Part shown: piece after piece, positions 1-64,000 of the stretch
Layout: the number at the start of each line of letters is the position of its first letter
How positions within the stretch are numbered: position 1 is the first letter of the stretch
DNA from: Candidatus Dojkabacteria bacterium
Lineage (GTDB): Bacteria > Patescibacteriota > Dojkabacteria > JAHIVN01
Length of the DNA: 64,000 bases
NCBI GenBank assembly: GCA_016932045.1
Contig: JAFGDO010000011.1
Coordinates: 5,997 to 69,996 of the forward strand
Direction of reading: 5' to 3'
Made by a program: the position numbers and the translations under genes
Notes under the pieces: model-generated
The model's database searches: none
What the model saw: the letters and a program-made list of their open reading frames with translations, nothing else
What the model was told of the DNA's origin: nothing

Positions 1-8
1 GATATTTT

Positions 9-1343
9 GTGGTTCAGAAAGAATTTAGTACTCTTGAGAACAACGTAGAATTCTCCGAGCTTAAACAGTTAAATATAGCCTGCTTTAAAGAAAATGAAGA
101 AGAAATAAAGAATCTTCTAGGAATAAATGAGATTTCTCTGATAGAAGGTGATGTGTATGAATGGATGAAGAAACAAGATATTTCTACATTTATCTTATTA
201 GAACCAGCAAGAACTGATTTCCGATTAAAAACTCTATCTATTGATGGTGTTTATATATGGGAGAAGGGAGCAGATCTAGCAAACTATCCACTTTATTATG
301 AAGAATCTCAACAGATTGAAAAAAGTAAAGCGGAAGAGTGGGTTGAGACAAATTTTGATAGTTCATTCATCACAACTTATGTAGCAGCAGGGGAGATCAT
401 ACCTTCTCGTGCAGTTGCTCGTAAGTTTAGAAGAACAGGTGATTATAAGTACCCCTTTTATAATGTACAGGATTTATTCTGGAATGCGGATTTCTCTTCG
501 GCAGTACTGGAGAATTCTATGCTGGGAATGCCTGAACCCTGTTATGGCTGTACTTGGTTTACAAGTGATGAGGCCTTTATGGAGGGGCTTGTGTATTCTC
601 AAATTGACGTTCTAACCCCGGGAAATCATTTTATGGATGGAGGGATAAAGGCTGTTTCGCGAACAATTGATTTGCTTGACGAGGCTGAGATAAAGCATTC
701 GGGTTTTAGTAAGACTGATTTGGATGATGCAAGTCAACCTGCAATCTATGAAGTTGACGGTTTTAAATTTGCATTTCTAGGCTATGATGATGTTGCTTGG
801 TTTCATTGGGCAGGTCCTACATGGGGCGGTGTTGCTACTGTTTCACAAAGATTTGATAATGGTACTAAGAAAATTCTTACAGATAAAATTGAGTCAGACG
901 TCAAAAGGGCAAAGGAGCTTGCTGACTACGTTATTGTTATAATGAGTTGGGGAGATAGAGAATATATAAATTGGCCGCTTGAAAACCAAAAGCAGATGGG
1001 ACATGCATTTATCGATGCTGGTGCAGATCTTGTTCTCGGAACTCATCAACATTGGGTGAATACAGTTGAAATTTATGACGGTAAATTTATCTTTTATGGC
1101 ATGGGCAATTTTGTCTTTGATCAGACTCATACTGATCCGACACGCCAGGGAGTTATTTTAGAATTTTATTTCTTTGAAAAAAGATTAGTTAGTGCTAAAA
1201 TTATTCCACACCAAACCTGCGGGTATCATCAAACACAAGTTGATGACGAAAACTGTACCCATTTCCAACCCCAGATATTGGATGAAACTGATCCAGTTTA
1301 CAAAATAATTTGGGATAGGATGTTTGAATATTCCGAGATCTAG
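9..1343 (+). CDS. CapA/PgsA-family metallophosphoesterase (poly-gamma-glutamate synthesis-like); the GTG at 9 may not be the true start and the gene may extend 5' of the window
   Basis: The motifs GTHQHWVNTVEIYDGKFIFYGMGNFVFDQ and SWGDREY are typical of the CapA/YwtB calcineurin-like phosphoesterase family. The ORF is long and uninterrupted. Confidence 0.6.
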   Translation: MVQKEFSTLENNVEFSELKQLNIACFKENEEEIKNLLGINEISLIEGDVYEWMKKQDISTFILLEPARTDFRLKTLSIDGVYIWEKGADLANYPLYYEESQQIEKSKAEEWVETNFDSSFITTYVAAGEIIPSRAVARKFRRTGDYKYPFYNVQDLFWNADFSSAVLENSMLGMPEPCYGCTWFTSDEAFMEGLVYSQIDVLTPGNHFMDGGIKAVSRTIDLLDEAEIKHSGFSKTDLDDASQPAIYEVDGFKFAFLGYDDVAWFHWAGPTWGGVATVSQRFDNGTKKILTDKIESDVKRAKELADYVIVIMSWGDREYINWPLENQKQMGHAFIDAGADLVLGTHQHWVNTVEIYDGKFIFYGMGNFVFDQTHTDPTRQGVILEFYFFEKRLVSAKIIPHQTCGYHQTQVDDENCTHFQPQILDETDPVYKIIWDRMFEYSEI

Positions 1344-1415
1344 TCGAATCTTTTTGTAATATCGATTTGATATGAAATAAAAGTAGAATATACAGATCAA
1401 CAAAACTACGAGAAA

Positions 1416-2750
1416 ATGGCAGATATAAAATTACCACCACAAAGTAAAGAAGCAGAAAGAGCTGTTATTGGCTCTCTACTGTTGGATGAAGATGCAATTA
1501 TCAAAGTTGTTGATTTTCTTAAGCCGGATCATTTTTATGATCCTAGGCATGGCATGATCTACGAAAATATTACAAATCTTTTTGAGCAAAGAAAATCTAT
1601 AGATGTCCTTACGCTTACAAATCTTTTGAAAAGGAAAAAACAACTTAAGAAAGTGGGGGGAGTCACATATCTTTCAGAACTTGTCGGTGGTGTACCTAGT
1701 GCTTCTCATATAGAAGAATACGGTCAAATCGTAAAAGAAAAAAGCATCCGCAGAGGACTAATCCACGCCTCTTCATATATCAATGAAATGGCCTTTAATG
1801 AGGAGGAGGAGCTTGATAAACTTCTTGATAATGCAGAGCAAAAATTATTTTCAGTTACAGAGGAAAGTATAGAAAGAGATTTTGTTCATGTTTCAAAGCT
1901 TTTAGAGCAGGCATATGAGAGGGCCGAGGATGTAGATAAACAGAGTGATAAAATTCATGGAATAAGGACTGGTTACGCTTTGATAGATGCTATCCTTGGA
2001 GGGTTCCAGCAAAGTGATTTAATAATACTGGCTGCACGTCCTTCTGTTGGTAAAACTGCATTGGCTTTGGATATTGCTAGGCATATGGCCACCAGGGAGA
2101 AAAAAAATGTCGGCTTCTTCTCTCTTGAAATGTCAAATATGCAGCTTATGGATAGGCTACTTGCCATGCAAGTTAACGCAAATCTTTGGGACTTAAGGAT
2201 GGGAAAATTGCCGGATGAAGCCTTTGAAAGATTAGCTGATGCGATGGGTGTCTTGTCCGAATCTGGTCTTTTTATAGATGATACACCGGGTTTACATATC
2301 ATGGAGATGAGGACAAAGGCTCGCCGGATGATGGCAGAGTACAAGTTAGATTTAGTTGTAGTGGATTATCTCCAACTTATGCAGGGGAGGACTCGGGAGA
2401 ACAGAGTTCAGGAAGTCTCTGAGATATCAATGTTTCTAAAAAATTTAGCAAGAGAACTCGATATTCCAGTCCTTGCCTTGTCACAACTTTCTAGGGCAGT
2501 TGAAGCGAGAACAAGTAGGATACCCCAACTATCGGATCTTAGGGAGTCTGGTTCTTTGGAACAAGATGCGGATGTAGTAATGTTTATTCATCGGGAAGAG
2601 CTTTACAATCCAGAAACAGATAGAAAAGGTATAGCAGATTTGGTGATAGCAAAACATAGAAATGGTCCTACGGGTACGGTCGAATTGTACTTTGTGAAGG
2701 AGCAGGCAAGGTTTAGAGAGCTTGAGAAGAGGAGAAAGGAAGGGGAGTAG
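1416..2750 (+). CDS. dnaB: Replicative DNA helicase DnaB
   Basis: The N-terminal DnaB motif LPPQSKEAERAVIGSLLLD is present, with Walker A ARPSVGKTALALDIA and the RecA-like C-terminal domain. At 444 aa there is no intein insertion. Confidence 0.95.
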   Translation: MADIKLPPQSKEAERAVIGSLLLDEDAIIKVVDFLKPDHFYDPRHGMIYENITNLFEQRKSIDVLTLTNLLKRKKQLKKVGGVTYLSELVGGVPSASHIEEYGQIVKEKSIRRGLIHASSYINEMAFNEEEELDKLLDNAEQKLFSVTEESIERDFVHVSKLLEQAYERAEDVDKQSDKIHGIRTGYALIDAILGGFQQSDLIILAARPSVGKTALALDIARHMATREKKNVGFFSLEMSNMQLMDRLLAMQVNANLWDLRMGKLPDEAFERLADAMGVLSESGLFIDDTPGLHIMEMRTKARRMMAEYKLDLVVVDYLQLMQGRTRENRVQEVSEISMFLKNLARELDIPVLALSQLSRAVEARTSRIPQLSDLRESGSLEQDADVVMFIHREELYNPETDRKGIADLVIAKHRNGPTGTVELYFVKEQARFRELEKRRKEGE

Positions 2751-2754
2751 TTGA

Positions 2755-2800
2755 AAATTAAGAATTAACAATTAAGAATTAATAATTAATAATTAATGAT
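2755..2800. repeat. AT-rich CAATTAAGAATTAA-type motif array, copy 1 of 3
   Basis: The sequence aaattaagaattaacaattaagaattaataattaataattaatg lies directly after the dnaB stop. It is similar to the sequences at 39051-39115 and 54625-54690. Confidence 0.4.
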
Positions 2801-2911
2801 TTGGAACTTATTCACAACTTTTATTTTCTTCTGATTTTTACTTATCCCACTGTTTACTTTTCGTCTCTTGGATTGTAAAATTACACTAATTTAATTTAAG
2901 CAATTATTTAT

Positions 2912-3226
2912 ATGGATTTTACACAAAAGGACCCAAATGTTATGACTTTTATGATGCAAATAGTTCAAGAGAAGCACGGGGATAACATTGATAGCAAGTT
3001 TTTAGAGGAGGAAGCTTCAAAACTCTATGATGAATTTGGCGATAAACTAGTAAGTTATTTTGAACCCATGCTAACAGAAGAACAAAAGACTCAGTTTGAC
3101 GGTCTTGTACAGCAGGGAGCAGATAAAAATCAATTGTTGGAATTTTTAGTCGGAGCTATAGATAATCTTGAGCAAAGGATACTAGATATTCTTATGCAGT
3201 ATAAGAATGACTATCTCAGTCGATAA
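2912..3226 (+). CDS. Hypothetical acidic protein (104 aa)
   Basis: ORF in an intergenic gap; I recognise no motif. Confidence 0.35.
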   Translation: MDFTQKDPNVMTFMMQIVQEKHGDNIDSKFLEEEASKLYDEFGDKLVSYFEPMLTEEQKTQFDGLVQQGADKNQLLEFLVGAIDNLEQRILDILMQYKNDYLSR

Positions 3227-3312
3227 TTATTGAGACCAGATAGAGGAAATTGTATAACGATCTAGCTTGACTTCATTGCAAAACTTTACATTAACTTTTT
3301 ACCTTAATTGTT

Positions 3313-3807
3313 GTGCCTATAGGGATGCCAACTCCTTCATTTGAGAGAGCAGCTGAACAAATAAAGCAGCAGGCTCATGAAAAACAAACTCAGGTGAGGG
3401 AACAACTATCAAAAACTGATCAGGGAATTGAGCAGCTTCAACAGAAGGCAAATTCTATAAAGTCAGCTATTAAAAGTATTCAGGGGGCGATGGCTAAACT
3501 TCAAGTCCAAGCTCAGCAGAATCCCCAGCTTAAACAACATCCGACTTACCAACAAAGGATGTCTGCATATAGAGAAAAACTTGATGAATATAAAGATGCT
3601 CTAAAGAAGGTTGAAGGCCAGATAGAGATGCTCAGAGGCAGAAAATTTCAACTGAGAAACGCGCTTATCCGAATTGCTGGACAAGCGTCTTCGCAATTGT
3701 CACAGGTGAGGAAAAAGCAGGATGCTGCGAAACAGCAAAAGGCAGCCCAAGCCCAGCAGACAAAGAAAAAGACGGGAAAGGGCGAATCAGGGAAGGTAAG
3801 AGGATAA
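3313..3807 (+). CDS. Hypothetical Q/K-rich coiled-coil protein
   Basis: 164-aa ORF with heptad-like Q/K/A-rich composition. Confidence 0.4.
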   Translation: MPIGMPTPSFERAAEQIKQQAHEKQTQVREQLSKTDQGIEQLQQKANSIKSAIKSIQGAMAKLQVQAQQNPQLKQHPTYQQRMSAYREKLDEYKDALKKVEGQIEMLRGRKFQLRNALIRIAGQASSQLSQVRKKQDAAKQQKAAQAQQTKKKTGKGESGKVRG

Positions 3808-4023
3808 TTATCTATCTCCACATATTTGAGAACTATATCCAATATTTAAACGTGTAATACCTTCGGGTATCTATGAAACACAATACTTATTATGGGACTT
3901 AAGATACAGGGCGATAACAGCCGAGTTATGTGAAACGGCATTTTGTATATGATAAACTTGTGGCTTCGTCTTGTTTTGCAGTATAATTTCTCTCATTATA
4001 ATGAGAGAAATTAATTATTTGCT

Positions 4024-4109
4024 GCCGGAGTGGCGGAACTGGTAGACGCGCACGACTCAAAATCGTGTCTTCTTTACAGGAGGTGAGGGTTCGATTCCCT
4101 CCTCCGGCA
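4024..4109 (+). tRNA. tRNA-Leu(CAA), type II with a long variable arm
   Basis: The sequence is GCCGGAG UG GCGG AACUGGUAGA CGCG CACGA-CUCAAAA-UCGUG ... GAGGG-UUCGAUU-CCCUC CUCCGGC A. It is a near-identical scaffold to E. coli tRNA-Leu. The anticodon loop reads CU-CAA-AA. No CCA is encoded. Confidence 0.85.
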
Positions 4110-4131
4110 TATTTGTTTACATTTCAAGTCA

Positions 4132-5085
4132 ATGAATCAAGAAGCATATATCTATACAAGAATCGAAACAAGGGGATCAGCTGTGCAGGAGCTGGGCAAT
4201 ATGAGCTCAGGAGATTTCAGTACTCGATTCGAAGATGGATCTATTCAGACATTGGTAGCTAGAGATTATCCTGAACTTAGGGAGGCCAATCTATCAAGAG
4301 CAGGTTATGAAGTAATCCATAGTATCGCAAGGCTGGGAGAGTATATAGATCAGCGATTAGCGGGTTTGGGTGAGGAGATCAAGTTTCAACTTATAAGAGT
4401 GGTAGAGGAAGCTTTCTTACATGCTATATTAATTAGAAGGACTTTGGCAGAAATTCGTGCTAAAGAATCTTTTGCAATCAGAATGTGTGGGTTAAGACCT
4501 ATCACTAGTGGTGAATTAGATGTTATTTCTGAAAGTCTTTTTGGAGATAGAACTCTACTGAGTAGATCGAGTGAAGGAATTATCCCAGCTATGAGGGCTT
4601 TTGTAGATGCTTCATTCCTGCAGAGCATTGCAAGATTCCTTGGTGCTCGTGGGGTTGATGCAGAACGCCTTTTAAAAGTGGGCCTTTATAATAGAGATCA
4701 TGACACCAGGGAGAATATTATGGTAGAGTGTGGATTAAGAGGGCGGGCATTGTCTACTAATGAGGCTAGGTCCGATCCTTTAAAGAATATTGTAATAATT
4801 CCGATTTTACAGATTGCAAATTTACTGAGTCAGCATCCCGAGAAAGTAGATCTTGCTGTAAGAATTATAAATGCACAACTTAACGGAAGAGTACTTGCAA
4901 GAAGAGCACTAGATATTGCAGGCAAAGAAGAATATGATAAGAGTGGACTTAACCTAGTTTTCTTTTTAAAAGGAGGTATTTTCTGGTTTGGTGAGGAAGA
5001 TGTTGCCGGAACAATTGGGAAAAATATTAAAGAGCTAGGAGAATTGGCAAAAAGAGAAGGGCAGGTATTGCAGAAGGAACCTTAG
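4132..5085 (+). CDS. Hypothetical protein (317 aa)
   Basis: Long ORF immediately after the tRNA. I recognise no family. Confidence 0.5.
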   Translation: MNQEAYIYTRIETRGSAVQELGNMSSGDFSTRFEDGSIQTLVARDYPELREANLSRAGYEVIHSIARLGEYIDQRLAGLGEEIKFQLIRVVEEAFLHAILIRRTLAEIRAKESFAIRMCGLRPITSGELDVISESLFGDRTLLSRSSEGIIPAMRAFVDASFLQSIARFLGARGVDAERLLKVGLYNRDHDTRENIMVECGLRGRALSTNEARSDPLKNIVIIPILQIANLLSQHPEKVDLAVRIINAQLNGRVLARRALDIAGKEEYDKSGLNLVFFLKGGIFWFGEEDVAGTIGKNIKELGELAKREGQVLQKEP

Positions 5086-5218
5086 GCATAGTCATAAGTT
5101 GCAATACAGGAGAAAGCTAAGTGATCGAACATATGTATTTTGTTCAGCTAAATTTTCTGATAGACTTTATTCTTGATTTTGCCCCAAGCAAAGCTTTTTA
5201 TTTATTATCTTTTTATAT

Positions 5219-5782
5219 ATGGCGACACTTGATAGTACTGAGCTCAGGAAAGGGATAGTATTTAAAGATAGTGGTAAGGTTTTTATAGTACTTACATATA
5301 AACATGTAAAGAAGGGTAGAGGGCTTGCAATAATAAGGGTGAAGGTAAGAGATGTGGAAAGTGGCTCGATTGTCGAAAAAACATATTCAAGCAAAGAAAG
5401 AGTTGAATCGGCTGATTTAGAGCACAAGGATGCACAGTATCTCTATAGTGATGCTGATTATTTCTATTTCATGGATTGTTCTGACTATTCTCAATTTCAA
5501 ATTTCCAGAAAGATAGTTGAAGACTATAAGGATTTTTTGACGGAGGGGTTGAAAATCAAGACATTGTGGCTTGAAGATAAGGTTGTTGGTTTGCAAGTGC
5601 CCAAGAAAGTAGTACTTGAGGTTGTAAGTACAGAACCGGGAATAGTTGGGGATACAGCAGGAAGTGCTACTAAAAATGCTGACCTAGAAACTGGGTTAAA
5701 AATACAAGTACCAATATTTATAAAAAAGGGTGATAAAATTATTGTGAATACTGAGTTAGTTACTTATGTTTCAAAGGAGTGA
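5219..5782 (+). CDS. efp: Translation elongation factor P
   Basis: The segment VKKGRGLAIIRVKVRDVESGSIVEKTY contains the KxGRG loop. Three OB-like domains are present and the length is ~187 aa. Confidence 0.9.
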   Translation: MATLDSTELRKGIVFKDSGKVFIVLTYKHVKKGRGLAIIRVKVRDVESGSIVEKTYSSKERVESADLEHKDAQYLYSDADYFYFMDCSDYSQFQISRKIVEDYKDFLTEGLKIKTLWLEDKVVGLQVPKKVVLEVVSTEPGIVGDTAGSATKNADLETGLKIQVPIFIKKGDKIIVNTELVTYVSKE

Positions 5783-5878
5783 GAACTAAGCAGTACGAAA
5801 AATTTTAAAAAATATAAAATTTTGTTATTATGTAAAGACTTTAATTCTGACTAAGTTATTTTTTAATTATTTACTAAT

Positions 5879-6601
5879 ATGTGGGATTTCTTATTAGATT
5901 TAGTTCAGGCAAATGAGAGCGTTAACTATGCTTTCATACTGGCAGTTGTTGCTTCTTACGTATTTCTCATATGGTTTGTCATATGTATATGGGTTTTCTT
6001 TGATGCAAGGAAGCGTTTTCGATCGGTTATTACCTCTATTCTACTCTCGGTTTTTTCCTTGCTCTTTGGTCCACCTGCATTAATATTCTACATTATGATA
6101 AGGCCGGAGCATACTCTTGAAGAGGAGTATTATATGAATCTTGCTCTGACTGGGGAGCGAGAGACAAGACCTATCTATTTTGAAGGTGAGCAGGGTTTTG
6201 AGATTGCTTTCTCCGTTTCTGTACAACCTAAGAGTGTTGAAGGAGGTAAGCATGAGATGATGATGAACGTATCATGGATGCCGCAAAAGACTGAGAAGAT
6301 AGAAGTTCGCGCAGAGGTCCCACACGAGAAAAAGGCATATTCTGCAGGGGTTAAAGGTGCATTGAAAGGCTTTATGAGGAAACTAAAAGCAAAAGCCAAT
6401 ACGTTAAGGGAGGCAAGACGTGCAAGAATAGAAAAGGCAAAGGAAAGAGAGAGGGATAAAGCAGAGAGAGTGGAGGAGAAAATGCCTAAAGAAAGTGAAC
6501 AGGATAGGGATATTCAAAAGGATATTTCACTGAACCAGAACAATCAGTTTCAAGTGAAGAGATCGAAAAAGAAGAAAAAGAAAAAAAAGAAAAAGAAATA
6601 A
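5879..6601 (+). CDS. Membrane protein with a poly-lysine C-terminal tail
   Basis: There are two N-terminal TM helices. The C-terminus KRSKKKKKKKKKKK is encoded by a long A-rich tract. Confidence 0.45.
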   Translation: MWDFLLDLVQANESVNYAFILAVVASYVFLIWFVICIWVFFDARKRFRSVITSILLSVFSLLFGPPALIFYIMIRPEHTLEEEYYMNLALTGERETRPIYFEGEQGFEIAFSVSVQPKSVEGGKHEMMMNVSWMPQKTEKIEVRAEVPHEKKAYSAGVKGALKGFMRKLKAKANTLREARRARIEKAKERERDKAERVEEKMPKESEQDRDIQKDISLNQNNQFQVKRSKKKKKKKKKKK

Positions 6602-6647
6602 GAACATAGGATTCCCACTAAAGAGTATTTTATCTGAAACTTTTATA

Positions 6648-7952
6648 TTGAGTATTTTGAGCACCCTTGGCAAGGTAAAAAAGGCGGTTTTATCTAGCAG
6701 GAACTTCTTGCTACTTTGGTTAGCTCAGTTATTTACCCAAAGTGCTGTGAGTATCATTACAATTCTTATGGGTATTCTTTCCGATGAAGGTACTCTATCT
6801 TCAGGAACAAAAGATTCTGCAACAAGCATCGGCATAATTGTTAACCTTTCAACACTTCCTGGTCTTGTCATATCTCCCATAGCAGGGGTATTGGCTGACT
6901 GGTTTAATAAGAAAAAGATCATGCTCTTTTCAAATTTATGTAGGTTGATTCTACTTATTTTATTTATATTAGTAAGAGGGTGGGAGAATCTGATTTTATC
7001 TTATTCACTAGTATTTATTCTTTCTATAATACTTCAGTTTTTCATTCCAGCAGAAGGCGGACTTATTCCGAGAGTTGCTGGTAAGAAGTACCTTTTGCTA
7101 GCAAGCTCTCTTTTTTCCCTAACAGTTTATACTACTCTGGCTGTTGGACTTGCGTTAGCCGGGCTTGTCTTGAATGTATTTGGTGTAGGAAGCACATTTG
7201 TCATTTGTGGTTTATTATTTGTGATAAGTGACTTTTTATTGATGCAGGTGAGAGTTCCGCGTAATGGTTCTGAGAGTAAATCATTTAAATATCTTTTTGA
7301 TTTTCTGAAAGAATTGATAACGGATGTTAAAAGTGGTATTTCCTATGCTTTTAAAATTAAACCTCTTAGGTTTGCACTTGTCCATCTTTTGCTTTTGCAA
7401 ATAGTTGCTCTTACTCTTGTAACAATAGTTTTCAGAATAGGGAGTGAAATATATGGGGTCTCCCCTCGAAGTGCAGGAATTGTCGTATTTGCTCCTATTG
7501 TTATCGGTTTACTTGTCGGGATTGCCTCTCTGAATATATTTGGGAAAGAGAGGAACAGGACACATCTTATCTGGGTTGGAACGATTTTTAGCATAATAGG
7601 CTTTGGCTTTATGGCAATGATATCAGCTATGAATGGCATGTTAGAGAAAGTCTTTCTTGATGAGGCTGTGGCAACAATTAGTCTAATTGCGGTGGGGTTA
7701 TCTGTTCCTTTTCTTCTCATTCCTGCTCAAACAATGATACATGAAAATACAAAGTCAAGTTTTAGGGGACGGGTACTTGGAATTTGGCTAGCATTAAACT
7801 CATCTTTTTCTTCTATCATAGCTGTTTTTATGGGAATTATAACTGATAAAGTAGGAGATATCTTTATTACGATTATGACCATTTTGATTTTAGCTATTTT
7901 ATATTCTGGTACTATCTTCTATCTTTATATAGTTAAGAAAAAGACGCTATGA
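6648..7952 (+). CDS. MFS transporter
   Basis: ~12 predicted TM segments. The N-terminal motif RNFLLLWLAQLFTQ is typical of MFS_3-type exporters. Confidence 0.8.
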   Translation: MSILSTLGKVKKAVLSSRNFLLLWLAQLFTQSAVSIITILMGILSDEGTLSSGTKDSATSIGIIVNLSTLPGLVISPIAGVLADWFNKKKIMLFSNLCRLILLILFILVRGWENLILSYSLVFILSIILQFFIPAEGGLIPRVAGKKYLLLASSLFSLTVYTTLAVGLALAGLVLNVFGVGSTFVICGLLFVISDFLLMQVRVPRNGSESKSFKYLFDFLKELITDVKSGISYAFKIKPLRFALVHLLLLQIVALTLVTIVFRIGSEIYGVSPRSAGIVVFAPIVIGLLVGIASLNIFGKERNRTHLIWVGTIFSIIGFGFMAMISAMNGMLEKVFLDEAVATISLIAVGLSVPFLLIPAQTMIHENTKSSFRGRVLGIWLALNSSFSSIIAVFMGIITDKVGDIFITIMTILILAILYSGTIFYLYIVKKKTL

Positions 7953-8935
7953 TTTCTTTTAGGAATTTAACAATCCCTGCTTTCTTGGTTTTTGAGATTT
8001 TGTCAGCTATCATGGTAAGTTTTTTCTTCTGGCGGAAGAAACGTGAGGGGAACTTGAAGAGTGAATCAATATTCGATCTGATTTTTGCCCATATAGCCCT
8101 AAGCATTGTATTGGGAAGAATTCTATATGTGTTAAACAACTCTGATCGTTTTGGTCAACTAAGTTGGTCAATATATCCGTATTATTATGAACCAGGTGCT
8201 GAGAGGGTCTGGTTTAAACAAATGCCATGGATCTTATTGAAGTTCTGGGATAGAGGTATTGAACCTGTAGGTATTATGCTTGGTGGTATTGTTGTCACTC
8301 TTTTATTTGTTCGGATAAAGAAACTTTCGCATAGATTCTATTATACAGTCGTTCTGGGTCTTTGTGTTTCTCAGATTATTCAAGCCATCGGTTTCTTTTT
8401 AGGAAGTGATTATATTGGGAAAATAACCGAGTTGCCAATCGGAATTGCGTATTCTGGTCAAGGCGAGGGTTTAAGGTTTCCTGTCCAGTTTGTTGAAGCT
8501 CTTGTTCTGCTGGTAACAATATTTTTGTCAAACTATTTAAGTAGGATAAAGAGAAACAAAGGAATTTTGGGTTTATATCTATTGACATTTGGTGTTCTTC
8601 AAATTGCAGTTGAATTATTAAAAGATAAAGAAGATGCAATTTCCCGAATAACAATTACACAGATTGTTTTAACTTTTATAGTTTTTATAGGCGTTTTGAT
8701 CCTTATATTTTCTTACCAACAGAAAGAATTATCGGTAAAAAGCGAAGGAGAATTTGTCCCGTCTGGTCCGGTATCGAGATCGGAAAGAGAGAGTGTGTCT
8801 GAGGCAAGAGTTCAGTACAGTTATAGGGATTTTCAGTCTTCATCGAAACAACGCGTGGGGAGCAGTGAATCTTTTTTTACAAGGATAAAGGAAAAATTAT
8901 TCAAAAAGAAGCGAGAAGCATCTCGATCAACATGA
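7949..8935 (+). CDS. lgt: Prolipoprotein diacylglyceryl transferase-like (divergent), with a Ser-rich C-terminal extension
   Basis: LGRILYVL resembles the GGRIGYVLFY motif. [26 protein letters not shown] resembles [38 protein letters not shown] resembles PRHPSQLYELLLEG. The ATGA start overlaps the MFS stop. Confidence 0.55.
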   Translation: [328 protein letters not shown]

Positions 8936-9079
8936 TTCACCTAGTTTAGCAGAAGTGATGCTAACGATAGAATGTGTAGATATTGCACAGTATATATGTT
9001 ATTCTTCTCTTGAGCAAAATTAAGTTTATAATCTAAAACTTAATTTTTTGTCCACGTTTTTATTTATTATATACAGTCT

Positions 9080-10036
9080 GTGTTGTTATCTTTAACTTCC
9101 TCTAATAAAGACATTCAAAAGAGGCTGGATGTATTCTTAAGCGAAAAAATGAGGGATGAGAGTAGGAGTTTTATTCAGAAGCTTATAAGGGCAGGGCATG
9201 TGGGAGTAAATGAGAAGATAGTAAAAAAGGGCAGTTTTAGACTAAAAGAGAAGAGCAAGATTAAAGTAGATGTAAAAAAACATACAGGTGTTGAAACAAA
9301 TATCAAGGCTGTATCTATTCCTCTTGATATACTGTACCAAGATAAGGACCTTATTGTAGTAAACAAGGAAAGCGGCATTTGTGTCCATCCTTCAAAGGGT
9401 AATTGGGATAACACCTTAATAAATGGACTACTCTTTAAGTTTAAAAGTTTAAGTAAAGTTGGAACTCCAAACAAGTTTGGTCTAATTCATAGAATTGACA
9501 AGGATACGTCAGGGTTGGTACTTATTGCTTTAAATAACAAGGCATTGTGGTATTTTTCTCGCCAGTTTGAAGAAAGAGAGGTAAAAAAAGAGTACATAGC
9601 TGTAGTTACGGGTGATGCAGGAAAAATATTCGGAAAAGAAAGTTTCGGAGTTTCCAATTATATCGGCCGGCATCCTATAAAACGGAAAAAGCTTGCTGTT
9701 GTAAAAAAAGAAAGGGGTAGACTTGCAACTACCTACTTTAATTTTTTGTCAGTAATGGAAGCTACAAACCAGAAAAAAATATCTTTAGTACTTGCAAAGC
9801 CAGTAACTGGTAGGACGCATCAGATTAGAGTACATCTTGCACATCTGTCGCTACCGATTTTAGGCGACGCTGTTTATGGGAATATGAAGTACAAACGACT
9901 TATGTTGCATGCTTACAAGATAAAGTTGAAAATGCTAGACGGGAACGAAAGGACATTTGTAGCGCCTGTACCTCGTGTTTTCTGTGAATTATTCAATATA
10001 AAGAACTTATTGCATGAAGAATTTATTTCTGGCTAA
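9080..10036 (+). CDS. rluD: RluA-family 23S rRNA pseudouridine synthase (RluD-like) with an S4 domain
   Basis: S4-like RLDVFLSEKM...IRAGHVGVNEK is present. The catalytic motif HRIDKDTSGLVLIA contains the Asp. GRTHQIRVHLA is also present. Confidence 0.85.
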   Translation: MLLSLTSSNKDIQKRLDVFLSEKMRDESRSFIQKLIRAGHVGVNEKIVKKGSFRLKEKSKIKVDVKKHTGVETNIKAVSIPLDILYQDKDLIVVNKESGICVHPSKGNWDNTLINGLLFKFKSLSKVGTPNKFGLIHRIDKDTSGLVLIALNNKALWYFSRQFEEREVKKEYIAVVTGDAGKIFGKESFGVSNYIGRHPIKRKKLAVVKKERGRLATTYFNFLSVMEATNQKKISLVLAKPVTGRTHQIRVHLAHLSLPILGDAVYGNMKYKRLMLHAYKIKLKMLDGNERTFVAPVPRVFCELFNIKNLLHEEFISG

Positions 10037-10107
10037 AGGGCATAAATAGAAAGAGGGGATATTGAAGTGAAAATGTTTTGCTTACTTAAAGATAAAATTA
10101 CAATTTT

Positions 10108-11460
10108 ATGAAGAATATTTTTACTAAATTAAAAAGAAAATTGAAGTCTATTCCCGGCAAGAGAGGGAAGAGGAAAGGCTTAAGTAGGTTTAGTATATTC
10201 AGCTCTTCAAGAAACATTTTAAATAGAAAAGGAAGGTTTCAAAGCGGAATCAAGAATATGTTATCTATTCTTCTTATTTTGCTTGTAATAGGTTCAATAA
10301 TAGCATGGTTGTCGGTAACAATATATAAAGTGGTGTCAGTTGATTTTGAGCCAGATTATCGTGACAAGTATGTCGAAAAAAGCCAGGAGTGGCGTGGAGA
10401 AGGAAGGCTAAATATTCTTTTGGTAGGGCTTGATAGACGTGAAAGTGAATATGCGTTTTGTGATGCGTTAATTGTTATTATGATTGACCCGTTTGATCGC
10501 AGTATTGGAATATTCGATATAAACCCAGATACCTTGATATACCTTCAAAAGTATAATAAGAATATAAAACTTAGAAATTTATATAACTTCGGAATTTTGG
10601 AGAGTGAAGAAATCCCTGTTGAATTGCTGCTGGAAGGAGTTGAAGATTTAATATCTATTAAAATCAGTCGTTATGTTGTGGTTGATGAAGAAGGAATAAT
10701 GCGGATTGCGGATACCTTGGGAGGGGTTTATGTAAGTAATACATCTGATCTTTCGGACAAAGACATTTCGGACAATGGTAAGAATTTTAGCTTGGGGAAA
10801 GGCAATTTTCGTTTAGGCGGCCAGGATTTACTGAATTTTTTGCGTGCTGATGACGATGGGGTTGAGAGTAAATTTTTAAGACAGATAGCAGGTACCGAGG
10901 GGCTTTTTAAACGTTCTGTTAGTTATTCTGCGATTCTGAGGCTTCCAAATTTCTGGAGTCTACTTTCTCAGGAAATTCGCACAAATTTATCAAAGAAGGA
11001 GATAATGCGACTTGGGATAATGTTTGGGCAGTATAAAGATCTTAAAACAGCCTTTATGTCCATTGAAGCAGCTGAAATAAGGGAGGGAGAGAGCGGACTC
11101 ACCGTTCTCCCTATCTTTGATGAACTGGATCAGGATATACAAAGAGTATTTATTGATAATCGTGTTGGTAAAGAACAGGCTAGAGTAGAGATTTTTAATT
11201 CGACAAATATTCGAGGGCTCGGTAACTTCCGCACAAGGTGGCTCAAGAATATAGGGATTGATGTTATAAGAGTTGGTGATGCGTCACCAACTCTTGCAAA
11301 GACAACTATATATACAAGAGAAGGAGGAGAATATCCAAACACAATTGAAGCAATAGACAAGTCCTTTGATGAGGAAATTGAAGTTTTAGAAGGTGAGCTT
11401 CCTAATTTTGTATGCACAGGAGATGTGATTGTCGTTTTAGGAGCTAATGTTGAGGATTAG
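10108..11460 (+). CDS. LytR-CpsA-Psr (LCP) family cell-envelope phosphotransferase
   Basis: A TM anchor is followed by the LCP core ILLVGLDRRESEYAFCDALIVIMIDP and a C-terminal LytR_C-like domain. Confidence 0.8.
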   Translation: MKNIFTKLKRKLKSIPGKRGKRKGLSRFSIFSSSRNILNRKGRFQSGIKNMLSILLILLVIGSIIAWLSVTIYKVVSVDFEPDYRDKYVEKSQEWRGEGRLNILLVGLDRRESEYAFCDALIVIMIDPFDRSIGIFDINPDTLIYLQKYNKNIKLRNLYNFGILESEEIPVELLLEGVEDLISIKISRYVVVDEEGIMRIADTLGGVYVSNTSDLSDKDISDNGKNFSLGKGNFRLGGQDLLNFLRADDDGVESKFLRQIAGTEGLFKRSVSYSAILRLPNFWSLLSQEIRTNLSKKEIMRLGIMFGQYKDLKTAFMSIEAAEIREGESGLTVLPIFDELDQDIQRVFIDNRVGKEQARVEIFNSTNIRGLGNFRTRWLKNIGIDVIRVGDASPTLAKTTIYTREGGEYPNTIEAIDKSFDEEIEVLEGELPNFVCTGDVIVVLGANVED

Positions 11461-11507
11461 AGATGAGGCAAAAAAGGGCAGAAGGTAGTATTTCAATCAG
11501 TTAGCCT

Positions 11508-11565
11508 TTCGCTATCCGTTATTGGCTATTCTTTTTTTTGCTTAAATTAACTATCCAGCCATCTA
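11508..11565. repeat. CTATCC/CCATCT-type intergenic motif copy
   Basis: cgctatccgttattggctatt ... aactatccagccatctaacc shares ggctatt / ctatccaKCCATCT with the arrays at 39131-39345. Confidence 0.35.
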
Positions 11566-11639
11566 ACCTTTCGTCAATATTACTAGTCTCCAGTCAAACT
11601 CCTACTAGCATTTAGTAGCAAGATTTTATATTATATTGT

Positions 11640-12755
11640 ATGGATCTTGGAACCTATCTCGAACAATTGTATGAGATTTTGACATACATTCTTGATCAGA
11701 TAAACCTGAGCAGCTTGTCTAAATATTACAACTACTTCTTTGTAGCGGTGATTTTCCTTATAGTGATCTTGTTTATCAGCTATGTAATTAAGAAAAGGCA
11801 TGCTTTGGCAGAATATATAGAAGATGGAGTTGCTCTTCTGGTAGATTTTTCACAGATAGGTGGGGAGGGTGTAGAAGTCGATGATATCTTGGCAGACTTT
11901 TATAATATCTTCTATCAAACATATGGAAGGAAACAGTATTTTTCCATTGAATTCTTAATAAGAAGTGAAAAAATCTCGACATTTATTTTCTTCCCGCGAG
12001 GAGTTCTTGAGAATATAAAAAAGGTCCTTGTATCTAGAAGGTTGAAATTTAAGGATGTGACAAGCTTTAGGGAGCGATTTTTGGATAGTCTGGAAAATGG
12101 TGTGATGGGCTTAGACCTCGAGCTTGCAAAGGATTTTATTTTTCCTCTCGGACTTAAACAAAAGTCCTTGAGTCTTGCTAGTATTATAGAGAAGGGGGAA
12201 TGGTTGTTTATACAGTTGCTTTGCAGACCCGCTCATGATAGATGGCGGAAGGCACTAGATCGATATTTGCTTAATTTAAAAAAGGGCAAGGAGGTATTAT
12301 ATTCAGGCTGTTTGGGGGGTTTTTTAAGAGTTGTTTCACCTGTCTTTACATTTATCGCCAACATGCTCACTTTTTTGATTCATGGAAGTTCGGGAAAAAC
12401 TGCAGAAGTCAAAAGAGAGGAGATAGATGATCACCTGAAAAGAAAATTTGATTTAGTTAGCCTGAAGAGAGGAGAGCACGGTTTTGAAACAGCTTTTAGA
12501 GTTTTTGCTCAGGGTTTTGACAAAGAGCGTGGTTATTATATACTTGAGCAATTGCTGGATCTCGTTTCAAATGGAACAAGTTCTCCTGAAACTCAAGATG
12601 AAGAAATGAATTCCTATGTGGCCACTCGTGCGTATGATAAATTCAAGTCAAGCCTTAGAAACGATCTAATACTTGCGAATATGGAGGCGACTTCTGTTGA
12701 TGTTCTAAATAAAAGGGAGTTATCTTCGTTAGTTAGTATGCTAAGGAAACTTTAA
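11640..12755 (+). CDS. Hypothetical membrane-anchored protein
   Basis: 371-aa ORF with an N-terminal TM; no motif I recognise. Confidence 0.45.
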   Translation: MDLGTYLEQLYEILTYILDQINLSSLSKYYNYFFVAVIFLIVILFISYVIKKRHALAEYIEDGVALLVDFSQIGGEGVEVDDILADFYNIFYQTYGRKQYFSIEFLIRSEKISTFIFFPRGVLENIKKVLVSRRLKFKDVTSFRERFLDSLENGVMGLDLELAKDFIFPLGLKQKSLSLASIIEKGEWLFIQLLCRPAHDRWRKALDRYLLNLKKGKEVLYSGCLGGFLRVVSPVFTFIANMLTFLIHGSSGKTAEVKREEIDDHLKRKFDLVSLKRGEHGFETAFRVFAQGFDKERGYYILEQLLDLVSNGTSSPETQDEEMNSYVATRAYDKFKSSLRNDLILANMEATSVDVLNKRELSSLVSMLRKL

Positions 12756-12947
12756 GGATGATCTAAAAGATGAAATCTACCCTCTGTATTCAAGCCTACC
12801 TATGAGTCTCTAAATTAATTAATGGAGGCGGAAAAATTCTCCTTATGAGCATAACACTTGTTGTCATAATTGACCGGATGTATAATCAAAGATAGACATT
12901 TTATATAGAATAGCAATGATTCTTCATTTTAGTTTATATTCTTTATT

Positions 12948-13721
12948 ATGTCAGGGCATTCAAAATGGAAGAAAATTAAAAGACAGAAGGGTGTAGCTGA
13001 TCTTAAGAGAGGAAATCTTTTTACAAAGCTTGGCCAGGCAATAAGTATTGCCGTTAGAGAAGGTGGAGGTGGTGATCCTGATATGAATTTTGCCCTCAGA
13101 TTAGTTCTAGATAAGGCAAAGGACGTCAACATGCCTAAGGATACTATTGAAAGGGCGATTCAAAAGGGACTTGGTCAAGGTGATAGTGGGCCACTTGAAT
13201 CAATAACATATGAAGTAGTAGGGCCGGATGGAATAGCAATCCTTGTAGATTGTATGACAGATAATAAGAATCGAACAATTACTGAGATTAAAAAAGTTTT
13301 AACAAAGACTGATTTCAGTATCGGCGGGGGGAGTTTAAAATGGCAGTTTGAAGAAAAAGGGAGCATTATTCTTGAATCTTTTGAAGAGGCGAAGGAGATT
13401 GTAAAGGGAAAAGAAGAAATATGCTACAAAAGAATTGATAAAGACGAAACTATATTGAAATTAATGGAGATTGATGGGGTAGAGGATGTAATAGAGAACG
13501 GGCAGGAAATTATTGTATATACAGCCAAAAAGAAGTTACAAAGGGTTTTTGGGAGTATAAAGGATTTAGGATTAAAGGTGACAGGGGTCGAGATTATCAA
13601 ATTGGCGAAGAATTATTTAGATATTCAAGATGCACAGAAGAGGAGAATATTATCGCTGATGGAAGAGATAGATGAGAATCCTGATGTTACAGCTACATGG
13701 ACCAATGTGAAATTACAATAG
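12948..13721 (+). CDS. yebC: YebC/PmpR-family DNA-binding regulator
   Basis: The hallmark N-terminus MSGHSKWKKIKRQKGVADLKRGNLFTKL is present. Confidence 0.9.
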   Translation: MSGHSKWKKIKRQKGVADLKRGNLFTKLGQAISIAVREGGGGDPDMNFALRLVLDKAKDVNMPKDTIERAIQKGLGQGDSGPLESITYEVVGPDGIAILVDCMTDNKNRTITEIKKVLTKTDFSIGGGSLKWQFEEKGSIILESFEEAKEIVKGKEEICYKRIDKDETILKLMEIDGVEDVIENGQEIIVYTAKKKLQRVFGSIKDLGLKVTGVEIIKLAKNYLDIQDAQKRRILSLMEEIDENPDVTATWTNVKLQ

Positions 13722-13746
13722 ATAGATAAGATATTATAGATAGATT

Positions 13747-14238
13747 ATGAGGGTGCTGGGTATTGACTGTGGGATAGCTATAACGGGTTGGGCAGTACTT
13801 GAGCGATTGGATGGGATAGGTAATAAGGCGCCGGATATAATTGATTATGGAGTAATTCGAACAGATTCAGGTCAGGTAATGTCGCATCGATTATCGAAAT
13901 TGTATGAAGAGGTTATAGGAAAGATTAATCTTTACAAACCAGAGAGCGCAGCCATAGAAAGCCTCTTTTACTTTAGAAATCAAAAAACCGTTATGAGCGT
14001 GGGACAGGCACGTGGAGTGATTATACTAGCTTGTGCGCATAAGGATCTGCCGACACATGATTATACACCTCTACAAGTTAAACAGGCCGTTGTTGGTTAC
14101 GGAAAGGCCGAAAAGAAGCAAGTACAGAGAATGATTAAGCTGATTTTAAAACTAGAAGAAACTCCAAAACCTGATGATGCTGCCGACGCTTTAGCTGTTG
14201 CCTTATGTCATTTAAATAGTTTTAATGGTAGAAGGTGA
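13747..14238 (+). CDS. ruvC: Holliday junction resolvase RuvC
   Basis: MRVLGIDCGIAITGWAVLE carries the catalytic Asp. Length is 163 aa. Confidence 0.9.
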   Translation: MRVLGIDCGIAITGWAVLERLDGIGNKAPDIIDYGVIRTDSGQVMSHRLSKLYEEVIGKINLYKPESAAIESLFYFRNQKTVMSVGQARGVIILACAHKDLPTHDYTPLQVKQAVVGYGKAEKKQVQRMIKLILKLEETPKPDDAADALAVALCHLNSFNGRR

Positions 14239-14313
14239 AAGGTCTAAGACATAGTGTGGAAAGTGGAAAAGGACGTTAAAATGCATTCTTAACTTAATAC
14301 TTATTACTTAAAA

Positions 14314-14919
14314 ATGATTGGTTATCTTAGAGGAAAAGTTAAATATCAAACAGATGGATATTTATTAGTTGAATGTTCAGGTGTCGGTTATAAGGTTGAG
14401 GTAGGAAAGATTTCCTTGTCCTTGGGAGTTGACAAGGATATAGAATTGTACATATATACTCATATGCGTGAAAATGAACTTCGCCTTTTTGGTTTCGAGA
14501 CTCCTGAGGAGTTATCGCTTTTTGAGATGCTTATCGATATAAGTGGGGTTGGTCCTAAGGTAGCGATTTCTTTACTGAAAGAATTAGGAGTTAAGAAAAT
14601 AGTAAGTAGTATCCTTGAGAAGAAAGCTTCAGGATTAAAGGTGAGCGGGGTAGGGTTAAAGACGGCGGATAAGATAGTTTTAGAGCTACACGATAAATTG
14701 AAGAAGAAGGGGTATGTTATAAGTGAAAGGGAGAAAAAGCAAGCTATAATCGATGACGAGCTCGATGACAGAATAGAAGAAGCAAAGGCAGCCCTAATTA
14801 GTCTGGGGTATTCACTGAAAGATATTAAGGCTGTGATTGCGAATATAAAAGATAAACAAGGGCTTTCAGATTTAAGTTCAGAAAAGCTTGTAAAATATAT
14901 GCTTTCTGAAATGAAATAA
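14314..14919 (+). CDS. ruvA: Holliday junction branch-migration protein RuvA
   Basis: MIGYLRGKV...GVGYKVEV is present. The HhH domain [14 protein letters not shown] is present. Confidence 0.9.
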
Positions 14920-15953
14920 TGGATGATAAGGAAAAGAGTAAAAAATTATCCTCAAATAATTCGGACACTAACGGAGAATTCGAGAGTTCTTTAAGGCCGA
15001 AAAAGTTTACACAGGTTATTGGGAGAAAGAAAGAGAAAAAGAACTTACAAATCATGATTGAGGCTGCTTGTCGAAGGAATGAAGCCCTTGATCATATTCT
15101 ATTTTATGGTCCCCCGGGGCTTGGGAAGACGACTCTTGCAAATGTTGTTGCAAATGAGTTGGGTGTTGATATCTTGGTAACATCTGGTCCGGCCTTAGAA
15201 AGACAGGGCGATTTGGCATCTATTCTAACAAATCTTCCTAAAAGAGGAGTTCTTTTTATAGATGAGATACATAGGTTAAACAGCTCTGTGGAAGAGATAA
15301 TGTATCCTGCAATGGAGGATAAGGCTATTGACATTGTTATTGGGAAAGGACCTTCTGCAAGAACCCTGCGTTTAGATCTTGAGGATTTTACTCTTGTAGG
15401 GGCAACAACTAGAATAGGTCTTGTAAGTTCACCGCTAAGAAATCGTTTTGGTGCATGTATGCGTCTTGATTTTTACTCGCCTGCAGAATTAAAAGAGATG
15501 GTATTTCAGAAGGCTAGAATATTAAAGACAGATATTGAGGATGATGCGGCATATGAGATTGGAAAAAGATCTAGAGGGACGGCTAGAATTGCGATTCGAC
15601 ACCTTAAAAGAGTTAGAGATTATGCACAAGTAACAAATATTAGAAGAATTGACCTTAAAGTTGTAGATAAGGTTTTGAGGATGCATGATATTGACGATGC
15701 TGGACTGGATGATGTTGATAGAAAGATACTTAAACTTGTTATTGAGGATTTTGTTGGTGGGCCAGTCGGAATATCGACAATTGCAGCAGCTTTGTCTGAA
15801 GAAGTATCAACCATTGCAGATGTTTACGAACCGTTCCTCATTCAGGAAGGTTTTATAAAGAGGACTTCTAGAGGGCGTGTTGTAACACCAAAGGCATATA
15901 AGCAGCTAGGAATAGATTATGAAGAGACTGCTAAACAACAGGATTTAATTTAA
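14919..15953 (+). CDS. ruvB: Holliday junction ATP-dependent helicase RuvB
   Basis: [26 protein letters not shown] is the Walker A motif. The TAATG stop/start overlaps ruvA. Confidence 0.95.
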
Positions 15954-15964
15954 CAAAACAAAAC

Positions 15965-16777
15965 ATGAGTCTTAGAACAAAAGCTATCGTTTTAAGTGTT
16001 CTCGTGATTATTATATCTTTAATTCTGCAAACAGTTGACCTTAGCAGTACCATTAGCTTCACTCAAGAGATAGCAAAGGCACTACTTGTTGCGGGAGTAT
16101 TTTTGGTGGGGTTGTATTGGGTCCTAGGTTTTAAAATCAAAGGAATCAGGCTGCTTACTATACTTGGTTATTCTTCCTATATTGTTTTTATTCAAGCATT
16201 ATTTATTGAACTAGTCATATTCCAAAGTGAAGGTAGGATAAGTGAGAGGACATTTTCTTTGCTTGTGCTTTTCTTTTTTGGGATAAGCATATATCTTCTT
16301 ATCCTTACAATGAATATATTAAATATTTCCTATATTTCTAAAATCCCCCTAGCGCAGGCTGCAAAAGCAGCGAATTTCTTGTTTACTTTATTTGGGGCTT
16401 ATTTCTCATTTTTACTTATACTGAGGTCTGGGGTCTTTGTTGTAATAAAGCTCATTGTATTTTCCTTTGTAGTATTCTTACTAACACTAAATATCTTTTG
16501 GTTTAAAAAGGAATCTGCCAGGCAACTTTTTGGTGAGACTGTTGCAGTTGTATTGAGCATTGCAACTGCATTTGTGATTTTTATAATTTGGCCTCTCTCA
16601 GTTGAAGTGGCAACTATGTTTTATGTCATTGTTTACTATATATTTCTCAGTCTGGGGCTTGAGGAAAAAGAAACAACTTCAACAGCAATGAGGGTAGAGT
16701 ACATGATACTGCTTTTCCTGGCAGTATTTCTCCTCTTAAAACTAGCAGTCTGGGGTATTAATGGCGCTTTCATCTAG
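15965..16777 (+). CDS. Polytopic membrane protein of unknown function
   Basis: 270 aa, ~8 hydrophobic segments. Confidence 0.5.
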   Translation: MSLRTKAIVLSVLVIIISLILQTVDLSSTISFTQEIAKALLVAGVFLVGLYWVLGFKIKGIRLLTILGYSSYIVFIQALFIELVIFQSEGRISERTFSLLVLFFFGISIYLLILTMNILNISYISKIPLAQAAKAANFLFTLFGAYFSFLLILRSGVFVVIKLIVFSFVVFLLTLNIFWFKKESARQLFGETVAVVLSIATAFVIFIIWPLSVEVATMFYVIVYYIFLSLGLEEKETTSTAMRVEYMILLFLAVFLLLKLAVWGINGAFI

Positions 16778-17748
16778 ATGTTAATTTTTTCTTATATATC
16801 AGAACACTATCTAAATCCTGTGCTCCGGTTTAATTTGTTCAATATGTTAAATAAATTACTGCTTTATATTTGTCTAATTTATTCACCTGAAAGTCTTGGA
16901 TCATGAAGGCTTGAGTAACAGAGTAGGGGAGCAGGGCAAGAAAAATCCGAGACCAACGATTATTATAGGATAAAATACTATAAGATACACAATATTTTTC
17001 GAATTAGGAGGTTAAAAGAATAAGAAGTTCTAGAAGCAAGGAAGATCCAGATGTTCAAGGTATAACTTGCCCCATTATATTCAGCTGTACTATTTCACAA
17101 GAATGTTTCACAATGGATGATACGATTGTGGATAACTGTGTGGTACTAACGAGGGTGGGTTGTAGGTGACTGTGTAAAACTATTGTGATCAACTATAGAT
17201 AAGCACAAGTCGGTAGTTGGAAATAAAGGGGGAAGAAAATAAGGTTGTGTTCTAATTCGTGCATCTACTCCTCTAGTATAAAATAGGTGCCTAAAGTTAC
17301 AAAGTATATGGTGCGTATAATCACCCTTATATGCAGTAACATAGAGTAGAAACGTGGGGTATACATAATTTTGGAAATTTTTACGGCAAATCAATTTGTG
17401 TCATTTCATTATTTTTAAATTTATAGGATATTTTTTATGTTAATCCTTCTCTAATATTTATATGTGTTTCCAGTATACTTTAGTTTAGTTATACCAGGAA
17501 TTGGGCCAATACCCATTTGATGGTTAACGAGTTTTTCGTTCAAGAGAGGGTATTTTGAGAAATTTTAGTGATAAGATTTGTTTCAGCTTGAAAAAGGCAC
17601 TCCCCCATCGACTACCAGTTCACTCTCTCGCCTTTTTTTGGTAAGCTTATACTATGGATATGTATTTACAATAGTTAATAACCAGAGTAGTCAAACCAAA
17701 TAGATTGAAAAGTGCTGTATCTCAAGCCTAAATTAATAAATAGTATAA

Positions 17749-18792
17749 ATGAAGAATAATTTTTTGCCACATATTGAAGACTTTTTACTGGATCTTACAA
17801 ATAATAATTACAGTTTAGAGACAGTTAAAAATTATAAGAGAGACCTTTTTATTTTTTATAGATTCCTGAAGTTACAAAACCTTTCTTTCAAAAAAACAAA
17901 TAAGAAAACAATAACTTTGTATAAGGGATTCTTAAAAAGTAAAAAATACTTAGAGTTTTTAGAAGGAATTGATGATTATGCCCGAGATGACGGCAATATC
18001 TCAAAATCGAGCTCTAAGGGGCCTAGAAGTGACGAAAGTGATAAGAGTAGACTATCAAGTCGTTCAATAAATCGTATGTTGTCATCCCTTCGGTCATATT
18101 TACGCTTTCTTATCGAATTTGATTATAAGACCCCTCTTGCACCTGATGCTATAAAATTGATAAAAACCGAACGGACTATTTCTCAGGTCGCAGAGTTTGT
18201 AGAACTTGTTAAGCTTGTTGAGTTCCCAAGTTCATTTGAAAAGAATAAATTTATTGCCAAAAGAAACCGAGCAATTTTAGAACTATTATTTTCTTCGGGT
18301 ATGAGAATTTCAGAACTTGTTAATTTGAATCTAGAAGATTTAGATCTTACCGAAGATCGGAAAAATATAAGACAGGGAAAAATTTTTATAATGGGAAAAG
18401 GAAAAAAACAACGATTTGTTTACTTGACCGAAAGATCTAAAAAATATTTATCGGAATACTTAAGTCTGCGAGATGATAGTTTCACAGCGCTTTTTATACC
18501 TACGAAAGGGACAAGGTTAAAAATGGAAAACGTTGAGAAAATACGCATATCAGCAAGATATATACAGGCACGTATTGCCTTGTATCGGAGGTATCTAGGT
18601 ATAATTGTGCCTACGACTCCGCATAGTTTACGTCATGGATTTGCTACATATTTAGCCGAACATGGTGCAAGTCCTGCGGCCATTCAGCATTTGCTTGGTC
18701 ACGAGTCACTACAGACAACAACCAGATATGTACACGCTTCAGATAAGTTTGCTGAAGAATCACATAGGAAGTATCACCCTTTGAAGAAGTAA
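17749..18792 (+). CDS. Tyrosine site-specific recombinase, XerC/XerD family, with an insertion in the N-terminal domain
   Basis: The C-terminus HSLRHGFATYLAEHGASPAAIQHLLGHESLQTTTRYVH has the R..HxxR..Y catalytic box. The N-terminal SAM-like core is ETVKNYKRDL...LSSLRSYLRFL. Confidence 0.85.
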   Translation: MKNNFLPHIEDFLLDLTNNNYSLETVKNYKRDLFIFYRFLKLQNLSFKKTNKKTITLYKGFLKSKKYLEFLEGIDDYARDDGNISKSSSKGPRSDESDKSRLSSRSINRMLSSLRSYLRFLIEFDYKTPLAPDAIKLIKTERTISQVAEFVELVKLVEFPSSFEKNKFIAKRNRAILELLFSSGMRISELVNLNLEDLDLTEDRKNIRQGKIFIMGKGKKQRFVYLTERSKKYLSEYLSLRDDSFTALFIPTKGTRLKMENVEKIRISARYIQARIALYRRYLGIIVPTTPHSLRHGFATYLAEHGASPAAIQHLLGHESLQTTTRYVHASDKFAEESHRKYHPLKK

Positions 18793-18856
18793 TTTCAATT
18801 AAAGTAATCTGAACTACATCAATATCATTGGATTGACCGGCTAAATCTGAGTTGAA

Positions 18857-18890
18857 CTGAATAGCTGGATGGTCAGATGGTCGGAAGGTC
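18857..18890. repeat. CAGATGG/CTGGATGG motif copy, reverse orientation of the CCATCY family
   Basis: aatagctggatggtcagatggtcggaagg resembles tagatagtcagatagctggatag at 36163. Confidence 0.35.
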
Positions 18891-19045
18891 ACATTGTTTC
18901 ATTGCTGCTACTTTGTACTTCATACCTTTAATCATATGCTTTTCTTGCTTTTTTCTTTCTGCCCTTCCGTTTCATGCGTGAAACACTTATCTTACTTTGC
19001 CAAAAAGATTTTCTGTATAAATACAGCTTGCAATCATAACTTATA

Positions 19046-19498
19046 TTATCCTATCTCTTCTATCCTATAGTGGATTTTGCCCTTAGGAGTTTCGACTCTT
19101 ATCTCCTCCCCTACTCTTTTGCCTTGGACAGCTTTCCCAACGGGAGAATTTATAGAGATTTGCCTCTCTTCTTGGGAATATATCTCTTCCACAAGCCGAA
19201 AGCGAACCTCTGTTTTGCTATTTTTGATAAGTATATTATTTCCAGGTTGCGCTTTGTTACCTATTATTGTTTCACCAGTATTTTTGTGATTTTCCGCAAG
19301 CTTTCTTTGTAGTCTTTCCATATATTTTTCGATAACACGTCTTTCCTCGACAAGTTGTTGATAGTCAAGAGCGCCTGATTCACTTGAGTAGTTTCCCCGC
19401 TCATCTTCTAATTGTTTGGTGAGCTGATTATATTTCTCTCTGATGTTGGAAAGTTTTAATTCTAAATCCTTTATTCTTTTATCTGCAGTCTTACTCAT
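19046..19498 (-). CDS. greA: Transcription elongation factor GreA-family protein
   Basis: An N-terminal coiled coil is followed by the C-terminal FKBP-like domain INSPVGKAVQGKRVGEEIRVETPKGKIHYRIEEI. Confidence 0.85.
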   Translation of the reverse strand: MSKTADKRIKDLELKLSNIREKYNQLTKQLEDERGNYSSESGALDYQQLVEERRVIEKYMERLQRKLAENHKNTGETIIGNKAQPGNNILIKNSKTEVRFRLVEEIYSQEERQISINSPVGKAVQGKRVGEEIRVETPKGKIHYRIEEIG

Positions 19499-19679
19499 TT
19501 CAAATACTCCATGTTTATAGAAATTTATAAACTCCTTTTCCTAAACGCAATAGCAAAACAAATATTACAATCTTATATAAACTATATATTTCAAAGGAAT
19601 TGTGTAAGTTTGTATTAAACTCCTAAGCGGATAAATTATAAAAGAGTGTTTTGATATTCTTTTTCTGTTATTTAGAGCA

Positions 19680-20141
19680 TTACATGTATCTTATTTCTTC
19701 GATTCTGTATGGTACCTGTCCTCTTGGTGATTCTACAAGAATTTCCTCACCTAAGCTTCTACCCATGGCAGCTTTACCAATAGGAGAAAGGTTTGACACA
19801 AGTCCATCTGTAGGTCTTGCATCGCAAGCTGATACAATGCAAACTTCTAGGTCATGAGAGTGATTCTTAAGCTTGATGCAGCAGCCTACTTCTACTTTTT
19901 CGAGCGCTTTATCTTTATTTTGTCCCATTCTTTGTTGCAGTTGTATTCTTCTCTTTGTAATTGCTATCTGTTTCGAGATAAATTCTCGTTCAGTCTGTAA
20001 AAAGTACAGACTTTCATTTTCATCTGAGGTCACAAGATCTCTCTCTCGTGAGATTTGTTCAGTAAGTTCCTGATATTTTTCGGCAAGACAGGCTAGGCGT
20101 TCTTCTAAATCTTTTATTTGTAAACATTTTTGAGTATTCAT
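19680..20141 (-). CDS. Second GreA/Gfh-family paralog. Start chosen at the internal ATG MNTQKC; the open frame extends to 20336.
   Basis: The coiled coil IKDLEERLACLAEKYQELTEQ has the tip SDENESLY. The C-terminal domain is LSPIGKAAMGRSLGEEILVESPRGQVPYRIEEI. Confidence 0.65.
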   Translation of the reverse strand: MNTQKCLQIKDLEERLACLAEKYQELTEQISRERDLVTSDENESLYFLQTEREFISKQIAITKRRIQLQQRMGQNKDKALEKVEVGCCIKLKNHSHDLEVCIVSACDARPTDGLVSNLSPIGKAAMGRSLGEEILVESPRGQVPYRIEEIRYM

Positions 20142-20316
20142 ACTAGAAATATAATAAATTAATTCTGAACCCAGTATGAATTTATCAAAGAGAGGAAGCT
20201 GATGCTTGATTTTTATATACTTTATTTCTGACAGGTTGGAAATTCTATATTTAAGAAATGTGCTATTTTGCTGGGGTTTAACGACCTGACGGGAATGTGT
20301 GGTTTCTGACAGAATA

Positions 20317-23283
20317 TTAGGCCTCCTTAATAGCAAATAATCTATTTACCAGTTCTTTTCCCCATGCTTGTGGTGATTGGAAATACTCAAGGGGTTCTCC
20401 TCCTGCATCATCGCTTGCTCTGATCAACATTTCTCTTGATACAATCCCTCTTCTTACTTGAATTTCTATGTGTTCTTCTATTATCCCTTCAACCAATCTG
20501 CCTGCTCTTGCTCCGATTCGAATGAAGCGTACTAGTTCTCCTTCTGTAAGTGGGAGGCTGTATGTTACTGTGGATAAAGCAACTACCATCGCAATGGTTC
20601 TTAGGTCTTTAGCACCACCTAGTTGTCCTGAAATACTTCGAATCTCTTGTAATATTGGCGTTCCTTTCATTAGGTTAGCCTTGATATGGGTTATGTCTCT
20701 TGGCATTATTAGGTCTACTTGTTCTGGAAGCCGATCCAGTTCTTCAACGGTTGTTGGAATTGCAACTTGTGCTTCTACTATGCTATCAAATATTCCATGA
20801 AGCTTTAGTAAATTAATAATTTGTATTCTTGTTTCAAGGGATTGATCGGCTTTGAGTCTCATTGATAGTGTATCTGTAAAAGTTTCCAAGTTTTCAACTC
20901 TTGGTTTTCTCCCTTCAACTCGAGCTAAACCATGATTTTGCGATATGTGCATCGGAGAGTGACCAGATGCGTAAGCAAGGTAGGTTGAGGCGACTATTCG
21001 TGAAAGAGATCTTATTTGTTCAACTTGGGAGGCAGAAAAGGATAGATTTGTACCATGTCTACAAACACTTATGAGTGAGTCAAGTCCCGTTACAGCTGAG
21101 AGTTCAATTACAAAGGTATCTTCAGTATCAAGAAGTTCGGTACGACGAACCTCGGAATCGTCTCTATCTAGTGATTTTGCCGAAGGTCTAAATGCAAAAT
21201 CAACTATATGTGAATGAAAGTCACTTCCAGTTAGTAATCTATTGCCTGCCTTATTATATATTGATCCTCTGATCAGATTTATAACTATGTGCTGAAGCGG
21301 AGGATAAAAACCAATCCCGAAATCATGAGTAAGTCTCTCTAAAGATAAGGCAAAAGCATCCAGTACAGTTTCCCCTTTGATGAACTTAAGTATATTGGGG
21401 TCTGGTCCTATATCAACAACATCTTGTGATTCACCACCTATTGTTACAGCCACAATTAAATTTCCTCTTTCTAGAAGATGGGCTCTTTGTCGAGGCCCCA
21501 AATCATGATAGGCGCAAATGGCACCAATGGAGTCTTGTCTTGGTGATAATTCTAGTCCTAAACCGTATTTTAAGCCCCAATTATATTTGCCATGTTCGTG
21601 GCTGACTATTCTTCTTACAGGGTCGCTAACCATTACTTTTATTTCAAATAAAGCATCAACAGTAAATCCATCGTGTGGAGTTACATGGGGAATACCTGCT
21701 ACAAAATGTACAGCTTCATATCTTGTATCATCTCGCTTGGTTTCAGATGCTTTTAGATACTCATCATTTTGCCTAAAAACCACTAGTCCTAATTGCCTTG
21801 ATAAGAATTCGGCTGTTGGAGTTGCTACCTGCTCTAGAGTGTACCCTTCTTCAAGATCGACATATAAGGTTATACCTGATCCATCTAGTGAGTATCCTTC
21901 AAGGTAACGCTCAAGAAGTTCATCTAATGACGCTTTTCCATTTGCATTTATAGCAGCTCTTCTAATCAATTCTTGGAATTCTGTTAGGGTGATTGGCCTT
22001 CGAGCATCAAAGCCTTCACCTAGGTTTCTATCAGAATTGGCTTTTAGGTATTCATTTAATTCTGCTTTTATTCTTGCATCATATGGACCGACACTTGCTA
22101 CTCCGGGGATTTTAGCTGCTGCATAAAGATCTCTCAATCTAATTGCAGTTCCGTGAAGGAGAATTCTGGCTCTTTGATCTGTGCAGGTCGGTGGGTATCC
22201 ATAAATTCTATAAGCTATACCATTCTGACGCATTTCCATAATGTCTCGGTATGCTCTCCTATCATATGTAAAGAGAGCAAGGGATGTTACCCTATGTTGC
22301 AAGGAGTTCCATTTATGGTATATATCACAAAGTCTATTCCACCAGTATATAGCCCTTTTTGATTCATCATATGCCTCAACAAGGATACGATCATCTTGAG
22401 ATGAAAACTCCTCAAGTGAAATTTTTCCCCACCGAATCATATAGACAACTGTTTCAAGTTGTTTAGGATTTATCCCTCTTGCCATCTCCATAGTTGCAAT
22501 TGAGTCTATTAGTAGTGCTGCCCAAGAAGTGGAATCATTTCCTAAGGCATTAAGACAACGATTGCACTCATGCTGATTGATAACATATGGCTTATGTTGA
22601 CTATATGGATGACGCATATCTAAATCATGTTTTCTTTGTAGCTGTTCAAATCTGGTGGTTTTTTCACCTGAAGATTCATTAATGCCGGAACTATACATTT
22701 TTTGTCGTGTTTCCAAAGCTTCTTGGACATGGATTGATATATGAGAATAGGCAGGAAGTTGTTTGAAAAATGCTGTATTTACAATTACTTGTTGGTCATA
22801 ATCAATAAATGAAGCTCGTATTCCGGAAAGGATCATTGCTGCTATCATGGTTTCTGCTCCTCCTACAAATCCATGCCAAGCTGTTCCATGCATTCCTTTT
22901 CCAGGCAAATCTGTCGGCTCAAGCGGATACGTTTCAAGAAAGATCCTGATAGCCCAAAGCATCTTTAGTTGAACATTTTCCTCTTGTATACTTTCTCCTG
23001 TTGACTCTTTAATGAACGATGGCAGTGTTGTGTATATTGAATGAATCGTATTAACCACTTCTGTTCCAAATACAGTTTCTATCCTTGCAGTGATTGAGTC
23101 TAAAGTGGTTTCCAGGGGTTCAAATGTTGTATGGGGATATTCTCTTTGTACTAATTCCAAAGCTTCTTGGTATGTAAGGAGTAATGGGTGTGATCTTTCA
23201 TATGTTTCACCCTCTAAGACTGCTGATTGTCCTGCTGATTGTTCCGTATTACCTGCTGCAGCAATAAGTTCTCTTAGTTCCAT
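20317..23283 (-). CDS. Large hypothetical protein (988 aa), no family recognised
   Basis: 2.97-kb uninterrupted ORF. GC appears somewhat higher than in the housekeeping genes, from two hand-counted ~64-124-nt samples. No P-loop or other familiar catalytic motifs were seen by eye. Confidence 0.6.
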   Translation of the reverse strand: MELRELIAAAGNTEQSAGQSAVLEGETYERSHPLLLTYQEALELVQREYPHTTFEPLETTLDSITARIETVFGTEVVNTIHSIYTTLPSFIKESTGESIQEENVQLKMLWAIRIFLETYPLEPTDLPGKGMHGTAWHGFVGGAETMIAAMILSGIRASFIDYDQQVIVNTAFFKQLPAYSHISIHVQEALETRQKMYSSGINESSGEKTTRFEQLQRKHDLDMRHPYSQHKPYVINQHECNRCLNALGNDSTSWAALLIDSIATMEMARGINPKQLETVVYMIRWGKISLEEFSSQDDRILVEAYDESKRAIYWWNRLCDIYHKWNSLQHRVTSLALFTYDRRAYRDIMEMRQNGIAYRIYGYPPTCTDQRARILLHGTAIRLRDLYAAAKIPGVASVGPYDARIKAELNEYLKANSDRNLGEGFDARRPITLTEFQELIRRAAINANGKASLDELLERYLEGYSLDGSGITLYVDLEEGYTLEQVATPTAEFLSRQLGLVVFRQNDEYLKASETKRDDTRYEAVHFVAGIPHVTPHDGFTVDALFEIKVMVSDPVRRIVSHEHGKYNWGLKYGLGLELSPRQDSIGAICAYHDLGPRQRAHLLERGNLIVAVTIGGESQDVVDIGPDPNILKFIKGETVLDAFALSLERLTHDFGIGFYPPLQHIVINLIRGSIYNKAGNRLLTGSDFHSHIVDFAFRPSAKSLDRDDSEVRRTELLDTEDTFVIELSAVTGLDSLISVCRHGTNLSFSASQVEQIRSLSRIVASTYLAYASGHSPMHISQNHGLARVEGRKPRVENLETFTDTLSMRLKADQSLETRIQIINLLKLHGIFDSIVEAQVAIPTTVEELDRLPEQVDLIMPRDITHIKANLMKGTPILQEIRSISGQLGGAKDLRTIAMVVALSTVTYSLPLTEGELVRFIRIGARAGRLVEGIIEEHIEIQVRRGIVSREMLIRASDDAGGEPLEYFQSPQAWGKELVNRLFAIKEA

Positions 23284-23440
23284 GATCTAAATAGGCTACC
23301 ATATGGCAGCCTATAGAAAATTTAGTAAAAATTGATAACCAGAAGAGATTATATCAAAATATTCTCTTTCGTGCATTGTTATAGGACTAATTTCAAAAAG
23401 TACACATTTTGATTTTGTCTTTTTGGGAATGTTTGAGAAT

Positions 23441-24820
23441 TTAACTGATAAGCCTCAGTCCCCTGCCCTTTATTGTTTCAATAAACCTAGGAGTAGAAGC
23501 TTTGTCCCCAAGCTTTTTTCGGATTCTGGACAATGTTCTGTCAATTGCCCAATCTGAGTATTTCTCAATTGAATTCTGACCCCATAGTATCTCTGCTAGC
23601 GCCTCTCGTGTTACTATCTTTCCCTTGTTCTTGTACAAAAGTTGCAGGATTTTATATTCATTTGTTGTGGGCTCTCTTTTTAGTGGCTTAGCATCAACAT
23701 AAACCGTTTTAGTTTTAGGGTCGATATAAAGTCCTTTTGTTACCGGAATCTCAACAGTTGATTTTTTGCCTGTTTTTGATTTGAGATAAATTTCTAAAAG
23801 TGGAGAAAAAAGTTTTTTTTCGCCATTTTCTTCTTTGATGACGCCGGTATTTTCAAGATATTTTGCTCGGTGATTGATAGGAGTATTAGGATTCTGTACA
23901 AATTCGATCAGAAAATCCTTGTATTCATCAAGTAGCTTTGTCCAAAATTTTTCGCTCCTCGCTAGTGTTGTACTATGAGAAGCTAGTTTTCTTATATCTT
24001 TCTTGTCCAGAATGGAGGCATCTTTGCCACTATCAAAATAAATTCTACTTAAAGCTCTCATATACCCTGGATGTCCTCCTGATATCTCAAATATACTTTG
24101 CTTAATCTTCGAGGTAAACTTAATACCTCTCTCTCTTTCCCATTCCTCAAGACCAAGAAAAGCATCTTCCTTACTTATTGGTTTTAACCAGAATTGTTTA
24201 TTGAGGAAAAGGTCATACAGTTCATCTAGAATTTCAGGTGTTAAGCTTGTAAGTAGATCACGATCGCTACTAAATGCTAATGTGACCTGCCATTTATTTA
24301 TATTTCTAAGTGCCTTTAGTGAATTAAAAAATTGTTTGTCAAAATCAGCAAGAGTGCCGAAATCATCAATAAGGATGCACAGATTAAAGTTTGCTTCTTG
24401 TGTTATGGTCTTTATGATATCCTCAATAGCACTAAAAATTACAAAAAGATCCTGGCCGTTTACAGCATTATCATGAATTTCTTTTATTTGGCTTTGAATC
24501 TTTTCATCCTTGATATTTGCTGCCACAGTCTTTTGGATTCTTGTTAGAAGCAGTCTGTAAAAACCAAGTGGGGAAATATCAAGAAGCTTTGTGAGATCTA
24601 GAAAAACTACGATAAAGTCAATTTTCTCTTTTGGGAATAATTCCTGCCAAAATTCTATATTCTTATCAAATGTCTGAAAAAGATCAGTTTTCCCTATTCC
24701 GGGCATTCCCATAAGTGTAAATGACTCACCTTGCTTGATCTGAGCTAGAATTGCTTTGAGAAGGTCTTTTTTGTATCCCTTTTTAAATCGGACGAAGTTT
24801 TTCTCGTTATGTCCTGACAA
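23441..24820 (-). CDS. P-loop NTPase (AAA_16/STAND-like) fused to a C-terminal OmpR/PhoB-type winged-helix DNA-binding domain
   Basis: Walker A is LMGMPGIGKTDLFQ and Walker B-like is LCILIDDFG. The C-terminus YKILQLLYKNKGKIVTREALAEILWG...IDRTLSRIRKKLGD...IETIKGRGLRL matches the trans_reg_C fold. Confidence 0.7.
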   Translation of the reverse strand: MSGHNEKNFVRFKKGYKKDLLKAILAQIKQGESFTLMGMPGIGKTDLFQTFDKNIEFWQELFPKEKIDFIVVFLDLTKLLDISPLGFYRLLLTRIQKTVAANIKDEKIQSQIKEIHDNAVNGQDLFVIFSAIEDIIKTITQEANFNLCILIDDFGTLADFDKQFFNSLKALRNINKWQVTLAFSSDRDLLTSLTPEILDELYDLFLNKQFWLKPISKEDAFLGLEEWERERGIKFTSKIKQSIFEISGGHPGYMRALSRIYFDSGKDASILDKKDIRKLASHSTTLARSEKFWTKLLDEYKDFLIEFVQNPNTPINHRAKYLENTGVIKEENGEKKLFSPLLEIYLKSKTGKKSTVEIPVTKGLYIDPKTKTVYVDAKPLKREPTTNEYKILQLLYKNKGKIVTREALAEILWGQNSIEKYSDWAIDRTLSRIRKKLGDKASTPRFIETIKGRGLRLIS

Positions 24821-24940
24821 TCCTGATCTCTTAAGAATTTATTAATTTGACAAGATTATATACCCCTGTCAGGATTACTGTCAAGTAAATGTCAGGGGAA
24901 TGGTCAGGTTAGAATTTGTGCTATAGTTATTATATAAATT

Positions 24941-25720
24941 TTATATCTGCTCAATTTTCCTCTTCAAATTTTTTAAGGTTTCTGTTAAATCCTTTGTTTT
25001 TTTTATTAATCCAAATTCCTCGCAAAGCTCAAGTGATTCTTTGAGTTTTAGCTTTTTTAGCTGTTTCTGATTCCTAGATTTAAGGTCATTTAAGCTGCTA
25101 TCTTGAGAAATAGTGCCATTTAATAAGCCTCTTATCACCCCATATATTCCAATTGTCTGCAGTTTATCTGCATCATATAGGATCTTAGCTCCGAGCCGGA
25201 TTATTTTTCTGGAGTAAGGACCAATTTTAGTTATTCTTTTGAAACCTAATTTGTAACCGGTTGAATCGTGGCAACTTATAATTTTTTTCACTGCTTGAGC
25301 GAAATAACGTTCTGCTCCCCAATTATCTAATTTTTTATAGGCTAAAACTGAACACTGATAGCTGTGCTCGTCTTTTTTCCTATAGGAAGGGTATTTTCTT
25401 GATGCACAATCATGCAAAAGAGAGGAAGCAAAGATTAGGACTTTTAATTTGTTTTGTTCTTCTTTTAAAATTTTTCTTCTGTTTAGTATTTTACCCAAGA
25501 GAGAAAAAGATGTGTTGTGAGCCAAGTATAGATGATTTTTATTGTGAGTTATGTCAAGAACTTTTGAATAGCTTTCGGCATATGTGGTAATATTCTGTTT
25601 CAGTTGGTTTGGAAGCGAAAGAATTACTTTCCTTGACCTGATATTGACAGCGCGTAGAAAATTTTTAGCTTCTTGTTTTGATATCACGGGAGTAGAATTA
25701 AATAATAGTAATGGCAGCAA
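24941..25720 (-). CDS. HD-domain phosphohydrolase-family protein
   Basis: The His/Asp motifs are [19 protein letters not shown] and ILYDADKL. The gene overlaps the 3' end of gyrA. Confidence 0.55.
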
Positions 25721-28316
25721 TTTCGTCTCCTTTATGCAAGCTCATGAGCCTGACGCCTGATGTTTGTCTGCTTCTTTTAGGTAGTTCTTTAGTCGGAATT
25801 TTAACTACCTGGCCTTCCTTACTCATGATAAGGAGCTCACTATCGGGGTGATCAAGAATTCTGGCAGCTGACAAGTTACCGGTTTTTTTAGAAAGGCGAG
25901 CTGTAAAAACTCCCTGCCCTCCCCTACCCTGTTTTGGATACTCTTTTATCTTGGTTGCTTTTCCAAGTCCTCTTTCCGAAACAATAAGCATAAGATCTTC
26001 ATTCTTTCGAATGATATCCATGGATATTACTTCGTCCCCTTTATCTTTGAATTTAATTCCGATAACTCCCATAGTAGCTCTTCCGGTAGGTCGGACATCT
26101 TTTTCTGAGAATCGGATACTCCTTCCGTGTCTTGTGACAAGTATGACTTCATTCTCACCTGTTGTTGGTTTTACCCATATCAGTTCATCATGCTCTGCAA
26201 GTTTTATGGCAATCAGTCCATTGGCTCGGATCTTTTCAAATTCTGAAATTTCTGTTTTTTTCACAATTCCAGTTTGTGTTGCCATGAATAGGAACTTATA
26301 AATTTTACCGCCTTTCTCCTGTTTAACTTGTCCCTCTTGAATCACATCCTCCTCCATAATTCCTTCTTTTGATCTTGTAAGAATGCTTGTGATAAGTTCA
26401 TCTTGATCAATGTTTATAAGGTTTATGATAGCTTGTCCTTTTGCTGTTCTTCCAAATTCAGGAATATCATAAACTTTTATCTGAAATACGCGGCCTTTAT
26501 TTGTGAAAAATAATATATCATCATGCGTATTGCAGCTAAAAACATGAGCAACTGCATCTGTTTCTTTGGTTGTCATGCCGACTTTTCCTTTTCCTCCTCG
26601 TCTCTGAATTTTATAGGTGCCTTCTTTTATCCTTTTAATGTAGCCTTGTTCGCTTACTGTAACAATAACTTCTTCGGCTGCAACAAGATCTTCGTCTGAG
26701 AATTCGTCAGCTCTGCCTTTGTATACTTTTGTCCTCCGTTCATCACCGTATTTTTTCCTTATCTCTTTTAACTCCCCCGTGATAATGTCCAAGACTTTCT
26801 CTGGGGTTTTCAGTATTAATAATAGCTCTTTAATTAAACTCTTTATTTCTTTATATTCCTGTTCAATCTTCTGTCTTTCAAGAGCAGCAAGCCTTCTAAG
26901 CTGCATGTCCAAAATCGCCTGTGCTTGGATCTCGGTCAGTTTAAACTTTTTCATTAAATTTATCTTTGCTACATCAGCATCCTTTGATCTGCGTATAGTG
27001 TTGATAACATCATCAAGGTTAGCAAGGGCGATCATTAACCCTTCAAGGATGTGCTCTCGTTCACGCGCTGTTGCAAGATCAAATTCACTTCTCCGAATGA
27101 CTATCTCTTGTCTGTGTTTGATAAATAATTCTAGAATTCTCTTTAGATTCAATACTCTAGGTTCACCATCTACCAAAGCAAGCATATTGGCGTTAAATGC
27201 CTTCTGCATCTCGGTAAATTTATAAAGCTTATTGAGAATGGTTTTAGGCTTTCCTTCGCGCTTGATGTCAACGACAATGCGAATACCGTCCTTGTTTGAT
27301 TCATCACGGAGGTCTCCGATTCCTTCAATTTTTTTATTCTTTACAAGATCGGCTATTTTAGAGACAAGACGGGCTTTATTCACCTGAAAGGGTATCTCGG
27401 AAATGATAATCTGATACTTTCCTCCATTTGTTTCGTGAATTCCTGCTCTTGCTCTCATAAGGATTCTTCCTCGTCCAGTTGCATATGCATTTGCAATTTC
27501 AGCTGCATCATAGATAGCTGCTCCTGTTGGAAAATCAGGCCCGGGGATAAATTCCATCAACTTGTCAACTGCTACTTCTGTTTCAAAATTTGGGAATCTA
27601 TCATCTGGAAGATCCTTAAGATCTTCACGCGTTTTTATATTATTGAAATAGTCTTTGTTTAAGTTGTCTTCACCATTTGACTCCCATTTATTGCCACTTT
27701 TTATAAGATAGCATAGTGCATCGGCGACCTCTCCAAGGTTGTGAGTCGGGATCTTAGTTGCCATTCCGACCGCGATGCCGTCTGCTCCATTTATTAGCAG
27801 ATTTGGAATAGCTGAAGGTAAAACTTTCGGTTCACGGTAACTTCCGTCATATGTTGGTATAAAGTCAACAGTATTCTTTTCAAGCTCACGAAGCATCTCC
27901 ATGGAAATTTTGGCAAGCCTTGCTTCTGTGTATCGCATTGCAGCTGCACCGTCACCATCAATAGAACCAAAGTTACCTTGACCATCAATGAGCATATATC
28001 TCATTGAAAAGTCTTGAGCCATACGAACAAATGCATCATAGACCGAAATGTCGCCATGCGGATGATATTTACCAATAACATCTCCTACTGTTCTTGCCGA
28101 TTTTCTGTAGGACCTGTTCGGAAGAATGCCTAACTTAAACATGGAGTAAAGAATTCTTCTTTGAACGGGTTTGAGTCCATCTTTCACGTCTGGAAGTGCG
28201 CGTGCAACTATGACACTCATTGCATAGTTGATATAACTTGACCGCATTTCAGAAGAAATGCTCGTTGACACAATATTCCCTTCTTCGCTGTTTATTTTCT
28301 TTTGTTTGGCAGCCAT
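25698..28316 (-). CDS. gyrA: DNA gyrase subunit A
   Basis: The N-terminus [27 protein letters not shown] is present. The catalytic Tyr region [10 protein letters not shown] is present. C-terminal beta-pinwheel repeats are present. Confidence 0.95.
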
Positions 28317-28356
28317 CCTTCTTAGAATTAATTACGAAAGAATTAAAGTATTATCT

Positions 28357-28521
28357 TTATTTTATTTCCTTTTGTTCCTCCAAACTATAACTTTGCCTTT
28401 TCTTCCTATTTCCTTCGCTGTATTTTGTGATTAAATAATATATGCCCAAAACCACAATAATTGCGGATACACTGACTGTTGCAATTATTGTTAATCCCCA
28501 GAATAATGCTTCTATGTCCAT
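28357..28521 (-). CDS. Small single-TM protein (54 aa) not in the ORF track, translationally coupled to the AIM24-family gene
   Basis: Manual translation gives MDIEALFWGLTIIATVSVSAIIVVLGIYYLITKYSEGNRKKRQSYSLEEQKEIK. The ATG overlaps the upstream stop as TAATG. Confidence 0.35.
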   Translation of the reverse strand: MDIEALFWGLTIIATVSVSAIIVVLGIYYLITKYSEGNRKKRQSYSLEEQKEIK

Positions 28522-29369
28522 TACCGATTCGCTAACATATCAAAAAATATACTAGCAAAAATGCATCCAAAGAATAAAAGCGAAATAACACATCCAAGAA
28601 TTTGTCTTGAAGCAAATGATTGGGTTGCATTTTGCTGATAATAATTTCTTCCTGCCAGTCCAAATTTTCTTGTTTGTAGCCATACTTTTCCGGGACCTCG
28701 AAGAACTCCTAGGAAAAATCCTTCACCTCCAAACAACCAATTAAATGGTCCTTTGACACTTTGTATATCAAAATCTACCGTATCTTCATATGCAACAAGA
28801 TTTCCCTGATCAACAGCGATTTCCTGGCCATCTTTAAGTTCATACATGACTGCTTCCCCATCGGCAACAAGATGTACTTTCCCCGCTCCTTCTACTTTTT
28901 GCAAGATAAATCCTTTTCCCCCAAAAAGTCCTGCACTGATCCTCTTTGTAAATGCTATTTTTCTTTCAATTCCCTCTTCACTACAAAGGTAGGCTCCCTT
29001 TTGAAAAATGATTCCAGGAGAATTCGTGTTGAGTTGCAGCGGGATAATTTTTCCGGCTTGATCGGTTGTAAAAGTAACTATTCCTGTCCCGCTTGTACAC
29101 GTAAACTTATTTACGAAAATTGATTCTTGAGTAAAAAGACGTGAGATCATCCTTGAGCATCCTTGTCCGTGTGTTGACATTTCAACATTGTTTGTCATCC
29201 AGCTCATCTTGCCTGCCTCACTGTAGATGTGTTCATTCTCATCAAGTTGAACACTTAATGCCTGGAGAGTTGTTCCAATGGTTCTATATGTGATACCTTT
29301 ACTACCTACTTCACCCTTTTCTACAAATTCTTTTTTTGTGACTTTTGTTACCTGATTTTGGTTTGCCAT
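28521..29369 (-). CDS. AIM24/TIGR00266 (DUF124) family protein with a C-terminal TM helix
   Basis: The family core is ...SAGLFGGKGFILQKVEGAGKVHLVADGEAV...GPFNWLFGGEGFFLGVLRGPGKVWLQT. Confidence 0.7.
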   Translation of the reverse strand: MANQNQVTKVTKKEFVEKGEVGSKGITYRTIGTTLQALSVQLDENEHIYSEAGKMSWMTNNVEMSTHGQGCSRMISRLFTQESIFVNKFTCTSGTGIVTFTTDQAGKIIPLQLNTNSPGIIFQKGAYLCSEEGIERKIAFTKRISAGLFGGKGFILQKVEGAGKVHLVADGEAVMYELKDGQEIAVDQGNLVAYEDTVDFDIQSVKGPFNWLFGGEGFFLGVLRGPGKVWLQTRKFGLAGRNYYQQNATQSFASRQILGCVISLLFFGCIFASIFFDMLANR

Positions 29370-29416
29370 AGTTAATTAGTAGTTTAAGTAATATTATTTA
29401 ATACTGTCATATTGTT

Positions 29417-31375
29417 TTAGGCTACAAGGTCTATTTCCGCTTCTTTAGCATTTGTCTGTATGAATTTCTTTCTTGGTGGCACTTCAGTTCCCATAAGTAT
29501 ATCAAAGGTTCTATTTGCCTCTTCAGCGTCTTCAATCGCGATCTTTTTTAGAGTCCTATTTTCAGGGTTCATTGTTGTTTCCCATAGTTGTTCAGCATTC
29601 ATCTCTCCTAACCCTTTAAATCTTTGGATATTTTTGGGTTCTTTTGAACTCTTCTTTAACTTTGATGAAATCTCTTCTAATTCTTCATCATCTTTAATCC
29701 AGTAAAATTCGTCTTTTGAAACTTCAATTTTATATAAAGGTGGGGAAGCTACATAAAGATACCCCTTTTCAATTATCGATTTTAAGTGTCTAAAAAACAG
29801 AGTAAGATAAAGAGTTACGATGTGCTCGCCATCTACATCAGCATCAGCCATGATGATTACTTTATGATACCTAAGTTTCTCGAGATTTAAGGTCTCTCCG
29901 ATTCCACAGCCAAGTGCGATTATTAAATCCTTTAACTTGTCATTTTGGAGTACTTTATCTATCCTATATTTTTCACTATTAATTGGTTTTCCGAAGAGAG
30001 GCAGAATAGCTTGCGTTACTCTGTCGCGTCCCTGTTTTGCAGAGCCGCCGGCACTATCTCCCTCTACTATAAAAATTTCACTATTTTCCGGATTTCGAGA
30101 AGAACAGTCCGCTAATCTCCCAGGAAGAGTACCCCCATCTAATGCACCTTTTCTTACAACGGCCTCCCTTGCAGCTTTTGCAGCCTTTCTAGCTTTGTGA
30201 GATAAAAGACACTTATTAATGATTGATCTAGCATCTTTGGGATTTTCTTCTAGGAAAATCTTTAATCCGTCTTCAACTACTTTTCTTACCCCAGAGGAAG
30301 CCTCAGGATTATTTAGTTTAATTTTAGTCTGTCCTTCATATTGAGGGTCAGGAAGTTTTACTGACAGGATTGCTGTTAAACCTTCCCTTACATCTTCTCC
30401 TGAAAGTCGTGCATCCTTCTCTTTTTCTGTTGATATTTTTTGTAAATAGTCATTTAGACTTTTTGTTAGAGCGGTTCTAAATCCAGTCAGATGTGTACCT
30501 CCCTCTGGATTTAGGATGTTATTTGAAAAAGCAAGTACGTTTTCTTGTAAGTCGTCAACATACTGAAGAGCAACTTCGACGGTTATGTCTTCAAAGGTCT
30601 CGTTTACGTAGAATACACTGGGATGGATATTTTTCTCTTCCCTATTTAAACTTCGGATATATGATTTAATTCCACCCTCATAATGGAATTTAAGTTTACG
30701 GGGAATATTCTTTTCTCCGTTTGCCCTATCTTCTTCCTCTCGTTCGTCTTGGACAATAATTGTGAGTCCACCATTTAAGAATGCAGATTGCCTGAATTTT
30801 TGAAGAAGTTTTTTAAAATTGAACTTAACATCAGAGAATATTTCTTTATCAGGCTTAAAGGTAACTATTGTTCCCGTCCTCTCTGTTTTCCCGAAGGACT
30901 TTAGTTTAGTTGTGGCATTACCTTTTTTGTATTCCTGTTTGTAAACTTTTCCGCCCTTATGTACTTCTATATCAGCTTTTTCGGATAAAGCATTTACAAC
31001 TGCAAGTCCTACTCCATGTAATCCTCCGGCAACTTTATAGCTTTTTCTATCGAATTTTCCACCTGAGTGTAAGGTTGTCATGATGACTTCAAGTGCAGGT
31101 TTACCCGATTTGTGCAAATCAATAGGTATCCCCCTCCCATTATCATCAACCGTAACAGAACCATTTTTATTCATGATGATTTTTATGGTGTCGCAGTACC
31201 CCGCCAAAGCTTCATCAATTGCATTATCCACAATCTCAACAACTAGATGATGGAGACCATATGAGGAGGTGTCACCAATATACATAGCTGGTCGTTTCCT
31301 GACTGCTGCGAGTTGATCGAGTACTACAATTTTTGATGCATCATATGAATCTGTCTGTGCCATATCAGAATACAT
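29417..31375 (-). CDS. gyrB: DNA gyrase subunit B
   Basis: The N-terminal GHKL motif LHHLVVEIVDNAIDEALAG is present, followed by a TOPRIM domain EGDSAGGSAKQGRDR. Length is 652 aa. Confidence 0.95.
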   Translation of the reverse strand: MYSDMAQTDSYDASKIVVLDQLAAVRKRPAMYIGDTSSYGLHHLVVEIVDNAIDEALAGYCDTIKIIMNKNGSVTVDDNGRGIPIDLHKSGKPALEVIMTTLHSGGKFDRKSYKVAGGLHGVGLAVVNALSEKADIEVHKGGKVYKQEYKKGNATTKLKSFGKTERTGTIVTFKPDKEIFSDVKFNFKKLLQKFRQSAFLNGGLTIIVQDEREEEDRANGEKNIPRKLKFHYEGGIKSYIRSLNREEKNIHPSVFYVNETFEDITVEVALQYVDDLQENVLAFSNNILNPEGGTHLTGFRTALTKSLNDYLQKISTEKEKDARLSGEDVREGLTAILSVKLPDPQYEGQTKIKLNNPEASSGVRKVVEDGLKIFLEENPKDARSIINKCLLSHKARKAAKAAREAVVRKGALDGGTLPGRLADCSSRNPENSEIFIVEGDSAGGSAKQGRDRVTQAILPLFGKPINSEKYRIDKVLQNDKLKDLIIALGCGIGETLNLEKLRYHKVIIMADADVDGEHIVTLYLTLFFRHLKSIIEKGYLYVASPPLYKIEVSKDEFYWIKDDEELEEISSKLKKSSKEPKNIQRFKGLGEMNAEQLWETTMNPENRTLKKIAIEDAEEANRTFDILMGTEVPPRKKFIQTNAKEAEIDLVA

Positions 31376-31657
31376 TTCTTTAAAGAATAATAAGCTCCGC
31401 TAAAGATGCATTTGGATAGTACAATCCTCTATAATTAATAGTGCCTGAATATATGCAACTCTTAGCAGAGCACTTGATTTTATAACATCTAATTTTAATG
31501 TTTTTGACATTTTTATGCAAGTGGGGGAAGGTATAAAGAGAAGGGAAAAGGGAGTAGCTCAGAGCTAAGAGCCATATTGTTGTATAATGAGATGGTGGGA
31601 TAATTTGATGGTCGAACTAATACCTACCTCAGCCCTCTGACTCTTTACCTTCTACTT

Positions 31658-32431
31658 TCAATCATCTCCTCTGAGAGGTAGATTTATCATTAAGCTTTCA
31701 AGAGCCAAACGAACGTTTACATTTTTTTCAATCGCATTGCGTGTTAACTCAATAAGGTCGATAATTTCTACTATCTGTAGAGTCTTTCTCGTATTTTTTT
31801 TATTCTTTATCATTTCTTCACGGAAGTAGGTAAGCATATCTTCAATGAGACTATTTGTGTCGTCGATTACCTTTCCTCTGTTTTTTTGACTTACGATTTC
31901 CTCGGCCAGTTTAAATCTTTCTATAATATTGCTTTCTAATACTTTTCTAAAGGTTGTCAAATCTCTTGCCTTCCCTGCTTTCTCACTTGGGTTAAAGACC
32001 TGACATCGAGATATGATTGTGGGGATTAATTTGTGTATATTCGAAGTAGTTAGAATTAAGAAGGTATTCTTAGGAGGTTCTTCCAGAGTTTTAAGAAGGG
32101 CATTTTGAGATTCCTTCGTCATCTTCTCAGATGAGATAATAATTCCAACCTTAAAGTGAGAACAAAATGGCTTGAGTTGAGTTTTGCGGATAAATTCATG
32201 AATTTGCTCAATCTTTATAGTTTTACTGTTTATATTCTCAGGCCAAATCCCAAAAACATCGGCGTGAGTCTTATATGGTTTTTGAGCAGGGATTAATAAT
32301 ATTTCTCTTGCGAACACCTCGGCCAGCCGCTGTTGCTCTTCTACGTCTTTGTAAGAAATAAGAATCGAGGCAGAATTTCCATCTTGACCTACATTTTTAA
32401 TTATATTTTCAATCTTTACTTTCATTGACAA
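31658..32431 (-). CDS. holB: DNA polymerase III delta-prime subunit-like clamp-loader protein
   Basis: QNALLKTLEEPPKNTFLILTT...ISRCQVF is the sensor-1/SRC region. There is no Walker A. Confidence 0.75.
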   Translation of the reverse strand: MSMKVKIENIIKNVGQDGNSASILISYKDVEEQQRLAEVFAREILLIPAQKPYKTHADVFGIWPENINSKTIKIEQIHEFIRKTQLKPFCSHFKVGIIISSEKMTKESQNALLKTLEEPPKNTFLILTTSNIHKLIPTIISRCQVFNPSEKAGKARDLTTFRKVLESNIIERFKLAEEIVSQKNRGKVIDDTNSLIEDMLTYFREEMIKNKKNTRKTLQIVEIIDLIELTRNAIEKNVNVRLALESLMINLPLRGDD

Positions 32432-32562
32432 TACTGGTCGTTTAGACTACTATATTAGCAAGTATATATATATCATTTTTTGTGATTTAAGTATAATTCG
32501 TCACGTTAAAATGCGAATTATGCTGTTTTGTCATTTTTTATTCATCAAGGTAGAACTGCCCT

Positions 32563-34737
32563 ATGGATAACAATACTGCTCAGAGTCCAGGAGTTAGTGA
32601 CACAACACAAGACGGAAGCAAGTCGCCTTTACTCGGAAGTAACTTTGCTGCTACTTCTCCTCCCTTGCATGATCAGCCGAAAATAACACCAAGTGCTCCT
32701 CAAGTAAAATCTCCATTGGTTGATGTTTTGAAGAATAAAGATGGGGAAGATGCTCAGGTCGGTTCTGTTCCTTCAACTCTTCCTGGAGAAGTTCAACAGG
32801 CTCAAGTCTCTCAAATAGACCCTGTTTCTTCGAATCAAGGAACAGATGCAACTCAAGATATTGCATTAGATGAAAGCAAACAGGGACCTTCATTTAAGGG
32901 TATTACTGTAGATGATTACAAAGGTAAGACGATTGCGGAGATACTACGGGAGAAAGGTAAGTTGAGACCTGAACAATTTGAAGAAGTAAAATTTGAAATC
33001 GCGAGTAGAAAAGGAAGTGAGGAGGAGATCATAAGAAGGAAAGGATGGCTTGAGGAAGATGAGATAGTAAAAGCAAAAGCTGCATCTTATGGTGTTCCAT
33101 ATGTAGATTTAAAAGAAGTTGAGATCCCGCGTGAAATTCTAACAAAGTTGCCTTATGAATCAGCTAGAACACACAAGGCAATTCTGTTTAAAGATGATCC
33201 CAATATTGCTCACGTCGGTATGGAAGATCCTCTGGATATTCAAAGGGTAAGATTTATTGAAAGTATCTTGGGAAAGAGCGTAAAGGCCTATTTTGCAAAC
33301 CCTGGAGACATTAAGGATTATTTGGATACAAAGTATGCAGGCAGGATAGAGACCGAAGTTACTGAGGCAGTAGAAGAAGTCGGAGAAGGTGTTGTGAAGA
33401 TTGAAGAAGGATTAAGGGATATAGCAGAGGTTGAAGACACTATTGCAACTGCACCCGTTGCAAGAATTGTAAATATGGTACTTGAATATGCCGTAAAATT
33501 TAAAGCAAGTGATGTCCACATTGAACCAAGGGAAAAGAAGCTGGTTGTCCGGTTTCGGATAAACGGAGTTATGATGGAAAGACTGCAGCTTCCTCCAACT
33601 CTTATAGCTTCGGTTGTTTCAAGAGTGAAAATTCTCTCAAATCTAAAAATCGATGAGCACAGAATTCCCCAAGATGGGAGGTTTCAGATAAAGGTAGGGA
33701 TAAAGGAAGTAGATCTGAGAGTCTCTATTATGCCTACAGTCCATGGGGAGAAAGTTGTGATTCGTCTTTTAGAGAAAGGCGGTAGTGTGCGGAGACTTGA
33801 GGAAACTGGGATGAGAGGATCGGGTTTTAAGGTTTACCGAGAAGCCTTAGAGGCTACACAAGGAATTCTCCTCGTAACAGGGCCGACTGGTAGCGGAAAG
33901 ACCCAAACTTTAGCAAGTTCATTATTAATTCTTAATAGACCTGATGTAAATATTGTTACCCTTGAGGATCCTGTTGAGGTGAAGGTAGACGGAGTGAATC
34001 AGGTTCAAGTAAATGCTGATGTGGGGCTTACCTTTGCAAAAGGATTGCGATCAATACTCAGGCAAGACCCGGATATTATAATGGTTGGAGAAATCAGAGA
34101 TCAGGAGACAGCTGAACTTGCAGTTCAGGCATCGCTAACGGGACATCTTGTACTAGCAACCTTGCACACCAATAGTGCATCGGGTGCTCTCCCGAGACTA
34201 CTTGATATGAAAGTTGAGCCGTATCTTTTAACTTCCACAGTAAACATTATTGTTGCGCAAAGACTAGTTCGGACTATATGTGATAAGTGCAAAGAGGCAT
34301 ATAAGCCAAGTGAAGAGATAGTTAAGACAATTCATAAGGTTATGGTCGGTCTTGCGGGATTTGATATGTATTCTTTTCCCAAAAGTACAAATCCGCTCTC
34401 TTCTCCGGGACAAGTGAATACTCAAGATCCAAATCAGGTACCTCCCAGGGAGCTTGAAAAGCAACAAGAAGCAAAGCCGGCAAGGGAGGTAATTTTATAT
34501 AGAGGAAAGGGGTGCAGTAAGTGCGGAGATACAGGCTACAGTGGAAGAACTGGAATATTTGAAGTATTAAGGGTGAGTGAGAAGGTCGCACAGCTTATTA
34601 TGGAACACAGGTCTTCTGGAGATATTGAAAGACAGGCGAAGGAAGAAGGTATGATAACTATGGTCCAAGACGGATTTCTGAAAGCTCTTGAAGGGGTAAC
34701 TACAATTGAGGAAGTGCTGAGAGTTCAGAAGAAGTAA
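32563..34737 (+). CDS. pilB: Type IV pilus assembly ATPase PilB (GspE family) with a low-complexity N-terminal extension
   Basis: A GspE_N domain is present. Walker A is LLVTGPTGSGKTQTL. Further motifs are VTLEDPVE and IIMVGEIRDQETAELAVQASLTGHLVLATLHTNSA. A tetra-Cys CxxC...CxxC motif is present. Confidence 0.9.
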   Translation: MDNNTAQSPGVSDTTQDGSKSPLLGSNFAATSPPLHDQPKITPSAPQVKSPLVDVLKNKDGEDAQVGSVPSTLPGEVQQAQVSQIDPVSSNQGTDATQDIALDESKQGPSFKGITVDDYKGKTIAEILREKGKLRPEQFEEVKFEIASRKGSEEEIIRRKGWLEEDEIVKAKAASYGVPYVDLKEVEIPREILTKLPYESARTHKAILFKDDPNIAHVGMEDPLDIQRVRFIESILGKSVKAYFANPGDIKDYLDTKYAGRIETEVTEAVEEVGEGVVKIEEGLRDIAEVEDTIATAPVARIVNMVLEYAVKFKASDVHIEPREKKLVVRFRINGVMMERLQLPPTLIASVVSRVKILSNLKIDEHRIPQDGRFQIKVGIKEVDLRVSIMPTVHGEKVVIRLLEKGGSVRRLEETGMRGSGFKVYREALEATQGILLVTGPTGSGKTQTLASSLLILNRPDVNIVTLEDPVEVKVDGVNQVQVNADVGLTFAKGLRSILRQDPDIIMVGEIRDQETAELAVQASLTGHLVLATLHTNSASGALPRLLDMKVEPYLLTSTVNIIVAQRLVRTICDKCKEAYKPSEEIVKTIHKVMVGLAGFDMYSFPKSTNPLSSPGQVNTQDPNQVPPRELEKQQEAKPAREVILYRGKGCSKCGDTGYSGRTGIFEVLRVSEKVAQLIMEHRSSGDIERQAKEEGMITMVQDGFLKALEGVTTIEEVLRVQKK

Positions 34738-34873
34738 AGGTGAAGATAGTCGGATGGGTTGATTGCCCCTGCCTCGCTGGCAGGCTATGTGATACGTGGC
34801 AGGCGGGCTCCTTGAGCTGGGATTAATAGATAGTTGTATTTTAAAGACAGTGGATTTTAGGTATTAGAAATTC

Positions 34874-34927
34874 CTTTATCTAAATATCTGAATATCTAAT
34901 AACTGATATCTAATATTATCTGAACAA
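34874..34927. repeat. Tandem TATCTRA motif array upstream of pilT
   Basis: tttatctaaatatctgaatatctaataactgatatctaatattatctgaa carries six TATCT(A/G)A units. Confidence 0.45.
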
Positions 34928-34933
34928 ATTAAA

Positions 34934-36148
34934 ATGGCAGAACCAAAAGTTTCACCACTAGGGGAAAATGTAGTTAGTGAGATTTCACCTCGGCCCGCAA
35001 GCCAGGGAGGAGATAGCGCAGTGCCTGCTGACAATCAAGATCAGACTGAGCAGGAAGTAGCTGGAACATTGGGAAATTCAGTGAAAACCGATAACTTAAA
35101 GCTTGGAGATTTGCTCGAGCTGACTGTACGAAATGATGCATCTGACCTTCATATCTCTGTCGGATATCCTATCTTTCTCAGAATAGATGGAAAGTTACAA
35201 AAGTTAGGTGCTGAGATAATCACAAGTGATAGAGCGAAGAATTTGATTTACGAAGTGCTAGATGATCAAAAGCGAGAACTTTACGAAGTGAACAAGGAAA
35301 TAGACTTTTCGTATTCTTTTCAGGAAAAAGCAAGGTTTAGGATAAACGCCTATAATGAGAAGGGAAATCCTGCTGCTGCATTCAGATTGATCCCAACAAA
35401 GATAAGAGCAATTGACGAACTATTCTTACCTAAAATTCTACATGAATTTACAAAACTGCATCAGGGGTTAGTTCTTGTTGTTGGTCCTACTGGACATGGT
35501 AAAAGTACAACTCTTGCTTCGATGCTTCAGGAGATTAATGTCCGGGATGCAAGGCATATACTGACGATCGAGGATCCTATCGAATATCTATATACTCCGG
35601 CACGTTCTCTGGTTGATCAGAGAGAACTTCATCAGGATACACATTCATGGGACATTGCCTTGAGAAATGTTCTGAGACAGGACCCCGACGTTATACTGGT
35701 CGGTGAGATGAGAGATTTTGAAACTATTGCTGCTACTATTACTGCTGCTGAGACAGGTCACTTAGTATTTGCGACTCTGCATACAAATAGTGCCGCTCAA
35801 TCTGTGGACCGTATAATTGATGTTTTTCCAGAACACCAGCAAGCACAGATCCGTATGCAGCTTGCAAATGTGATGGAATCAATAGTATCACAGAGACTTG
35901 TTCCCATCATAGGGGGTGGAAGAAGAGCTGCTTGTGAAGTTATGATCGGGACTGCAGCTGTAAGGAATGCTATAAGAGAGCAAAAGACTTATCAGATAGA
36001 TAATATCATTCAGACGAGTGCCGATGTTGGAATGATGACTCTTGAAAGATCACTTGTTGATCTTGTGAGGGATGGAAAGATTACACTAGAAGAAGCTCAG
36101 AATAACACTACTAAACCGGAGGAGGTATTAAGGTTGGTGAGGAAATAA
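34934..36148 (+). CDS. pilT: Twitching-motility retraction ATPase PilT
   Basis: Walker A is LVLVVGPTGHGKSTTL. Further motifs are ILVGEMRDFETIAATITAAETGHLVFATLHTNSAAQSVDRIIDVFPE and AIRNAIRE. Confidence 0.9.
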   Translation: MAEPKVSPLGENVVSEISPRPASQGGDSAVPADNQDQTEQEVAGTLGNSVKTDNLKLGDLLELTVRNDASDLHISVGYPIFLRIDGKLQKLGAEIITSDRAKNLIYEVLDDQKRELYEVNKEIDFSYSFQEKARFRINAYNEKGNPAAAFRLIPTKIRAIDELFLPKILHEFTKLHQGLVLVVGPTGHGKSTTLASMLQEINVRDARHILTIEDPIEYLYTPARSLVDQRELHQDTHSWDIALRNVLRQDPDVILVGEMRDFETIAATITAAETGHLVFATLHTNSAAQSVDRIIDVFPEHQQAQIRMQLANVMESIVSQRLVPIIGGGRRAACEVMIGTAAVRNAIREQKTYQIDNIIQTSADVGMMTLERSLVDLVRDGKITLEEAQNNTTKPEEVLRLVRK

Positions 36149-36162
36149 ATATATAGTGAGAC

Positions 36163-36210
36163 CTCTAGATAGTCAGATAGCTGGATAGTAAAAATAGGAA
36201 GATAATAGCA
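36163..36210. repeat. Tandem AGATAG/GGATAG motif array upstream of pilC
   Basis: ctctagatagtcagatagctggatagtaaaaataggaagataatag is the reverse-strand form of the TATCT family. Confidence 0.45.
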
Positions 36211-36324
36211 AGTAGCATAAAGCTAGGAGTGAGAGGAATTGCATTATTGAGAATAGTAGTTTATATTTTGCAGTAGGTTAAATATTTTGTAATAAATGAA
36301 TTTAAATTATTAGCAGTATAGGTA

Positions 36325-37536
36325 ATGGCTCTCTATGAATATGTAGCAGTTGAATCATCAGGGAAAACAGTAAAGGGTGACTATGAGGCTAAGGATCGAA
36401 ACGAAGTTGTAGATTTTTTGCATGAAAAAAATCTTGTGGTTGTCCATGTTGATGAAAAGTTAAAGAGGAATCTAAAGGATATTTTTAACATTCAAATCGG
36501 GGGCATTCCACTCACAAACAAAGTTGTTTTTTCCAAACAGCTCGCTACGATGATTTCTGCTGGACTACCACTTCTTCAAGCTCTTGAGGTCCTTGCAAGC
36601 CAAGAGAAGAATGCTCCGTTTAAGGCCTCCCTGGAAAATGTCATACAACTTGTTGAAGGGGGAAGTAAACTATCAAATGCTTTTGCAAAACAGAAAGGGG
36701 TTTATACGGCTGTAGAGTTAAATCTAATTTCTGCTGGGGAAGAAAGTGGTAACCTTGTTGAAATGATTCAGCAGGTAGCAGATAATCTTGAAAAGCAAAA
36801 GGACTTCCAGTCAAAGGTTCGTAGTGCAATGATATACCCTGCAATTATGTTTGTAGCTATTATTGGAGTAGTTGCGCTTCTTATGATTTTTATGGTTCCG
36901 GCAGTTGAAGATCTATACGAGGATTTTGGAGGCGAACTTCCATGGGTTACGAAAGCAATTGTTGCAATTAGCAATTTTATGGTTTCCTTCTGGTGGCTCC
37001 TTGTTTTCATCATAATCTGTGGTCTCGTTGCTTATAGATACTACTACTCTACTCCATCTGGAAGACAAGTGATACACCGGTTAATTTTATCAATGCCTGT
37101 ATTTGGAGATTTGAATACAAAGATTCAGTTAGCCGAGTTCGGCCGGCTTCTTTCGATGCTTTTGACTAGTGGTATTTCAATTATTGAGTCACTAAATATT
37201 GTTTCAGGAGCACTATCAAATGTTCACTTTAAAAAAGCAGTCAAAGATGCTACTTTCGATGTTGAGAAAGGAACTCCTCTTGCTGTACCCCTTTCCAAGA
37301 ATGAGGATTTCCCTTTGATTGTAAGTCGAATCATTGCAACTGGTGAGAGTACGGGTAACTTGGATAAGGTATTAAAAGATCTTGGGAAATACTATCAAAC
37401 TGAAGTAGATTATATGACATCTAACTTGACAAAACTTATGGAACCGATTATCTTATTTATTGTAGGTGGGGTTGTTGCTTTTCTGGCCTTGGTTGTATAT
37501 ATGCCTATTTATAACTTAGCAACTATAGTAGTATAG
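36325..37536 (+). CDS. pilC: Type IV pilus platform protein PilC (GspF family)
   Basis: Two GspF repeats are present, with motifs such as LSMLLTSGISIIESLNIV and ATGESTGNLDKVL. There are three TM helices. Confidence 0.9.
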   Translation: MALYEYVAVESSGKTVKGDYEAKDRNEVVDFLHEKNLVVVHVDEKLKRNLKDIFNIQIGGIPLTNKVVFSKQLATMISAGLPLLQALEVLASQEKNAPFKASLENVIQLVEGGSKLSNAFAKQKGVYTAVELNLISAGEESGNLVEMIQQVADNLEKQKDFQSKVRSAMIYPAIMFVAIIGVVALLMIFMVPAVEDLYEDFGGELPWVTKAIVAISNFMVSFWWLLVFIIICGLVAYRYYYSTPSGRQVIHRLILSMPVFGDLNTKIQLAEFGRLLSMLLTSGISIIESLNIVSGALSNVHFKKAVKDATFDVEKGTPLAVPLSKNEDFPLIVSRIIATGESTGNLDKVLKDLGKYYQTEVDYMTSNLTKLMEPIILFIVGGVVAFLALVVYMPIYNLATIVV

Positions 37537-37566
37537 TATTAATTAAATTTTTAAATTTAAATAAGC

Positions 37567-38058
37567 ATGAAAGTACTAAAAGGGAAGAAGGGGTTTACTC
37601 TAGTTGAATTGCTTGTCGTACTTGCGATTGTCGGTATATTGATCGGACTTGCAGTTGGAGGGATTAGAATTGTACAACAGGTAAACAGAGATACTCAGAG
37701 AAAGGCATGGGCACGAGATGTCCAACTTGCATTAGAGGCAATACAAGAACGCAGGAATCGATATCCAGATGGTATAACTCTTACTGATACCGGGGAGAAG
37801 ATGAAAATAGAAGCTTGTGTTGGAACAGGAGCCAATAAGGTCTGTGATGAAGTCCTCTCGGAAGTAGTTTTTGACATGTCGGAATTCACGACAAATAATT
37901 GTACTGCGGCTGATGTCCCAAGTGAAGTTGAAGACGATGCTGGGCAGATAAGCGGTTGTTATGAGGGTTCTGGTCAAGGTTATTGGTTGTATCTGGACTT
38001 AGAAAGAAGTGGTGAAGGTTATAATGCAAGTAACCTAACAGATCCTCCGACAGATTAA
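37567..38058 (+). CDS. pilA: Type IV major pilin (PilA-like)
   Basis: The class III signal is MKVLKGKKG|FTLVELLVVLAIVGIL with G-1 and E+5. The C-terminal region has two Cys pairs. Confidence 0.75.
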   Translation: MKVLKGKKGFTLVELLVVLAIVGILIGLAVGGIRIVQQVNRDTQRKAWARDVQLALEAIQERRNRYPDGITLTDTGEKMKIEACVGTGANKVCDEVLSEVVFDMSEFTTNNCTAADVPSEVEDDAGQISGCYEGSGQGYWLYLDLERSGEGYNASNLTDPPTD

Positions 38059-38154
38059 AGATTAGGAAAAGAGTGTTCTGAAAAGTCTTTTAAGAGAAGT
38101 CCCTGTTTTATAGGGACTTCTGCTTTTAAAAGCAGAAATTACCTTAACATAGCT

Positions 38155-39018
38155 ATGCTGAAAGAACCTATGTCCTGGCTACTATTCATCTTATTTTTAC
38201 TAGGTTTATCAATCGGTAGTTTTATAAATGCTTTTGAGTACAGATTGCACAAGCGCATGGATTTTATAAAAGCAAGATCCCACTGTCCGAAGTGCAAACA
38301 TGTACTAAAGGCCCAAGATCTTATGCCTCTGCTGTCTTTTGTGCTTATTGGCGGCAAATGTAGGTATTGTGGAACTAAAGTTTCATGGCAATACCCTATT
38401 ATCGAATTTCTCTCTGGTATGCTCTTTTTCGCTTCGGGATGTTACGTTTCCTCTAGAATGCATATCCAAGGGCCTTTCGATATAGTTGTTATGTTACTTT
38501 CTTCTTGTTTTGTAGGTCTTTTGCTTACACTCTTTCTCTTTTTTGCACTATATGATGTGAAACATAAAATAGTTCCACAAAAGGTTATTATCCCAGCTAT
38601 TATTTTTGGTGTTTTCTATGTTTTATTTGTTGCCTTAGGTATGCATTTTAAGCCGCATTTGGATGTTTTCTTGGTATTTGAAGATGTAAGCCTCGTATGG
38701 AACTTTGTCGCAGCACTAATCGGGGGTTCTTTTATCGCTCTTCTCATAATTATCACCAGGGGCAAAGGTATGGGTGGAGGGGATTTGAAACTTCTAGTGT
38801 TTATGGGACTTATTTTAGGTCTAAAAAAGCTTGTTATTGCTTTCTATATTGCAATAATAACAGGATCAATTCTTGGAATATCTTGGGGTGCGCTAAAGGG
38901 GAAAATACGAGGTTTAAAGCTTCCTTTTGCTCTATTCTTGTCTCTCGGATCCATTATAGCTTTTTTGTGGGGGTCGGATATTTATTGGTGGTTTATAGGG
39001 ATTATCTGCTATTATTAG
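38155..39018 (+). CDS. pilD: Prepilin peptidase PilD (A24 family)
   Basis: The N-terminal zinc tetra-Cys is CPKCKH...CRYCG. The catalytic region is GMGGGDLKLL. Length is 287 aa. Confidence 0.9.
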   Translation: MLKEPMSWLLFILFLLGLSIGSFINAFEYRLHKRMDFIKARSHCPKCKHVLKAQDLMPLLSFVLIGGKCRYCGTKVSWQYPIIEFLSGMLFFASGCYVSSRMHIQGPFDIVVMLLSSCFVGLLLTLFLFFALYDVKHKIVPQKVIIPAIIFGVFYVLFVALGMHFKPHLDVFLVFEDVSLVWNFVAALIGGSFIALLIIITRGKGMGGGDLKLLVFMGLILGLKKLVIAFYIAIITGSILGISWGALKGKIRGLKLPFALFLSLGSIIAFLWGSDIYWWFIGIICYY

Positions 39019-39050
39019 TCTGCAGCTGCACAACCATTTGGCCATCCAAC

Positions 39051-39115
39051 AATCATCAATTCTCAATCTTCAATCGCCAATCTTTAATTAAAAATTAAGA
39101 ATTAAGAATGAATAA
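39051..39115. repeat. CAATCNN heptad array followed by AATTAAGAATTAAGAAT, motif copy 2 of 3
   Basis: caatcatcaattctcaatcttcaatcgccaatctttaattaaaaattaagaattaagaatg lies directly after the pilD stop. Confidence 0.4.
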
Positions 39116-39130
39116 ATGCTGCTTTCAGTT

Positions 39131-39345
39131 CCCAGCCTCCAGCTATCAGCTATCTGATTATCTAGTTATCTATCCATCTCCTGTCCGCTTTGGGCAAAAA
39201 CTATCTAGCCGTATAACAATATTTCAACCTCCAATTATTCAAATATACGAATATGCAATTAGTAATTAAAAATAAATAATACGGCTATTGGCTATATGAC
39301 TATCCGACTATCTAGCTATCTGTCTATCTTCCATCCAAGGTGCTT
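39131..39345. repeat. Two clusters of CTATCTGA/CTATCCATC motifs upstream of the minor pilin genes
   Basis: Cluster 1 is ccagctatcagctatctgattatctagttatctatccatctcc. Cluster 2 is acggctattggctatatgactatccgactatctagctatctgtctatcttccatcc. Confidence 0.45.
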
Positions 39346-39473
39346 GTCTGTTGGTAGACAGGGATCCGCCTAGGTCGGAAACTACTTATCTGTGTCCTAC
39401 TTCTTTCCAATTTGAAACTTCTGACAGATATAGTACAATGTTTATGAAATTTTTTGGTTTTTGTAAATTAAGT

Positions 39474-40055
39474 ATGTCGAAACTAGGAAAGAAATTCTTA
39501 AAAATTTACTCAAGGCAATCTGCATATACTATTTTAGAACTATTAATAGTCTTGTCGGTTGTTGGTACGATGATGGGAATTGTTGTTTATGGTGTTGTTA
39601 AGTTTAGGCAGACTGTTATTGTAAGTAATACAGCGAAAGAGATAGTTATTCAGATGAGGAAAGCAAGGAGGTATTCAATTAATAACGTCGTTACATCAGA
39701 TGGATTGAATCCTAGAGGATATTATTTTTATATTGATAATAATACAAATTACTACTTTGGTGAATGCGATTCGGGAGGTTGCACACATGAAGAAAAGGTG
39801 AAATCTGTAGAATTAACAGGAGTTAATGTTTCAGCTTGTAAAGTTGCCGGAGGCAATAGTTATCCAGTAATAAAATTTAACCAGGTGACTGGAGAATTTA
39901 TCTTTGTAGCTAGTTCTGCTTCAAGTGATATTATGGGTGCCACATCCCCTTCCTATAATGAGACATGCATCATAGAAGTAGAGATCGGTGGGACCATAAG
40001 TTCCTTGAGGGAAATTGAAGTTTCTGGTCAGAATAGGACTATTAGAATTAAATAG
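39474..40055 (+). CDS. Type IV minor pilin/pseudopilin. The start is uncertain; alternatives are 39438 and 39351.
   Basis: The prepilin-like sequence MSKLGKKFLKIYSRQSA|YTILELLIVLSVVG has E at +5 and Ala, not Gly, at -1. Confidence 0.55.
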   Translation: MSKLGKKFLKIYSRQSAYTILELLIVLSVVGTMMGIVVYGVVKFRQTVIVSNTAKEIVIQMRKARRYSINNVVTSDGLNPRGYYFYIDNNTNYYFGECDSGGCTHEEKVKSVELTGVNVSACKVAGGNSYPVIKFNQVTGEFIFVASSASSDIMGATSPSYNETCIIEVEIGGTISSLREIEVSGQNRTIRIK

Positions 40056-40257
40056 TAGCGAACTGCAAACAGCAAACAATAACCTGTTTGCCGAATGGAA
40101 ATTGACGATTTAGCATTGTCCTTTGACTAGCTCGACTTGACTGTATTCGTCCCGAGGTCCTTCCTGGCCTGACGTGCAGGACAGACAGACCGAGGGAAGC
40201 TCGTCGCAGGCAGGATAGAAAGATTGTCATATTGTTTATTGTAATATGGGGATTTAA

Positions 40258-40803
40258 ATGAGTAAATTGATAGGTAGTAAAATAAGACATCTTAAGGAAT
40301 TGGTTCGAGGATCAGATGGGCTTGGACTAGTTGAGGTTTTAGTTGCTCTGGCAGTCGTAGGTACTGCTATGGTTATCATTACACAGATTAGCCTCAAGAC
40401 TATAAAGCAGGCGAGGAAAAATGAACTCCAGGACGTAGCCAACCAGGTAGCTGTCGAAGCTTTGGATTTTATGAAACAACCAGGTAATATCACAGTGGAA
40501 ACAATTGGCGGGAGTAGTCCTAATTTAAATGGCGGTTTGTACAGATTGGATGTTGCAAATGGGAAAATTGAGTATAGTTCTTCCCAGCAGGCTGAGTTAA
40601 GTACAAGTAATTGTACTCCAGGGAGTCACTATTTAGATGCAAGTCTTTACTCATCAGGGTACCATGTCTGTCAACAAATTAAACTGACGAAAGTTTCAGA
40701 ATATAGATTTAATATCAAAGTAATTGTGGTATGGCAGACAGTTGGAGGAGAATATGATATTCGCGAATTGGCAGGATATAGGATTGGTGAGATTATTACT
40801 TAA
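40258..40803 (+). CDS. Type IV minor pilin/pseudopilin
   Basis: The class III signal is ...VRGSDG|LGLVEVLVALAVVG with G-1 and E+5. Confidence 0.65.
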   Translation: MSKLIGSKIRHLKELVRGSDGLGLVEVLVALAVVGTAMVIITQISLKTIKQARKNELQDVANQVAVEALDFMKQPGNITVETIGGSSPNLNGGLYRLDVANGKIEYSSSQQAELSTSNCTPGSHYLDASLYSSGYHVCQQIKLTKVSEYRFNIKVIVVWQTVGGEYDIRELAGYRIGEIIT

Positions 40804-40813
40804 GAATAAATAA

Positions 40814-41395
40814 ATGGATATATGTCACAGGCTGTTACAAAAAGTTAAGAGAGTAATATTTTCCGATTCGAGTGGTTTCTCTTTACTTGAACTGTTAATT
40901 ACGCTTGGAATATTTTCAATATTGATGGTAACAGTGACAGCTATTCTAGTTATAAATTTAAATGTTGCAAGAAAGATAAAGGGAAGAACTTATGCAAGAG
41001 AAGAGACGGCTTTTGTTCTCAATATTCTCAAGAAAGACATAAGAAATGCCGAGTTTATAGAAGAAGATTCCGGGAAATTAAGAGTAGTTGTAATTGATGA
41101 AGGAGGAAACAGCCGTACTTATGAATGGTCCCATGATGGTGATGATATAGTTCGCGAGGAAACTATTCCTGACACAAGAGTTACTTATCGAACTCCTGAG
41201 GACGTTGATTTTGAATCATTTAATTTTACGGTAACTGAAAATGAAAATAATTGGCTAGTAAGAATTTCAGTTACAGCATGGAGCGCTGGAATGCCCGGGC
41301 AACCCCTTGAGGATGGGGGCTCATGTAGTAATACTGAACAGCAATGTATCACAAAAGAAGTTGCAATTGCTACTAGAAATTTCGAGGAGCTATAA
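40814..41395 (+). CDS. Type IV minor pilin/pseudopilin
   Basis: The class III signal is ...IFSDSSG|FSLLELLITLGIF with G-1 and E+5. Confidence 0.65.
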   Translation: MDICHRLLQKVKRVIFSDSSGFSLLELLITLGIFSILMVTVTAILVINLNVARKIKGRTYAREETAFVLNILKKDIRNAEFIEEDSGKLRVVVIDEGGNSRTYEWSHDGDDIVREETIPDTRVTYRTPEDVDFESFNFTVTENENNWLVRISVTAWSAGMPGQPLEDGGSCSNTEQQCITKEVAIATRNFEEL

Positions 41396-41462
41396 AGTAT
41401 AGTCTTGGAAATAATTTTGTAGTAATATGTAATCTAGAAAATGATACTATCTTACATTTTGC

Positions 41463-42404
41463 TTGTTTCTTATAATGAAGTTTTTTCTAAAATCGATCAT
41501 AAATAGAATTAAGAAGAGAGATGAATCAGGGCAAATGTTGCTTTTTGTCTTGGTTGTAATTTTATTATTGCTGATCATAGTTCTTGCTATTGTTGTAAAC
41601 GTAAGGGTAGATATAAAAGAAACTCAAATGGAAAGGGAGTATGAGATGGGATACGCTATAGCAGAGGAACAAATTTTTAAAATTGCTTCTCTGGGCTATG
41701 CTGATGCAAAGGCGGAAAATGATAGTGCAAATTCGTGTTATACAAACACAGGTGATACTGGAACATTCTGTCCAGGAACAGAAGGGTGTGCTGGGGGCTG
41801 GGTGTGTACGGCCTATTGCTGCAAGGACTCACCTCCTTCAGGATGTGACTGTGACAGCGGAGATTGTTTTGTTGATAAAGTGTGCACTCACAATAGTATA
41901 TTTGGTGTATCTATAAATCAAGATGAAACTTTGGAAGTCGACCTCGGTGGACAGTCGGTTAGTGACTTTACAGATATATTTATTGATTGGGATACTGCAG
42001 AGGCTATATCTTTAATGGTTGTTTACAAGGATGGCCCTGGTAATTATCTAAATCAAAGGTTAGCAATGTGCAGAGAAGGCAATAATGGTTGCTATACAGG
42101 ATTTATAAACTATGATAATAGTCTGAATCTTGAATCTGACTGGAAAGGTGGCGTTACTATTTCCGGAACTGCAGTACTAATGAGAATAAGAGCGATTGGT
42201 GGTCAGGCAACAAATGTAACTGTTACAGGCAGTAACCTTCCCGTACAAATGGATGAAGTACGAGTTCAAGGTTTTACTGAAGGAGTAGCAGATGCAAAAG
42301 GTTTGTCTGCTCCTGAAGTTACAACATTAGCGATGAAGAATAAAAGGTTACCTGCTCTATTTGATTATGTACTATTTGTAGCAAATGATGATGTTACTAA
42401 ATAG
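41463..42404 (+). CDS. Pilus-associated membrane-anchored Cys-rich protein (PilX-like position)
   Basis: There is an N-terminal pilin-like hydrophobic helix without E+5. The Cys-rich module is CPGTEGCAGGWVCTAYCCKDSPPSGCDCDSGDC. Confidence 0.45.
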   Translation: MFLIMKFFLKSIINRIKKRDESGQMLLFVLVVILLLLIIVLAIVVNVRVDIKETQMEREYEMGYAIAEEQIFKIASLGYADAKAENDSANSCYTNTGDTGTFCPGTEGCAGGWVCTAYCCKDSPPSGCDCDSGDCFVDKVCTHNSIFGVSINQDETLEVDLGGQSVSDFTDIFIDWDTAEAISLMVVYKDGPGNYLNQRLAMCREGNNGCYTGFINYDNSLNLESDWKGGVTISGTAVLMRIRAIGGQATNVTVTGSNLPVQMDEVRVQGFTEGVADAKGLSAPEVTTLAMKNKRLPALFDYVLFVANDDVTK

Positions 42405-42421
42405 TTATATTAATTTTTAAA

Positions 42422-42829
42422 ATGTTTGTACAAATGGCAGAGACAAAAGAAGCTAAAAAAAGACGGGTGTTAATTGTAGATGATGAGCCCGACCTGCGTA
42501 TGATGTTTAAGGACATTCTAGGTACTTTCGGGTACGAATTAGATGAGGCTAGCGATGGAGTTGAGTGTCTGGAGAAGCTAAAAAAGGGCAAATATGATCT
42601 TATCCTGCTCGATCTTATGATGCCTAGAATGGATGGTATGGAGGCTTTAACACGTATAAAGCAAGAGCCAGATAAGTATGGGAGTGCTCCTGTTCTCATT
42701 CTCACGAATCTTACAAGTGATGTGGCTATAAAGGAGGGATTTGAAAGGAAAGCTGATGGCTATCTTATCAAAACAGAGCTGACCCCGGAGCAAGTGGTGA
42801 AAGAGATAGAAAAGTCATTAGGTAAGTAA
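42422..42829 (+). CDS. Single-domain response regulator (CheY-like receiver)
   Basis: VLIVDDEPDLRMM...YDLILLDLMMPRMDG...PVLILT is present, with the phospho-acceptor Asp and the conserved Lys region. There is no output domain. Confidence 0.85.
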   Translation: MFVQMAETKEAKKRRVLIVDDEPDLRMMFKDILGTFGYELDEASDGVECLEKLKKGKYDLILLDLMMPRMDGMEALTRIKQEPDKYGSAPVLILTNLTSDVAIKEGFERKADGYLIKTELTPEQVVKEIEKSLGK

Positions 42830-42887
42830 AACATTAAAAAAACAGTTGTAAAAATACTCTTAATTCGCAATTTCGTTCTACTATTAT

Positions 42888-43439
42888 ATGAAGGTTCTTC
42901 TTGATAGGTTAAAAATGCTTTGTGACAATAAGATAATACTTATTGTATTTATACTCATCCAGCTGGTACTTCTCTATGGTTTGACTTATTGGGGTTATCA
43001 CTCCTCTCGCCTACCCTACTGGTTTGATAACTTTGTGCACGAGACGAGAGTATGGAGGATTTACGGTAGAAAAGATTATAGTGTGCGGCCTGTTAGTCCT
43101 GAGACTTGGTTGGACCCCAGGCTAGGTTTCCTAAAGAAATCTTTTTGTGTACAAGAGATAAATGGATTCTTAAGAGGGAAAGAGGTGGTCAGTGAGGAAA
43201 AGGAGTATTGGTATATTGAATCCAGTGATCATCCAGAGGTAAAGATAGAAGTGAATAAACCCGTTGGTGAGGTTTTCTTGAAAGATTGCCGAGATACTGA
43301 GGATTGCAGCAAAGTTCAGGAAGTATCAGGAAATATTGATGAAGTAGAAGTCGGAGATGCTTTGATTATCCTGCAGGAGGAATCATACGAAGAGGAGCAT
43401 ACGATAAAAACTGGGACTATACGTATAATTAAATATTAA
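42888..43439 (+). CDS. Hypothetical membrane-anchored protein
   Basis: 183-aa ORF with an N-terminal TM. Confidence 0.4.
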   Translation: MKVLLDRLKMLCDNKIILIVFILIQLVLLYGLTYWGYHSSRLPYWFDNFVHETRVWRIYGRKDYSVRPVSPETWLDPRLGFLKKSFCVQEINGFLRGKEVVSEEKEYWYIESSDHPEVKIEVNKPVGEVFLKDCRDTEDCSKVQEVSGNIDEVEVGDALIILQEESYEEEHTIKTGTIRIIKY

Positions 43440-43448
43440 AATGGTCAT

Positions 43449-43826
43449 TTGAAGAAAGTAACTTTGGTGCTAAAAATCATAGCAGTTGTTTTTTTTGTAT
43501 TGAATCTATTTGTGGGTATAGTTATGATTCTCAATGTTGCAAACATGAAGAATAAGTCGTTTTTTTATCTACACAAGTTGAGTAGTGATGGTGGATTGGA
43601 TGAACCAAAGGTGAATCAGTTAATTGAGGATTGTAACTATGCAGATGAAGTGCTTGTATGTAATACGAATAATGATTTTATGATTTGGGGGAGGTATGAA
43701 TATGGTTTGGGGAAATTATCAGCGGGGACTTGTGAAGTTCTTGGGCTTGATAAAAATGGTTTGTCTTACTGTGCAAGAGGCGAAAATTATTTATGGATTC
43801 AGCCCGTTACTTATGAGGAACGTTAG
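43449..43826 (+). CDS. Hypothetical membrane-anchored protein
   Basis: 125-aa ORF with an N-terminal TM and a conserved Cys pair. Confidence 0.4.
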   Translation: MKKVTLVLKIIAVVFFVLNLFVGIVMILNVANMKNKSFFYLHKLSSDGGLDEPKVNQLIEDCNYADEVLVCNTNNDFMIWGRYEYGLGKLSAGTCEVLGLDKNGLSYCARGENYLWIQPVTYEER

Positions 43827-46731
43827 TTGTACTACAAGGAAGATTTTATATTGTTTGACTAGTACTTTTTTGGTGCTGATGTTTTGTGTTTTATTGTTCA
43901 GGGCTAGTGAAGTAAATGCTGTTTGCGGTGATTGTGGGTCATGCGGTCACCAATGCGGCTCAAGTTGCAGCGGCTGTGCATTGTGTTGCGCTTGCGGTGG
44001 AAATCCTTCTTGTGGTACTGGCAGCTACCCTTACTGTTGTAAGGACTGCAATAAAGGTGGGCATACAGATTGCTGCTGTGGAGGTTGTTTTCCTCCTGAA
44101 ACAAAAGTTACCATGGCGGATGGTTCTTTTAAGAATATCGAGGATATGAATGAGGGAGATGAGATCCTTACTTATAATGATGATATAGGAAAGAATGTTG
44201 CTGGAGAAGTACTCCAGGTTAAAACTTTTTCGAGAAATGGATATTATGTAGTGAATGACAATTTGCTAAAAGTTAGCGACAGTCATCCTATATATGCAAG
44301 GAAGTGGTATGGGCGGGAAACGTGGGCAGCTATAAATAAGTTTCAGGGGATTGTTGACTCAGGGTTAACGGAGCTGTCTTCACTTGAGGTTGGTGACAGC
44401 ATTTTGAATCAGGAGGGCGAATGGATACAAATAACATCTTTAGAATATTTTGCTGGAGGACTTGAAACATACACTTTAGTTTCCGACAATGGAACATTTT
44501 ACGCTGAGGGTTTTTTAGTTCATAATAAAGGATGTAGTTGTCAGACACCCAACGGAGTATCTTTAGTTTCTCCTGCAAATGGTACAGTTGAAATTGCATC
44601 GACTAGTGTTACATTGGACTGGACAGACACTTCTGATTGGAAAAAATGTTGTGATGACTGCAGTAAACATTACGAAGTTAGATTGAAGACAACTGGTGAT
44701 TGGTATGAACCAGGCGATTGTACTAATCCAACTTCTTCGACTTGTACTGTATCAGGTTTAAGCTGGTGTACAACCTATCAGTGGCAGGTAAAAGCAGATA
44801 ATGGGTGCAAATCATCAAGTTATACAGGGGTGTGGACATTTAAAACGAACTGTCTTCCGGAAGTTATTTCAGTAACGCCATCAGGGAATTGGTCTGGGAC
44901 AGAAACTGATACGGATAATGCCTCGGGATGTAGTGATAATAATCCTCAGACTTTCCAGATTGAATATAGAGATCAAGATGGGCATGATGATCTGTACTCA
45001 CTGGGGATATGGATAGATGACCAGGCTCCGCATGTGATGCAGATGCACAGCTCAATGCATGGAATGGCATCAAGAAGAGAGGGAGATTGGAGGATGTTTG
45101 GTTGGAGCTGCGATACAAGCAGACATGACACATGCGGGAGTTTACTAGATTGTGATTGTTATCTGAATTGGGATCTTGATGTGCCTTATTATGGTGTTGT
45201 TATTCCAGAGTCAACATACTCAATTTGTTCACCGAAAACTATTACAAATAGATCTGATGAATCACCATGGGATTTTTATGCCTTGTGTGATCCTCAATAT
45301 GCTCCACCAGTGAATTGGACAATATCAAATCTTCAGGGTTTTCCAGCTTCAAATACTAAGCTGGTTGACTGGAAGGTATGGTTTTATGGGGATATTGGAA
45401 CAAACTTAGATATCTATGCTGTAGCTATTGATGAACATGGGGCAAGATCAGGCAACTGGCAGGACATAGGAGACTGGAAGTTGGATCTGGACCTGCCTTT
45501 GGCAGACCCAGCACCACAGCCAAATTCGGCTTCACAAATGAGGGTTGACTGGGCAGTAAGTGAGGCAAAAAGCGGTATAAGAACAATAGACAGAGATTGC
45601 AGGAGTGATTTAGGAAGTAGTGATATTCCTGATTGTGGATGTGCAACAGGATTATGTACAACGTGTGAGAATCCTGCTGATCCACAGACATGTTATAGGG
45701 GGAGGAATACGAATTGGAAGAAAGCAGATGGAACTGATGACGGGGTGGATGACGTGGTAATGCCGGGAGGGACAAGCTGGACACATACGAACTACGATAC
45801 GATAACAGACATATCAAGTATAGAAGACGTACAATACAAGCTGACAGTGTCAGATAATGCATGTAATCAAAATAGGGTCGTAGATGAACAGGAATTGGGC
45901 AAAAGATGGATAAGGACAGATTATGGAGATACATATGCAAGTGGAGGATATAGTCTGCAGATACCGGATTTGATAGCTGAGGATAAAAGAGACAACCTTT
46001 CAAGATTCATATGCTCATCAGGGGTAGCAGTGAATGCATTTAGTCCTGGGGGAGCAAGTGTATATAATTATAGACTTTTTAGTTATGCAGATGAGAATAA
46101 GAATAAGACGTTTTATGATTATCTTGAAGAGATAGTAAGAGAGAATGATGATCATGAAAGCTGGAACATGGGAAGCTTCAGTACACCAGCACAGTGGGAT
46201 GGGATACAAAGCGCAGGGACAGACGGAGTGTATGAATGGACAGCAGGGACAGATTTAAACCTTTCAGGGAAGAATTGTACTGCAAAGACATTAGTATTTG
46301 TTCCATCTGGGCAGCTTATTATAACGCCGAATTTCGGGGTAACTGATGTAAGTGTAGCTGGGAGTGATAATGGATGTGTATTTGTAGTAAGGGACAATAT
46401 AGTGATACAAGCAGGAGGAGTAGGAACAGGATCATATTCCTCACCATATTATCCAGACACTGTACCATATGATTCGGTATATGGATTCTTCATCACAGAT
46501 GGGAATGTGATAATAGATGCTGATACAAACTATGACCAGCTCTTGATAAAGGGAGGGGTGATAAGCAGGGGGGGGACATTTGGAAGGGACTTACTCCTGC
46601 TAGATAATCTAATATTTGCAGCAGAGAGGATAGAGTATGATGCAAGGTATCTGGACATATTGAAACCGTACATAGGAAGTAATTACACGTATAAAGTAAG
46701 AGAATACAAATATTCTGAACCTACCTACTAA
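43813..46731 (+). CDS. Large secreted protein with a bacterial intein-like (BIL/Hint) autoprocessing domain. Start chosen at MRNVSC; the ORF-track start is 43696.
   Basis: The signal peptide is MRNVSCTTRKILYCLTSTFLVLMFCVLLFRASEVNA. It is followed by a ~55-aa Cys/Gly/Ser-rich segment, then the Hint module CFPPETKVTMADGSF...LKVSDSHPIYA...TFYAEGFLVHN at nt 44086-44526. FN3-like and large C-terminal domains follow. Confidence 0.7.
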   Translation: MRNVSCTTRKILYCLTSTFLVLMFCVLLFRASEVNAVCGDCGSCGHQCGSSCSGCALCCACGGNPSCGTGSYPYCCKDCNKGGHTDCCCGGCFPPETKVTMADGSFKNIEDMNEGDEILTYNDDIGKNVAGEVLQVKTFSRNGYYVVNDNLLKVSDSHPIYARKWYGRETWAAINKFQGIVDSGLTELSSLEVGDSILNQEGEWIQITSLEYFAGGLETYTLVSDNGTFYAEGFLVHNKGCSCQTPNGVSLVSPANGTVEIASTSVTLDWTDTSDWKKCCDDCSKHYEVRLKTTGDWYEPGDCTNPTSSTCTVSGLSWCTTYQWQVKADNGCKSSSYTGVWTFKTNCLPEVISVTPSGNWSGTETDTDNASGCSDNNPQTFQIEYRDQDGHDDLYSLGIWIDDQAPHVMQMHSSMHGMASRREGDWRMFGWSCDTSRHDTCGSLLDCDCYLNWDLDVPYYGVVIPESTYSICSPKTITNRSDESPWDFYALCDPQYAPPVNWTISNLQGFPASNTKLVDWKVWFYGDIGTNLDIYAVAIDEHGARSGNWQDIGDWKLDLDLPLADPAPQPNSASQMRVDWAVSEAKSGIRTIDRDCRSDLGSSDIPDCGCATGLCTTCENPADPQTCYRGRNTNWKKADGTDDGVDDVVMPGGTSWTHTNYDTITDISSIEDVQYKLTVSDNACNQNRVVDEQELGKRWIRTDYGDTYASGGYSLQIPDLIAEDKRDNLSRFICSSGVAVNAFSPGGASVYNYRLFSYADENKNKTFYDYLEEIVRENDDHESWNMGSFSTPAQWDGIQSAGTDGVYEWTAGTDLNLSGKNCTAKTLVFVPSGQLIITPNFGVTDVSVAGSDNGCVFVVRDNIVIQAGGVGTGSYSSPYYPDTVPYDSVYGFFITDGNVIIDADTNYDQLLIKGGVISRGGTFGRDLLLLDNLIFAAERIEYDARYLDILKPYIGSNYTYKVREYKYSEPTY

Positions 46732-46855
46732 GGATCAAAACGATTAAGCAACTTAACCTTCATGCATTTAGATCACTTACTTCATTGTTGCTTAATGGTC
46801 CCGAATTATCTATACTGTCTTAGAGTATTTAAATTATTCTTCTTGTGACGTTATT

Positions 46856-47332
46856 ATGAGCAAGAGAAGAATCGGCTATATATTTATTCTTGTTGGTGTT
46901 CTAGTTGCAGTCTTTTCAGGTGTTGTTGTTCTATCACTAACCTTGAAGGAGAAAGAGGAATATAAGGAAATAGAAGAGATTGAGGAGGAAGAAGGGTTTG
47001 AAGAGGAAAGTCCCGAAGAGATAGTAAGGGAAGCTTTTGGAGGGGTTTATCCTTTAAGCGGTGAAATTATTGAGATAGACGTAGGTGAAAAGTGGATAAT
47101 GGTAAAGGTTGATGATGAAGAAAAAAGGTTTGATATTTCAGATAACTTTAAATGCGAGCAAATAGGTATGCCGGGTCAGGTTTGCGAAAGTATGGAAGGC
47201 ACCGGATGTGATTTGGAACCGTTAACTTGTAGGCTTTCTTCTGTCGAAATAGAGAATTCTCTTGGCGTTGATTTGGAGATTGATTCGGATAACGAGGCTG
47301 TATTTTTAAGAGTACATTACATTGCCCATTAA
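46856..47332 (+). CDS. Hypothetical acidic membrane-anchored protein
   Basis: N-terminal TM and a Glu-rich low-complexity region. Confidence 0.4.
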   Translation: MSKRRIGYIFILVGVLVAVFSGVVVLSLTLKEKEEYKEIEEIEEEEGFEEESPEEIVREAFGGVYPLSGEIIEIDVGEKWIMVKVDDEEKRFDISDNFKCEQIGMPGQVCESMEGTGCDLEPLTCRLSSVEIENSLGVDLEIDSDNEAVFLRVHYIAH

Positions 47333-47340
47333 TTTTTCGC

Positions 47341-49422
47341 ATGGCCAAACTGAAAGATAAAGAAAATTATATTCTAGTATTTCTATCCTCTTCTCTTCTC
47401 TTTATAACGATACTATTGTTTTTTCCTGGAAGAATTTTTGCAGCAGGTGCAAATCCACTCGAAAGGCTACCTACTGGAAAAACAACACCTGATGATTTAG
47501 GTTGGACATATATCGGGTCCAGTGTTGGCGGGTATAAGTGCTATGATTTAGCTAGTTATGGTGTAGAAAAGGTCAGATATGTTATGTTCTTAAATGATTC
47601 AAATCAGACTGAATGGGATGTAAGAGGTGCAGATCCTGATGGTGTACTTGTGATACACGCAGAAGATCCTGCTTATAACGGAATCGGAGCAAATGCTGTT
47701 GCGCATGTAAAGATCGGAGACGGGGGTGTAGGCAAGTATGGATGTAATGATGATGGAAATCTAAGTCGCGTTCTGGGAGCTCCAAAAAGATGTGGAGGAA
47801 CTCCGGGATGTGCTTGTGCTCTTGGTCACGATCCGGAGCCGGGACAATACGGCGGAGAAAGTGGGTATGTTATATTGGATGTTGCTTGTGGTACTAATAT
47901 AAATCCACTGACTTGTAGTGGTCCAGAAAGTGAGGATAGTGGAAGGCTGATAGTTGATAGGCCTGGCAATGACTTTTGTGTGTCTGAAGTTGGTTATGGA
48001 GAATCTCATAGACTTTATACATTAGATTACTATGCAAATGCACCTGAAGTAACGGTAAACAAACCCGAGAATTGTGCAAATGAGTTTGTGTTTAGAATTA
48101 CAGCAAGGGATGATGAGGATCAAGGAGTTTCAAAATTTACGCTACTTCTTAATGATAAACGTAGTGGTCCTTGGGTGGTAAGGTCTGACCGTCTAGGAGT
48201 CGATCTGGAGGCTGGCGGTAAAAATAGTCTTGGAGCAATTGTGGAAGATTATAGAGAGCCTTCAAGTAAAGAATCTATACTTGAACTTAAAGTAGGAAAT
48301 TTATCTACAAGATTTGATGAAGAAGATATAGGTGTTTTAGCTGAAGTGGAAGATAAGCGGGGACAAATAGGCAAGGGCGACGGAGGGACCTTTATCTCGG
48401 GTTTAAAGCCAGCAGTGGAATTCTTGAATGATTCCAGGGAGGAAAATACTATAACTTTGAGTTGGCAAGTGAGCGATAATCGGCCACTTGCAACAAAATG
48501 CAATTTTTCGTGTGCTGGAGACGGAGCTTGCAACTGTGGGGCTATTCCATGTCCAAGTATGAATCCAGAGACAGTATCAATTTCTTGTACACTCGAAACA
48601 ATCGGCAGCTATAATTTCGAATATACTGTAGAAAACATTTGTGGTTCTGATACAGATAGTCAGGGAGCTACATTGGGAGCCCCATGGCTTATGACGGCTT
48701 ATGGTGATACTTATGCACATCAGGGGTTTGGTACTTTGGTAATGCAGGATGTTATCGATGATACTATGGTATCTTCCTGGGCTAAAGGTGAGCCTCCAGG
48801 CAGTGGGAATCAAGCATATTTTTCAACATACATAATTTCAAAGTTTGATCAAAATTATCCTAGTAGAACAAGTTTGTTAAATTACTTACTTTCTCCTTAT
48901 GAGGATAGGAATGTATCTAAAGTTGGTACTCCAGATGAAGTTTACCATTTTATGTTTGCTCTTGCTCAATCTAATGAATGTTTTGATTCTGGTTTTTGTT
49001 CGGAAGTTCTAAATAAAGATGTTGATGTTTCCAGTATGAACTGTGAGGCGACGCATGTTTATTTTGTAGATGGGGATCTAAATTTTATTGGCAGTGGCAG
49101 TTTCTTGGCGTCCCCAAATGAAGCGTGTGTTTTTGTTGTGAAGGGAAATGTCACAGTGGGATCAGGGGTCGAAAGAATAGACAGCTTTATACTTTTAGAT
49201 GGACAGTTCGAAACTGAAATTAGTGGTACAACACTTGTTTTGCAAGGGGGGGTAATAACAGATAATTCTCTTTTTAAAAGATCCTTAAGCGGTTTTCAGA
49301 ACAATGATATGCCAAGTGAAATCATTATATATGATGCAAAGTATCTGGATTTACTTCGAGAATATATAAGTCAGGGATACACTGTCAAAATAAGAGAATA
49401 TAGTTATTCAAGTGTTAAGTAA
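47341..49422 (+). CDS. Large secreted protein, paralog of the C-terminal part of 43813-46731
   Basis: A signal peptide is present. Shared blocks are AYGDTYAHQGF, CVFVVKGNVTVGSG and LQGGVI. The shared C-terminal block is YDAKYLDLLREYISQGYTVKIREYSYS. Confidence 0.65.
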   Translation: MAKLKDKENYILVFLSSSLLFITILLFFPGRIFAAGANPLERLPTGKTTPDDLGWTYIGSSVGGYKCYDLASYGVEKVRYVMFLNDSNQTEWDVRGADPDGVLVIHAEDPAYNGIGANAVAHVKIGDGGVGKYGCNDDGNLSRVLGAPKRCGGTPGCACALGHDPEPGQYGGESGYVILDVACGTNINPLTCSGPESEDSGRLIVDRPGNDFCVSEVGYGESHRLYTLDYYANAPEVTVNKPENCANEFVFRITARDDEDQGVSKFTLLLNDKRSGPWVVRSDRLGVDLEAGGKNSLGAIVEDYREPSSKESILELKVGNLSTRFDEEDIGVLAEVEDKRGQIGKGDGGTFISGLKPAVEFLNDSREENTITLSWQVSDNRPLATKCNFSCAGDGACNCGAIPCPSMNPETVSISCTLETIGSYNFEYTVENICGSDTDSQGATLGAPWLMTAYGDTYAHQGFGTLVMQDVIDDTMVSSWAKGEPPGSGNQAYFSTYIISKFDQNYPSRTSLLNYLLSPYEDRNVSKVGTPDEVYHFMFALAQSNECFDSGFCSEVLNKDVDVSSMNCEATHVYFVDGDLNFIGSGSFLASPNEACVFVVKGNVTVGSGVERIDSFILLDGQFETEISGTTLVLQGGVITDNSLFKRSLSGFQNNDMPSEIIIYDAKYLDLLREYISQGYTVKIREYSYSSVK

Positions 49423-49519
49423 GAAGTATTTTTTTTGTTTTTACTAAATATATAGATTCTCTTTTGTACTAGACAGAAGTATTAAAATCTCTTATACTAA
49501 TAGGTAGACAATTATTTTT

Positions 49520-50599
49520 TTGATTAAACATCTTATGAACCTGCCCGATTTTTTTGGCTTAGATATTGGAACTCACTCAATAAAGGTTTGTCAGCTGAGA
49601 TGGCAAGGCAAAAATCCTACCTTGATAGCGATCGGCAATACGGCAACTCCAAGGGGAATACTCGGAAGTGAGAGTGAGGAACATCAGAAGGAGTTAGCAA
49701 GACATATTAAACTTGCGCGTAAAGATGCGGGGATTAGCGTTGATAAGGCAGTTGTTGGTTTACCAGAAGCAAGAATTTTTACCCAGCTAGTTACGGTCCC
49801 AAAAGTAGAGGAAGGAAAGGTTGAAGAACTCATTCACTGGGAGGCAAAAAAGTATGTTCCTATCCCGATTGATGAGGTAAGAATAGACTGGATATTTTTG
49901 GGAGAGAGAAATATAGATGGTCAACCCCATCTTGATGTCTTTCTTATTGCAGCTCCCAATAATCTCATAGAACGATATATAAAGGTGATGAAATATGCAG
50001 GAATAGAACCTATTGGTATAGAGACTGAGTCGATTTCAACTACCAGAGCGTTGTGGTGGCCGACACAGATGGGAGTAAAAGATGCTGATTCTCAAGAATC
50101 ATCATCGGTTATGATCTTAGACTTTGGAGCAAATAGTACTGATCTTTCAGTTGTACAAGCTGGTTCTCTACTCTTTTCACAAAGCCTTGTAACAGGATCA
50201 GATGCGCTTACAAAAGCGCTAGCTTCCGATTTCGGATTGGATGTTCAACAAGCCGAAGAGTACAAAAGAAATTATGGTCTCGATGAAACTCAATTAGAAG
50301 GTAAGATTGCTAACTCCCTAAAGCCTGTAATGCAAGTAATTACAAATGAAGCACGAAAAACACTCGATTTCTTTAAATCAAGATTTGAGAAGAGTACTCC
50401 AAGAAGGCTCTTATTAGTTGGAGATGGAGCAAAATTACCCGGAATCCTGACTTTTATGGCAACTGAACTGGGTATAGAAGCAGCGTTAGCAGACCCTTTT
50501 GCAAATGTAGCGGTTTCGAAAAATGTCGAGAGTAAATTTCAGCAGATCTCATCTGTTGGATATTGTGTAGCTCTTGGTTTATCATTAAAGACTGAGTAA
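49520..50599 (+). CDS. pilM: Type IV pilus assembly protein PilM (actin-like ATPase fold)
   Basis: FFGLDIGTHSIKVCQL is the phosphate-1 motif. LVGDGAKLPG is also present. Confidence 0.85.
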   Translation: MIKHLMNLPDFFGLDIGTHSIKVCQLRWQGKNPTLIAIGNTATPRGILGSESEEHQKELARHIKLARKDAGISVDKAVVGLPEARIFTQLVTVPKVEEGKVEELIHWEAKKYVPIPIDEVRIDWIFLGERNIDGQPHLDVFLIAAPNNLIERYIKVMKYAGIEPIGIETESISTTRALWWPTQMGVKDADSQESSSVMILDFGANSTDLSVVQAGSLLFSQSLVTGSDALTKALASDFGLDVQQAEEYKRNYGLDETQLEGKIANSLKPVMQVITNEARKTLDFFKSRFEKSTPRRLLLVGDGAKLPGILTFMATELGIEAALADPFANVAVSKNVESKFQQISSVGYCVALGLSLKTE

Positions 50600-50711
50600 G
50601 TAATATTTCAGTGGTCGAATTCTCATTCGGATCTGTAGAGCGGAATATATAATAATCTAAGGATCAACTGAAAGCGAAGGATTTTCTATAGTATATCTTT
50701 TATCTAGTATA

Positions 50712-51284
50712 ATGCCAGTATATAAACACACAATTGATTTCTTACCTAAGCCTAGTACAGAAGAGGTTGAAGAACGCTTTAAAGTATCAAAGGCAGGTGT
50801 ATATGCTGCAATTCTTCCGCTTCTTGCTGCTTTAATTTGGCTGGCTGCGGTCTTTATCAATTTCTACTACAGGAATGAGGTGAAACAAGTAGAAGCAGAG
50901 ATTCTTGCTAAACGTGTAGAGGTTGATTCATACTTGGAAACCAGGAGGAAACAAACGGAACTTGTGTTGAAAGTTGACTCATTAACGGACTTGGTTCAAA
51001 AGGATTTTTTTCCTCAAAAATTTTTTGATGATGTTTCAGATACAATTAAATCTACAGGAGATGCTCAAGCGACTATATATGCATACGGTCGAGAAGAAGA
51101 TGGTATGTTTAGTATAGAAGGGCGGGCAAACTCTTATCTTGATCTTGCTAAGATAATGGTTGTTTTTACTGGTAAGCGTGAGTTTGAGAATGTGATTATA
51201 AAATCTATTCACTATAATCCAGAGAGAAATAATGTGAATTTCGAAATAAAGTTTTACTATTCGGGATTATTGGAAGAAGTTTAA
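50712..51284 (+). CDS. pilN: PilN-like bitopic pilus alignment protein
   Basis: A single TM is followed by a coiled coil and a periplasmic-type domain. The gene sits directly after pilM. Confidence 0.5.
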   Translation: MPVYKHTIDFLPKPSTEEVEERFKVSKAGVYAAILPLLAALIWLAAVFINFYYRNEVKQVEAEILAKRVEVDSYLETRRKQTELVLKVDSLTDLVQKDFFPQKFFDDVSDTIKSTGDAQATIYAYGREEDGMFSIEGRANSYLDLAKIMVVFTGKREFENVIIKSIHYNPERNNVNFEIKFYYSGLLEEV

Positions 51285-51360
51285 AAGTATCTTGATTTTT
51301 TTATTCTAGAATTATTAAGTTGTTGGTATAAAACTTTATGATAGTTTTTATGCATATTCT

Positions 51361-52212
51361 ATGCCAGAAGAAGGATTACAAGACAGAAAAAGAGAAAAAG
51401 GAGTCCATGAGCTAGTGAAGGATGCCGAGAAAGGCCGTAAAGCACCACTACCCGAGAAGTTTAAAAAGAGCGGGAAGAATGCGTTAAAGATGATTTTATA
51501 TTATAGCGCTCCTCTGATAAGCATTGCTATATTTTTACTTATCCTTGTGTTGGGTACTATACCGGCGGTAAAAGGGATAGTGCAAAGTAATAATGAGATT
51601 GAAGAAAAGAATGGAGAAATTAAGGAACTAGAGAAACAGATTAAAGTACTTGAAGCCCTAAGGCTGAATGAGGCGGATGTGAATATGGACCTTGCTACTA
51701 TTGATAAAATAGTCCCCTCAGAGAAGACACAAGTTGCTAAATTTGTTGGAGAAATCGAGGAGATGGCAAAGTTATACAATCTTGAAGAATCAAAGTATGA
51801 ATCAGGGGAAACAATAGAAAAGCTAGAGGAAGAGATAGAAGAGGAGTTGAAAAAGGAAAGCGCTGCAATAATTCACATACCAACTTCTTCTGAGTATATA
51901 GCAACATTTGAAGATATCAAGGAGTTTCTAAATGCTTTATACTACAAAGATGATTTTATCATAGTAAGTTCCCTTGATATGCAGGGATATGAAGCTCGTG
52001 AGTATCAGGCAGGTCGTCAGCGTGAAATGGGAGAACAGGTTACAATTGACACAACAATTCCTGTAACTGAATGGACTATGAAGGTGACGTTTGAGAAGTA
52101 TCAATTTAGTGAGGGATTTAGTAAATATCTGGAGGAGAATTTAGTATCTATGCAGAGTAAGCCAAACGAAGAAACATTAATATTTATAAGGGAAAAATAC
52201 AGCAGTCAGTAA
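51361..52212 (+). CDS. pilO: PilO-like bitopic pilus alignment protein
   Basis: A single TM is followed by a coiled coil. The position is after pilM/pilN. Call by architecture only. Confidence 0.4.
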   Translation: MPEEGLQDRKREKGVHELVKDAEKGRKAPLPEKFKKSGKNALKMILYYSAPLISIAIFLLILVLGTIPAVKGIVQSNNEIEEKNGEIKELEKQIKVLEALRLNEADVNMDLATIDKIVPSEKTQVAKFVGEIEEMAKLYNLEESKYESGETIEKLEEEIEEELKKESAAIIHIPTSSEYIATFEDIKEFLNALYYKDDFIIVSSLDMQGYEAREYQAGRQREMGEQVTIDTTIPVTEWTMKVTFEKYQFSEGFSKYLEENLVSMQSKPNEETLIFIREKYSSQ

Positions 52213-52219
52213 AAATTAT

Positions 52220-52450
52220 CTACTCAACCTTCAGATATACTCGAAGATTTCTTTCTCTTGCTAAAATTGAAAGTATTGAACGTATTGCTTTTATATTTGT
52301 TCCTCCCTTTCCAATTATTCTACCCTTATCGTCATCGTGAACTTTGATTTTGTACGTGACAACTAATTCATCCTCTTCAATTTCCTCGACTTCAACACTT
52401 TCAGGTTTAGTGGCTAGTTTTGTGAGTAAAAACTCTAAGAGTTCTTTCAT
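52220..52450 (-). CDS. KH-domain RNA-binding protein (YlqC/UPF0109 family)
   Basis: The KH GxxG loop is IIGKGGTNIKAIRSIL. Length is 76 aa. The position directly downstream of rpsP is typical. Confidence 0.8.
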   Translation of the reverse strand: MKELLEFLLTKLATKPESVEVEEIEEDELVVTYKIKVHDDDKGRIIGKGGTNIKAIRSILSILARERNLRVYLKVE

Positions 52451-52456
52451 TTCTTT

Positions 52457-52906
52457 TTATTTAGATTTATCTTTTTTATCCTCAGTCTCAACTTTTTTTT
52501 CTTTTTCCTCTTTGGGTTTGGACTTTTCCTCGGGTTTAGGCTTTTCTTCCTTTTTCTCTTCTATATCCTTTTTTACTTTCTTTTCTTTTGTCTGCGGTTC
52601 CTTTTGTTTCTCTTCCCCTTTAAGAATTTCTTTTTTAGGTTTCAGAGGAGGTCTCTTTGGTCTTTGTTTCTTTTCAATAAGTTTATGCTTTGCTAATATA
52701 CTCCTTACTGTATCTGTGGGCTGTGCTCCAACAGAAAGCCAGTATTTTGCTCTTTCTACATTTACTTCTAATTTTTTACTGATTGGGTCGAGATACCCAA
52801 GATATTCAACAGCCCTGCCATCTCTTTTTGTCCTTGCTTTTATGACAATGATTCTATACGACGGCTGATTCCTTTTTCCTGTTCTTTTTAAACGTATCTT
52901 TAACAT
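52457..52906 (-). CDS. rpsP: 30S ribosomal protein bS16 with a ~65-aa Lys/Glu-rich C-terminal extension
   Basis: [41 protein letters not shown] is present. Confidence 0.9.
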
Positions 52907-53008
52907 AATCTATATAAGTTAATGATTAAAATGATCTTTATCCGTAGGCCGGTGAGCCTTTGGATCGAATTTACGGTTCAGTCTATGATTTTAACAAAAG
53001 TTTGATAT

Positions 53009-53770
53009 TTAGTCTATACCAAAGTGTTCAGCTATTAAATCTTTCCAATTATCAAGGGCATTGGTTGCTGCATTTTGATGGGCTTCCTGTTTACTTGCTC
53101 CTTTCCCCTGGCCAAAATCCTTATCTTTTATAAGTACTTTTGCTGTAAATATTTTTGCATGATCTGGTCCTGTTGTCCTTATAATTTCGTATATTGGCGT
53201 CTCTCGAAGTATTTCCTGGGATATTTCCTGTAATTTAGACTTGCTGTCAATATCTAATCTTTTATCCACAATCTCGGAAATTTTATAGAAAAGTTCTCTT
53301 GCAAGAAATTTTTGGACCACCGGAAGACCTTGGTCAAGATACATAGCTCCTAGAACAGCTTCAAAAGTATTTGCAAGAATGTAAGGACGCTTTCTTCCTC
53401 CGGTTTGTTCTTCACCTTTACTCATGTAAATATAATCTCCTATTTCGAGTTTTTTTGCTTCTTCAGATAGACTTTCAGTTCTGACAGTTGCTGCTCGAAA
53501 GCTTGTAAGATCACCCTCTGTTCTATCCGGATAAGTTTCAAATAGATACTTGGAAACAAGTAGCTCTAATACAGCATCACCAAGAAATTCCAAACGTTCA
53601 TTGTGTTCTATACCACCCTTCTTATATTCGTTAACGAAAGATCTGTGGGTTAAAGCCTTCTTTAAAAGTTCTAAATCTTTAACACTTACTTTTAATCTTT
53701 TACTCAATACTTTAAGTCTAGAAGCTTCTTTCTTAGTCATAATTTGTTTCCCCTTAGTTGCATAGCTCAA
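53009..53770 (-). CDS. rnc: Ribonuclease III. The start may be the internal Met at ~53740.
   Basis: ALTHRSF...NERLEFLGDAVLEL is the signature. There is a C-terminal dsRBD. Confidence 0.9.
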   Translation of the reverse strand: MSYATKGKQIMTKKEASRLKVLSKRLKVSVKDLELLKKALTHRSFVNEYKKGGIEHNERLEFLGDAVLELLVSKYLFETYPDRTEGDLTSFRAATVRTESLSEEAKKLEIGDYIYMSKGEEQTGGRKRPYILANTFEAVLGAMYLDQGLPVVQKFLARELFYKISEIVDKRLDIDSKSKLQEISQEILRETPIYEIIRTTGPDHAKIFTAKVLIKDKDFGQGKGASKQEAHQNAATNALDNWKDLIAEHFGID

Positions 53771-53813
53771 TAGCTTAATTTGAAGCTCCTGAACTATTCA
53801 ACTTATTGATAAT

Positions 53814-54260
53814 TTATAAGTTATATTTATCAAGATTTGCAAGCAATGTCCCAAGTACACCGTTTACGAATTTACTACTAGCTTCTCCTCCAAATTCTTT
53901 CGCCAGTTCTATAGCTTCATCAATAGCAACTTTGTTTGGAGTAAACTTCTCAACAAAACCTTCTGCAATAGCTATTCTGAGAATTTGAAGATCAATTCGT
54001 GAAACCTCATCGATTGGTCTTTCTGGTGCTAACTTCGCAATTACTTTGTCAATTTTCTCATAGGATTTATTGACAGATGTAAGTATGTTTTCACATAGCT
54101 CTTTATCAACTTTCTTTATCCTGTTGATAGAGCATAGACTTGTTTCTGAAAAATCTAGATGTCTTTTATTCTCAGGTTGATTCTTCTTAAAATTCTGTTC
54201 GAATAGCTTTTGTAGGGCTAGTATTCTTGCTGCATGTCTCGGATCCTGTGAATATTTCAT
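53814..54260 (-). CDS. nusB: Transcription antitermination factor NusB
   Basis: The all-helical NusB-like sequence ...RHAARILALQKLFE...LQILRIAIAEG is present. Confidence 0.8.
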   Translation of the reverse strand: MKYSQDPRHAARILALQKLFEQNFKKNQPENKRHLDFSETSLCSINRIKKVDKELCENILTSVNKSYEKIDKVIAKLAPERPIDEVSRIDLQILRIAIAEGFVEKFTPNKVAIDEAIELAKEFGGEASSKFVNGVLGTLLANLDKYNL

Positions 54261-54341
54261 GGATTTGAAGAATAAAAAGATTTATACGTATTATCCTAGT
54301 TTCTTCACCTAATTAAAGATACAAAGGCCAATTCATATGTT

Positions 54342-54521
54342 TTAATCAGTTTTGATCATATCTTTACCTTTGTACTTGCCGCAGTTTGGGCAAACCTCAT
54401 GTGACCTTTTAAGCTTACCACAACTAGGACATTCAACAAGGTTTAGCTTCTTTAAGGCGTGATGTGATCTTCTTCTTCCCTTTCTCCCCTTTGAAGTTCT
54501 GCGCTTTGGTAATGCACCCAT
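54342..54521 (-). CDS. rpmF: 50S ribosomal protein bL32 (59 aa, below the ORF-track cutoff)
   Basis: Manual translation gives MGALPKRRTSKGRKGRRRSHHALKKLNLVECPSCGKLKRSHEVCPNCGKYKGKDMIKTD. This matches the L32 consensus AVPKRRTSKSR...LVECPNCG...H.VCP.CG.YKG. Confidence 0.8.
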   Translation of the reverse strand: MGALPKRRTSKGRKGRRRSHHALKKLNLVECPSCGKLKRSHEVCPNCGKYKGKDMIKTD

Positions 54522-54624
54522 TTTTTTTAATTAATATTTAATTCTAAATTATAGAAATAACTTAGAAACTATTATACTACAAATATTGATGATTGATAAA
54601 CTGACGAATTATATAAGGAAAAGT

Positions 54625-54690
54625 GTAAATATTCAATCTCCAATTTACAATTAACAATTAAGAATAGAGAATTAATAATTACTAACCAGA
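54625..54690. repeat. CAATYNN array + CAATTAAGAAT motif, copy 3 of 3
   Basis: attcaatctccaatttacaattaacaattaagaatagagaattaataattac lies in the divergent region between rpmF and the ORF at 54757. Confidence 0.35.
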
Positions 54691-54756
54691 GCAAGTTTGT
54701 TACATTTGAGTTGGTGACGCGTTGATTATTTACTGAAACAGATATTACTTTTTATA

Positions 54757-55044
54757 TTGCTAAATATGGAAATCAGTGAATTAGAGGGATTGGCCAGATT
54801 TTTTCAAGATATGCGGGATCCTAGGGGGGCTACTATTCGTGATATGGTGAATGAGTATTGTTATCGGCTTGGAATATGTACCGATGAAGCGCAACTGGCA
54901 GCAGTAGTACGACAAGATCCATTGGTAGCTGCCTTAAATGCTCAAGATGAACCAAAGGTTGAAGTTACTGATGCTGATATAGCAAGACTTGAAGGCGCCG
55001 TAAATAGGGCGATACAAGCTTGGCAGCAGAGAGGGGGAAGGTAA
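54757..55044 (+). CDS. Hypothetical small protein (95 aa)
   Basis: ORF with GC visibly higher than its neighbours (~45%). I recognise no motif. Confidence 0.3.
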   Translation: MLNMEISELEGLARFFQDMRDPRGATIRDMVNEYCYRLGICTDEAQLAAVVRQDPLVAALNAQDEPKVEVTDADIARLEGAVNRAIQAWQQRGGR

Positions 55045-55093
55045 TTATGCGATTATACTAGATACTATTATTCAGTTTTTAATGAGGTATTAA

Positions 55094-55678
55094 CTACGTG
55101 CTGAGTCTATAGAAGCTTAAGCTGGTGATGCCATACTTCCTTTCGTCAATTTTTTCTAGATCCCCTACTCTATCACTTGTCTTCCGGCTGCTTGGGTGCT
55201 CGGCAATCAAGATACCTTTTTTGGATAATAATTTCGCGGTTCCATCAAGAATCTTTTCTTTATAATCGTTATGTGGAGGTGTAAAAAAGATAATATCATA
55301 AACCTGTGTTTCAAGATTGAAAGTCGAGAATTCATCTAAAAATCGAGAAACTGAACCCTTAACAACTTCTGCTAGAGCTTCGAAGCCTGTTTTAGCTAAA
55401 TTCTTATGTATACATTCTATTGCATCGCGTGATTTATCTACAAAAACTGCTTTTTTTGCTCCGCGACTTATACATTCAATACCTAAAGCGCCTGTTCCGG
55501 CGTAAAGATCAAGTACATTTACGCCTATGATTATGGGGTTTATTATTGAGAAAAGTGCAGACTTAACCCTATCAGTCATTGGGCGTGTGTCTCTTCCAGG
55601 TACTTCAAGTCTTTGTCCCCTTGCACTGCCTGTAATTATTCTAGGATTTGTACTTTTGCAACTCTTCCTGTTCGACAT
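55094..55678 (-). CDS. rsmD: 16S rRNA (guanine966-N2)-methyltransferase RsmD
   Basis: RIITGSARGQRLEVP...VLDLYAGTGALGIECISRGA...DIIFFTPP is the SAM-MTase/RsmD signature. Confidence 0.85.
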   Translation of the reverse strand: MSNRKSCKSTNPRIITGSARGQRLEVPGRDTRPMTDRVKSALFSIINPIIIGVNVLDLYAGTGALGIECISRGAKKAVFVDKSRDAIECIHKNLAKTGFEALAEVVKGSVSRFLDEFSTFNLETQVYDIIFFTPPHNDYKEKILDGTAKLLSKKGILIAEHPSSRKTSDRVGDLEKIDERKYGITSLSFYRLST

Positions 55679-55752
55679 ACTATTTTAGTTTAGCCAAACA
55701 TTTAAAATTGTATTTAACTGAAACAAAATCATTCATTTTTGACAACTATAAT

Positions 55753-56931
55753 TCAATTTCTTGCTTCTTTGAACGTTTCTGGATCTTCTCCCCCGAGTCT
55801 CCAGAAGATGAATTTGTAAATCCCATATGTCCCTGCAAGTTTGATTCTCTTCTGTGTTACTTCACTGTCTTGGTACCAAATGACCTTTGTTGTATCACCT
55901 ATCGTATATGTTAACTCTTTTTCAAGAAATTCAGAATTTAATTCGTCCGAAATAATATTACCAGAAGTTTTTATGCGTTGTACATCTGTCCATGCAAGCG
56001 CCTTTGCTCCCTTAACGCCTTCATTCCATTCGTAGGCGTAAAAAGGAAGTCCTAAGACTATCTTGTGTCCTTCAACTTTGTCAGTTGCATAGTCAAGGAT
56101 GGATCGAATCCATTCTCTGGGAGCTATTGGACCGGCGGAATTTCCTGACCCGGTGTAGTCATATGCCATGATTCTAAATTCATCAACATATTTCCCAAGT
56201 GTTTCCCAATCTTGAGCTTTGCGTGATTCTGAAGCGTTTTCTATTACGGTGTCAAAATTGTTTTTCCAAAGGATAGCGATTGTTAAAACTTTTCCGTTTG
56301 AATGCAGCTTTTCGGAGAGTAGTTTTATGAAATTCGAGAATGAATCTCTATCTTGAGCTTTAATATGTTCATAATCAATATCTATTCCATCAAAGTTGAA
56401 GTTATCTACTTCACTTGTGATGGCTTCAATATGTTTATTTAAAAAGATATCATCATTTAACACAACCGATAATTCATCTGCATTTGAGTTTGAAATAGTT
56501 GGAATTATTTTGGTCCCGAATGTTTTTGTAAGATATATAAAATTACTGTTCCTTGCTGTATTTTTAAGTCCTAAAGACCCGTCGGGTTTCAGATAGTACC
56601 AAGTTGGACTTAATGACTCGATATATTCATCATTTTCCTGATATGTAGACACAGCATTGTTGAAGTCCCAATATGCGATCCAACCTGAAAGATATACTGT
56701 TGTGTCTCTTTCTATCTCTTCCACACTATGCTCTTCAGGAATGAAAGCTTCTTCTTCTATAAATGCTTCGAAAACATCTTCTAAGTCATAATTAGTATTA
56801 ACATTGTCGAATTTTGAGGTGTTTTTTTTATTGTTGACGAGCAAGTAAACGTCGATAAGTCCAAAAAGGAGGAATATGATCAGTGTCAAAAGAATGAACT
56901 TTTTAGGTCGCAGATTTTTTCGTGTGGCCAT
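55753..56931 (-). CDS. Glycoside hydrolase family 18 (chitinase-like) protein, membrane-anchored
   Basis: The GH18 catalytic motif is FDGIDIDYEH (DxxDxDxE). There is an N-terminal signal anchor. Confidence 0.75.
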   Translation of the reverse strand: MATRKNLRPKKFILLTLIIFLLFGLIDVYLLVNNKKNTSKFDNVNTNYDLEDVFEAFIEEEAFIPEEHSVEEIERDTTVYLSGWIAYWDFNNAVSTYQENDEYIESLSPTWYYLKPDGSLGLKNTARNSNFIYLTKTFGTKIIPTISNSNADELSVVLNDDIFLNKHIEAITSEVDNFNFDGIDIDYEHIKAQDRDSFSNFIKLLSEKLHSNGKVLTIAILWKNNFDTVIENASESRKAQDWETLGKYVDEFRIMAYDYTGSGNSAGPIAPREWIRSILDYATDKVEGHKIVLGLPFYAYEWNEGVKGAKALAWTDVQRIKTSGNIISDELNSEFLEKELTYTIGDTTKVIWYQDSEVTQKRIKLAGTYGIYKFIFWRLGGEDPETFKEARN

Positions 56932-56963
56932 TATGTAAATTAATTGGGGCTGACTTTATGCCT

Positions 56964-57572
56964 TTAGATAAACATTATTAACAAAAAAGTTAAGCTTGAA
57001 GCTATTATACTAATAAACACCAAAGTTATCGAGGGAAGGATAAAGACTTGCTTGTTCTTTTTTAGTTTATTGGAGAGAATTAGTATACTTGCGACTAAAA
57101 AAAGAATTTCAAGTGCAAAATAAAATGGGGTGGTCAGAAGCTGGAGTACTAAATTATCTGTTTCTATAAAAGGCGATACTTCCATAACAGCTATCATCTT
57201 ATCAGAGAAAGGATAAAAAAGTTTAACATGTCCTGCAAATGCGTCAAAGATCAAGTGAGTGAGAGTTGTCATTAACATTATAAATATAAAACTTAACAAT
57301 AACTTTCTTCTTCTACTCTTTATGAAAAAGGTAAAGCCAAGAAGAATTATTGCTATTGCAATATAAAGAATTGGTCTGTGGGTTATATAGTCGTGATGAT
57401 GAGATCCTCCATTGAAGAATGCGTAAGCAAGATCAAAATCAGGCAGCACACCCGTAATTATTGAGCTTGAGTAAAGAAGTGATTTTTCAAGATCTGAGTA
57501 GTCTTTTTTCTCCCAAACTTTTCTTGTTAAATACGCTGTTGTAAATCCGGCTGCACCGTGTGATAGAAACAT
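56964..57572 (-). CDS. Membrane-bound metal-dependent hydrolase-like protein (YdjM/DUF457-like)
   Basis: Polytopic membrane protein with His clusters (GGSHHHDYITHRP). Weak call. Confidence 0.35.
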   Translation of the reverse strand: MFLSHGAAGFTTAYLTRKVWEKKDYSDLEKSLLYSSSIITGVLPDFDLAYAFFNGGSHHHDYITHRPILYIAIAIILLGFTFFIKSRRRKLLLSFIFIMLMTTLTHLIFDAFAGHVKLFYPFSDKMIAVMEVSPFIETDNLVLQLLTTPFYFALEILFLVASILILSNKLKKNKQVFILPSITLVFISIIASSLTFLLIMFI

Positions 57573-57747
57573 AATGCTAACTTTTATCTTTTATCCCAAA
57601 ACTTATATCTCACAATTTGTATCTCGTAACGAATTTTATGGGTATAAGTACGATTGGTTATTGATAATATAAGATTTCATTTACTTTGTAAAATGGGGTC
57701 TTACATATTAGTTAGCTGATCTTCAACCAATTTAGAGGGAGTTGCTC

Positions 57748-59709
57748 TTAGAACTTTTTAAATGTTACCAGATAGGACTTTTTCTTGAAGAGGATATAAT
57801 AAATAATAAGATCTAAAATTACTATCATTACTCCAGTATATGTTGTGAGAGTAGTCCGTGATCCTGTTTCTGGAAGTCTATCAGTACTGAATCCGCCCGA
57901 ACTTACAAGACCAGAAATTTTCCAGTACTCTACTCCACCCTCTGTACTTACACTTACATTCGTGTTGTTTAAGCTTAAGTAGTAAATGTCTGGACAATTT
58001 GAGTTTATATCGTCAAGAGAAGAGGCACCCGGGCATATACCAATAGCATTTCCATTATTTCTTGGTACATATAAGGTAAAACCGTTCCCTGTTGCTCCGG
58101 GTATAGAATTGAATCCGCCCGGATAGTGGAAAAATGCTTTATTTAGACTACTTCCAGCAGAAATTTGCGACCAATCCCTGTCCTCTGAAAAATCAACACT
58201 TAGGGTTGCAGTTCTATAATTTGATGGATTATGGATAATACCGACTTCCAGATTCCCATTTTGGCCGTTAACTTCAACATCAGTTGCCCAGTCAGATGTC
58301 AGGACAGCTGTTAAATTGCTTGGAATATTTATAAGATTACTTACATAATAGCTATTTAAGTTTAAGATCCAACCAGCGCCACGCATGCTTCCTCCATCAT
58401 CATCTCCCCTTGATCCGACTAAAATATCTTCCATCTTGTCATTATTTATATCTCCAAGGTTCACTACAGCTGAACCGAAATAGTCATCCTCGGTATATGT
58501 TCCTGTGAAATTTCCCTCTGAAGTGTCTATTTTCTGCTCGGACTTAACTGTACCACTTGAATTTAAAAACAAAACCCATACTGCACCGAATTGTCTTGTG
58601 CCATTGTAAACTCCCTCTGCTCCAATAACGAGGTCTGTTACGTTATCTCCATCCAGGTCACCAGCTTGAGTCAGAGAACATCCAAAATAATCATAACTAT
58701 TTAGGACCCCGCTGAAATTCCCTTCCATATCACTTATTTTTTGATATGAACTTACAGTGCCGTCGGAATTTAAAAAAAGAATCCATGCTGATCCGTGGTT
58801 GGATCCACCGTCGTCATCGCCGCTTGCACCTACAGCGATATCCAAAGCTCCGCTAGCATCGAGGTTGCCTAGTGAAGTTATAGACTCTCCAAATAAATCT
58901 CCATTATCAAGAACTCCATTAAAGTTGCCCTGGGTATCACTTATTTTCTGAAGTGAGTTTACAGTTCCGCTAGAGTTTAAGAATAAAACCCAAACAGCTC
59001 CTCTATTTGTGTTTCCATCATCATCTCCCTGTGCCCCTACAGCAATATCTTCAACAGTATCTCCATTGAGGTCAGAAAGACCTGCCATAGAAGATCCAAA
59101 GTAATCATTGTCATCTAATGTCCCGGTAAAAGATCCTTGGGTACTACTTATTTTTTGGTGAGTTCTTACTGTTCCATTAGAATTTAAGAAAAGGATCCAT
59201 ACTGCTCCTCGAGCAGTTCCCCCGTCGTTATCGTACATCGCACCGACAGCTAGATCGGGATTATTATCATTATCAAGATCACCTATAGAAGCCACAGACA
59301 TACCAAATGAATCGCCGTCACTTAAAGTTCCAGTAAATCCTCCCTGAGTATCACTTATTTTCTGATGGGATTTTACTGTGCCATCAGAATTCATGAAAAG
59401 AATCCATACCGCACCATGATTGGTTCCGCCGTCGTCATCTCCGTATGCTCCAATAGCTACATCGGTAACTCCGTCATTATCAAGATCTCCTATAGAAGCA
59501 ACTGAAGATCCAAATTCGTCGTCGTCGGCTAGTATTCCCGTGAAAGAACCATTTGTATCACTTATTTTCTGGTATGACTTAACTGTACCATAGTTAGAGG
59601 ATTGAGCATGGCTGATATCTATGAAGGGCTTATAATAATACCCGAGAAGTATTAAGAATAGTGTTAAGAAAATGAAACTAACAAATGTTTTTTTGAGCCT
59701 TTTCCCCAT
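57748..59709 (-). CDS. FG-GAP repeat (integrin-alpha-like beta-propeller) surface protein with a C-terminal TM anchor
   Basis: There are seven tandem ~65-aa repeats of the form ...FG.S.A..GD.N.DG..D...GA...DDGG...GA.W.LF.NS.GTV.S.QKISDT.G.F.G.L.... Confidence 0.8.
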   Translation of the reverse strand: MGKRLKKTFVSFIFLTLFLILLGYYYKPFIDISHAQSSNYGTVKSYQKISDTNGSFTGILADDDEFGSSVASIGDLDNDGVTDVAIGAYGDDDGGTNHGAVWILFMNSDGTVKSHQKISDTQGGFTGTLSDGDSFGMSVASIGDLDNDNNPDLAVGAMYDNDGGTARGAVWILFLNSNGTVRTHQKISSTQGSFTGTLDDNDYFGSSMAGLSDLNGDTVEDIAVGAQGDDDGNTNRGAVWVLFLNSSGTVNSLQKISDTQGNFNGVLDNGDLFGESITSLGNLDASGALDIAVGASGDDDGGSNHGSAWILFLNSDGTVSSYQKISDMEGNFSGVLNSYDYFGCSLTQAGDLDGDNVTDLVIGAEGVYNGTRQFGAVWVLFLNSSGTVKSEQKIDTSEGNFTGTYTEDDYFGSAVVNLGDINNDKMEDILVGSRGDDDGGSMRGAGWILNLNSYYVSNLINIPSNLTAVLTSDWATDVEVNGQNGNLEVGIIHNPSNYRTATLSVDFSEDRDWSQISAGSSLNKAFFHYPGGFNSIPGATGNGFTLYVPRNNGNAIGICPGASSLDDINSNCPDIYYLSLNNTNVSVSTEGGVEYWKISGLVSSGGFSTDRLPETGSRTTLTTYTGVMIVILDLIIYYILFKKKSYLVTFKKF

Positions 59710-59791
59710 TGGCAGTTAATTCTTTTTGTTATCTTATAGAACTTGTTCAGTCTAGTATAATTTATAATAAATGTCAAAGCAGATCTAAAAT

Positions 59792-61315
59792 TTATGAACA
59801 CTTTACATTATATATCGAGCTTCTATTCAGAACTTTACCGGAAAAATGGTTGTAAAGTTCGAAGTAAAAATCCATTTGTGCGGTAGGTACAACAGGCTGA
59901 CTTTTTTGGAATTGGAAACCTGTTCCTGCTTGACTTGGATTTGTGATAAACCAAGTTTTAATTGCTTCCCACGAAGATCCATTAAAGAATTTTCCCTCTT
60001 CGTTCTGTATGAAAAACCTTACCTTAAGGTGGTCTAAAGGTATGTTATAGTAATTCCCCTTTCCACTAATCGAACCGGTATATGTACCCCCTGTATTTGG
60101 ACTAAAGTCTGCGGGACTGAAATTCCCGCTTGAGAGATCGAGATACTGACCTTGTGAAGTTATGATATTTGTCTGCTTGGATTGATTTACCCCAACTACG
60201 TTACAATAATATGTTACCCCAGAATTTAGACCTACGTTCGGGAACAGATATGTGGGATTGTTTGTATTTGACCAACCTCCCTTATCAGCAGCACCTGGAG
60301 CTGTTCCTATTGAAATCCGATAATATGAAGCATTTTGACTTTGCCAGGAACAGGTCACATCAAAATTTACCTCATTTATTGATATAGTTACGTTTGATAC
60401 TATTGGATCCAGAACAGGAATATTATTATGTTCACCGTTTTCTGTTGATTCGCCTTCTACTTCGCCCTCTTCTACTTGTTCATTTTCAGTAGCATCCTCT
60501 ATATTTATTTTACATTCTAAATGAGATTTATGCTGTTTTAGATAATTTTTAACTTTTTCCGAGTCAGTTTTTAAGATCTCTTCAAAATATTTATCCAAAC
60601 ATTCTATGAATTCATACCAATAGTCTTCCTTTAGAGTTATGTCTTTTTTGAGGGTTAATAGTTCTTCCCGATTTGTTATCTTATTTATTTCAGAATCATT
60701 ATTCTCAAACATTTTCCCGGCTTCAAGTAGAATTTCATTCTCTTGAAACTCTAGGTCTTGAAGTTTTAAGACTATTGTTCCCTCATGAGTATAAAAGGTT
60801 GATGTGTTTTGTTGAGTGTAGCATTCAAATTCAGTCCCCCTTATTACTGCAATTGTATTTGATGTCTCTAACTGATAATCAGCTTCTTTTCCTGTTAGAT
60901 TTACAACTCGTGACCAGGTTCTTCCTATAAGTTGCTTTATTTTCACGTTAAAACTTTCGTCTTCCTCTTTGTGATGGATAATTTCAATTTCTGTGTTGTG
61001 ATCTAGCGAGATTATGCTATTATCGCTAAAAATGATATATCCGAGTCCAGTATCATCTGTTTTTATAACATCGCCCCTGTAGATAGTGACTTCTCCGCTG
61101 GATACTGATATTTCTTGGTTATTTCTAGTTATGCTGATATTCGGTTCGACGATGACAAGTAAGGCTGAGGCATCATCATCTTGTGGGAGATAATTAGCTT
61201 TTTTTGTATCTTTGTCACTTTGTGCAAGTAAAACGAGACCCCATGAAAAGAAGAATACAAAAAAAAATATTATAAAAAATTTGATGGTTATCCTTTTACT
61301 AATTTTGAAAGACAT
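59792..61315 (-). CDS. Secreted protein with a FecR-like domain
   Basis: A signal/TM anchor is present. GEVTIYRGDVIKTDDTGLGYIIFSDNSIISLDHNTEIEI resembles a FecR fold. There is an acidic linker and a C-terminal beta-rich region. Confidence 0.5.
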   Translation of the reverse strand: MSFKISKRITIKFFIIFFFVFFFSWGLVLLAQSDKDTKKANYLPQDDDASALLVIVEPNISITRNNQEISVSSGEVTIYRGDVIKTDDTGLGYIIFSDNSIISLDHNTEIEIIHHKEEDESFNVKIKQLIGRTWSRVVNLTGKEADYQLETSNTIAVIRGTEFECYTQQNTSTFYTHEGTIVLKLQDLEFQENEILLEAGKMFENNDSEINKITNREELLTLKKDITLKEDYWYEFIECLDKYFEEILKTDSEKVKNYLKQHKSHLECKINIEDATENEQVEEGEVEGESTENGEHNNIPVLDPIVSNVTISINEVNFDVTCSWQSQNASYYRISIGTAPGAADKGGWSNTNNPTYLFPNVGLNSGVTYYCNVVGVNQSKQTNIITSQGQYLDLSSGNFSPADFSPNTGGTYTGSISGKGNYYNIPLDHLKVRFFIQNEEGKFFNGSSWEAIKTWFITNPSQAGTGFQFQKSQPVVPTAQMDFYFELYNHFSGKVLNRSSIYNVKCS

Positions 61316-61368
61316 ATGTTTATTTTCGACTAAGAATTAAAAACGATTATAAATTTATAAAGAGTTAA

Positions 61369-63417
61369 TTATTTCGTATACCAATTCCACGATCCGTCCC
61401 AGTTTGAAGACGGTGGAGACTTACTAAAATTTCCTGCTCTTTTGGACATCATCAAAGCTGGATAAAATCTAAATTTGGTGTAAATGTCTTTAAATTTTGC
61501 TTTTGCTTTTTTAAAATCTCTTTTTTGATACAACTTAAGTACATTTTCATATTTTTTCTTTACTATTTCAAGTTTTTCGTTTCTGAAACCCATTATTGAA
61601 TAGATATCTAAAGCGTTTTTCTTGCCCTTGACTCTGACATAATCTAATTTACAGATACTAAATTTTGTAAATTTCTGGTTCCTTTTTAATTCGTTTACTG
61701 TTCCTCCAGTAATAAGTATCTTTTCCCTGTATTCTTTAGTCAATCCTTCCAAACGTGCTGCTACATTCACCAAATCTCCTAAAACAGTATAATCGAATCT
61801 GTCCTTACTGCCGATATTTCCTACGATCATATTGCCTGTGCTGATCCCTATCCCATTTCTTATTATAGGAAAATTATTTGTAGCTGTATATTTTTTATTA
61901 AATAGAATTATCTTTTCAATAATATTTATTGCCGTTTTACATGCATTGTAAGCATGATTGGGGTCATTTATGGGGGCATTCCAAAAACTCATAACATTAT
62001 CTCCTACAAATTTATCTATAGTTCCATTATTCTCAAGGATTTCTTTTGCAATGGTATCAAAATACTTATTCATGAGATAAACTAAATCCTCGGGTTTCAT
62101 GTTTTCAGAAATTTTTGTAAATTTTCTAATGTCCGAAAAAAGAACAGTCATCCTCCGTTTTTCACCTCCAAGTTTTAGGTTTGATGGATCCAGGAGTATT
62201 TCATTCATAACTCGGGGATTTACATAGTGCCCAAGAGCATTGCGGATACTTTCTGACTCATGTTTTTCTTCTAAATATCTTGTTATTAATGAAATTATCC
62301 ATGTAAAAAGTATAGCAAAAGGTGTGAGCAAGACATCCATTATCAATCCTGTATCATATACAACTAGACATATTATCAAATATACTACTGTTATTCCTAA
62401 AGTAAAAAGGAGTGAGTATCTTATGCGTATGATAGACGAGAAAAAAAAGACAGTGAGTAGCAAGACAATTATTATGAATAGTTGAAACTGAAATGGAATT
62501 TGATATAGGATTTCTTTTTCCAAAACCGTGTTTATGGCATTTGCCTGAATTTCAACCCCTGAAATCATTTTCCCGTCCAGAGGATTAATTAAGTTGTCAC
62601 TTATATCCTCGGCGGTAGACCCGACAAGCACAATTTTGTCTTTAAAAAAGTCCTTAGGATACTTACCATCTAGTGCGTCTGTGAAGGGAACTTCCTGGAA
62701 ACTACCTGCTGGACCTGTGTAATTAATTCTTATTATTTCATCTTGTACTTGGATCTCAGTAAAACCCAGTTTTATGGTGCCCTTTTCGCAGTCTATATCT
62801 TTAGCACTCCCAAAATATTCCGACAAAACCTCAAAAGAAAAGCTTGTGGCACATTCGTTATTTATATATTGCAGACCGTAAATGTTTCTTACCTTGCCAT
62901 CTCTATCACATGGAAAATTTACGAAACCGTAGGTAACATACTGTTTATATAAGTCACTTGGGAGTATTTCTTCCCCATTCGATAGTTTCGAGGCAAAAAC
63001 AATATTTGTTTGTGATGTTTCAAGTGCTTTTGCAAAAACTTCATCGCCTTCTCTACTTTCTGCAAATATGATATCAAATCCTATAACCCTTGGTCTTTCT
63101 TTTTCTAAAATTTCTACCAGATCTGCATATTTATCCCGATCCCATGGCCAAGCACCCAGCTTTTCAAGACTTTGATCATCAATTGTAATGATAACAATCT
63201 GGTCAGAGGGTTTTTTTTCCTGCAGTAAGAGGTCACTAAGATAGGTCTGCCATTCAAAGAGGACAACTGGTTTCTTATATATATTAAAAAGGCATACAAT
63301 AAGAACAATGACGAAGATCCATATGAGATTTTTAAACTTATAACCATTAAAGAATTTTCCCTTTGGAATCGAATTTATGAACTTTTTAATAGTATAGCCA
63401 AGGGCAGATTTCATCAA
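61369..63417 (-). CDS. CHASE2-sensor class III adenylate/guanylate cyclase
   Basis: The N-terminal CHASE2 sequence is VIITIDDQSLEKLGAWPWDRDKYADLVE. TM helices follow. The cyclase core is TVLFSDIRKFTKISE...GTIDKFVGDNVMSFWNAP...GISTGNMIVGNIGS. Confidence 0.8.
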   Translation of the reverse strand: MMKSALGYTIKKFINSIPKGKFFNGYKFKNLIWIFVIVLIVCLFNIYKKPVVLFEWQTYLSDLLLQEKKPSDQIVIITIDDQSLEKLGAWPWDRDKYADLVEILEKERPRVIGFDIIFAESREGDEVFAKALETSQTNIVFASKLSNGEEILPSDLYKQYVTYGFVNFPCDRDGKVRNIYGLQYINNECATSFSFEVLSEYFGSAKDIDCEKGTIKLGFTEIQVQDEIIRINYTGPAGSFQEVPFTDALDGKYPKDFFKDKIVLVGSTAEDISDNLINPLDGKMISGVEIQANAINTVLEKEILYQIPFQFQLFIIIVLLLTVFFFSSIIRIRYSLLFTLGITVVYLIICLVVYDTGLIMDVLLTPFAILFTWIISLITRYLEEKHESESIRNALGHYVNPRVMNEILLDPSNLKLGGEKRRMTVLFSDIRKFTKISENMKPEDLVYLMNKYFDTIAKEILENNGTIDKFVGDNVMSFWNAPINDPNHAYNACKTAINIIEKIILFNKKYTATNNFPIIRNGIGISTGNMIVGNIGSKDRFDYTVLGDLVNVAARLEGLTKEYREKILITGGTVNELKRNQKFTKFSICKLDYVRVKGKKNALDIYSIMGFRNEKLEIVKKKYENVLKLYQKRDFKKAKAKFKDIYTKFRFYPALMMSKRAGNFSKSPPSSNWDGSWNWYTK

Positions 63418-63598
63418 TAATGCAGTCTTTTCGGGCTTTAAGTAAATATTGGTATTTTAATTTATTGGTAGCAATCTATTTTAATTAAAACTGATATCTA
63501 AGAGGAAAATTACATAAGAACCTTGATAAATCTATTTTTTAAAGTGTTGACATTGAATTATTTGTGTGAAGTATTATGCTCTTCGGGCTTGTAATGAT

Positions 63599-64000
63599 TT
63601 ATGTTGTTCTAATCTGTCTTAATACTTCATATACTACTACACCACAGCTTGTTGCAACGTTCAAGCTTTCTTTTTGACCATACATTGGTATTTTCACTAC
63701 AGCATCGGATGCTTCGAGGACTTCCTTGGAAACTCCAGTTATTTCATTTCCCAAGACAAGAGCAAGTGGGGTTTTAAATTTAAAATCCCAGAAGTTTTTG
63801 GCGCTTTTTGTTAATTCAACAGATACGATAGCCGTATGATCGGATAGTTTTATAGCTTTTACAGCATCACTTGTGTTTTTGAAGTATTTCCAAGGTACAG
63901 TTTCAACTGCACCCAGTGCGGTTTTAGGGATCTTGTTATGCGGAGGATAGGCGGTTATGCCACACAGGTAAAGCTTTTGTATGTTTGCCGCGTCACATGT
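63599..64000 (-). CDS. SpoU/TrmH-family RNA 2'-O-methyltransferase, 5' end beyond the window
   Basis: Manual translation of the window end gives ...LVLGNEITGVSKEVLEASDAVVKIPMYGQKESLNVATSCGVVVYEVLRQ, the SPOUT motifs. Confidence 0.7.
   Translation of the reverse strand, partial: TCDAANIQKLYLCGITAYPPHNKIPKTALGAVETVPWKYFKNTSDAVKAIKLSDHTAIVSVELTKSAKNFWDFKFKTPLALVLGNEITGVSKEVLEASDAVVKIPMYGQKESLNVATSCGVVVYEVLRQIRTT

What the first reader, a model, noticed from the sequence alone, without database searches (positions are those of the whole stretch)
43813..49422. Two paralogous large secreted proteins embedded in the T4P operon share a distinctive C-terminal block
The 972-aa gene (43813-46731) and the 693-aa gene (47341-49422) share collinear blocks. 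RWIRTDYGDTYASGGYSLQIPDL matches PWLMTAYGDTYAHQGFGTLVMQDV. CVFVVRDNIVIQAGGVGTGS matches CVFVVKGNVTVGSGVERIDS. LLIKGGVISRG matches LVLQGGVITDN. The C-terminal tails ERIEYDARYLDILKPYIGSNYTYKVREYKYS and IIIYDAKYLDLLREYISQGYTVKIREYSYS also match. Both have signal peptides and Cys-rich N-terminal halves. They sit where PilY1/PilC-type tip adhesins sit in other T4P loci, but show no resemblance I can see to PilY1. The conserved Tyr-rich C-terminal tail could be a sorting, anchoring or pilin-interaction motif.
Basis: seen in the sequence. Interest (0 to 1): 0.6.

Follow-up and report, generated by a model that had tools for sequence, protein, structure and literature searches.

The report
Pilus-linked adhesin family with shared β-solenoid end
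Two large secreted proteins inside the type IV pilus gene cluster of a Dojkabacteria (candidate phyla radiation) bacterium share an unannotated C-terminal β-solenoid domain that defines a family of several hundred pilus-linked proteins, and they probably play the role that the tip adhesin PilY1 plays in other bacteria.

Summary
Genes A (43813-46731, 972 aa) and B (47341-49422, 693 aa) share a collinear C-terminal block: BLASTP E = 4e-22, 26% identity over 322 columns.

The block is a folded domain of about 250-300 aa. No Pfam, NCBIfam or PDB sequence profile matches it. An exhaustive HMMER search finds it in 435 clusters (50% identity level), and it lies at the extreme C-terminus in all 150 members examined.

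The N-terminal parts are mosaic and unrelated between members. The named members are Dojkabacteria or Patescibacteria "hypothetical proteins".

In 10 of 11 long loci the gene lies inside or next to a type IV pilus cluster. It is usually preceded by small single-pass membrane proteins and sometimes overlaps the PilX-like minor pilin gene.

Best reading, by inference only: a non-homologous PilY1 analogue, with a constant C-terminal module that docks on the pilus and variable N-terminal modules that bind targets. I did not test docking, and the role of the conserved tail is unknown.

The parts
43813..46731 (+). Gene A, 972 aa: signal peptide, Cys-rich segment, Hint/BIL domain, fn3, further β-rich modules, and the family C-terminal domain
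   Evidence: ORF and translation. Identical to NCBI MBN2015748.1, 'hypothetical protein [Candidatus Dojkabacteria bacterium]', annotated there from a later start (950 aa). Pfam fn3 at aa 254-335, E = 2e-6.
43813..43920 (+). A: predicted Sec signal peptide (aa 1-36, MRNVSCTTRKILYCLTSTFLVLMFCVLLFRASEVNA|V)
   Evidence: By inspection. Only this start gives an n-h-c signal peptide; the 43879 (NCBI) and 43696 (longest ORF) starts do not.
43921..44085 (+). A: Cys-rich segment directly upstream of the Hint domain (17 Cys in aa 37-92, counting the Hint Cys92)
   Evidence: Cys-rich segments after the signal peptide are common in the family.
44086..44526 (+). A: Hint / bacterial intein-like (BIL) domain, aa 92-238, from Cys92 to His237-Asn238; the next residue is Lys239
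   Evidence: phmmer against PDB 6y75/6tmm (BIL2) over the full domain, E = 2e-6 (identity of the entry from PMC8616854). Weak Pfam Hint/Vint and NCBIfam intein_Nterm hits, below their cut-offs. Motif positions.
45811..46728 (+). A: shared C-terminal block (aa 667-972). It comprises the end of an Ig-like domain with the D-x-A-C-N motif, then the β-solenoid domain from W699, then the conserved tail ERIEYDARYLDILKPYIGSNYTYKVREYKYS (46624-46716)
47341..49422 (+). Gene B, 693 aa: signal peptide (aa 1-34), a low-confidence N-terminal region, tandem Ig-like domains, and the family C-terminal domain
   Evidence: Identical to NCBI MBN2015750.1, 'hypothetical protein'. AF2 model m81fbad664168 has pLDDT >90 over most of mature residues 200-640. 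Ig-like matches.
48592..49419 (+). B: shared C-terminal block (aa 418-693). The solenoid domain starts at PWLMT (48682), the flanking helix is EVYHFMFALAQSN (48937-48975), and the tail is IIIYDAKYLDLLREYISQGYTVKIREYSYS (49321-49410)
46856..47332 (+). 158-aa single-pass membrane protein (N-terminal TM helix, acidic linker, small β-rich domain), ending 8 nt before B
   Evidence: A small TM protein precedes the family genes in L002, L003, L004, L007, L010, L011, L012, L013, L015 and L016.
42888..43439 (+). 183-aa single-pass membrane protein upstream of A; homologous to the 207-aa protein of the L013 cassette and the 166-aa protein of L011
   Evidence: BLAST clustering.
43449..43826 (+). 125-aa single-pass membrane protein (119 aa as called by the Logan gene caller) whose stop overlaps the start of A by 14 nt
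42422..42829 (+). Stand-alone receiver-domain response regulator between the PilX-like gene and the cassette
   Evidence: Pfam Response_reg in the precomputed gene table. Same position in L002, L007 and L009. In L016 it also follows the PilX-like gene, although there the cassette lies after PilM/N/O. It accompanies the cassette in L013, where no pilus genes lie within 10 kb.
41463..42404 (+). PilX/GspK-like tip minor pilin candidate (313 aa; N-terminal ...SGQ|MLLFVLVV... hydrophobic helix without Glu5). This is the proposed docking partner.
   Evidence: Homologues are present in all nine other pilus loci of this type. No Pfam PilX_N hit, so the assignment rests on position and N-terminal features.
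39351..41395 (+). Three prepilin-type minor pilins (GspH/FimU-like, PilV/GspI-like, PilW/GspJ-like)
   Evidence: NCBIfam hits below the curated cut-offs: gspH, type_IV_pilV, gspI, gspJ, ComGF, IV_pilin_GFxxxE.
49520..52212 (+). PilM, PilN-like and PilO-like alignment-complex genes immediately downstream of B
   Evidence: Pfam PilM_2 in the gene table; ORFs.

Best explanation
A and B are two members of an undescribed family of Sec-exported, modular cell-surface proteins from Dojkabacteria and related Patescibacteria. The family is defined by a constant C-terminal module. This module is an ice-binding-protein/ComZ-like right-handed β-solenoid of about 250 aa, packed against one α-helix. It ends in a short strand-helix cap and a conserved polar, aromatic tail with consensus P-x-E-x-I-x-Y-D-P-R/K-Y-L ... 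I-R-E-Y-x-Y-S. Everything N-terminal of it is variable and mosaic: Cys-rich segments, fn3 and Ig-like domains, CBM60, Kelch, and in A a Hint/BIL domain.

The family is genetically tied to the type IV pilus minor-pilin cluster. The most likely mechanism, which is inferred, runs as follows. After Sec export, the constant C-terminal module docks on the minor-pilin priming/tip complex, most plausibly on the PilX/GspK-like subunit. It is carried out on the pilus tip, where the variable N-terminal modules bind the target. For an epibiotic CPR bacterium the target is probably the surface of a host cell. This is the division of labour known for PilY1/PilC, reached with an unrelated fold.

Two paralogues with different N-terminal parts would give alternative tips. 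The small, fast-evolving single-pass membrane proteins encoded just upstream are proposed to hold or chaperone the cognate large protein at the membrane until it is loaded. A cell with no outer membrane would otherwise lose a soluble exported protein.

Shown here: homology, family size, strictly C-terminal position, fold, pilus linkage, mosaic N-termini. Inferred: docking partner, tip location, adhesion, and the role of the small membrane proteins.
For: - **Homology and family.** A against B gives E = 4e-22. The family has 435 clusters, and the domain ends within 24 residues of the C-terminus in 150 of 150 members.
- **No existing annotation.** There is no Pfam, NCBIfam or PDB sequence match to the domain. 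The NCBI names are 'hypothetical protein [Candidatus Dojkabacteria bacterium]'.
- **Pilus linkage.** Of 11 long loci, 10 are pilus-linked. Nine place the gene within a canonical pilus locus despite rearrangements: between the PilX-like gene and PilM (window, L002, L007, L009), as an inverted cassette (L010, L012, L014, L015), or after PilMNO (L016). In L011 it lies next to a different T2SSE/T2SSF/pilin cluster.
- **Coupling to the PilX-like gene.** In L012 the family gene overlaps the PilX-like gene by 17 nt, and in L014 it abuts it with a 1-nt gap. In L015 it overlaps a shorter PilX-related ORF. In all three these genes are on the same strand, while the other pilus genes are on the opposite strand.
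- **Variable N-termini.** A's Hint domain occurs in 1 of 150 members, B's N-terminal domain in 6 of 150, and other modules are shuffled.
- **The tail.** It is the most densely conserved stretch, yet it is the least confidently modelled part of the monomer: pLDDT falls from 94 to 56 in B and is below 50 in A. That pattern fits a partner-dependent motif.
- **Small membrane proteins.** One or two precede nearly every family gene.
Against: - There is no direct evidence of any protein-protein contact or of pilus localisation.
- All context loci share wider synteny (S16, KH, RNase III, NusB nearby). They come from one lineage and are not fully independent.
- One long locus (L013) carries the cassette without pilus genes within 10 kb. 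A weak fragment (P0151, L005) sits among mobile-element genes.
- Similarity to ComZ is no greater than similarity to ice-binding proteins in general. It may reflect only a common solenoid fold, and sequence identity is 10-16%.
- The strand-helix part of the tail is modelled with confidence as a cap on the solenoid. Part of the tail's conservation may therefore be purely structural.
- The small membrane proteins are too divergent to define a family, so their role is a guess.
Confidence: 0.55

Rival explanations
1. The proteins are substrates of the pilus machine rather than stable tip components. The machine would act like a type II secretion piston: the conserved C-terminal domain is a recognition module that binds the pseudopilus tip transiently, so the large proteins are pushed through the cell wall or S-layer and released or deposited on the surface.
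For: This reading shares the pilus linkage and the conserved-module logic of the main explanation. Treuner-Lange et al. note that PilY1 resembles a type II secretion substrate docked on the GspK-like tip (PMC7541494). Dojkabacteria are taken here to be monoderm, so large proteins must cross a wall (general knowledge).
Against: The locus encodes a PilT retraction ATPase and a full PilMNO set, which is typical of true retractile pili. Nothing distinguishes transient from stable binding in the data.
Confidence: 0.15
2. The proteins are pilus-independent surface display proteins. The C-terminal domain anchors them to the cell wall, the S-layer, or the extracellular domain of the upstream single-pass membrane protein. 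Linkage to pilus genes would then reflect co-regulation of host-attachment genes only.
For: A small membrane protein is encoded directly upstream of almost every family gene, often with overlapping stop and start codons. The L013 cassette (response regulator, two small proteins, family gene) exists without pilus genes within 10 kb. Strictly C-terminal conserved domains are typical of wall-anchoring modules (general knowledge).
Against: The constant domain would be expected to bind a conserved partner, but the small membrane proteins are highly divergent. Linkage to the minor-pilin cluster survives inversion and relocation. There is translational coupling to the PilX-like gene in L012 and L014. 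The domain matches no known wall-binding family.
Confidence: 0.15
3. The C-terminal β-solenoid is an enzyme, such as a glycan lyase or hydrolase like many β-helix proteins and phage tailspikes. It would cut host or own cell-wall polymers at the site of pilus action.
Confidence: 0.07
4. The domain is a true ice-binding (antifreeze or ice-adhesion) domain of the DUF3494 type.
Against: There is no sequence match to the Pfam ice-binding family even at E <= 5. The pilus linkage has no relation to ice. ComZ shows that this fold is used for other purposes.
Confidence: 0.02

Closest known systems
PilY1 / PilC (non-pilin type IVa pilus tip adhesin of Pseudomonas, Myxococcus, Neisseria, Kingella)
   Same: Both have a Sec (type I) signal peptide and are not pilins. 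Both are encoded with the core minor pilins, next to the PilX-type gene. [quoted passage not shown] Multiple paralogues with different N-termini occur, as with M. xanthus PilY1.1-1.3 and Neisseria/Kingella PilC1/PilC2 (PMC7541494; PMC11525922).
   Different: There is no sequence similarity to PilY1. The C-terminal fold is a β-solenoid with a flanking helix, not a seven-bladed β-propeller. The host lineage is taken to lack an outer membrane, and no secretin gene is seen in the locus. Small single-pass membrane partners are encoded upstream. Tip location and minor-pilin binding are not shown here.
ComZ of Thermus thermophilus (competence-pilus tip pilin, PDB 6qvi)
   Different: ComZ is itself a GspK-like pilin, with the solenoid inserted between its last two β-strands. 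A and B have no pilin domain and no class III signal peptide, and their solenoid is the C-terminal constant module rather than the variable functional one. Sequence identity is about 15%. Homology is unproven. DNA binding was not tested.
IBP-1 fold ice-binding proteins (DUF3494; e.g. ColAFP 3wp9, AnpIBP 7bwx, SfIBP_1 6bg8)
   Different: No sequence-profile match exists. The family has about 100 extra residues N-terminal to the helix, carrying its own conserved motifs (PW-x-MT-x-x-GD, Y-x-D-x-N), and a conserved C-terminal tail. The genomic context is the pilus, not cold adaptation.
Bacterial intein-like (BIL) / Hint domains (relevant to A only)
   Same: A residues 92-238 align end to end with BIL2 (6y75/6tmm). 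The catalytic Cys1, a block-B (T/S)xxH motif (SDSH) and the C-terminal His-Asn are all present.
   Different: Residue +1 is Lys, not Cys/Ser/Thr, so canonical splicing is not expected. Scores against Pfam Hint models are below the gathering thresholds. The domain lies in an exported, pilus-linked protein directly after a 17-Cys segment. Activity was not tested.

Membership tests
PilY1/PilC | C-terminal PilY1 domain (seven-bladed modified β-propeller; Pfam Neisseria_PilC/PilY1 family) | tested here: not met
PilY1/PilC | Type I (Sec) signal peptide; a soluble non-pilin protein | tested here: met
   The N-termini of A and B have n-h-c regions with A-x-A-like sites (by inspection). No prepilin G-F-x-x-x-E motif occurs in any of 150 family members.
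PilY1/PilC | [quoted passage not shown] | tested here: met
   Window gene order. Ten of 11 long loci are pilus-linked: nine within canonical T4P loci and L011 beside a different pilus-type cluster.
PilY1/PilC | Physical association with minor pilins and the pilus tip; required for piliation or adhesion | not testable with these tools
   This needs complex prediction or experiment.
ComZ-type tip pilin | GspK-like pilin fold with an N-terminal hydrophobic α1 helix | tested here: not met
   A and B have cleavable Sec-type leaders. The B model shows Ig-like domains and then the solenoid, with no pilin domain. No prepilin motif in the family.
ComZ-type tip pilin | Large ice-binding-protein-like β-solenoid domain | tested here: met
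ComZ-type tip pilin | DNA binding and binding of an adjacent minor pilin (PilA2) | not testable with these tools
   No assay or complex model was available.
DUF3494 / IBP-1 ice-binding proteins | Sequence membership in the Pfam ice-binding family | tested here: not met
   None of 18 diverse domain sequences matches it at E <= 5. A profile search of PDB sequences finds no ice-binding protein.
DUF3494 / IBP-1 ice-binding proteins | Right-handed β-helix with a long α-helix packed alongside | tested here: met
DUF3494 / IBP-1 ice-binding proteins | Flat ice-binding face; thermal hysteresis activity | not tested
   Model coordinates could not be inspected, and no assay was available.
Intein / BIL (Hint superfamily), protein A only | N-terminal catalytic Cys/Ser, block B TxxH, and C-terminal His-Asn | tested here: met
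   Cys92, S155-D-S-H158 and H237-N238. Full-length alignment to BIL2 (6y75), E = 2e-6.
Intein / BIL (Hint superfamily), protein A only | +1 nucleophile (Cys/Ser/Thr) needed for canonical protein splicing | tested here: not met
   Residue 239 is Lys. This argues for a cleaving BIL-type domain rather than a splicing intein.
Intein / BIL (Hint superfamily), protein A only | Score above the curated Pfam/NCBIfam thresholds | tested here: inconclusive
   Hint 24.3 bits against a cut-off of 29.7; Vint, Hom_end_hint and intein_Nterm are all below their cut-offs.
Type IV pilin | Class III signal peptide (G|F-x-x-x-E followed by a hydrophobic helix) | tested here: not met
   A regular-expression scan of 150 members found none. 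No N_methyl hit for A or B.
C-terminal sorting signals (LPXTG, PEP-CTERM and similar) | Short motif followed by a hydrophobic transmembrane tail and basic residues | tested here: not met
   The last 35 residues of A and B are polar and aromatic with no hydrophobic run. The conserved unit is a folded domain of about 250-300 aa.

The most novel reading that the evidence does not exclude
The family may be a 'split ComZ'. In this reading a free-standing, Sec-exported solenoid uses its conserved C-terminal tail (…Y-x-x-K-I/V-R-E-Y-x-Y-S) as a donor β-strand. The strand would complete the fold of the PilX/GspK-like minor pilin, or of the upstream membrane protein, and so cap the pilus. That would be a new, modular way of loading interchangeable, fast-evolving host-recognition heads onto type IV pili in wall-bounded CPR bacteria. 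In A, a BIL/Hint domain would trim or transfer the Cys-rich N-terminal cap after export.
Probability: 0.12. Interest if true: 0.85.

Novelty: new variant of a known kind. Interest (0 to 1): 0.58.

Why it matters
CPR/Patescibacteria are mostly uncultured epibionts. Their type IV pili are the best candidates for finding and holding host cells, but the molecules that give specificity are largely unknown. In Saccharibacteria only PilX1 and PilX2 have been proposed (PMC11623550).

This finding gives Dojkabacteria a concrete, searchable candidate. A constant C-terminal domain flags a family of several hundred clusters of pilus-linked proteins whose variable heads are likely host- or substrate-binding modules. 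Defining the domain would let thousands of 'hypothetical proteins' be annotated. It would provide a marker for pilus adhesin cassettes in metagenomes.

If docking is confirmed, it would also show that the PilY1 solution (constant dock plus variable head) evolved independently on a different fold, one related in shape to the ComZ tip receptor. The Hint/BIL domain in an exported pilus-linked protein is an additional, testable oddity.

Tried and rejected
- **Word-indexed protein search.** It was nearly blind to this family: 0 hits with A's domain, 1 hit with an 18-sequence profile and 1 hit with a 6-sequence profile. It did not even return A and B themselves. The exhaustive representative search was the one that worked.
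- **Collection scans.** Two scans of genome contigs and one of viral contigs found no confirmed relative. The metagenome scan gave three loci.
- **Fold libraries.** The afdb50 library was unavailable. Foldseek against PDB with the full B model was dominated by the tandem Ig-like domains and said nothing about the solenoid.
- **Profile against PDB sequences.** The only hit was a spurious E = 0.66 match.
- **Promoter and terminator scan of the operon.** Counts did not clearly differ from the shuffled controls.
- **Organism identification.** An exact look-up of the KH protein returned only the same contig. The organism came instead from cluster names.
- **Rejected: pilin.** No prepilin motif.
- **Rejected: classical C-terminal sorting signal.** No hydrophobic tail.
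- **Rejected: PilY1 homologue.** Neither domain nor fold matches.
- **Rejected: low-complexity or chance similarity.** E = 4e-22 and a large family.
- **Rejected: covalent host attachment through the Hint thioester.** Cleavage at Cys92 would detach the N-terminal peptide from the pilus-bound part.
- **Not done.** I could not run a complex prediction, could not inspect model coordinates to map conserved residues, and could not obtain ComZ or ice-binding-protein sequences for a profile-profile test.
Full report
**1. The observation**

The window carries a long run of + strand genes from 32563 to 52212. In order they are PilB, PilT, PilC, a major-pilin-like gene, PilD, three prepilin-type minor pilins, a 313-aa PilX/GspK-like protein, a stand-alone response regulator, two small membrane proteins, gene A (43813-46731, 972 aa), another small membrane protein, gene B (47341-49422, 693 aa), and then PilM, PilN-like and PilO-like genes.

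BLASTP of A against B gives a single significant collinear alignment, A 667-968 with B 418-690, at E = 4e-22 and 26% identity. Nothing else in the two proteins is similar. No other ORF in the window has the block.

Both N-termini look like Sec signal peptides. A is very Cys-rich near its N-terminus (17 Cys in aa 37-92). B is not notably Cys-rich.

**2. The block is a domain that defines a family**

A profile of the two blocks, searched exhaustively against 1.84 billion cluster representatives, finds 435 proteins at E <= 1e-3 and 198 at E <= 1e-10. In all 150 proteins listed, the match ends within 24 residues of the C-terminus.

Neither Pfam nor NCBIfam has a model that matches. A family profile finds nothing among PDB sequences.

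Family-wide conserved positions are given here in B numbering:
- a Cys in a D-x-A-C-N motif at the end of the preceding Ig-like domain;
- P-W449-x-x-T-x-x-G-D;
- Y520-x-D-x-N;
- a Cys pair (568 and 596) on neighbouring solenoid turns;
- G636 in G-G-V-I;
- R647;
- the tail N654 ... P658-x-E-x-I-x-Y664-D-x-x-Y668 ... R685-E686.

Most members start with a signal-peptide-like segment, often followed by a Cys-rich stretch. None has a prepilin motif.

The N-terminal parts are mosaic. A's Hint domain is unique among the 150. B's N-terminal domain is shared by 6. Other modules (fn3, CBM60, SpaA-like, Kelch, Big_7) occur sporadically.

The named members are 'hypothetical protein' or 'fibronectin type III domain-containing protein' from Candidatus Dojkabacteria, plus one from a 'Patescibacteria group bacterium'. 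A is MBN2015748.1 and B is MBN2015750.1.

**3. Fold**

I made two AlphaFold2 models.
- The C-terminal 312 residues of A, with an 18-sequence alignment, gave pTM 0.70 and was confident for residues 105-290.
- Mature B, with a 101-sequence alignment, gave pLDDT above 90 over most of residues 200-640.

Both show the same domain. Short strands and a long ordered loop carry the PW...GD and YxDxN motifs. One α-helix follows, then a stack of short β-strands (a solenoid), then a strand-plus-helix cap. The final 15-20 residues fall in confidence, to 56 in B and below 50 in A.

ComZ is a competence-pilus protein whose ice-binding-protein-like solenoid is inserted into a GspK-like pilin fold, and it is argued to sit at the pilus tip (PMC6561018). 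The similarity here is at fold level only, with 10-16% identity. It is no stronger to ComZ than to ice-binding proteins.

**4. Genomic context elsewhere**

I fetched loci for twelve other family members. Ten had long flanks.

| Arrangement | Loci |
|---|---|
| Same order as the window: pilin, PilD, minor pilins, PilX-like, response regulator, then the family gene(s), then PilMNO. L002 and L007 have two [small membrane protein + family gene] pairs. L009 has one 1415-aa member with no small partner on the same strand. | L002, L007, L009 |
| Cassette inverted relative to the other pilus genes but still between PilM and the minor pilins | L010, L012, L014, L015 |
| Two pairs placed after PilMNO | L016 |
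| Two members beside a different T2SSE/T2SSF/pilin cluster | L011 |
| Response regulator, two small proteins and a family gene, with no pilus genes within 10 kb | L013 |

In L012 the family gene overlaps the PilX-like gene by 17 nt. In L014 it abuts that gene with a 1-nt gap. In L015 it overlaps a shorter PilX-related ORF.

In L013 the first small protein is homologous to the window's 183-aa protein.

L003 and L004 are short contigs, each with a small membrane protein overlapping a family gene. In both, the solenoid carries a large Cys-repeat insertion between two turns.

A weak 201-aa fragment (P0151) lies among mobile-element genes.

So 10 of 11 long loci are pilus-linked. The caveat is that all share neighbouring housekeeping genes and therefore come from one lineage. 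On the other hand, the linkage has survived inversion and relocation.

The PilX-like protein is conserved across the loci, whereas the small membrane proteins are very divergent. Nearly all of them have an N-terminal TM helix.

**5. How it most likely works**

This is a statement of logic, not of homology. [quoted passage not shown]

I therefore propose that the constant solenoid module docks on the minor-pilin priming complex, most plausibly on the conserved PilX-like subunit, and that the variable N-terminal modules act as adhesins. Two paralogues would give alternative tips.

The tail is the densest conserved segment, and its last part is poorly ordered in the monomer models. That fits a partner-dependent motif. 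The YD-x-x-YL helix part, however, is confidently modelled as a solenoid cap, so its conservation may be structural.

The divergent small membrane proteins more probably pair with the divergent N-terminal parts, or simply tether the exported protein in a cell without an outer membrane.

All of this is inference. I tested no interaction.

The rivals, set out in full in the Rival explanations section, are:
- a transient type-II-secretion-like substrate;
- a pilus-independent surface anchor acting through the small membrane protein;
- an enzymatic β-helix;
- true ice binding.

**6. Comparison and membership**

- Not PilY1: no domain match and a different fold.
- Not a ComZ-type pilin: no pilin domain.
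- Not a sequence member of DUF3494.
- Not a pilin.
- Not a classical sorting signal.

It works like PilY1, by inference, and it looks like the ComZ and ice-binding-protein solenoid, at fold level.

**7. The Hint/BIL domain in A**

Residues 92-238 of A align end to end with the bacterial intein-like domain BIL2 (6y75/6tmm, E = 2e-6). They have Cys1, an SDSH block B and a terminal His-Asn, but a Lys at position +1.

This predicts self-cleavage at one or both ends rather than splicing. Cleavage would remove or transfer the 17-Cys N-terminal segment after export. Scores against the curated Hint models are below threshold, and activity is untested.

**8. Novelty and verdict**

I found no description of this family in Pfam, NCBIfam, PDB sequences or the searchable literature. 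The concept of a non-pilin tip adhesin with a constant dock and a variable head is known. The fold, the lineage and the accompanying small membrane proteins are new.

I rate it a new variant of a known kind, with interest 0.58. Confidence is about 0.9 in the descriptive part: domain, family, fold and pilus linkage. It is about 0.5 in the docking and adhesin mechanism.

Noticed in passing
window 44086-44526 (A aa 92-238), with 43921-44085 upstream: A contains a Hint / bacterial intein-like domain (Cys92 ... His237-Asn238, then Lys239) directly after a segment with 17 Cys in 56 residues (the count includes Cys92). It is unique among 150 family representatives, and the best solved relative is BIL2 (6y75/6tmm). 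It predicts autoproteolytic maturation of an exported, pilus-linked protein.
   Followed up: partly
window 42888-43439, 43449-43826, 46856-47332; L002 5038-5679 and 8005-8529; L003 222-743; L004 214-768; L007 9047-10000 and 12181-13182; L016 9037-10008 and 12517-13506: Nearly every family gene is immediately preceded by one or two small or medium single-pass membrane proteins (N-terminal TM helix, acidic linker, small β-rich domain), often with overlapping stop and start codons. They are too divergent to form one family by BLAST.
   Followed up: partly
window 42422-42829; L013 8609-9004: A stand-alone receiver-domain response regulator follows the PilX-like gene in several loci. In L013 it travels with the cassette away from any pilus genes, which hints at a regulatory link to the cassette itself.
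   Followed up: partly
L012 10001-13922; L014 10001-14624; L015 10001-14728: In a sister lineage the family gene is inverted relative to the other pilus genes but stays coupled to the PilX-like minor pilin gene on the same strand (17-nt overlap in L012, 1-nt gap in L014).
   Followed up: partly
L003 724-4056; L004 743-3967: Two family members carry an insertion of about 400 aa made of Cys-containing repeats (…C-x-x-x-x-C-S…, possibly a propeller) inside the C-terminal solenoid, between two turns. The solenoid therefore tolerates large insertions.
   Followed up: partly
window 43696 / 43813 / 43879: Gene callers disagree on the start of A: Logan gives 972 aa from 43813, NCBI gives 950 aa from 43879, and the longest ORF starts at 43696 with a GGAGG only 1 nt upstream. 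Only 43813 gives a complete signal peptide.
   Followed up: partly
window 20317-23283 (-), with 17749-18792 (+) and 23441-24820 (-): A 988-aa ORF that looks cytoplasmic has no Pfam match. It lies between a tyrosine integrase gene and a gene for an AAA-ATPase with a Trans_reg_C DNA-binding domain. This may be part of an integrated element.
   Followed up: no
window 57748-63417 (-): Three adjacent genes encode an FG-GAP repeat protein, a FecR-domain protein and a CHASE2 sensor fused to an adenylate/guanylate cyclase. A GH18 chitinase-like gene lies nearby at 55753-56931.
   Followed up: no
L013 (same sample SRR13394437, another contig): A third cassette closely resembling the A cassette (response regulator, a homologue of the window's 183-aa membrane protein, a small protein, and the 1185-aa family member P0150) occurs in the same sample outside a pilus locus. 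I did not determine whether it belongs to the same genome.
   Followed up: no

Follow-up and report, generated by a model that had tools for sequence, protein, structure and literature searches.

A type A BIL-like Hint domain behind the Cys-rich leader of a type IV pilus-locus protein in Candidatus Dojkabacteria

The question raised by this locus is what an intein-like domain, found close to the N-terminus of a protein encoded among type IV pilus genes, is likely to do there: cleave, splice or neither. The window, a stretch of 64,000 nucleotides from an uncultured CPR bacterium, Candidatus Dojkabacteria, had previously been read from its letters and open reading frames, and this sequence-only reading proposed a complete Hint module with the pattern of bacterial intein-like (BIL) domains. 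What BIL domains, recognised since 2003, contribute to their hosts is still unclear.

The gene and its Hint domain

The product of the open reading frame (Table 1) is identical to the NCBI hypothetical protein JW766_02855 of Candidatus Dojkabacteria (P0001), for which NCBI places the start at 43879, giving 950 aa. An in-frame ATG further upstream, at 43696, would overlap the preceding gene by ~130 nt; it is from this codon that the sequence-only reading counted when numbering the Hint 131–277 (aa 92–238 when counted from 43813). The ATG at 43813 yields what reads as a canonical Sec-type signal peptide, with a basic n-region, a hydrophobic core and a small-x-small c-region when inspected by eye, and the ortholog P0002 has AQVNA at the matching position. 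A Pfam search of the 972-aa protein revealed no prepilin (N_methyl) motif.

Following the signal peptide, the precursor is arranged in the order Cys-rich leader, Hint, FN3, variable region and beta-solenoid. Both the Cys/Gly-rich segment of ~55 aa before the Hint and the FN3-like domain behind it, proposed from the letters, were recovered, the latter by Pfam above its cut-off, and when the 734-aa C-extein and the Hint-less paralog were searched against Pfam, fn3 was the only match. The whole protein contains 47 Cys, of which a single one, the nucleophile, is located in the Hint. P0002, encoded in an independent syntenic assembly (locus L001), has the same layout and is 48% identical, with 52% identity in the Hint (2 gap columns) and 44–64% in the remaining mature protein.

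Table 1. Features of the precursor gene and of its paralog in the window
Feature	Positions	Strand	Residues	Remarks
Precursor gene, product predicted to be secreted	43813..46731	+	972 aa	Continuous ORF without stops
Predicted Sec-type signal peptide, MRNVSCTTRKILYCLTSTFLVLMFCVLLFRASEVNA	43813..43920	+	aa 1-36	Cleavage expected after VNA
Cys/Gly-rich leader (N-extein)	43921..44085	+	aa 37-91	55 residues, of which 16 are Cys and 13 Gly; ends in CCCGG
Hint domain, type A BIL	44086..44526	+	aa 92-238, 147 aa	Profile searches, AF2 model, catalytic residues
C-terminal junction, K-G-C-S-C	44527..44541	+		Lys239 is +1; G-C-x-C belongs to the host protein
Fibronectin type III domain (FN3)	44572..44817	+	aa 254-335	Pfam fn3 E 2e-6 with 28.2 bits, cut-off 25
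Conserved C-terminal domain, predicted triangular beta-solenoid	45814..46728	+	aa 668-972, ~300 aa	Defines the host protein family
Hint-less paralog	47341..49422	+	693 aa	Sec signal and same C-terminal beta-solenoid domain; internal comparator

When searched as a single sequence the Hint scored 25.5 to 29.5 bits with Pfam Hint, just under the cut-off of 29.7, and the NCBIfam models were likewise under their cut-offs (intein_Nterm 21.6 against 24.5, intein_Cterm 14.6 against 15.6), and therefore a family profile and structure prediction were needed. A full-length match of the single sequence to the BIL2 structure (6y75/6tmm) had an E of 2e-6. A profile built from 58 homologous domains and run against PDB gave 6y75 at 1.5e-27, the Clostridium thermocellum BIL 2lwy at 2.7e-23 and inteins at 1e-11. 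The AF2 model (pLDDT 95.1, pTM 0.89) is predicted to have the Hint fold, a pseudo-two-fold horseshoe of beta strands, and Foldseek superposed it on Tetrahymena BIL2 (6tmm) with TM 0.85 (E 1.6e-11), on 2lwy with TM 0.73/0.81 and on hedgehog 1at0 with TM 0.68, the probability being 1.00 in each case. The proposal of a complete Hint module at this position is thereby confirmed, and by the features tested it is a type A BIL; a six-frame profile search found it to be the only Hint in the window.

The Hint domain type itself is well known. The best matches in both sequence and fold are the type A BILs, BIL4 of Clostridium thermocellum (2lwy) and BIL2 of the Tetrahymena thermophila BUBL1 locus (6tmm/6y75), with which the target shares a mini-Hint of ~140–150 aa lacking a homing endonuclease, Cys1, T/S-x-x-H, a terminal His-Asn, a non-nucleophilic +1 residue and a location in the variable part of a secreted protein. 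It differs from known BILs in its host, a Patescibacteria pilus-locus beta-solenoid protein, in its insertion close to the N-terminus, directly after a Cys-rich leader, in its subfamily, for which the ending HNK is conserved, and in that its activity is a prediction. The target is thus a new Hint within a known domain type, and what is new is the pilus-locus host family, the leader-adjacent site and the recurrence described below.

The coding range reads CFPPETKV...FYAEGFLVHN, and the residues singled out by the sequence-only reading were found on catalytic positions: the nucleophile Cys92 (44086–44088), Ser155-x-x-His158 (S-D-S-H, 44275–44286) and, as in block G of inteins, His237-Asn238 (44521–44526). 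Cys1 and the terminal Asn align with the positions mutated in 6y75 (C1A and N143A), and T-x-x-H with its TVNH. The 58 aligned domains show no exception for Cys1 or the block-B His, and at least 90% of them have the terminal Asn; the Thr position of block B is Ser155 in the target, and the Asn of the family motif Y-N-L is replaced by Thr. The +1 residue is Lys, as had been stated, which fits a type A BIL (PMC4031507) and belongs to an HNK motif conserved across the subfamily. When 113 subfamily junctions were compared, the penultimate residue was His in 101 and the terminal one Asn in 108, with Lys (80), Ala (16), Thr (8, these being the HNT junctions of P0004) or Arg (4) at +1, and never Cys or Ser. 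Elsewhere the HNK subfamily occurs mostly as tandem arrays of 2–9 copies, and many of the proteins carrying them are attributed to Thermoplasmata archaea. About ten subfamily proteins stop at HN, HNK or HNKW, where cleavage at the C-terminal junction would free nothing, so that the conserved activity may be that of the N-terminal junction alone.

The host protein family and its pilus locus

In the window PilB, PilT and PilC are encoded upstream, followed at 39351–41395 by four N_methyl pilins, with PilM downstream, which bears out the pilus-locus setting suggested before. The accompanying suggestion that the protein is not a standard type IV pilus component holds for the Hint but not for the host family, which was located inside a type IV pilus locus in 11 of 11 further loci with readable flanks (eight genome loci, the ortholog locus L001 and two metagenome loci). 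The scan was performed with a 6-sequence alignment of the C-terminal domain, a 16-sequence alignment being too diverse, and in metagenomes it yielded three loci only.

The best structural match of the C-terminal beta-solenoid, using a model of moderate confidence (pLDDT 70), was the Thermus pilus protein ComZ. Patescibacteria type IV pili are candidates for DNA uptake. ComZ, a competence-associated pilin of Thermus thermophilus with a beta-solenoid (PDB 6qvi), has been proposed as a DNA receptor at the pilus tip (PMC6561018), and in cultured Saccharibacteria pili are needed for host attachment and twitching (PMC12206443). As a comparator for the host protein, though not for the Hint, ComZ shares the triangular beta-solenoid and a gene position within a type IV pilus/competence pilin locus. 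Unlike ComZ, in which a pilin-like domain is combined with a prepilin-type (class III) N-terminus, the host protein carries a Sec-type signal, no N_methyl motif (found instead in the four neighbouring genes), a Cys-rich leader, a Hint and FN3. A profile of the C-terminal domain gave no match among PDB sequences, so there is no detectable sequence similarity to ComZ. Judged from its locus position and from the solenoid model, the host protein possibly acts at the pilus tip. Literature searches retrieved no paper dealing jointly with intein-like domains, type IV pili and CPR, and none joining ComZ with CPR.

The host protein is a member of a Patescibacteria family consisting of a Sec signal, a Cys-rich leader, variable domains and the C-terminal beta-solenoid, and among 148 representative relatives none was found to contain a Hint. 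In Hint-less relatives an equivalent Cys-rich segment follows the signal peptide, and exactly at the Hint insertion point, a low-complexity Gly/Cys linker, they read ...CGG-GGC.C..P with the flanks joined directly. At least six proteins, belonging to three separate host lineages, were found to have a Hint directly behind the leader; the residues C...T/S-x-x-H...H-N are intact in all six (6/6), and all have kept the Cys-rich leader. Compared without the Hint, the proteins that carry it split into these three lineages, each closest to Hint-less relatives, and the Hint at the pilus locus L002 is closest to Hints of proteins attributed to archaea. Based on these two affinities, the reading that the family gained its Hint only once does not appear to be the simplest and was rejected as such. 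Retention of the leader would be odd if it were merely discarded, and favours ligation, retention through disulfides or a function of the leader itself.

Proposed processing and its alternatives

The target is probably a catalytically competent type A BIL that, situated between the leader and FN3 of a Sec-exported pilus-locus protein, mainly cleaves. The precursor would be exported by Sec and the Hint would fold outside the membrane, where Cys92 would attack the carbonyl of Gly91 (an N-to-S acyl shift assisted by Ser155 and His158), giving a thioester. Cyclisation of Asn238, assisted by His237, would break the Asn238-Lys239 bond, and the thioester would afterwards mostly be hydrolysed or thiolysed, the expected products being the 55-aa Cys-rich peptide, the free Hint and a mature protein of ~80 kDa starting at Lys239. 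As deduced from the sequence, self-cleavage after export would most likely part the leader and the Hint from the mature protein, which may act with the pilus, possibly at its tip as proposed for ComZ. A minor ligated fraction may arise if the new amine of Lys239 attacks the thioester, and with 16 Cys nearby the extracellular redox state could block Cys92. Type A BILs, having a terminal His-Asn and no +1 nucleophile, give mainly cleavage products (PMC4031507, PMC7664689).

The main rival to cleavage is splicing by aminolysis, where a near-neutral intein-like passenger would pass through thioester formation, Asn cyclisation and attack by the new alpha-amine, ligating the leader to Lys239 and restoring the Hint-less architecture. 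The sequence-only reading had held that splicing is not expected, and it was right in so far as cleavage products dominate in the type A BILs that have been assayed; it was too strong because ligation of the flanks by aminolysis is known for type A BILs, for which a +1 nucleophile is dispensable (PMC4031507), and because Hint-less relatives have the flanks directly joined. The leader, retained and still rich in Cys in all Hint-bearing members, also speaks for ligation, as does the strongly conserved Lys at +1 with its two amines, Cys241 being located two residues further on. However, a domain lacking a homing endonuclease has no means of selfish spread, yet three host lineages have it at one and the same place in the architecture. 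Many subfamily proteins end directly behind the Hint, so that ligation cannot be the general role of the subfamily. Splicing as the main outcome here seems rather unlikely. The same protein ends, where the chemistry must be N-terminal, are in favour of a Hedgehog-like acyl transfer restricted to the N-terminal junction, in which the Gly91 thioester would be resolved by a nucleophile other than water and the Cys-rich peptide attached covalently to a lipid, an envelope amine or a group on a partner or host surface. Hedgehog attaches cholesterol by the same first step (PMC7664689), and Cys is enriched at -1 in the subfamily (19–21% compared to a background of 1.7%). We regard such a transfer as improbable, since the adduct-recognition region is absent behind the Hint, where FN3 of the host comes directly, no acceptor can be named, and the intact His-Asn argues for use of the C-terminal junction too; with this His-Asn and a 734-aa C-extein the target also departs from Hedgehog-type (Hog) domains.

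A Hint that still folds but has lost catalysis, a relic serving as a spacer in the mature protein, would agree with the scores under the curated Pfam and NCBIfam thresholds and with the replacements of the block-B Thr by Ser and of the Y-N-L Asn by Thr, but is very improbable given that the four canonical catalytic residues are intact in 6/6 proteins, including the 48%-identical orthologs and far more distant relatives, and that Cys is kept out of the remaining Hint domain. The Hint could also be compared to the pre-toxin Hints (PT-HINT) of polymorphic toxins, which are autoproteolytic, occur in exported proteins and would free a C-terminal toxin for delivery to a neighbouring cell; they are close at the subfamily level, where Pfam PT-HINT matches 39 of the 58 domains (best E 3e-19). 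The 58-domain profile moreover matches the 1368-aa chain 8w20 at 3e-20, which is probably the Streptomyces umbrella-toxin protein UmbC1. In the UmbC1 paper the Hint is placed with the C-terminal toxin domain (10.1101/2023.12.09.570830), and in polymorphic toxins the HINT peptidase normally stands immediately before a short toxin domain (PMC3482391). The target, in contrast, has no match to PT-HINT at E ≤ 1 and is situated near the N-terminus (aa 92–238 of 972), followed by a conserved non-toxin FN3/beta-solenoid protein that is mostly found without a Hint and has no match to a toxin family in Pfam; the small gene downstream is conserved at the syntenic ortholog locus, unlike a variable immunity cassette. 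A toxin reading is hardly credible and was rejected on domain order. With class 1 mini-inteins (Ssp DnaB, PDB 1mi8) the target shares the fold and the catalytic residues at both junctions, but it has Lys at +1 instead of Cys, Ser or Thr, so that the branched intermediate cannot form, and the canonical intein reading was rejected for this residue; nor does the insertion lie at a conserved site of a housekeeping enzyme, and the majority of host homologs are without a Hint.

A further reading, which we consider speculative and unlikely, is that the Hint is no passenger but an extracellular maturation switch for Patescibacteria pilus-associated beta-solenoid proteins, recruited to one site on three or more occasions. 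The Cys-rich leader would then be a cap or pro-peptide shed on cue by thioester chemistry, for example under reducing conditions only, because Cys92 forms C-G-G-C with Cys89 in the target. Alternatively, the thioester might move the leader covalently onto an acceptor, arming the pilus protein for binding of a host or of DNA. A redox trap of this kind, C-x-x-C across the N-terminal junction, fits the target (CGG/C) and its ortholog (CCS/C); in the subfamily Cys at -3 occurs in 3% and is not enriched, only -1 is, and the trap is therefore kept solely within this speculative switch.

Implications for Patescibacteria pilus loci

Most relatives of the host protein lack the Hint at one defined site, which provides a natural test case with and without the domain. 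Matched pairs are found within the single pilus locus L002, where the Hint-bearing paralog spans 13171–16851, and in the two paralogs of the window, and make the question of cleavage versus splicing, and its purpose, directly testable with short constructs. The compact 147-aa Hint with a single Cys, presumably active outside the cell, could be of interest to protein engineers. For the organisms themselves, the Hint would add a predicted self-processing step to a component of the type IV pilus loci of Patescibacteria that is conserved and had not been annotated before, and whose beta-solenoid resembles ComZ, the proposed DNA-receptor tip protein.

The Hint domain and its type

The 972-aa target protein was shown to carry a folded bacterial intein-like (BIL) domain of type A, with all catalytic residues, between the Cys-rich leader and the FN3 domain of this pilus-locus protein. 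A sequence-only reading had claimed a complete Hint module here, and its coordinates, Cys, S-x-x-H, HN and following Lys were all borne out (see table), though the residue numbers 131 and 277 had been counted from the upstream in-frame ATG 43696 and become 92 and 238 when counting from ATG 43813. The 55 residues separating the signal peptide from the Hint domain include 16 Cys and 13 Gly, and the protein as a whole contains 47 Cys, a single one of them (the nucleophile) in the Hint domain.

The start codon of the gene is ambiguous (43696–43879). ATG 43696 overlaps the preceding gene by ~130 nt and ATG 43813 gives a typical full Sec signal, with a basic n-region, a hydrophobic core and the ending EVNA, while the NCBI start of the identical protein (P0001, hypothetical protein JW766_02855, Candidatus Dojkabacteria bacterium) lies 22 codons downstream, at 43879, leaving the signal n-region truncated.

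Coordinates of features in the window and in locus L002 (Dojkabacteria isolate STE_172)
Feature	Position	Remark
Target ORF (+)	43813–46731	972 codons, uninterrupted
Hint domain	44086–44526	147 residues, CFPPETKV...FYAEGFLVHN
Cys92	44086–44088	
Block B, S-D-S-H	44275–44286	
His237-Asn238	44521–44526	followed by Lys239
Part of Hint domain concerned by AXH observation	44086–44400	alignment A1
313-aa protein	41463–42404	N-terminal membrane helix
Response regulator	42422–42829	stand-alone, CheY-like
Small membrane proteins	42888–43439, 43449–43826	before target
Small membrane protein	46856–47332	before paralogue
Paralogue	47341–49422	neighbour of target, without Hint
L002, homologues of the 42888 protein	6751–7329, 10932–11558	one before each large gene
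L002, first paralogue	8093–10900	without Hint
L002, second paralogue	13171–16851	Hint at leader/FN3 boundary: ...NCTCPDPS, then CFPAGTMV...GLLVHN, then KDDGVSCFCKC...

When searched alone, the target sequence scored just below the curated cut-offs of Pfam Hint (24–29.5 bits, cut-off 29.7) and of NCBIfam intein_Nterm (21.6, cut-off 24.5) and intein_Cterm (14.6, cut-off 15.6), which explains why its public annotation contains only fn3. The same single sequence matches the solved BIL2 domain from the Tetrahymena BUBL1 locus over the full length (E 2e-6). A database search revealed 54 homologues, matched in the Hint segment alone apart from one full-length orthologue and two weak FN3-region matches. 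From the homologues 93 complete Hint domains were extracted, of which 58 non-redundant ones were aligned (alignment A1); in these 58 neither Cys1 nor the block-B His varies, and at least 90% have the terminal Asn. The A1 profile matched BIL2 (6y75, E 1.5e-27), the C. thermocellum BIL (2lwy, E 2.7e-23) and inteins (E from 1e-11), and an AlphaFold2 model of the domain built on A1 (pLDDT 95.1, pTM 0.89) had as its top structural matches BIL2 (TM 0.85), the C. thermocellum BIL, mini-inteins and the hedgehog autoprocessing domain. Cys92 and Asn238 align with the positions mutated in crystallised BIL2 (C1A and N143A), and the S-x-x-H with T-V-N-H of BIL2. A Hint-superfamily match, a predicted intein-type fold and aligned catalytic positions, the checks proposed by the sequence-only reading, were thus all obtained, and the identity of the domain as a type A BIL/Hint is almost certain. 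A profile search found one Hint domain in the 64-kb window.

The terminal His-Asn, the non-nucleophilic +1 residue, the absence of an endonuclease and the secreted host protein together define a type A BIL, and the domain was classed accordingly; every testable feature of the type is shared, as the suggested BIL pattern had implied. It was also compared with class 1 inteins, pre-toxin Hint domains and hedgehog-type domains, and fits none of them. Type A BILs form a thioester at their N-terminal end and cut at the C-terminal Asn, giving mainly cleavage and, by attack of the newly freed alpha-amine on the thioester, some ligation (PMC4031507; PMC7664689). The ending (V/A)-H-N-K is conserved in the subfamily, with Lys at the +1 position in 80 of 113 junctions, Ala in 16, Thr in 8, Arg in 4 and neither Cys nor Ser in any. 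Since about ten subfamily proteins terminate exactly at HN, HNK or HNKW, it must be the N-terminal junction whose chemistry counts subfamily-wide.

Most of this HNK-type subfamily is found in tandem, with 2–9 complete Hint domains strung together by K-G(n)-C linkers. The arrays lie in large proteins (nine domains in P0004, seven in P0003; P0010, P0029 and others also belong here), many of which are attributed to Thermoplasmata archaea. Separately, the Pfam AXH family (the Ataxin-1/HBP1 module) matches 41 of the 58 domains in A1 (best E 9.6e-19), and the A1 profile matches the AXH structures of Ataxin-1 and HBP1 over its N-terminal ~100 residues (E 1e-9 to 2e-5). These profile matches suggest that AXH is homologous to half a Hint domain; among the papers searched, none names both.

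Host protein family, insertion site and Hint recurrence

When the C-extein (734 aa) was searched against 1.84 billion representative proteins, 650 relatives were found at E ≤0.001; a Hint domain is absent from all 148 new representatives listed, of which 47 share the C-terminal ~300-aa domain. Many relatives have the layout of the target minus Hint, with a Sec signal, a Cys-rich segment, ...CGG-GGC.C..P and then FN3. Where the target reads ...DCCCGG, Hint, KGCSCQTPNGVSLVSPANG, the Hint-less P0056 reads ...GNPCGG directly followed by GGCGCSNPGAVSLLAPADN and P0058 ...CPSGG followed by GGCDCKRPNTTSLSSPANN, and this contiguous layout indicates that Hint and its Lys were inserted cleanly into a Gly-rich linker. 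The C-terminal domain is also present in the neighbouring paralogue (26% identity, E 4e-22).

Three of the 16 complete family genes of pilus loci contain Hint: the target, its orthologue and the second L002 paralogue. A search with the latter revealed three additional distant Hint-bearing proteins (P0235, P0240 and P0236), two of them not beside pil genes, all with a signal, a short Cys-rich leader, Hint (C...HNK), a variable region and a beta-solenoid. Cys1, T/S-x-x-H and His-Asn are intact in all six. With the Hint domains removed, the nearest protein to the L002 Hint protein is its Hint-less neighbour (486 bits), the two being mutually closest, and the target is absent from its top six matches; the target is nearest, after its orthologue, to Hint-less proteins, and the P0235 group is separate. 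The L002 Hint itself is nearest to those of archaea-attributed proteins, not to that of the target. The simplest reading of these sequence relationships would be three gains at one architectural position, the alternative being repeated precise loss. Between target and orthologue the Hint domains are 52% identical with two gap columns, against 44–64% for the other mature parts, so this domain is constrained and not decaying.

The type IV pilus locus

In the window, PilB, PilT and PilC are followed by a pilin and a prepilin-peptidase-like gene, then by three more N_methyl pilins with the 313-aa membrane protein. Next come the response regulator with two small membrane proteins, after which the target, a small protein and the paralogue lead on to PilM, PilN-like and PilO-like genes. 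The orthologue locus is syntenic. Scans with the C-terminal domain gave eight genome loci (Dojkabacteria, Saccharibacteria and other Patescibacteria) and three metagenome loci, and in every one whose flanks could be read, one or two family genes adjoin pilM inside a type IV pilus locus, making the host protein a regular though unannotated component there. Possibly it corresponds to the 'PilX'-type proteins, lacking a PilD signal, discussed for Saccharibacteria (PMC12206443).

Small predicted membrane proteins without a family match precede each large beta-solenoid gene in the window, and with the L002 homologues the small and large genes look like a repeated cassette within the pilus locus. 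The response regulator, located between the minor pilin and beta-solenoid genes, is 82–90% identical in five related pilus loci and 52% in L002, a conservation far above that of neighbouring genes. The 313-aa protein has its own Cys-rich stretch (CYTNTGDTGTFCPGTEGCAGGWVCTAYCCKDSPPSGCDCDSGDC) and no N_methyl match, is kept downstream of the minor pilins in three other loci (L003, L009 and L011), and may be either a minor pilin of non-canonical type or a protein that partners the beta-solenoid proteins. Across the whole window GC skew and AT skew flip sign three times, close to 17, 32 and 52 kb, and the last two switches match coding-strand changes (ORFs listed for 29–56 kb).

Proposed processing and its significance

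The precursor would be exported via Sec and its signal cut after VNA, a thioester would form between Cys92 and Gly91, cyclisation of Asn238 would release Lys239 and everything downstream, and the thioester would be hydrolysed, giving a ~80 kDa mature FN3/beta-solenoid protein, the 55-aa Cys-rich peptide and free Hint. The domain can with good confidence be expected to be catalytically active, and export, self-cleavage and release of the mature protein is a fairly likely overall explanation; whether cleavage is the main outcome is an even call. The main rival is ligation of the flanks, restoring the Hint-less architecture: the leader is kept in every Hint-bearing member, relatives have the two flanks joined and the conserved +1 Lys supplies amines, but tested type A BILs give mostly cleavage, a mobility module is absent and many subfamily members are entirely without a C-extein. 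Hedgehog-like transfer of the leader, a catalytically inactive relic and a role in toxin release are all less likely.

The novelty lies in the setting: a Patescibacteria pilus-locus protein whose solenoid is ComZ-like carries a type A BIL, inserted directly behind its Cys-rich leader, and Hint domains recur at that site. No paper connecting intein-like domains to type IV pili in CPR, or ComZ to CPR, was found in the literature search. The L002 pair is a ready natural control, with and without Hint, and the main value of the finding is a clean natural system in which the function of BIL domains can be tested.

Follow-up and report, generated by a model that had tools for sequence, protein, structure and literature searches.

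Organization of the locus

The window, a 64,000-nucleotide stretch of DNA from Candidatus Dojkabacteria, a CPR bacterium that is probably partner-dependent and, as surmised in a preliminary description of the sequence, has a reduced genome, encodes three consecutive minus-strand open reading frames separated by 53 and 82 bp, exactly where that description had placed them (Table 1). All three products carry domain annotation at NCBI already, and the earlier assignments of CHASE2, class III cyclase, FecR and FG-GAP domains all hold in Pfam, with scores well above the curated cut-offs for every call, and agree with the predicted folds. No terminator-like site was detected between the three genes, and the intergenic region ahead of the cyclase gene is likely the promoter region of the unit; in a relative (contig L001) the SpoU-cyclase arrangement is kept with a spacer of ~177 bp, the sequence of which is poorly conserved. 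A promoter-like site (10/12 matches) in the gap between the FecR and FG-GAP genes means that the FG-GAP gene may be transcribed on its own.

Table 1. Genes and features of the locus, in positions of the window
Feature	Position	Strand	Details
Predicted receptor-type adenylate cyclase gene	61369..63417	-	682 aa from TTG; NCBI: 681 aa, ATG at 63414
CHASE2 extracytoplasmic sensor domain	62449..63300	-	aa 40-323; Pfam PF05226
Class III nucleotidyl cyclase catalytic domain	61594..62157	-	aa 421-608; Pfam PF00211
FecR-domain gene (candidate partner)	59792..61315	-	507 aa
FG-GAP (integrin-alpha-like) surface protein gene	57748..59709	-	653 aa; NCBI name 'FG-GAP repeat protein'
Six tandem FG-GAP repeats	58348..59589	-	aa 41-454, 69 aa each
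Sortase-type cell-wall sorting signal	57751..57876	-	LPETG aa 612-616, hydrophobic segment aa 621-643, KKK tail
Intergenic region, SpoU-type methyltransferase gene (upstream) to cyclase gene	63418..63598	-	~180 bp

A CHASE2 receptor with the residues of an adenylate cyclase

The product of the first gene, 100% identical to the NCBI entry 'adenylate/guanylate cyclase domain-containing protein [Candidatus Dojkabacteria bacterium]', is indeed a class III nucleotidyl cyclase with a CHASE2 sensor, as matches to CHASE2 (185.5 bits, 1.7e-54, profile positions 3-254 of 257) and Guanylate_cyc (76.1 bits, 3.4e-21) demonstrate. According to hydropathy, with hydrophobic segments at aa 25-55 and aa 302-380 flanking CHASE2, it is composed of a first transmembrane helix (TM1), the extracytoplasmic CHASE2 domain, three transmembrane helices and a cytoplasmic class IIIb cyclase domain. 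All six catalytic positions, the metal-binding D429 and D473, the substrate-specifying K469 and T544 and the transition-state N551 and R555, are intact and invariant in 31 homologues, and D-D-K-(T/S)-N-R was read in all 88 CHASE2-cyclases surveyed. When the sequence is aligned with PDB entries, K469 corresponds to the specificity residue that is Glu in the guanylate cyclase Cya2 (2w01) and Lys in its engineered adenylate cyclase form (6fht), and T544 corresponds to the Thr of the photoactivated adenylate cyclase OaPAC. Adenylate cyclases carry Lys where guanylate cyclases carry Glu, the pair in Cya2 being E-G (PMC4215837), and sAC-like class IIIb enzymes have Thr (PMC3383692). Judged from these residues, the enzyme should be an adenylate cyclase of subclass IIIb, not a guanylate cyclase, and its product cAMP; of the two products initially considered, the specificity residues Lys469/Thr544 thus retain cAMP and dismiss cGMP.

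A probably membrane-tethered FecR-like protein

The FecR domain of the second protein is identified by Pfam at aa 82-181 of 507 (34.6 bits, 2.7e-8), with the Leptospira FecR-domain lipoproteins Lsa33 and LipL45 as weak NCBIfam matches. In the AF2 model, an N-terminal transmembrane helix (aa 7-39) and the FecR beta domain (aa ~50-206) are followed by a disordered acidic linker (aa 227-299) and two Fn3-like beta-sandwiches (aa ~300-400 and ~410-507). Foldseek retrieves the C-terminal cell-surface-signalling domain of PupR as top match (6ovk_R, E 2.1e-6), followed by the anti-sigma factor BDI_1681, and tandem fibronectin type III pairs for the C-terminal half. No signal-peptidase site in the N-terminal hydrophobic helix is conserved among the four full-length orthologues (39-44% identity), so that a signal anchor is more likely here than a signal peptide that is cleaved off, and the protein is probably membrane-tethered rather than secreted; the FecR-like domain of the preliminary description is upheld by Pfam and fold, its cleavage and secretion are not.

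A predicted wall-anchored six-bladed propeller

The third protein comprises a signal peptide, a six-repeat propeller (FG-GAP, 109.4 bits, 6e-32; FG-GAP_2, 5e-20), a C-terminal domain and an LPETG sorting signal. Seven repeats had been counted at first, but the repeat register gives six and the AF2 model, with 24 strands and pLDDT above 90, likewise predicts a six-bladed beta-propeller. Ca-binding-like loops (D-x-D/N-x-D-x-x-x-D), also proposed before, are legible in the sequences of five repeats, the fourth of the six being degenerate (NLDASGALD). The six-repeat consensus is common to 22 homologues; the gene contains no DNA-level tandem repeat, thus its repeats have drifted apart in nucleotide sequence. 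Among solved structures, integrin alpha propellers match best (E about 1e-18, TM-scores only 0.4-0.55), and the six-repeat unit is widespread, with 5516 matches in many phyla. Instead of the plain membrane anchor first assumed, the C-terminus carries a sortase cell-wall sorting signal, unique to this protein among the 56 open reading frames of the window; at the corresponding site, the orthologue P0135 has LPVSG together with a hydrophobic segment and a basic tail.

CHASE2-FecR adjacency is recurrent, the third gene lineage-specific

The survey of CHASE2-cyclases comprised 84 non-redundant loci, 59 of which have at least 2 kb on both sides. A FecR-like open reading frame lies within 400 bp in 30/84 of the former and 23/59 of the latter; 2000 permutations for the 59 loci averaged 2.7 such cases and never exceeded 10, which puts the observed 23 ~8-fold above the permutation mean. 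The adjacency is hence strongly non-random. Adjacent pairs are mostly encoded on the same strand, FecR upstream and on the same strand in 23/33 cases (duplicate loci still included); the cyclase-then-FecR order at the Dojkabacteria locus is a minority arrangement. The pair occurs in all CPR/DPANN loci with enough flank, namely WWE3, Dojkabacteria, Patescibacteria, Woesearchaeota and two Saccharibacteria, with two FecR genes beside the CHASE2-cyclase at the surveyed Dojkabacteria CPR locus. Adjacency of this kind, already mentioned in the preliminary description, is corroborated by our survey as well as by the literature: in Burkholderiales and P. aeruginosa FecR is paired with CHASE2 histidine kinases (PMC5192318), in Campylobacterota with CHASE2 cyclases (PMC9239204), and in S. 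meliloti the cAMP regulator Clr targets the FecR-domain gene smc02177 (PMC5498481). The association is therefore already published, and the present locus adds a CPR case.

The full order cyclase-FecR-FG-GAP was recovered in one close relative (~55-69% identity), rebuilt from two abutting contigs of one sample, L001 and L088, which overlap by 6 nt at their ends with the protein break at aa 279/282; the gene that follows is YjbQ in the relative and YdjM at this locus. On a third contig, cyclase and FecR genes precede a gene of at least 558 aa, the sequence of which was not read. The three-gene order thus recurs in one close relative only, possibly two, and consequently is not confined to this genome, although in all wider loci compared it was not found. 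None of the 87 other CHASE2-cyclase loci contains an FG-GAP gene, nor do two loci with orthologues of the FecR-like protein; FecR and CHASE2 genes are absent within 6 kb of three propeller homologues in other phyla, and in other CPR/DPANN loci the third gene differs from case to case, mostly without annotation. So shallow a conservation cannot prove that the propeller is functionally coupled, and the single conserved module of three genes initially proposed is not supported; within this subclade of Dojkabacteria, the FG-GAP protein is a lineage-specific neighbour, outside the conserved unit.

Comparison with known systems

As in the Campylobacterota clusters, where one common pathway was inferred from gene clustering (PMC9239204), a gene for a CHASE2-class III adenylate cyclase lies beside that of a FecR-domain envelope protein. 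Those clusters additionally contain a cAMP phosphodiesterase and a TPR protein, neither of which is encoded at the Dojkabacteria locus, while the FG-GAP gene after the FecR gene distinguishes the latter; the FecR protein, described as an outer-membrane protein in Campylobacterota, possesses an N-terminal transmembrane helix and two Fn3-like domains in Dojkabacteria. CHASE2 receptor cyclases also characterize the CyaD1/CyaD2/CyaK-NsrA-Clr pathway of S. meliloti (PMC13001267, PMC5498481), in which a partner-derived protein signal is relayed by an accessory envelope protein and converted into cAMP (PMC13001267), with smc02177 in the same regulon (PMC5498481). The relay protein NsrA is, however, an outer-membrane beta-barrel, not a FecR protein or propeller, and the cAMP receptor is the CRP-family protein Clr, whereas the 64-kb window and the 10 kb read past the cyclase end yielded no cNMP-binding/CRP protein, phosphodiesterase or sortase.

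In the Burkholderia 'BiofilmReg' operon and the P. aeruginosa PA4035-type pair (COG4254), the gene for a FecR-domain protein with a signal peptide equally adjoins a CHASE2 sensor gene, a pairing maintained throughout a bacterial order (PMC5192318). Signal output in these systems runs through a histidine kinase and a CreB-like response regulator instead of a cyclase, the FecR protein carries a LysM domain instead of Fn3-like domains, and a DUF4136 protein occupies an extra slot. With FecA-FecR-FecI and PupB-PupR-PupI, the Dojkabacteria locus shares the FecR-type beta domain fold (top structural match PupR, 6ovk) and the general logic by which an extracytoplasmic protein passes a surface event on through the cytoplasmic membrane, but cytoplasmic anti-sigma domain, ECF sigma factor and TonB-dependent transducer are missing here, with a CHASE2 domain rather than a sigma factor as the presumed partner downstream. 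Finally, the FG-GAP repeats with Ca-binding-type Asp loops resemble integrin alpha-subunit propellers and bacterial FG-GAP proteins, although six 69-aa repeats and an LPETG anchor differ from integrin alpha, which has seven repeats of about 60 aa.

Alternative readings

That the cyclase is an anti-phage pyrimidine cyclase of the Pycsar type, or a guanylate cyclase, and not a sensor that produces cAMP, is very improbable, even though its catalytic domain matches PADLOC PycC models (best 6.3e-28) and its best solved relatives by sequence are Cya2 and its derivative. PycC is itself a member of the class III superfamily, so that the match reflects the common fold; an adjoining effector with a cNMP-binding domain is missing, no neighbour matches PADLOC, the architecture is that of a CHASE2 membrane receptor, and the K/T pair is the one found in class IIIb adenylate cyclases, the photoactivated enzymes among them, with Lys where Cya2 and other guanylate cyclases have Glu. 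A classical Fec-type anti-sigma factor controlling an ECF sigma factor, as which the FecR-like protein might be taken on the basis of its Pfam domain and a fold similar to the periplasmic domains of PupR and BDI_1681, is barely conceivable: only ~6 residues precede the transmembrane helix, hence there is no cytoplasmic anti-sigma domain, which by itself contradicts this identity, and no ECF sigma factor or TonB-dependent transducer was found in the window or in 10 kb beyond the cyclase end.

The three genes may also be unrelated neighbours of meaningless adjacency, with a cyclase that senses alone and two independent envelope proteins. A FecR gene within 5 kb is lacking at about half of the CHASE2-cyclase loci, two FecR-like orthologues have no cyclase nearby, and smc02177 is dispensable for plant-signal perception in S. 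meliloti (PMC5498481). Nevertheless, we consider this improbable: FecR adjacency exceeds all 2000 permutations and recurs in distant phyla, in archaea and with a histidine kinase as CHASE2 output, a pattern that would be difficult to account for if the pair were not functionally linked. Conversely, all three proteins might constitute one outside-in relay in a bacterium without outer membrane, in which the Ca-dependent wall-anchored propeller captures a ligand at the surface of a partner or host cell and, via the Fn3/FecR protein, switches the CHASE2 cyclase, in parallel to FecA and FecR or to NsrA and its cyclases. Co-orientation, short gaps, uninterrupted by terminator-like sites, an order maintained in the relative while the next gene differs, the long third gene on the additional contig, the extracytoplasmic nature of all three proteins and the S. 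meliloti precedent of an outer component feeding CHASE2 cyclases are consistent with such a relay. It is still unlikely, as the 87 other cyclase loci, the two FecR-like orthologues and the three propeller homologues show no such association, the third gene varies in other CPR/DPANN loci, synteny at 55-69% identity is expected from common ancestry alone and a promoter-like site precedes the FG-GAP gene.

A two-gene sensing unit

The reading we prefer, with a probability of roughly 0.6, is a core two-gene extracytoplasmic sensing unit of cyclase and FecR-domain protein, with the propeller as a lineage-specific neighbour. The cyclase would be a homodimeric receptor-type class IIIb enzyme, with CHASE2 outside the membrane between TM1 and the three-helix bundle and a cytoplasmic catalytic domain that converts ATP to cAMP. 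Tethered to the same membrane by its N-terminal helix, the FecR-domain protein could offer its beta domain as partner or co-sensor of CHASE2, while the two Fn3-like domains would reach outward on the flexible acidic linker. When an external ligand, probably a macromolecule, is bound or lost, the FecR-CHASE2 contact would change and, through the transmembrane bundle, alter cAMP synthesis; the physical contact, the ligand and the direction of regulation are thereby presumed, as are any role of the propeller and every step downstream of cAMP. An accessory envelope protein has its precedent in S. meliloti, where NsrA relays a plant protein signal to CHASE2 cyclases (PMC13001267). The wall-anchored propeller, a sortase substrate by its signal, is perhaps co-transcribed with the pair and perhaps its outermost binding surface, and we infer that the three-gene locus may serve surface or adhesion sensing.

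Organization of the locus

The locus belongs to Candidatus Dojkabacteria (candidate division WS6, CPR), and entries at NCBI from one 124.6-kb contig match all three of its proteins with 100% identity. They are named there 'adenylate/guanylate cyclase domain-containing protein', 'FecR domain-containing protein' and 'FG-GAP repeat protein', domain names that are already correct in each case. The three minus-strand open reading frames were found exactly where the preliminary description had located them, with 53 bp separating the cyclase and FecR-like genes and 82 bp the FecR-like and FG-GAP genes, and its domain assignments were upheld by Pfam searches: CHASE2 (PF05226; 1.7e-54, 185.5 bits against a cut-off of 26.3, aa 40-323, profile positions 3-254 of 257), class III cyclase (3.4e-21, aa 421-608), FecR (a modest match above threshold, 34.6 bits against a cut-off of 24, aa 82-181) and FG-GAP (6e-32).

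A SpoU-type methyltransferase gene lies about 180 bp upstream of the cyclase gene, while a YdjM-family membrane protein, a GH18 glycosidase and an RsmD-like methyltransferase are encoded downstream of the FG-GAP gene, starting 175 bp on. No terminator-like site was detected between the three genes, and a promoter-like site with 10/12 matches is present in the gap preceding the FG-GAP gene. Comparison of the three intergenic gaps with those of the closest relative, represented by the two short contigs L001 and L088 from one sample (SRR24270824), revealed no conserved promoter or terminator, the sequences being too diverged; the sole conserved stretch, the 11 bases AATTAACTGCC immediately 5' of the FG-GAP start codon, may be a translation-initiation or regulatory element. 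Rfam and tRNA scans of the region gave no matches.

Features of the three genes and of other parts of the window (nucleotide positions refer to the window unless a contig is named; aa, residues of the FecR-like protein)
Feature	Position	Strand	Remark
CHASE2-class III cyclase gene	61369-63417	-	682 aa from TTG
FecR-like protein gene	59792-61315	-	507 aa
N-terminal helix	aa 7-39		AF2 model, hydropathy
FecR beta domain	aa 50-206		AF2 model
Disordered acidic linker	aa 227-299		AF2 model
Two beta-sandwich domains	aa 300-507		AF2 model, pLDDT 80-90
FG-GAP protein gene	57748-59709	-	653 aa
AATTAACTGCC element	59710-59725; L088 742-757		Conserved before FG-GAP start codon
Type IV pilus cluster	32563-51284	+
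PilB-like ATPase with MshEN domain	32563-34737	+	Type IV pilus cluster
PilT-like ATPase	34934-36148	+	Type IV pilus cluster
PilC	36325-37536	+	Type IV pilus cluster
Pilins with N-methylation motifs	37567-38058, 40814-41395	+	Type IV pilus cluster
Prepilin peptidase	38155-39018	+	Type IV pilus cluster
REC-only response regulator	42422-42829	+	Type IV pilus cluster
1011-aa protein, Fn3 and weak Hint-like match	43696-46731	+	Type IV pilus cluster
PilM	49520-50599	+	Type IV pilus cluster
Tyrosine recombinase/phage-integrase-family gene	17749-18792	+
GreA/GreB-C-domain paralogues	19046-23283	-	Two adjacent paralogues and an overlapping 988-aa ORF
Trans_reg_C protein	23441-24820		459 aa
Ribosomal protein S16	52457-52906	-	149 aa
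ORF opposite S16	52344-52868		174 aa
95-aa ORF	54757-55044	+	GC 0.444

Predicted product of the CHASE2 cyclase

The hydropathy profile of the cyclase contains one segment before CHASE2 (aa 25-55) and about three helices after it (aa 302-380), which predicts that CHASE2 is exposed outside and the catalytic domain inside the cell. Six catalytic positions are invariant in an alignment of 31 homologues, namely D429 and D473 for metal binding, K469 and T544 for substrate recognition and N551 and R555 for transition-state stabilization, and the signature D-D-K-(T/S)-N-R recurs in all 88 CHASE2-cyclases collected, with the specificity pair K/T in 71 and K/S in 17 of them. The first specificity position is Lys in adenylate and Glu in guanylate cyclases (PMC4215837), and Thr at the second marks the sAC-like class IIIb adenylate cyclases (PMC3383692). 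In alignments with PDB structures, K469 stands opposite Glu of the guanylate cyclase Cya2 (2w01) and opposite Lys of 6fht, the engineered adenylate-cyclase form of Cya2, and T544 opposite Thr of the photoactivated adenylate cyclase OaPAC. Judged by these residues, Lys and not Glu at the first position and Thr/Ser and not Asp or Cys at the second, the enzyme is assigned to the adenylate-specific class IIIb and its product should be cAMP, which favours cAMP over cGMP, a choice that had initially been left open.

A role of the cyclase in Pycsar anti-phage defence was considered, as the cyclase domain matches the PycC-type models of PADLOC (6.3e-28), but was rejected. The cyclase matches alone, the neighbouring genes having no PADLOC match; an adjacent effector with a cNMP-binding domain is lacking, the architecture is that of a receptor, and the match is attributed to membership of a shared superfamily.

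A probably membrane-tethered FecR-like protein

The AF2 model of the FecR-like protein, calculated from a five-sequence alignment (mean pLDDT 68), comprises an N-terminal helix, a FecR beta domain, an acidic linker and two beta-sandwich domains. Its top Foldseek match among solved structures is the C-terminal cell-surface-signalling domain of the FecR-family anti-sigma factor PupR (6ovk; E 2.1e-6), followed by BDI_1681. Structures resembling the C-terminal half are pairs of fibronectin type III domains in tandem. Despite the resemblance to PupR, a function as a Fec-type anti-sigma factor was rejected, because the transmembrane helix starts at about residue 7, which leaves only some six residues in front of it and no cytoplasmic anti-sigma domain, and because neither an ECF sigma factor nor a TonB-dependent transducer is encoded among the 56 ORFs of the window or within 10 kb past its cyclase-side end. 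As no signal-peptidase site is conserved among four FecR-like orthologues, the N-terminal helix is read as a membrane anchor and not as a cleaved signal peptide, so that the protein, previously described as secreted, would rather be tethered to the membrane.

Recurrence of the CHASE2-cyclase/FecR pair

The adjacency of CHASE2 and FecR-domain proteins, which the preliminary description had noted for other bacteria, is borne out both by published loci and by a survey of our own. A FecR protein with a LysM domain adjoins a CHASE2 histidine kinase in Burkholderiales and Pseudomonas aeruginosa (PMC5192318), in Campylobacterota CHASE2 cyclases share a gene cluster with a FecR protein, a phosphodiesterase and a TPR protein (PMC9239204), and in Sinorhizobium meliloti a FecR-domain gene is a target of Clr (PMC5498481). 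The locus studied here differs from the four-gene cluster of Campylobacterota in that cyclase and FecR are present, but no phosphodiesterase or TPR gene is found in the window, and its FecR-like protein differs from the COG4254 members of Burkholderia and Pseudomonas in having Fn3-like domains as its extra domains instead of LysM, for which there was no Pfam match.

When 87 other CHASE2-cyclase loci were searched with a profile seeded from the FecR domain of the window, a FecR-like ORF was found within 400 bp of the cyclase in 30 and within 5 kb in 40 of the 84 non-redundant loci. When only the 59 loci flanked on both sides by 2 kb or more are counted, such an ORF lies within 400 bp in 23, compared with a permutation mean of 2.7 and a maximum of 10 in 2000 trials. 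The pair was present in every CPR/DPANN locus with enough flanking sequence, that is, in WWE3, another member of Dojkabacteria (with two FecR genes), a Patescibacteria MAG, a Woesearchaeota archaeon and two Saccharibacteria. Usually the FecR gene is located upstream of the cyclase gene, but downstream in the window and its closest relative.

Individual loci vary in their arrangement. In WWE3 (L002, 8835-13096), the FecR and cyclase genes have 4 bp in common, and a gene for a GSDH-family (glucose/sorbosone dehydrogenase-like) beta-propeller follows the cyclase gene after 6 bp, a propeller of a different family in third position. Archaeal MAGs of DPANN encode CHASE2-cyclases 32-35% identical to the Dojkabacteria enzyme (L009, L010, P0043/P0090), and the Woesearchaeota locus (L009, 249-3319) has a FecR-like gene directly upstream of the cyclase, which suggests that CPR bacteria and archaea of DPANN share the pair or have exchanged it. 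Next to the third-closest cyclase homologue (L089, 111-2519; 42% identity), a REC-only response regulator is encoded 60 bp downstream, with enolase behind it; with only 110 bp upstream of the cyclase, this contig is too short to show a FecR gene on that side.

The FG-GAP protein and its possible linkage to the pair

The FG-GAP protein contains six repeats of 69 residues (aa 41-454), five of which carry a Ca-binding-like D-x-D/N-x-D-x-x-x-D loop, and AF2 models the repeat region with a pLDDT above 90 as 24 strands, equivalent to six four-stranded blades and not the seven originally counted. That sequence outside the repeats forms one more blade is unlikely; aa 455-611, the C-terminal 157 residues before the anchor, are predicted with a pLDDT of 30-50 from an alignment of two sequences only. 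The best matches among solved structures are integrin alpha propellers (E about 1e-18), with TM-scores of only 0.4-0.55 that fit a blade number differing from theirs. The six-repeat unit is very common, with 5516 matches across many phyla.

Instead of the plain membrane anchor assumed before, the C-terminus has the sequence features of a classic sortase sorting signal: LPETG at aa 612, a hydrophobic transmembrane stretch (aa 621-643) and KKK, with LPVSG at the same position in the orthologue. At the other end, a hydrophobic region followed by S-H-A (S-Y-A in the orthologue) fits a signal-peptidase site. The LPETG signal is unique among the window proteins, no other LPXTG protein is encoded within 4 kb of any cyclase surveyed, and no sortase was found within the 64 kb of the window or in the adjoining 10 kb on the cyclase side. 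Recent horizontal transfer, which the raised overall GC content of the gene might indicate, was rejected, as its GC3 of 0.298 is close to the window mean of 0.310 and the GC content is explained by Gly and Asp codons.

Whether the FG-GAP gene belongs with the other two genes to a single surface-sensing module, as proposed initially, was judged from the conservation of the gene order. On one side, the order is kept in the closest relative: L001 carries SpoU, a cyclase 60% identical and the first 279 aa of a FecR-like protein, and L088 the last 230 aa of a FecR-like protein, a full-length FG-GAP orthologue (69% identity) and YjbQ. The ends of the two contigs share AACAGT and the protein is interrupted at aa 279/282 of the window protein, so that, when joined, they show the same three genes with a different downstream gene. 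A further metagenomic contig (JGI 3300042731) encodes a cyclase fragment, a FecR orthologue 43% identical and then a truncated gene of at least 558 aa; a metagenome scan with the FecR-orthologue alignment, aimed at this contig, gave one weak, unrelated FecR locus only. On the other side, jackhmmer searches with the whole FG-GAP protein and with its C-terminal 198 aa recovered no FG-GAP gene in any of the 87 other CHASE2-cyclase loci; cyclase and FG-GAP genes are both missing from the surroundings of two other FecR orthologues (39-44% identity), and the 6 kb around each of three propeller homologues from other phyla contain no FecR or CHASE2 gene. There is likewise no consistent third gene in the CPR/DPANN loci, where neighbours range from the GSDH propeller (WWE3) and the REC-only regulator (L089) to DUF3307 and several proteins without a Pfam match. 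Most likely, the conserved unit is the cyclase and FecR-like pair, while a three-gene module is not established; the apparent link to the FG-GAP gene derives from shallow synteny between close relatives, and its product is regarded as a putative wall-anchored, lineage-specific surface protein of this Dojkabacteria subclade. In essence the preliminary description was right in what it observed and needs amending on three points, namely the number of blades, the kind of anchor and whether the FecR-like protein is secreted; its interpretation is supported in part.

Other features of the window and its flank

A type IV pilus cluster, several ORFs of which have no Pfam match, is located a few kb past the end of the cyclase-containing gene cluster. 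About 8.5-9.8 kb beyond the cyclase end, in adjoining sequence (L090, 152-1540), a CYTH-domain protein and an HD/YfbR-like phosphohydrolase are encoded beside a LexA gene; the CYTH family includes class IV adenylate cyclases and triphosphatases. The phage-integrase-family gene coincides with a switch of coding strand and GC skew at about 17-18 kb. The two GreA/GreB-C-domain paralogues measure 150 and 218 aa, and the second shares sequence with an ORF of 988 aa that has no Pfam match; the Trans_reg_C protein, encoded next, has only this C-terminal OmpR-type domain and no receiver domain. Ribosomal protein S16, with its Pfam domain restricted to aa 8-64, bears a Lys/Glu-rich C-terminal extension of about 85 residues, and the ORF opposite to it is probably spurious, a product of the low complexity of this sequence. 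The 95-aa ORF between the NusB and RsmD-like genes, where the public assembly calls a 92-aa gene, has a GC content unusually high for the genome and no Pfam match.

Proposed function and significance

The membrane-tethered FecR-domain protein could act as a partner or co-sensor of the CHASE2 ectodomain and would thereby modulate the class IIIb adenylate cyclase. That FecR recurs beside CHASE2 proteins with either a cyclase or a histidine kinase as output domain points to the CHASE2 domain as the putative contact. Precedent for input via an accessory envelope protein is provided by S. meliloti, where CHASE2 cyclases answer a partner-derived protein signal in this manner (PMC13001267); the FecR-domain gene of this organism is dispensable for signal perception (PMC5498481).

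That the FG-GAP protein serves as the outermost receptor is an attractive idea, which, with synteny in close relatives as its basis, we consider improbable. Improbable as well is a complete three-tier contact-sensing relay, in which a sortase-anchored, Ca-dependent, integrin-like propeller, a membrane-tethered Fn3/FecR transducer and the CHASE2 cyclase would convert binding to the surface of a partner cell into cAMP in a wall-bearing CPR bacterium devoid of an outer membrane. The cAMP might control the nearby type IV pilus machinery, which is speculation; none of the 56 window ORFs, and no gene in the 10 kb past the cyclase-side end, encodes a cNMP-binding regulator, cAMP receptor or phosphodiesterase. 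If true, such a relay would correspond, in a monoderm, to FecA-to-FecR and NsrA-to-CHASE2 signalling and give Dojkabacteria a first candidate host-sensing pathway.

To our knowledge, it is largely unknown how CPR/Patescibacteria and DPANN cells recognize partner cells, and we know of no organism in which the ligand and mechanism of the CHASE2 domain have been established. Our literature searches found no paper on CHASE2 together with Patescibacteria or on retention of the pair in CPR/DPANN; in oral Saccharibacteria, an adenylate cyclase, not necessarily of the CHASE2 type, is among the fastest-diverging core genes (PMC9040727). The otherwise ordinary locus is a new CPR example of a known, computationally described sensor pair, previously reported from Proteobacteria (PMC5192318) and Campylobacterota (PMC9239204). 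The general lesson is a modest one, that genomes of both CPR and DPANN have kept CHASE2-cyclase/FecR pairs; their presence in every assessable locus despite the small size of these genomes makes the pair a reasonable candidate for an input by which such cells sense the environment or a partner.
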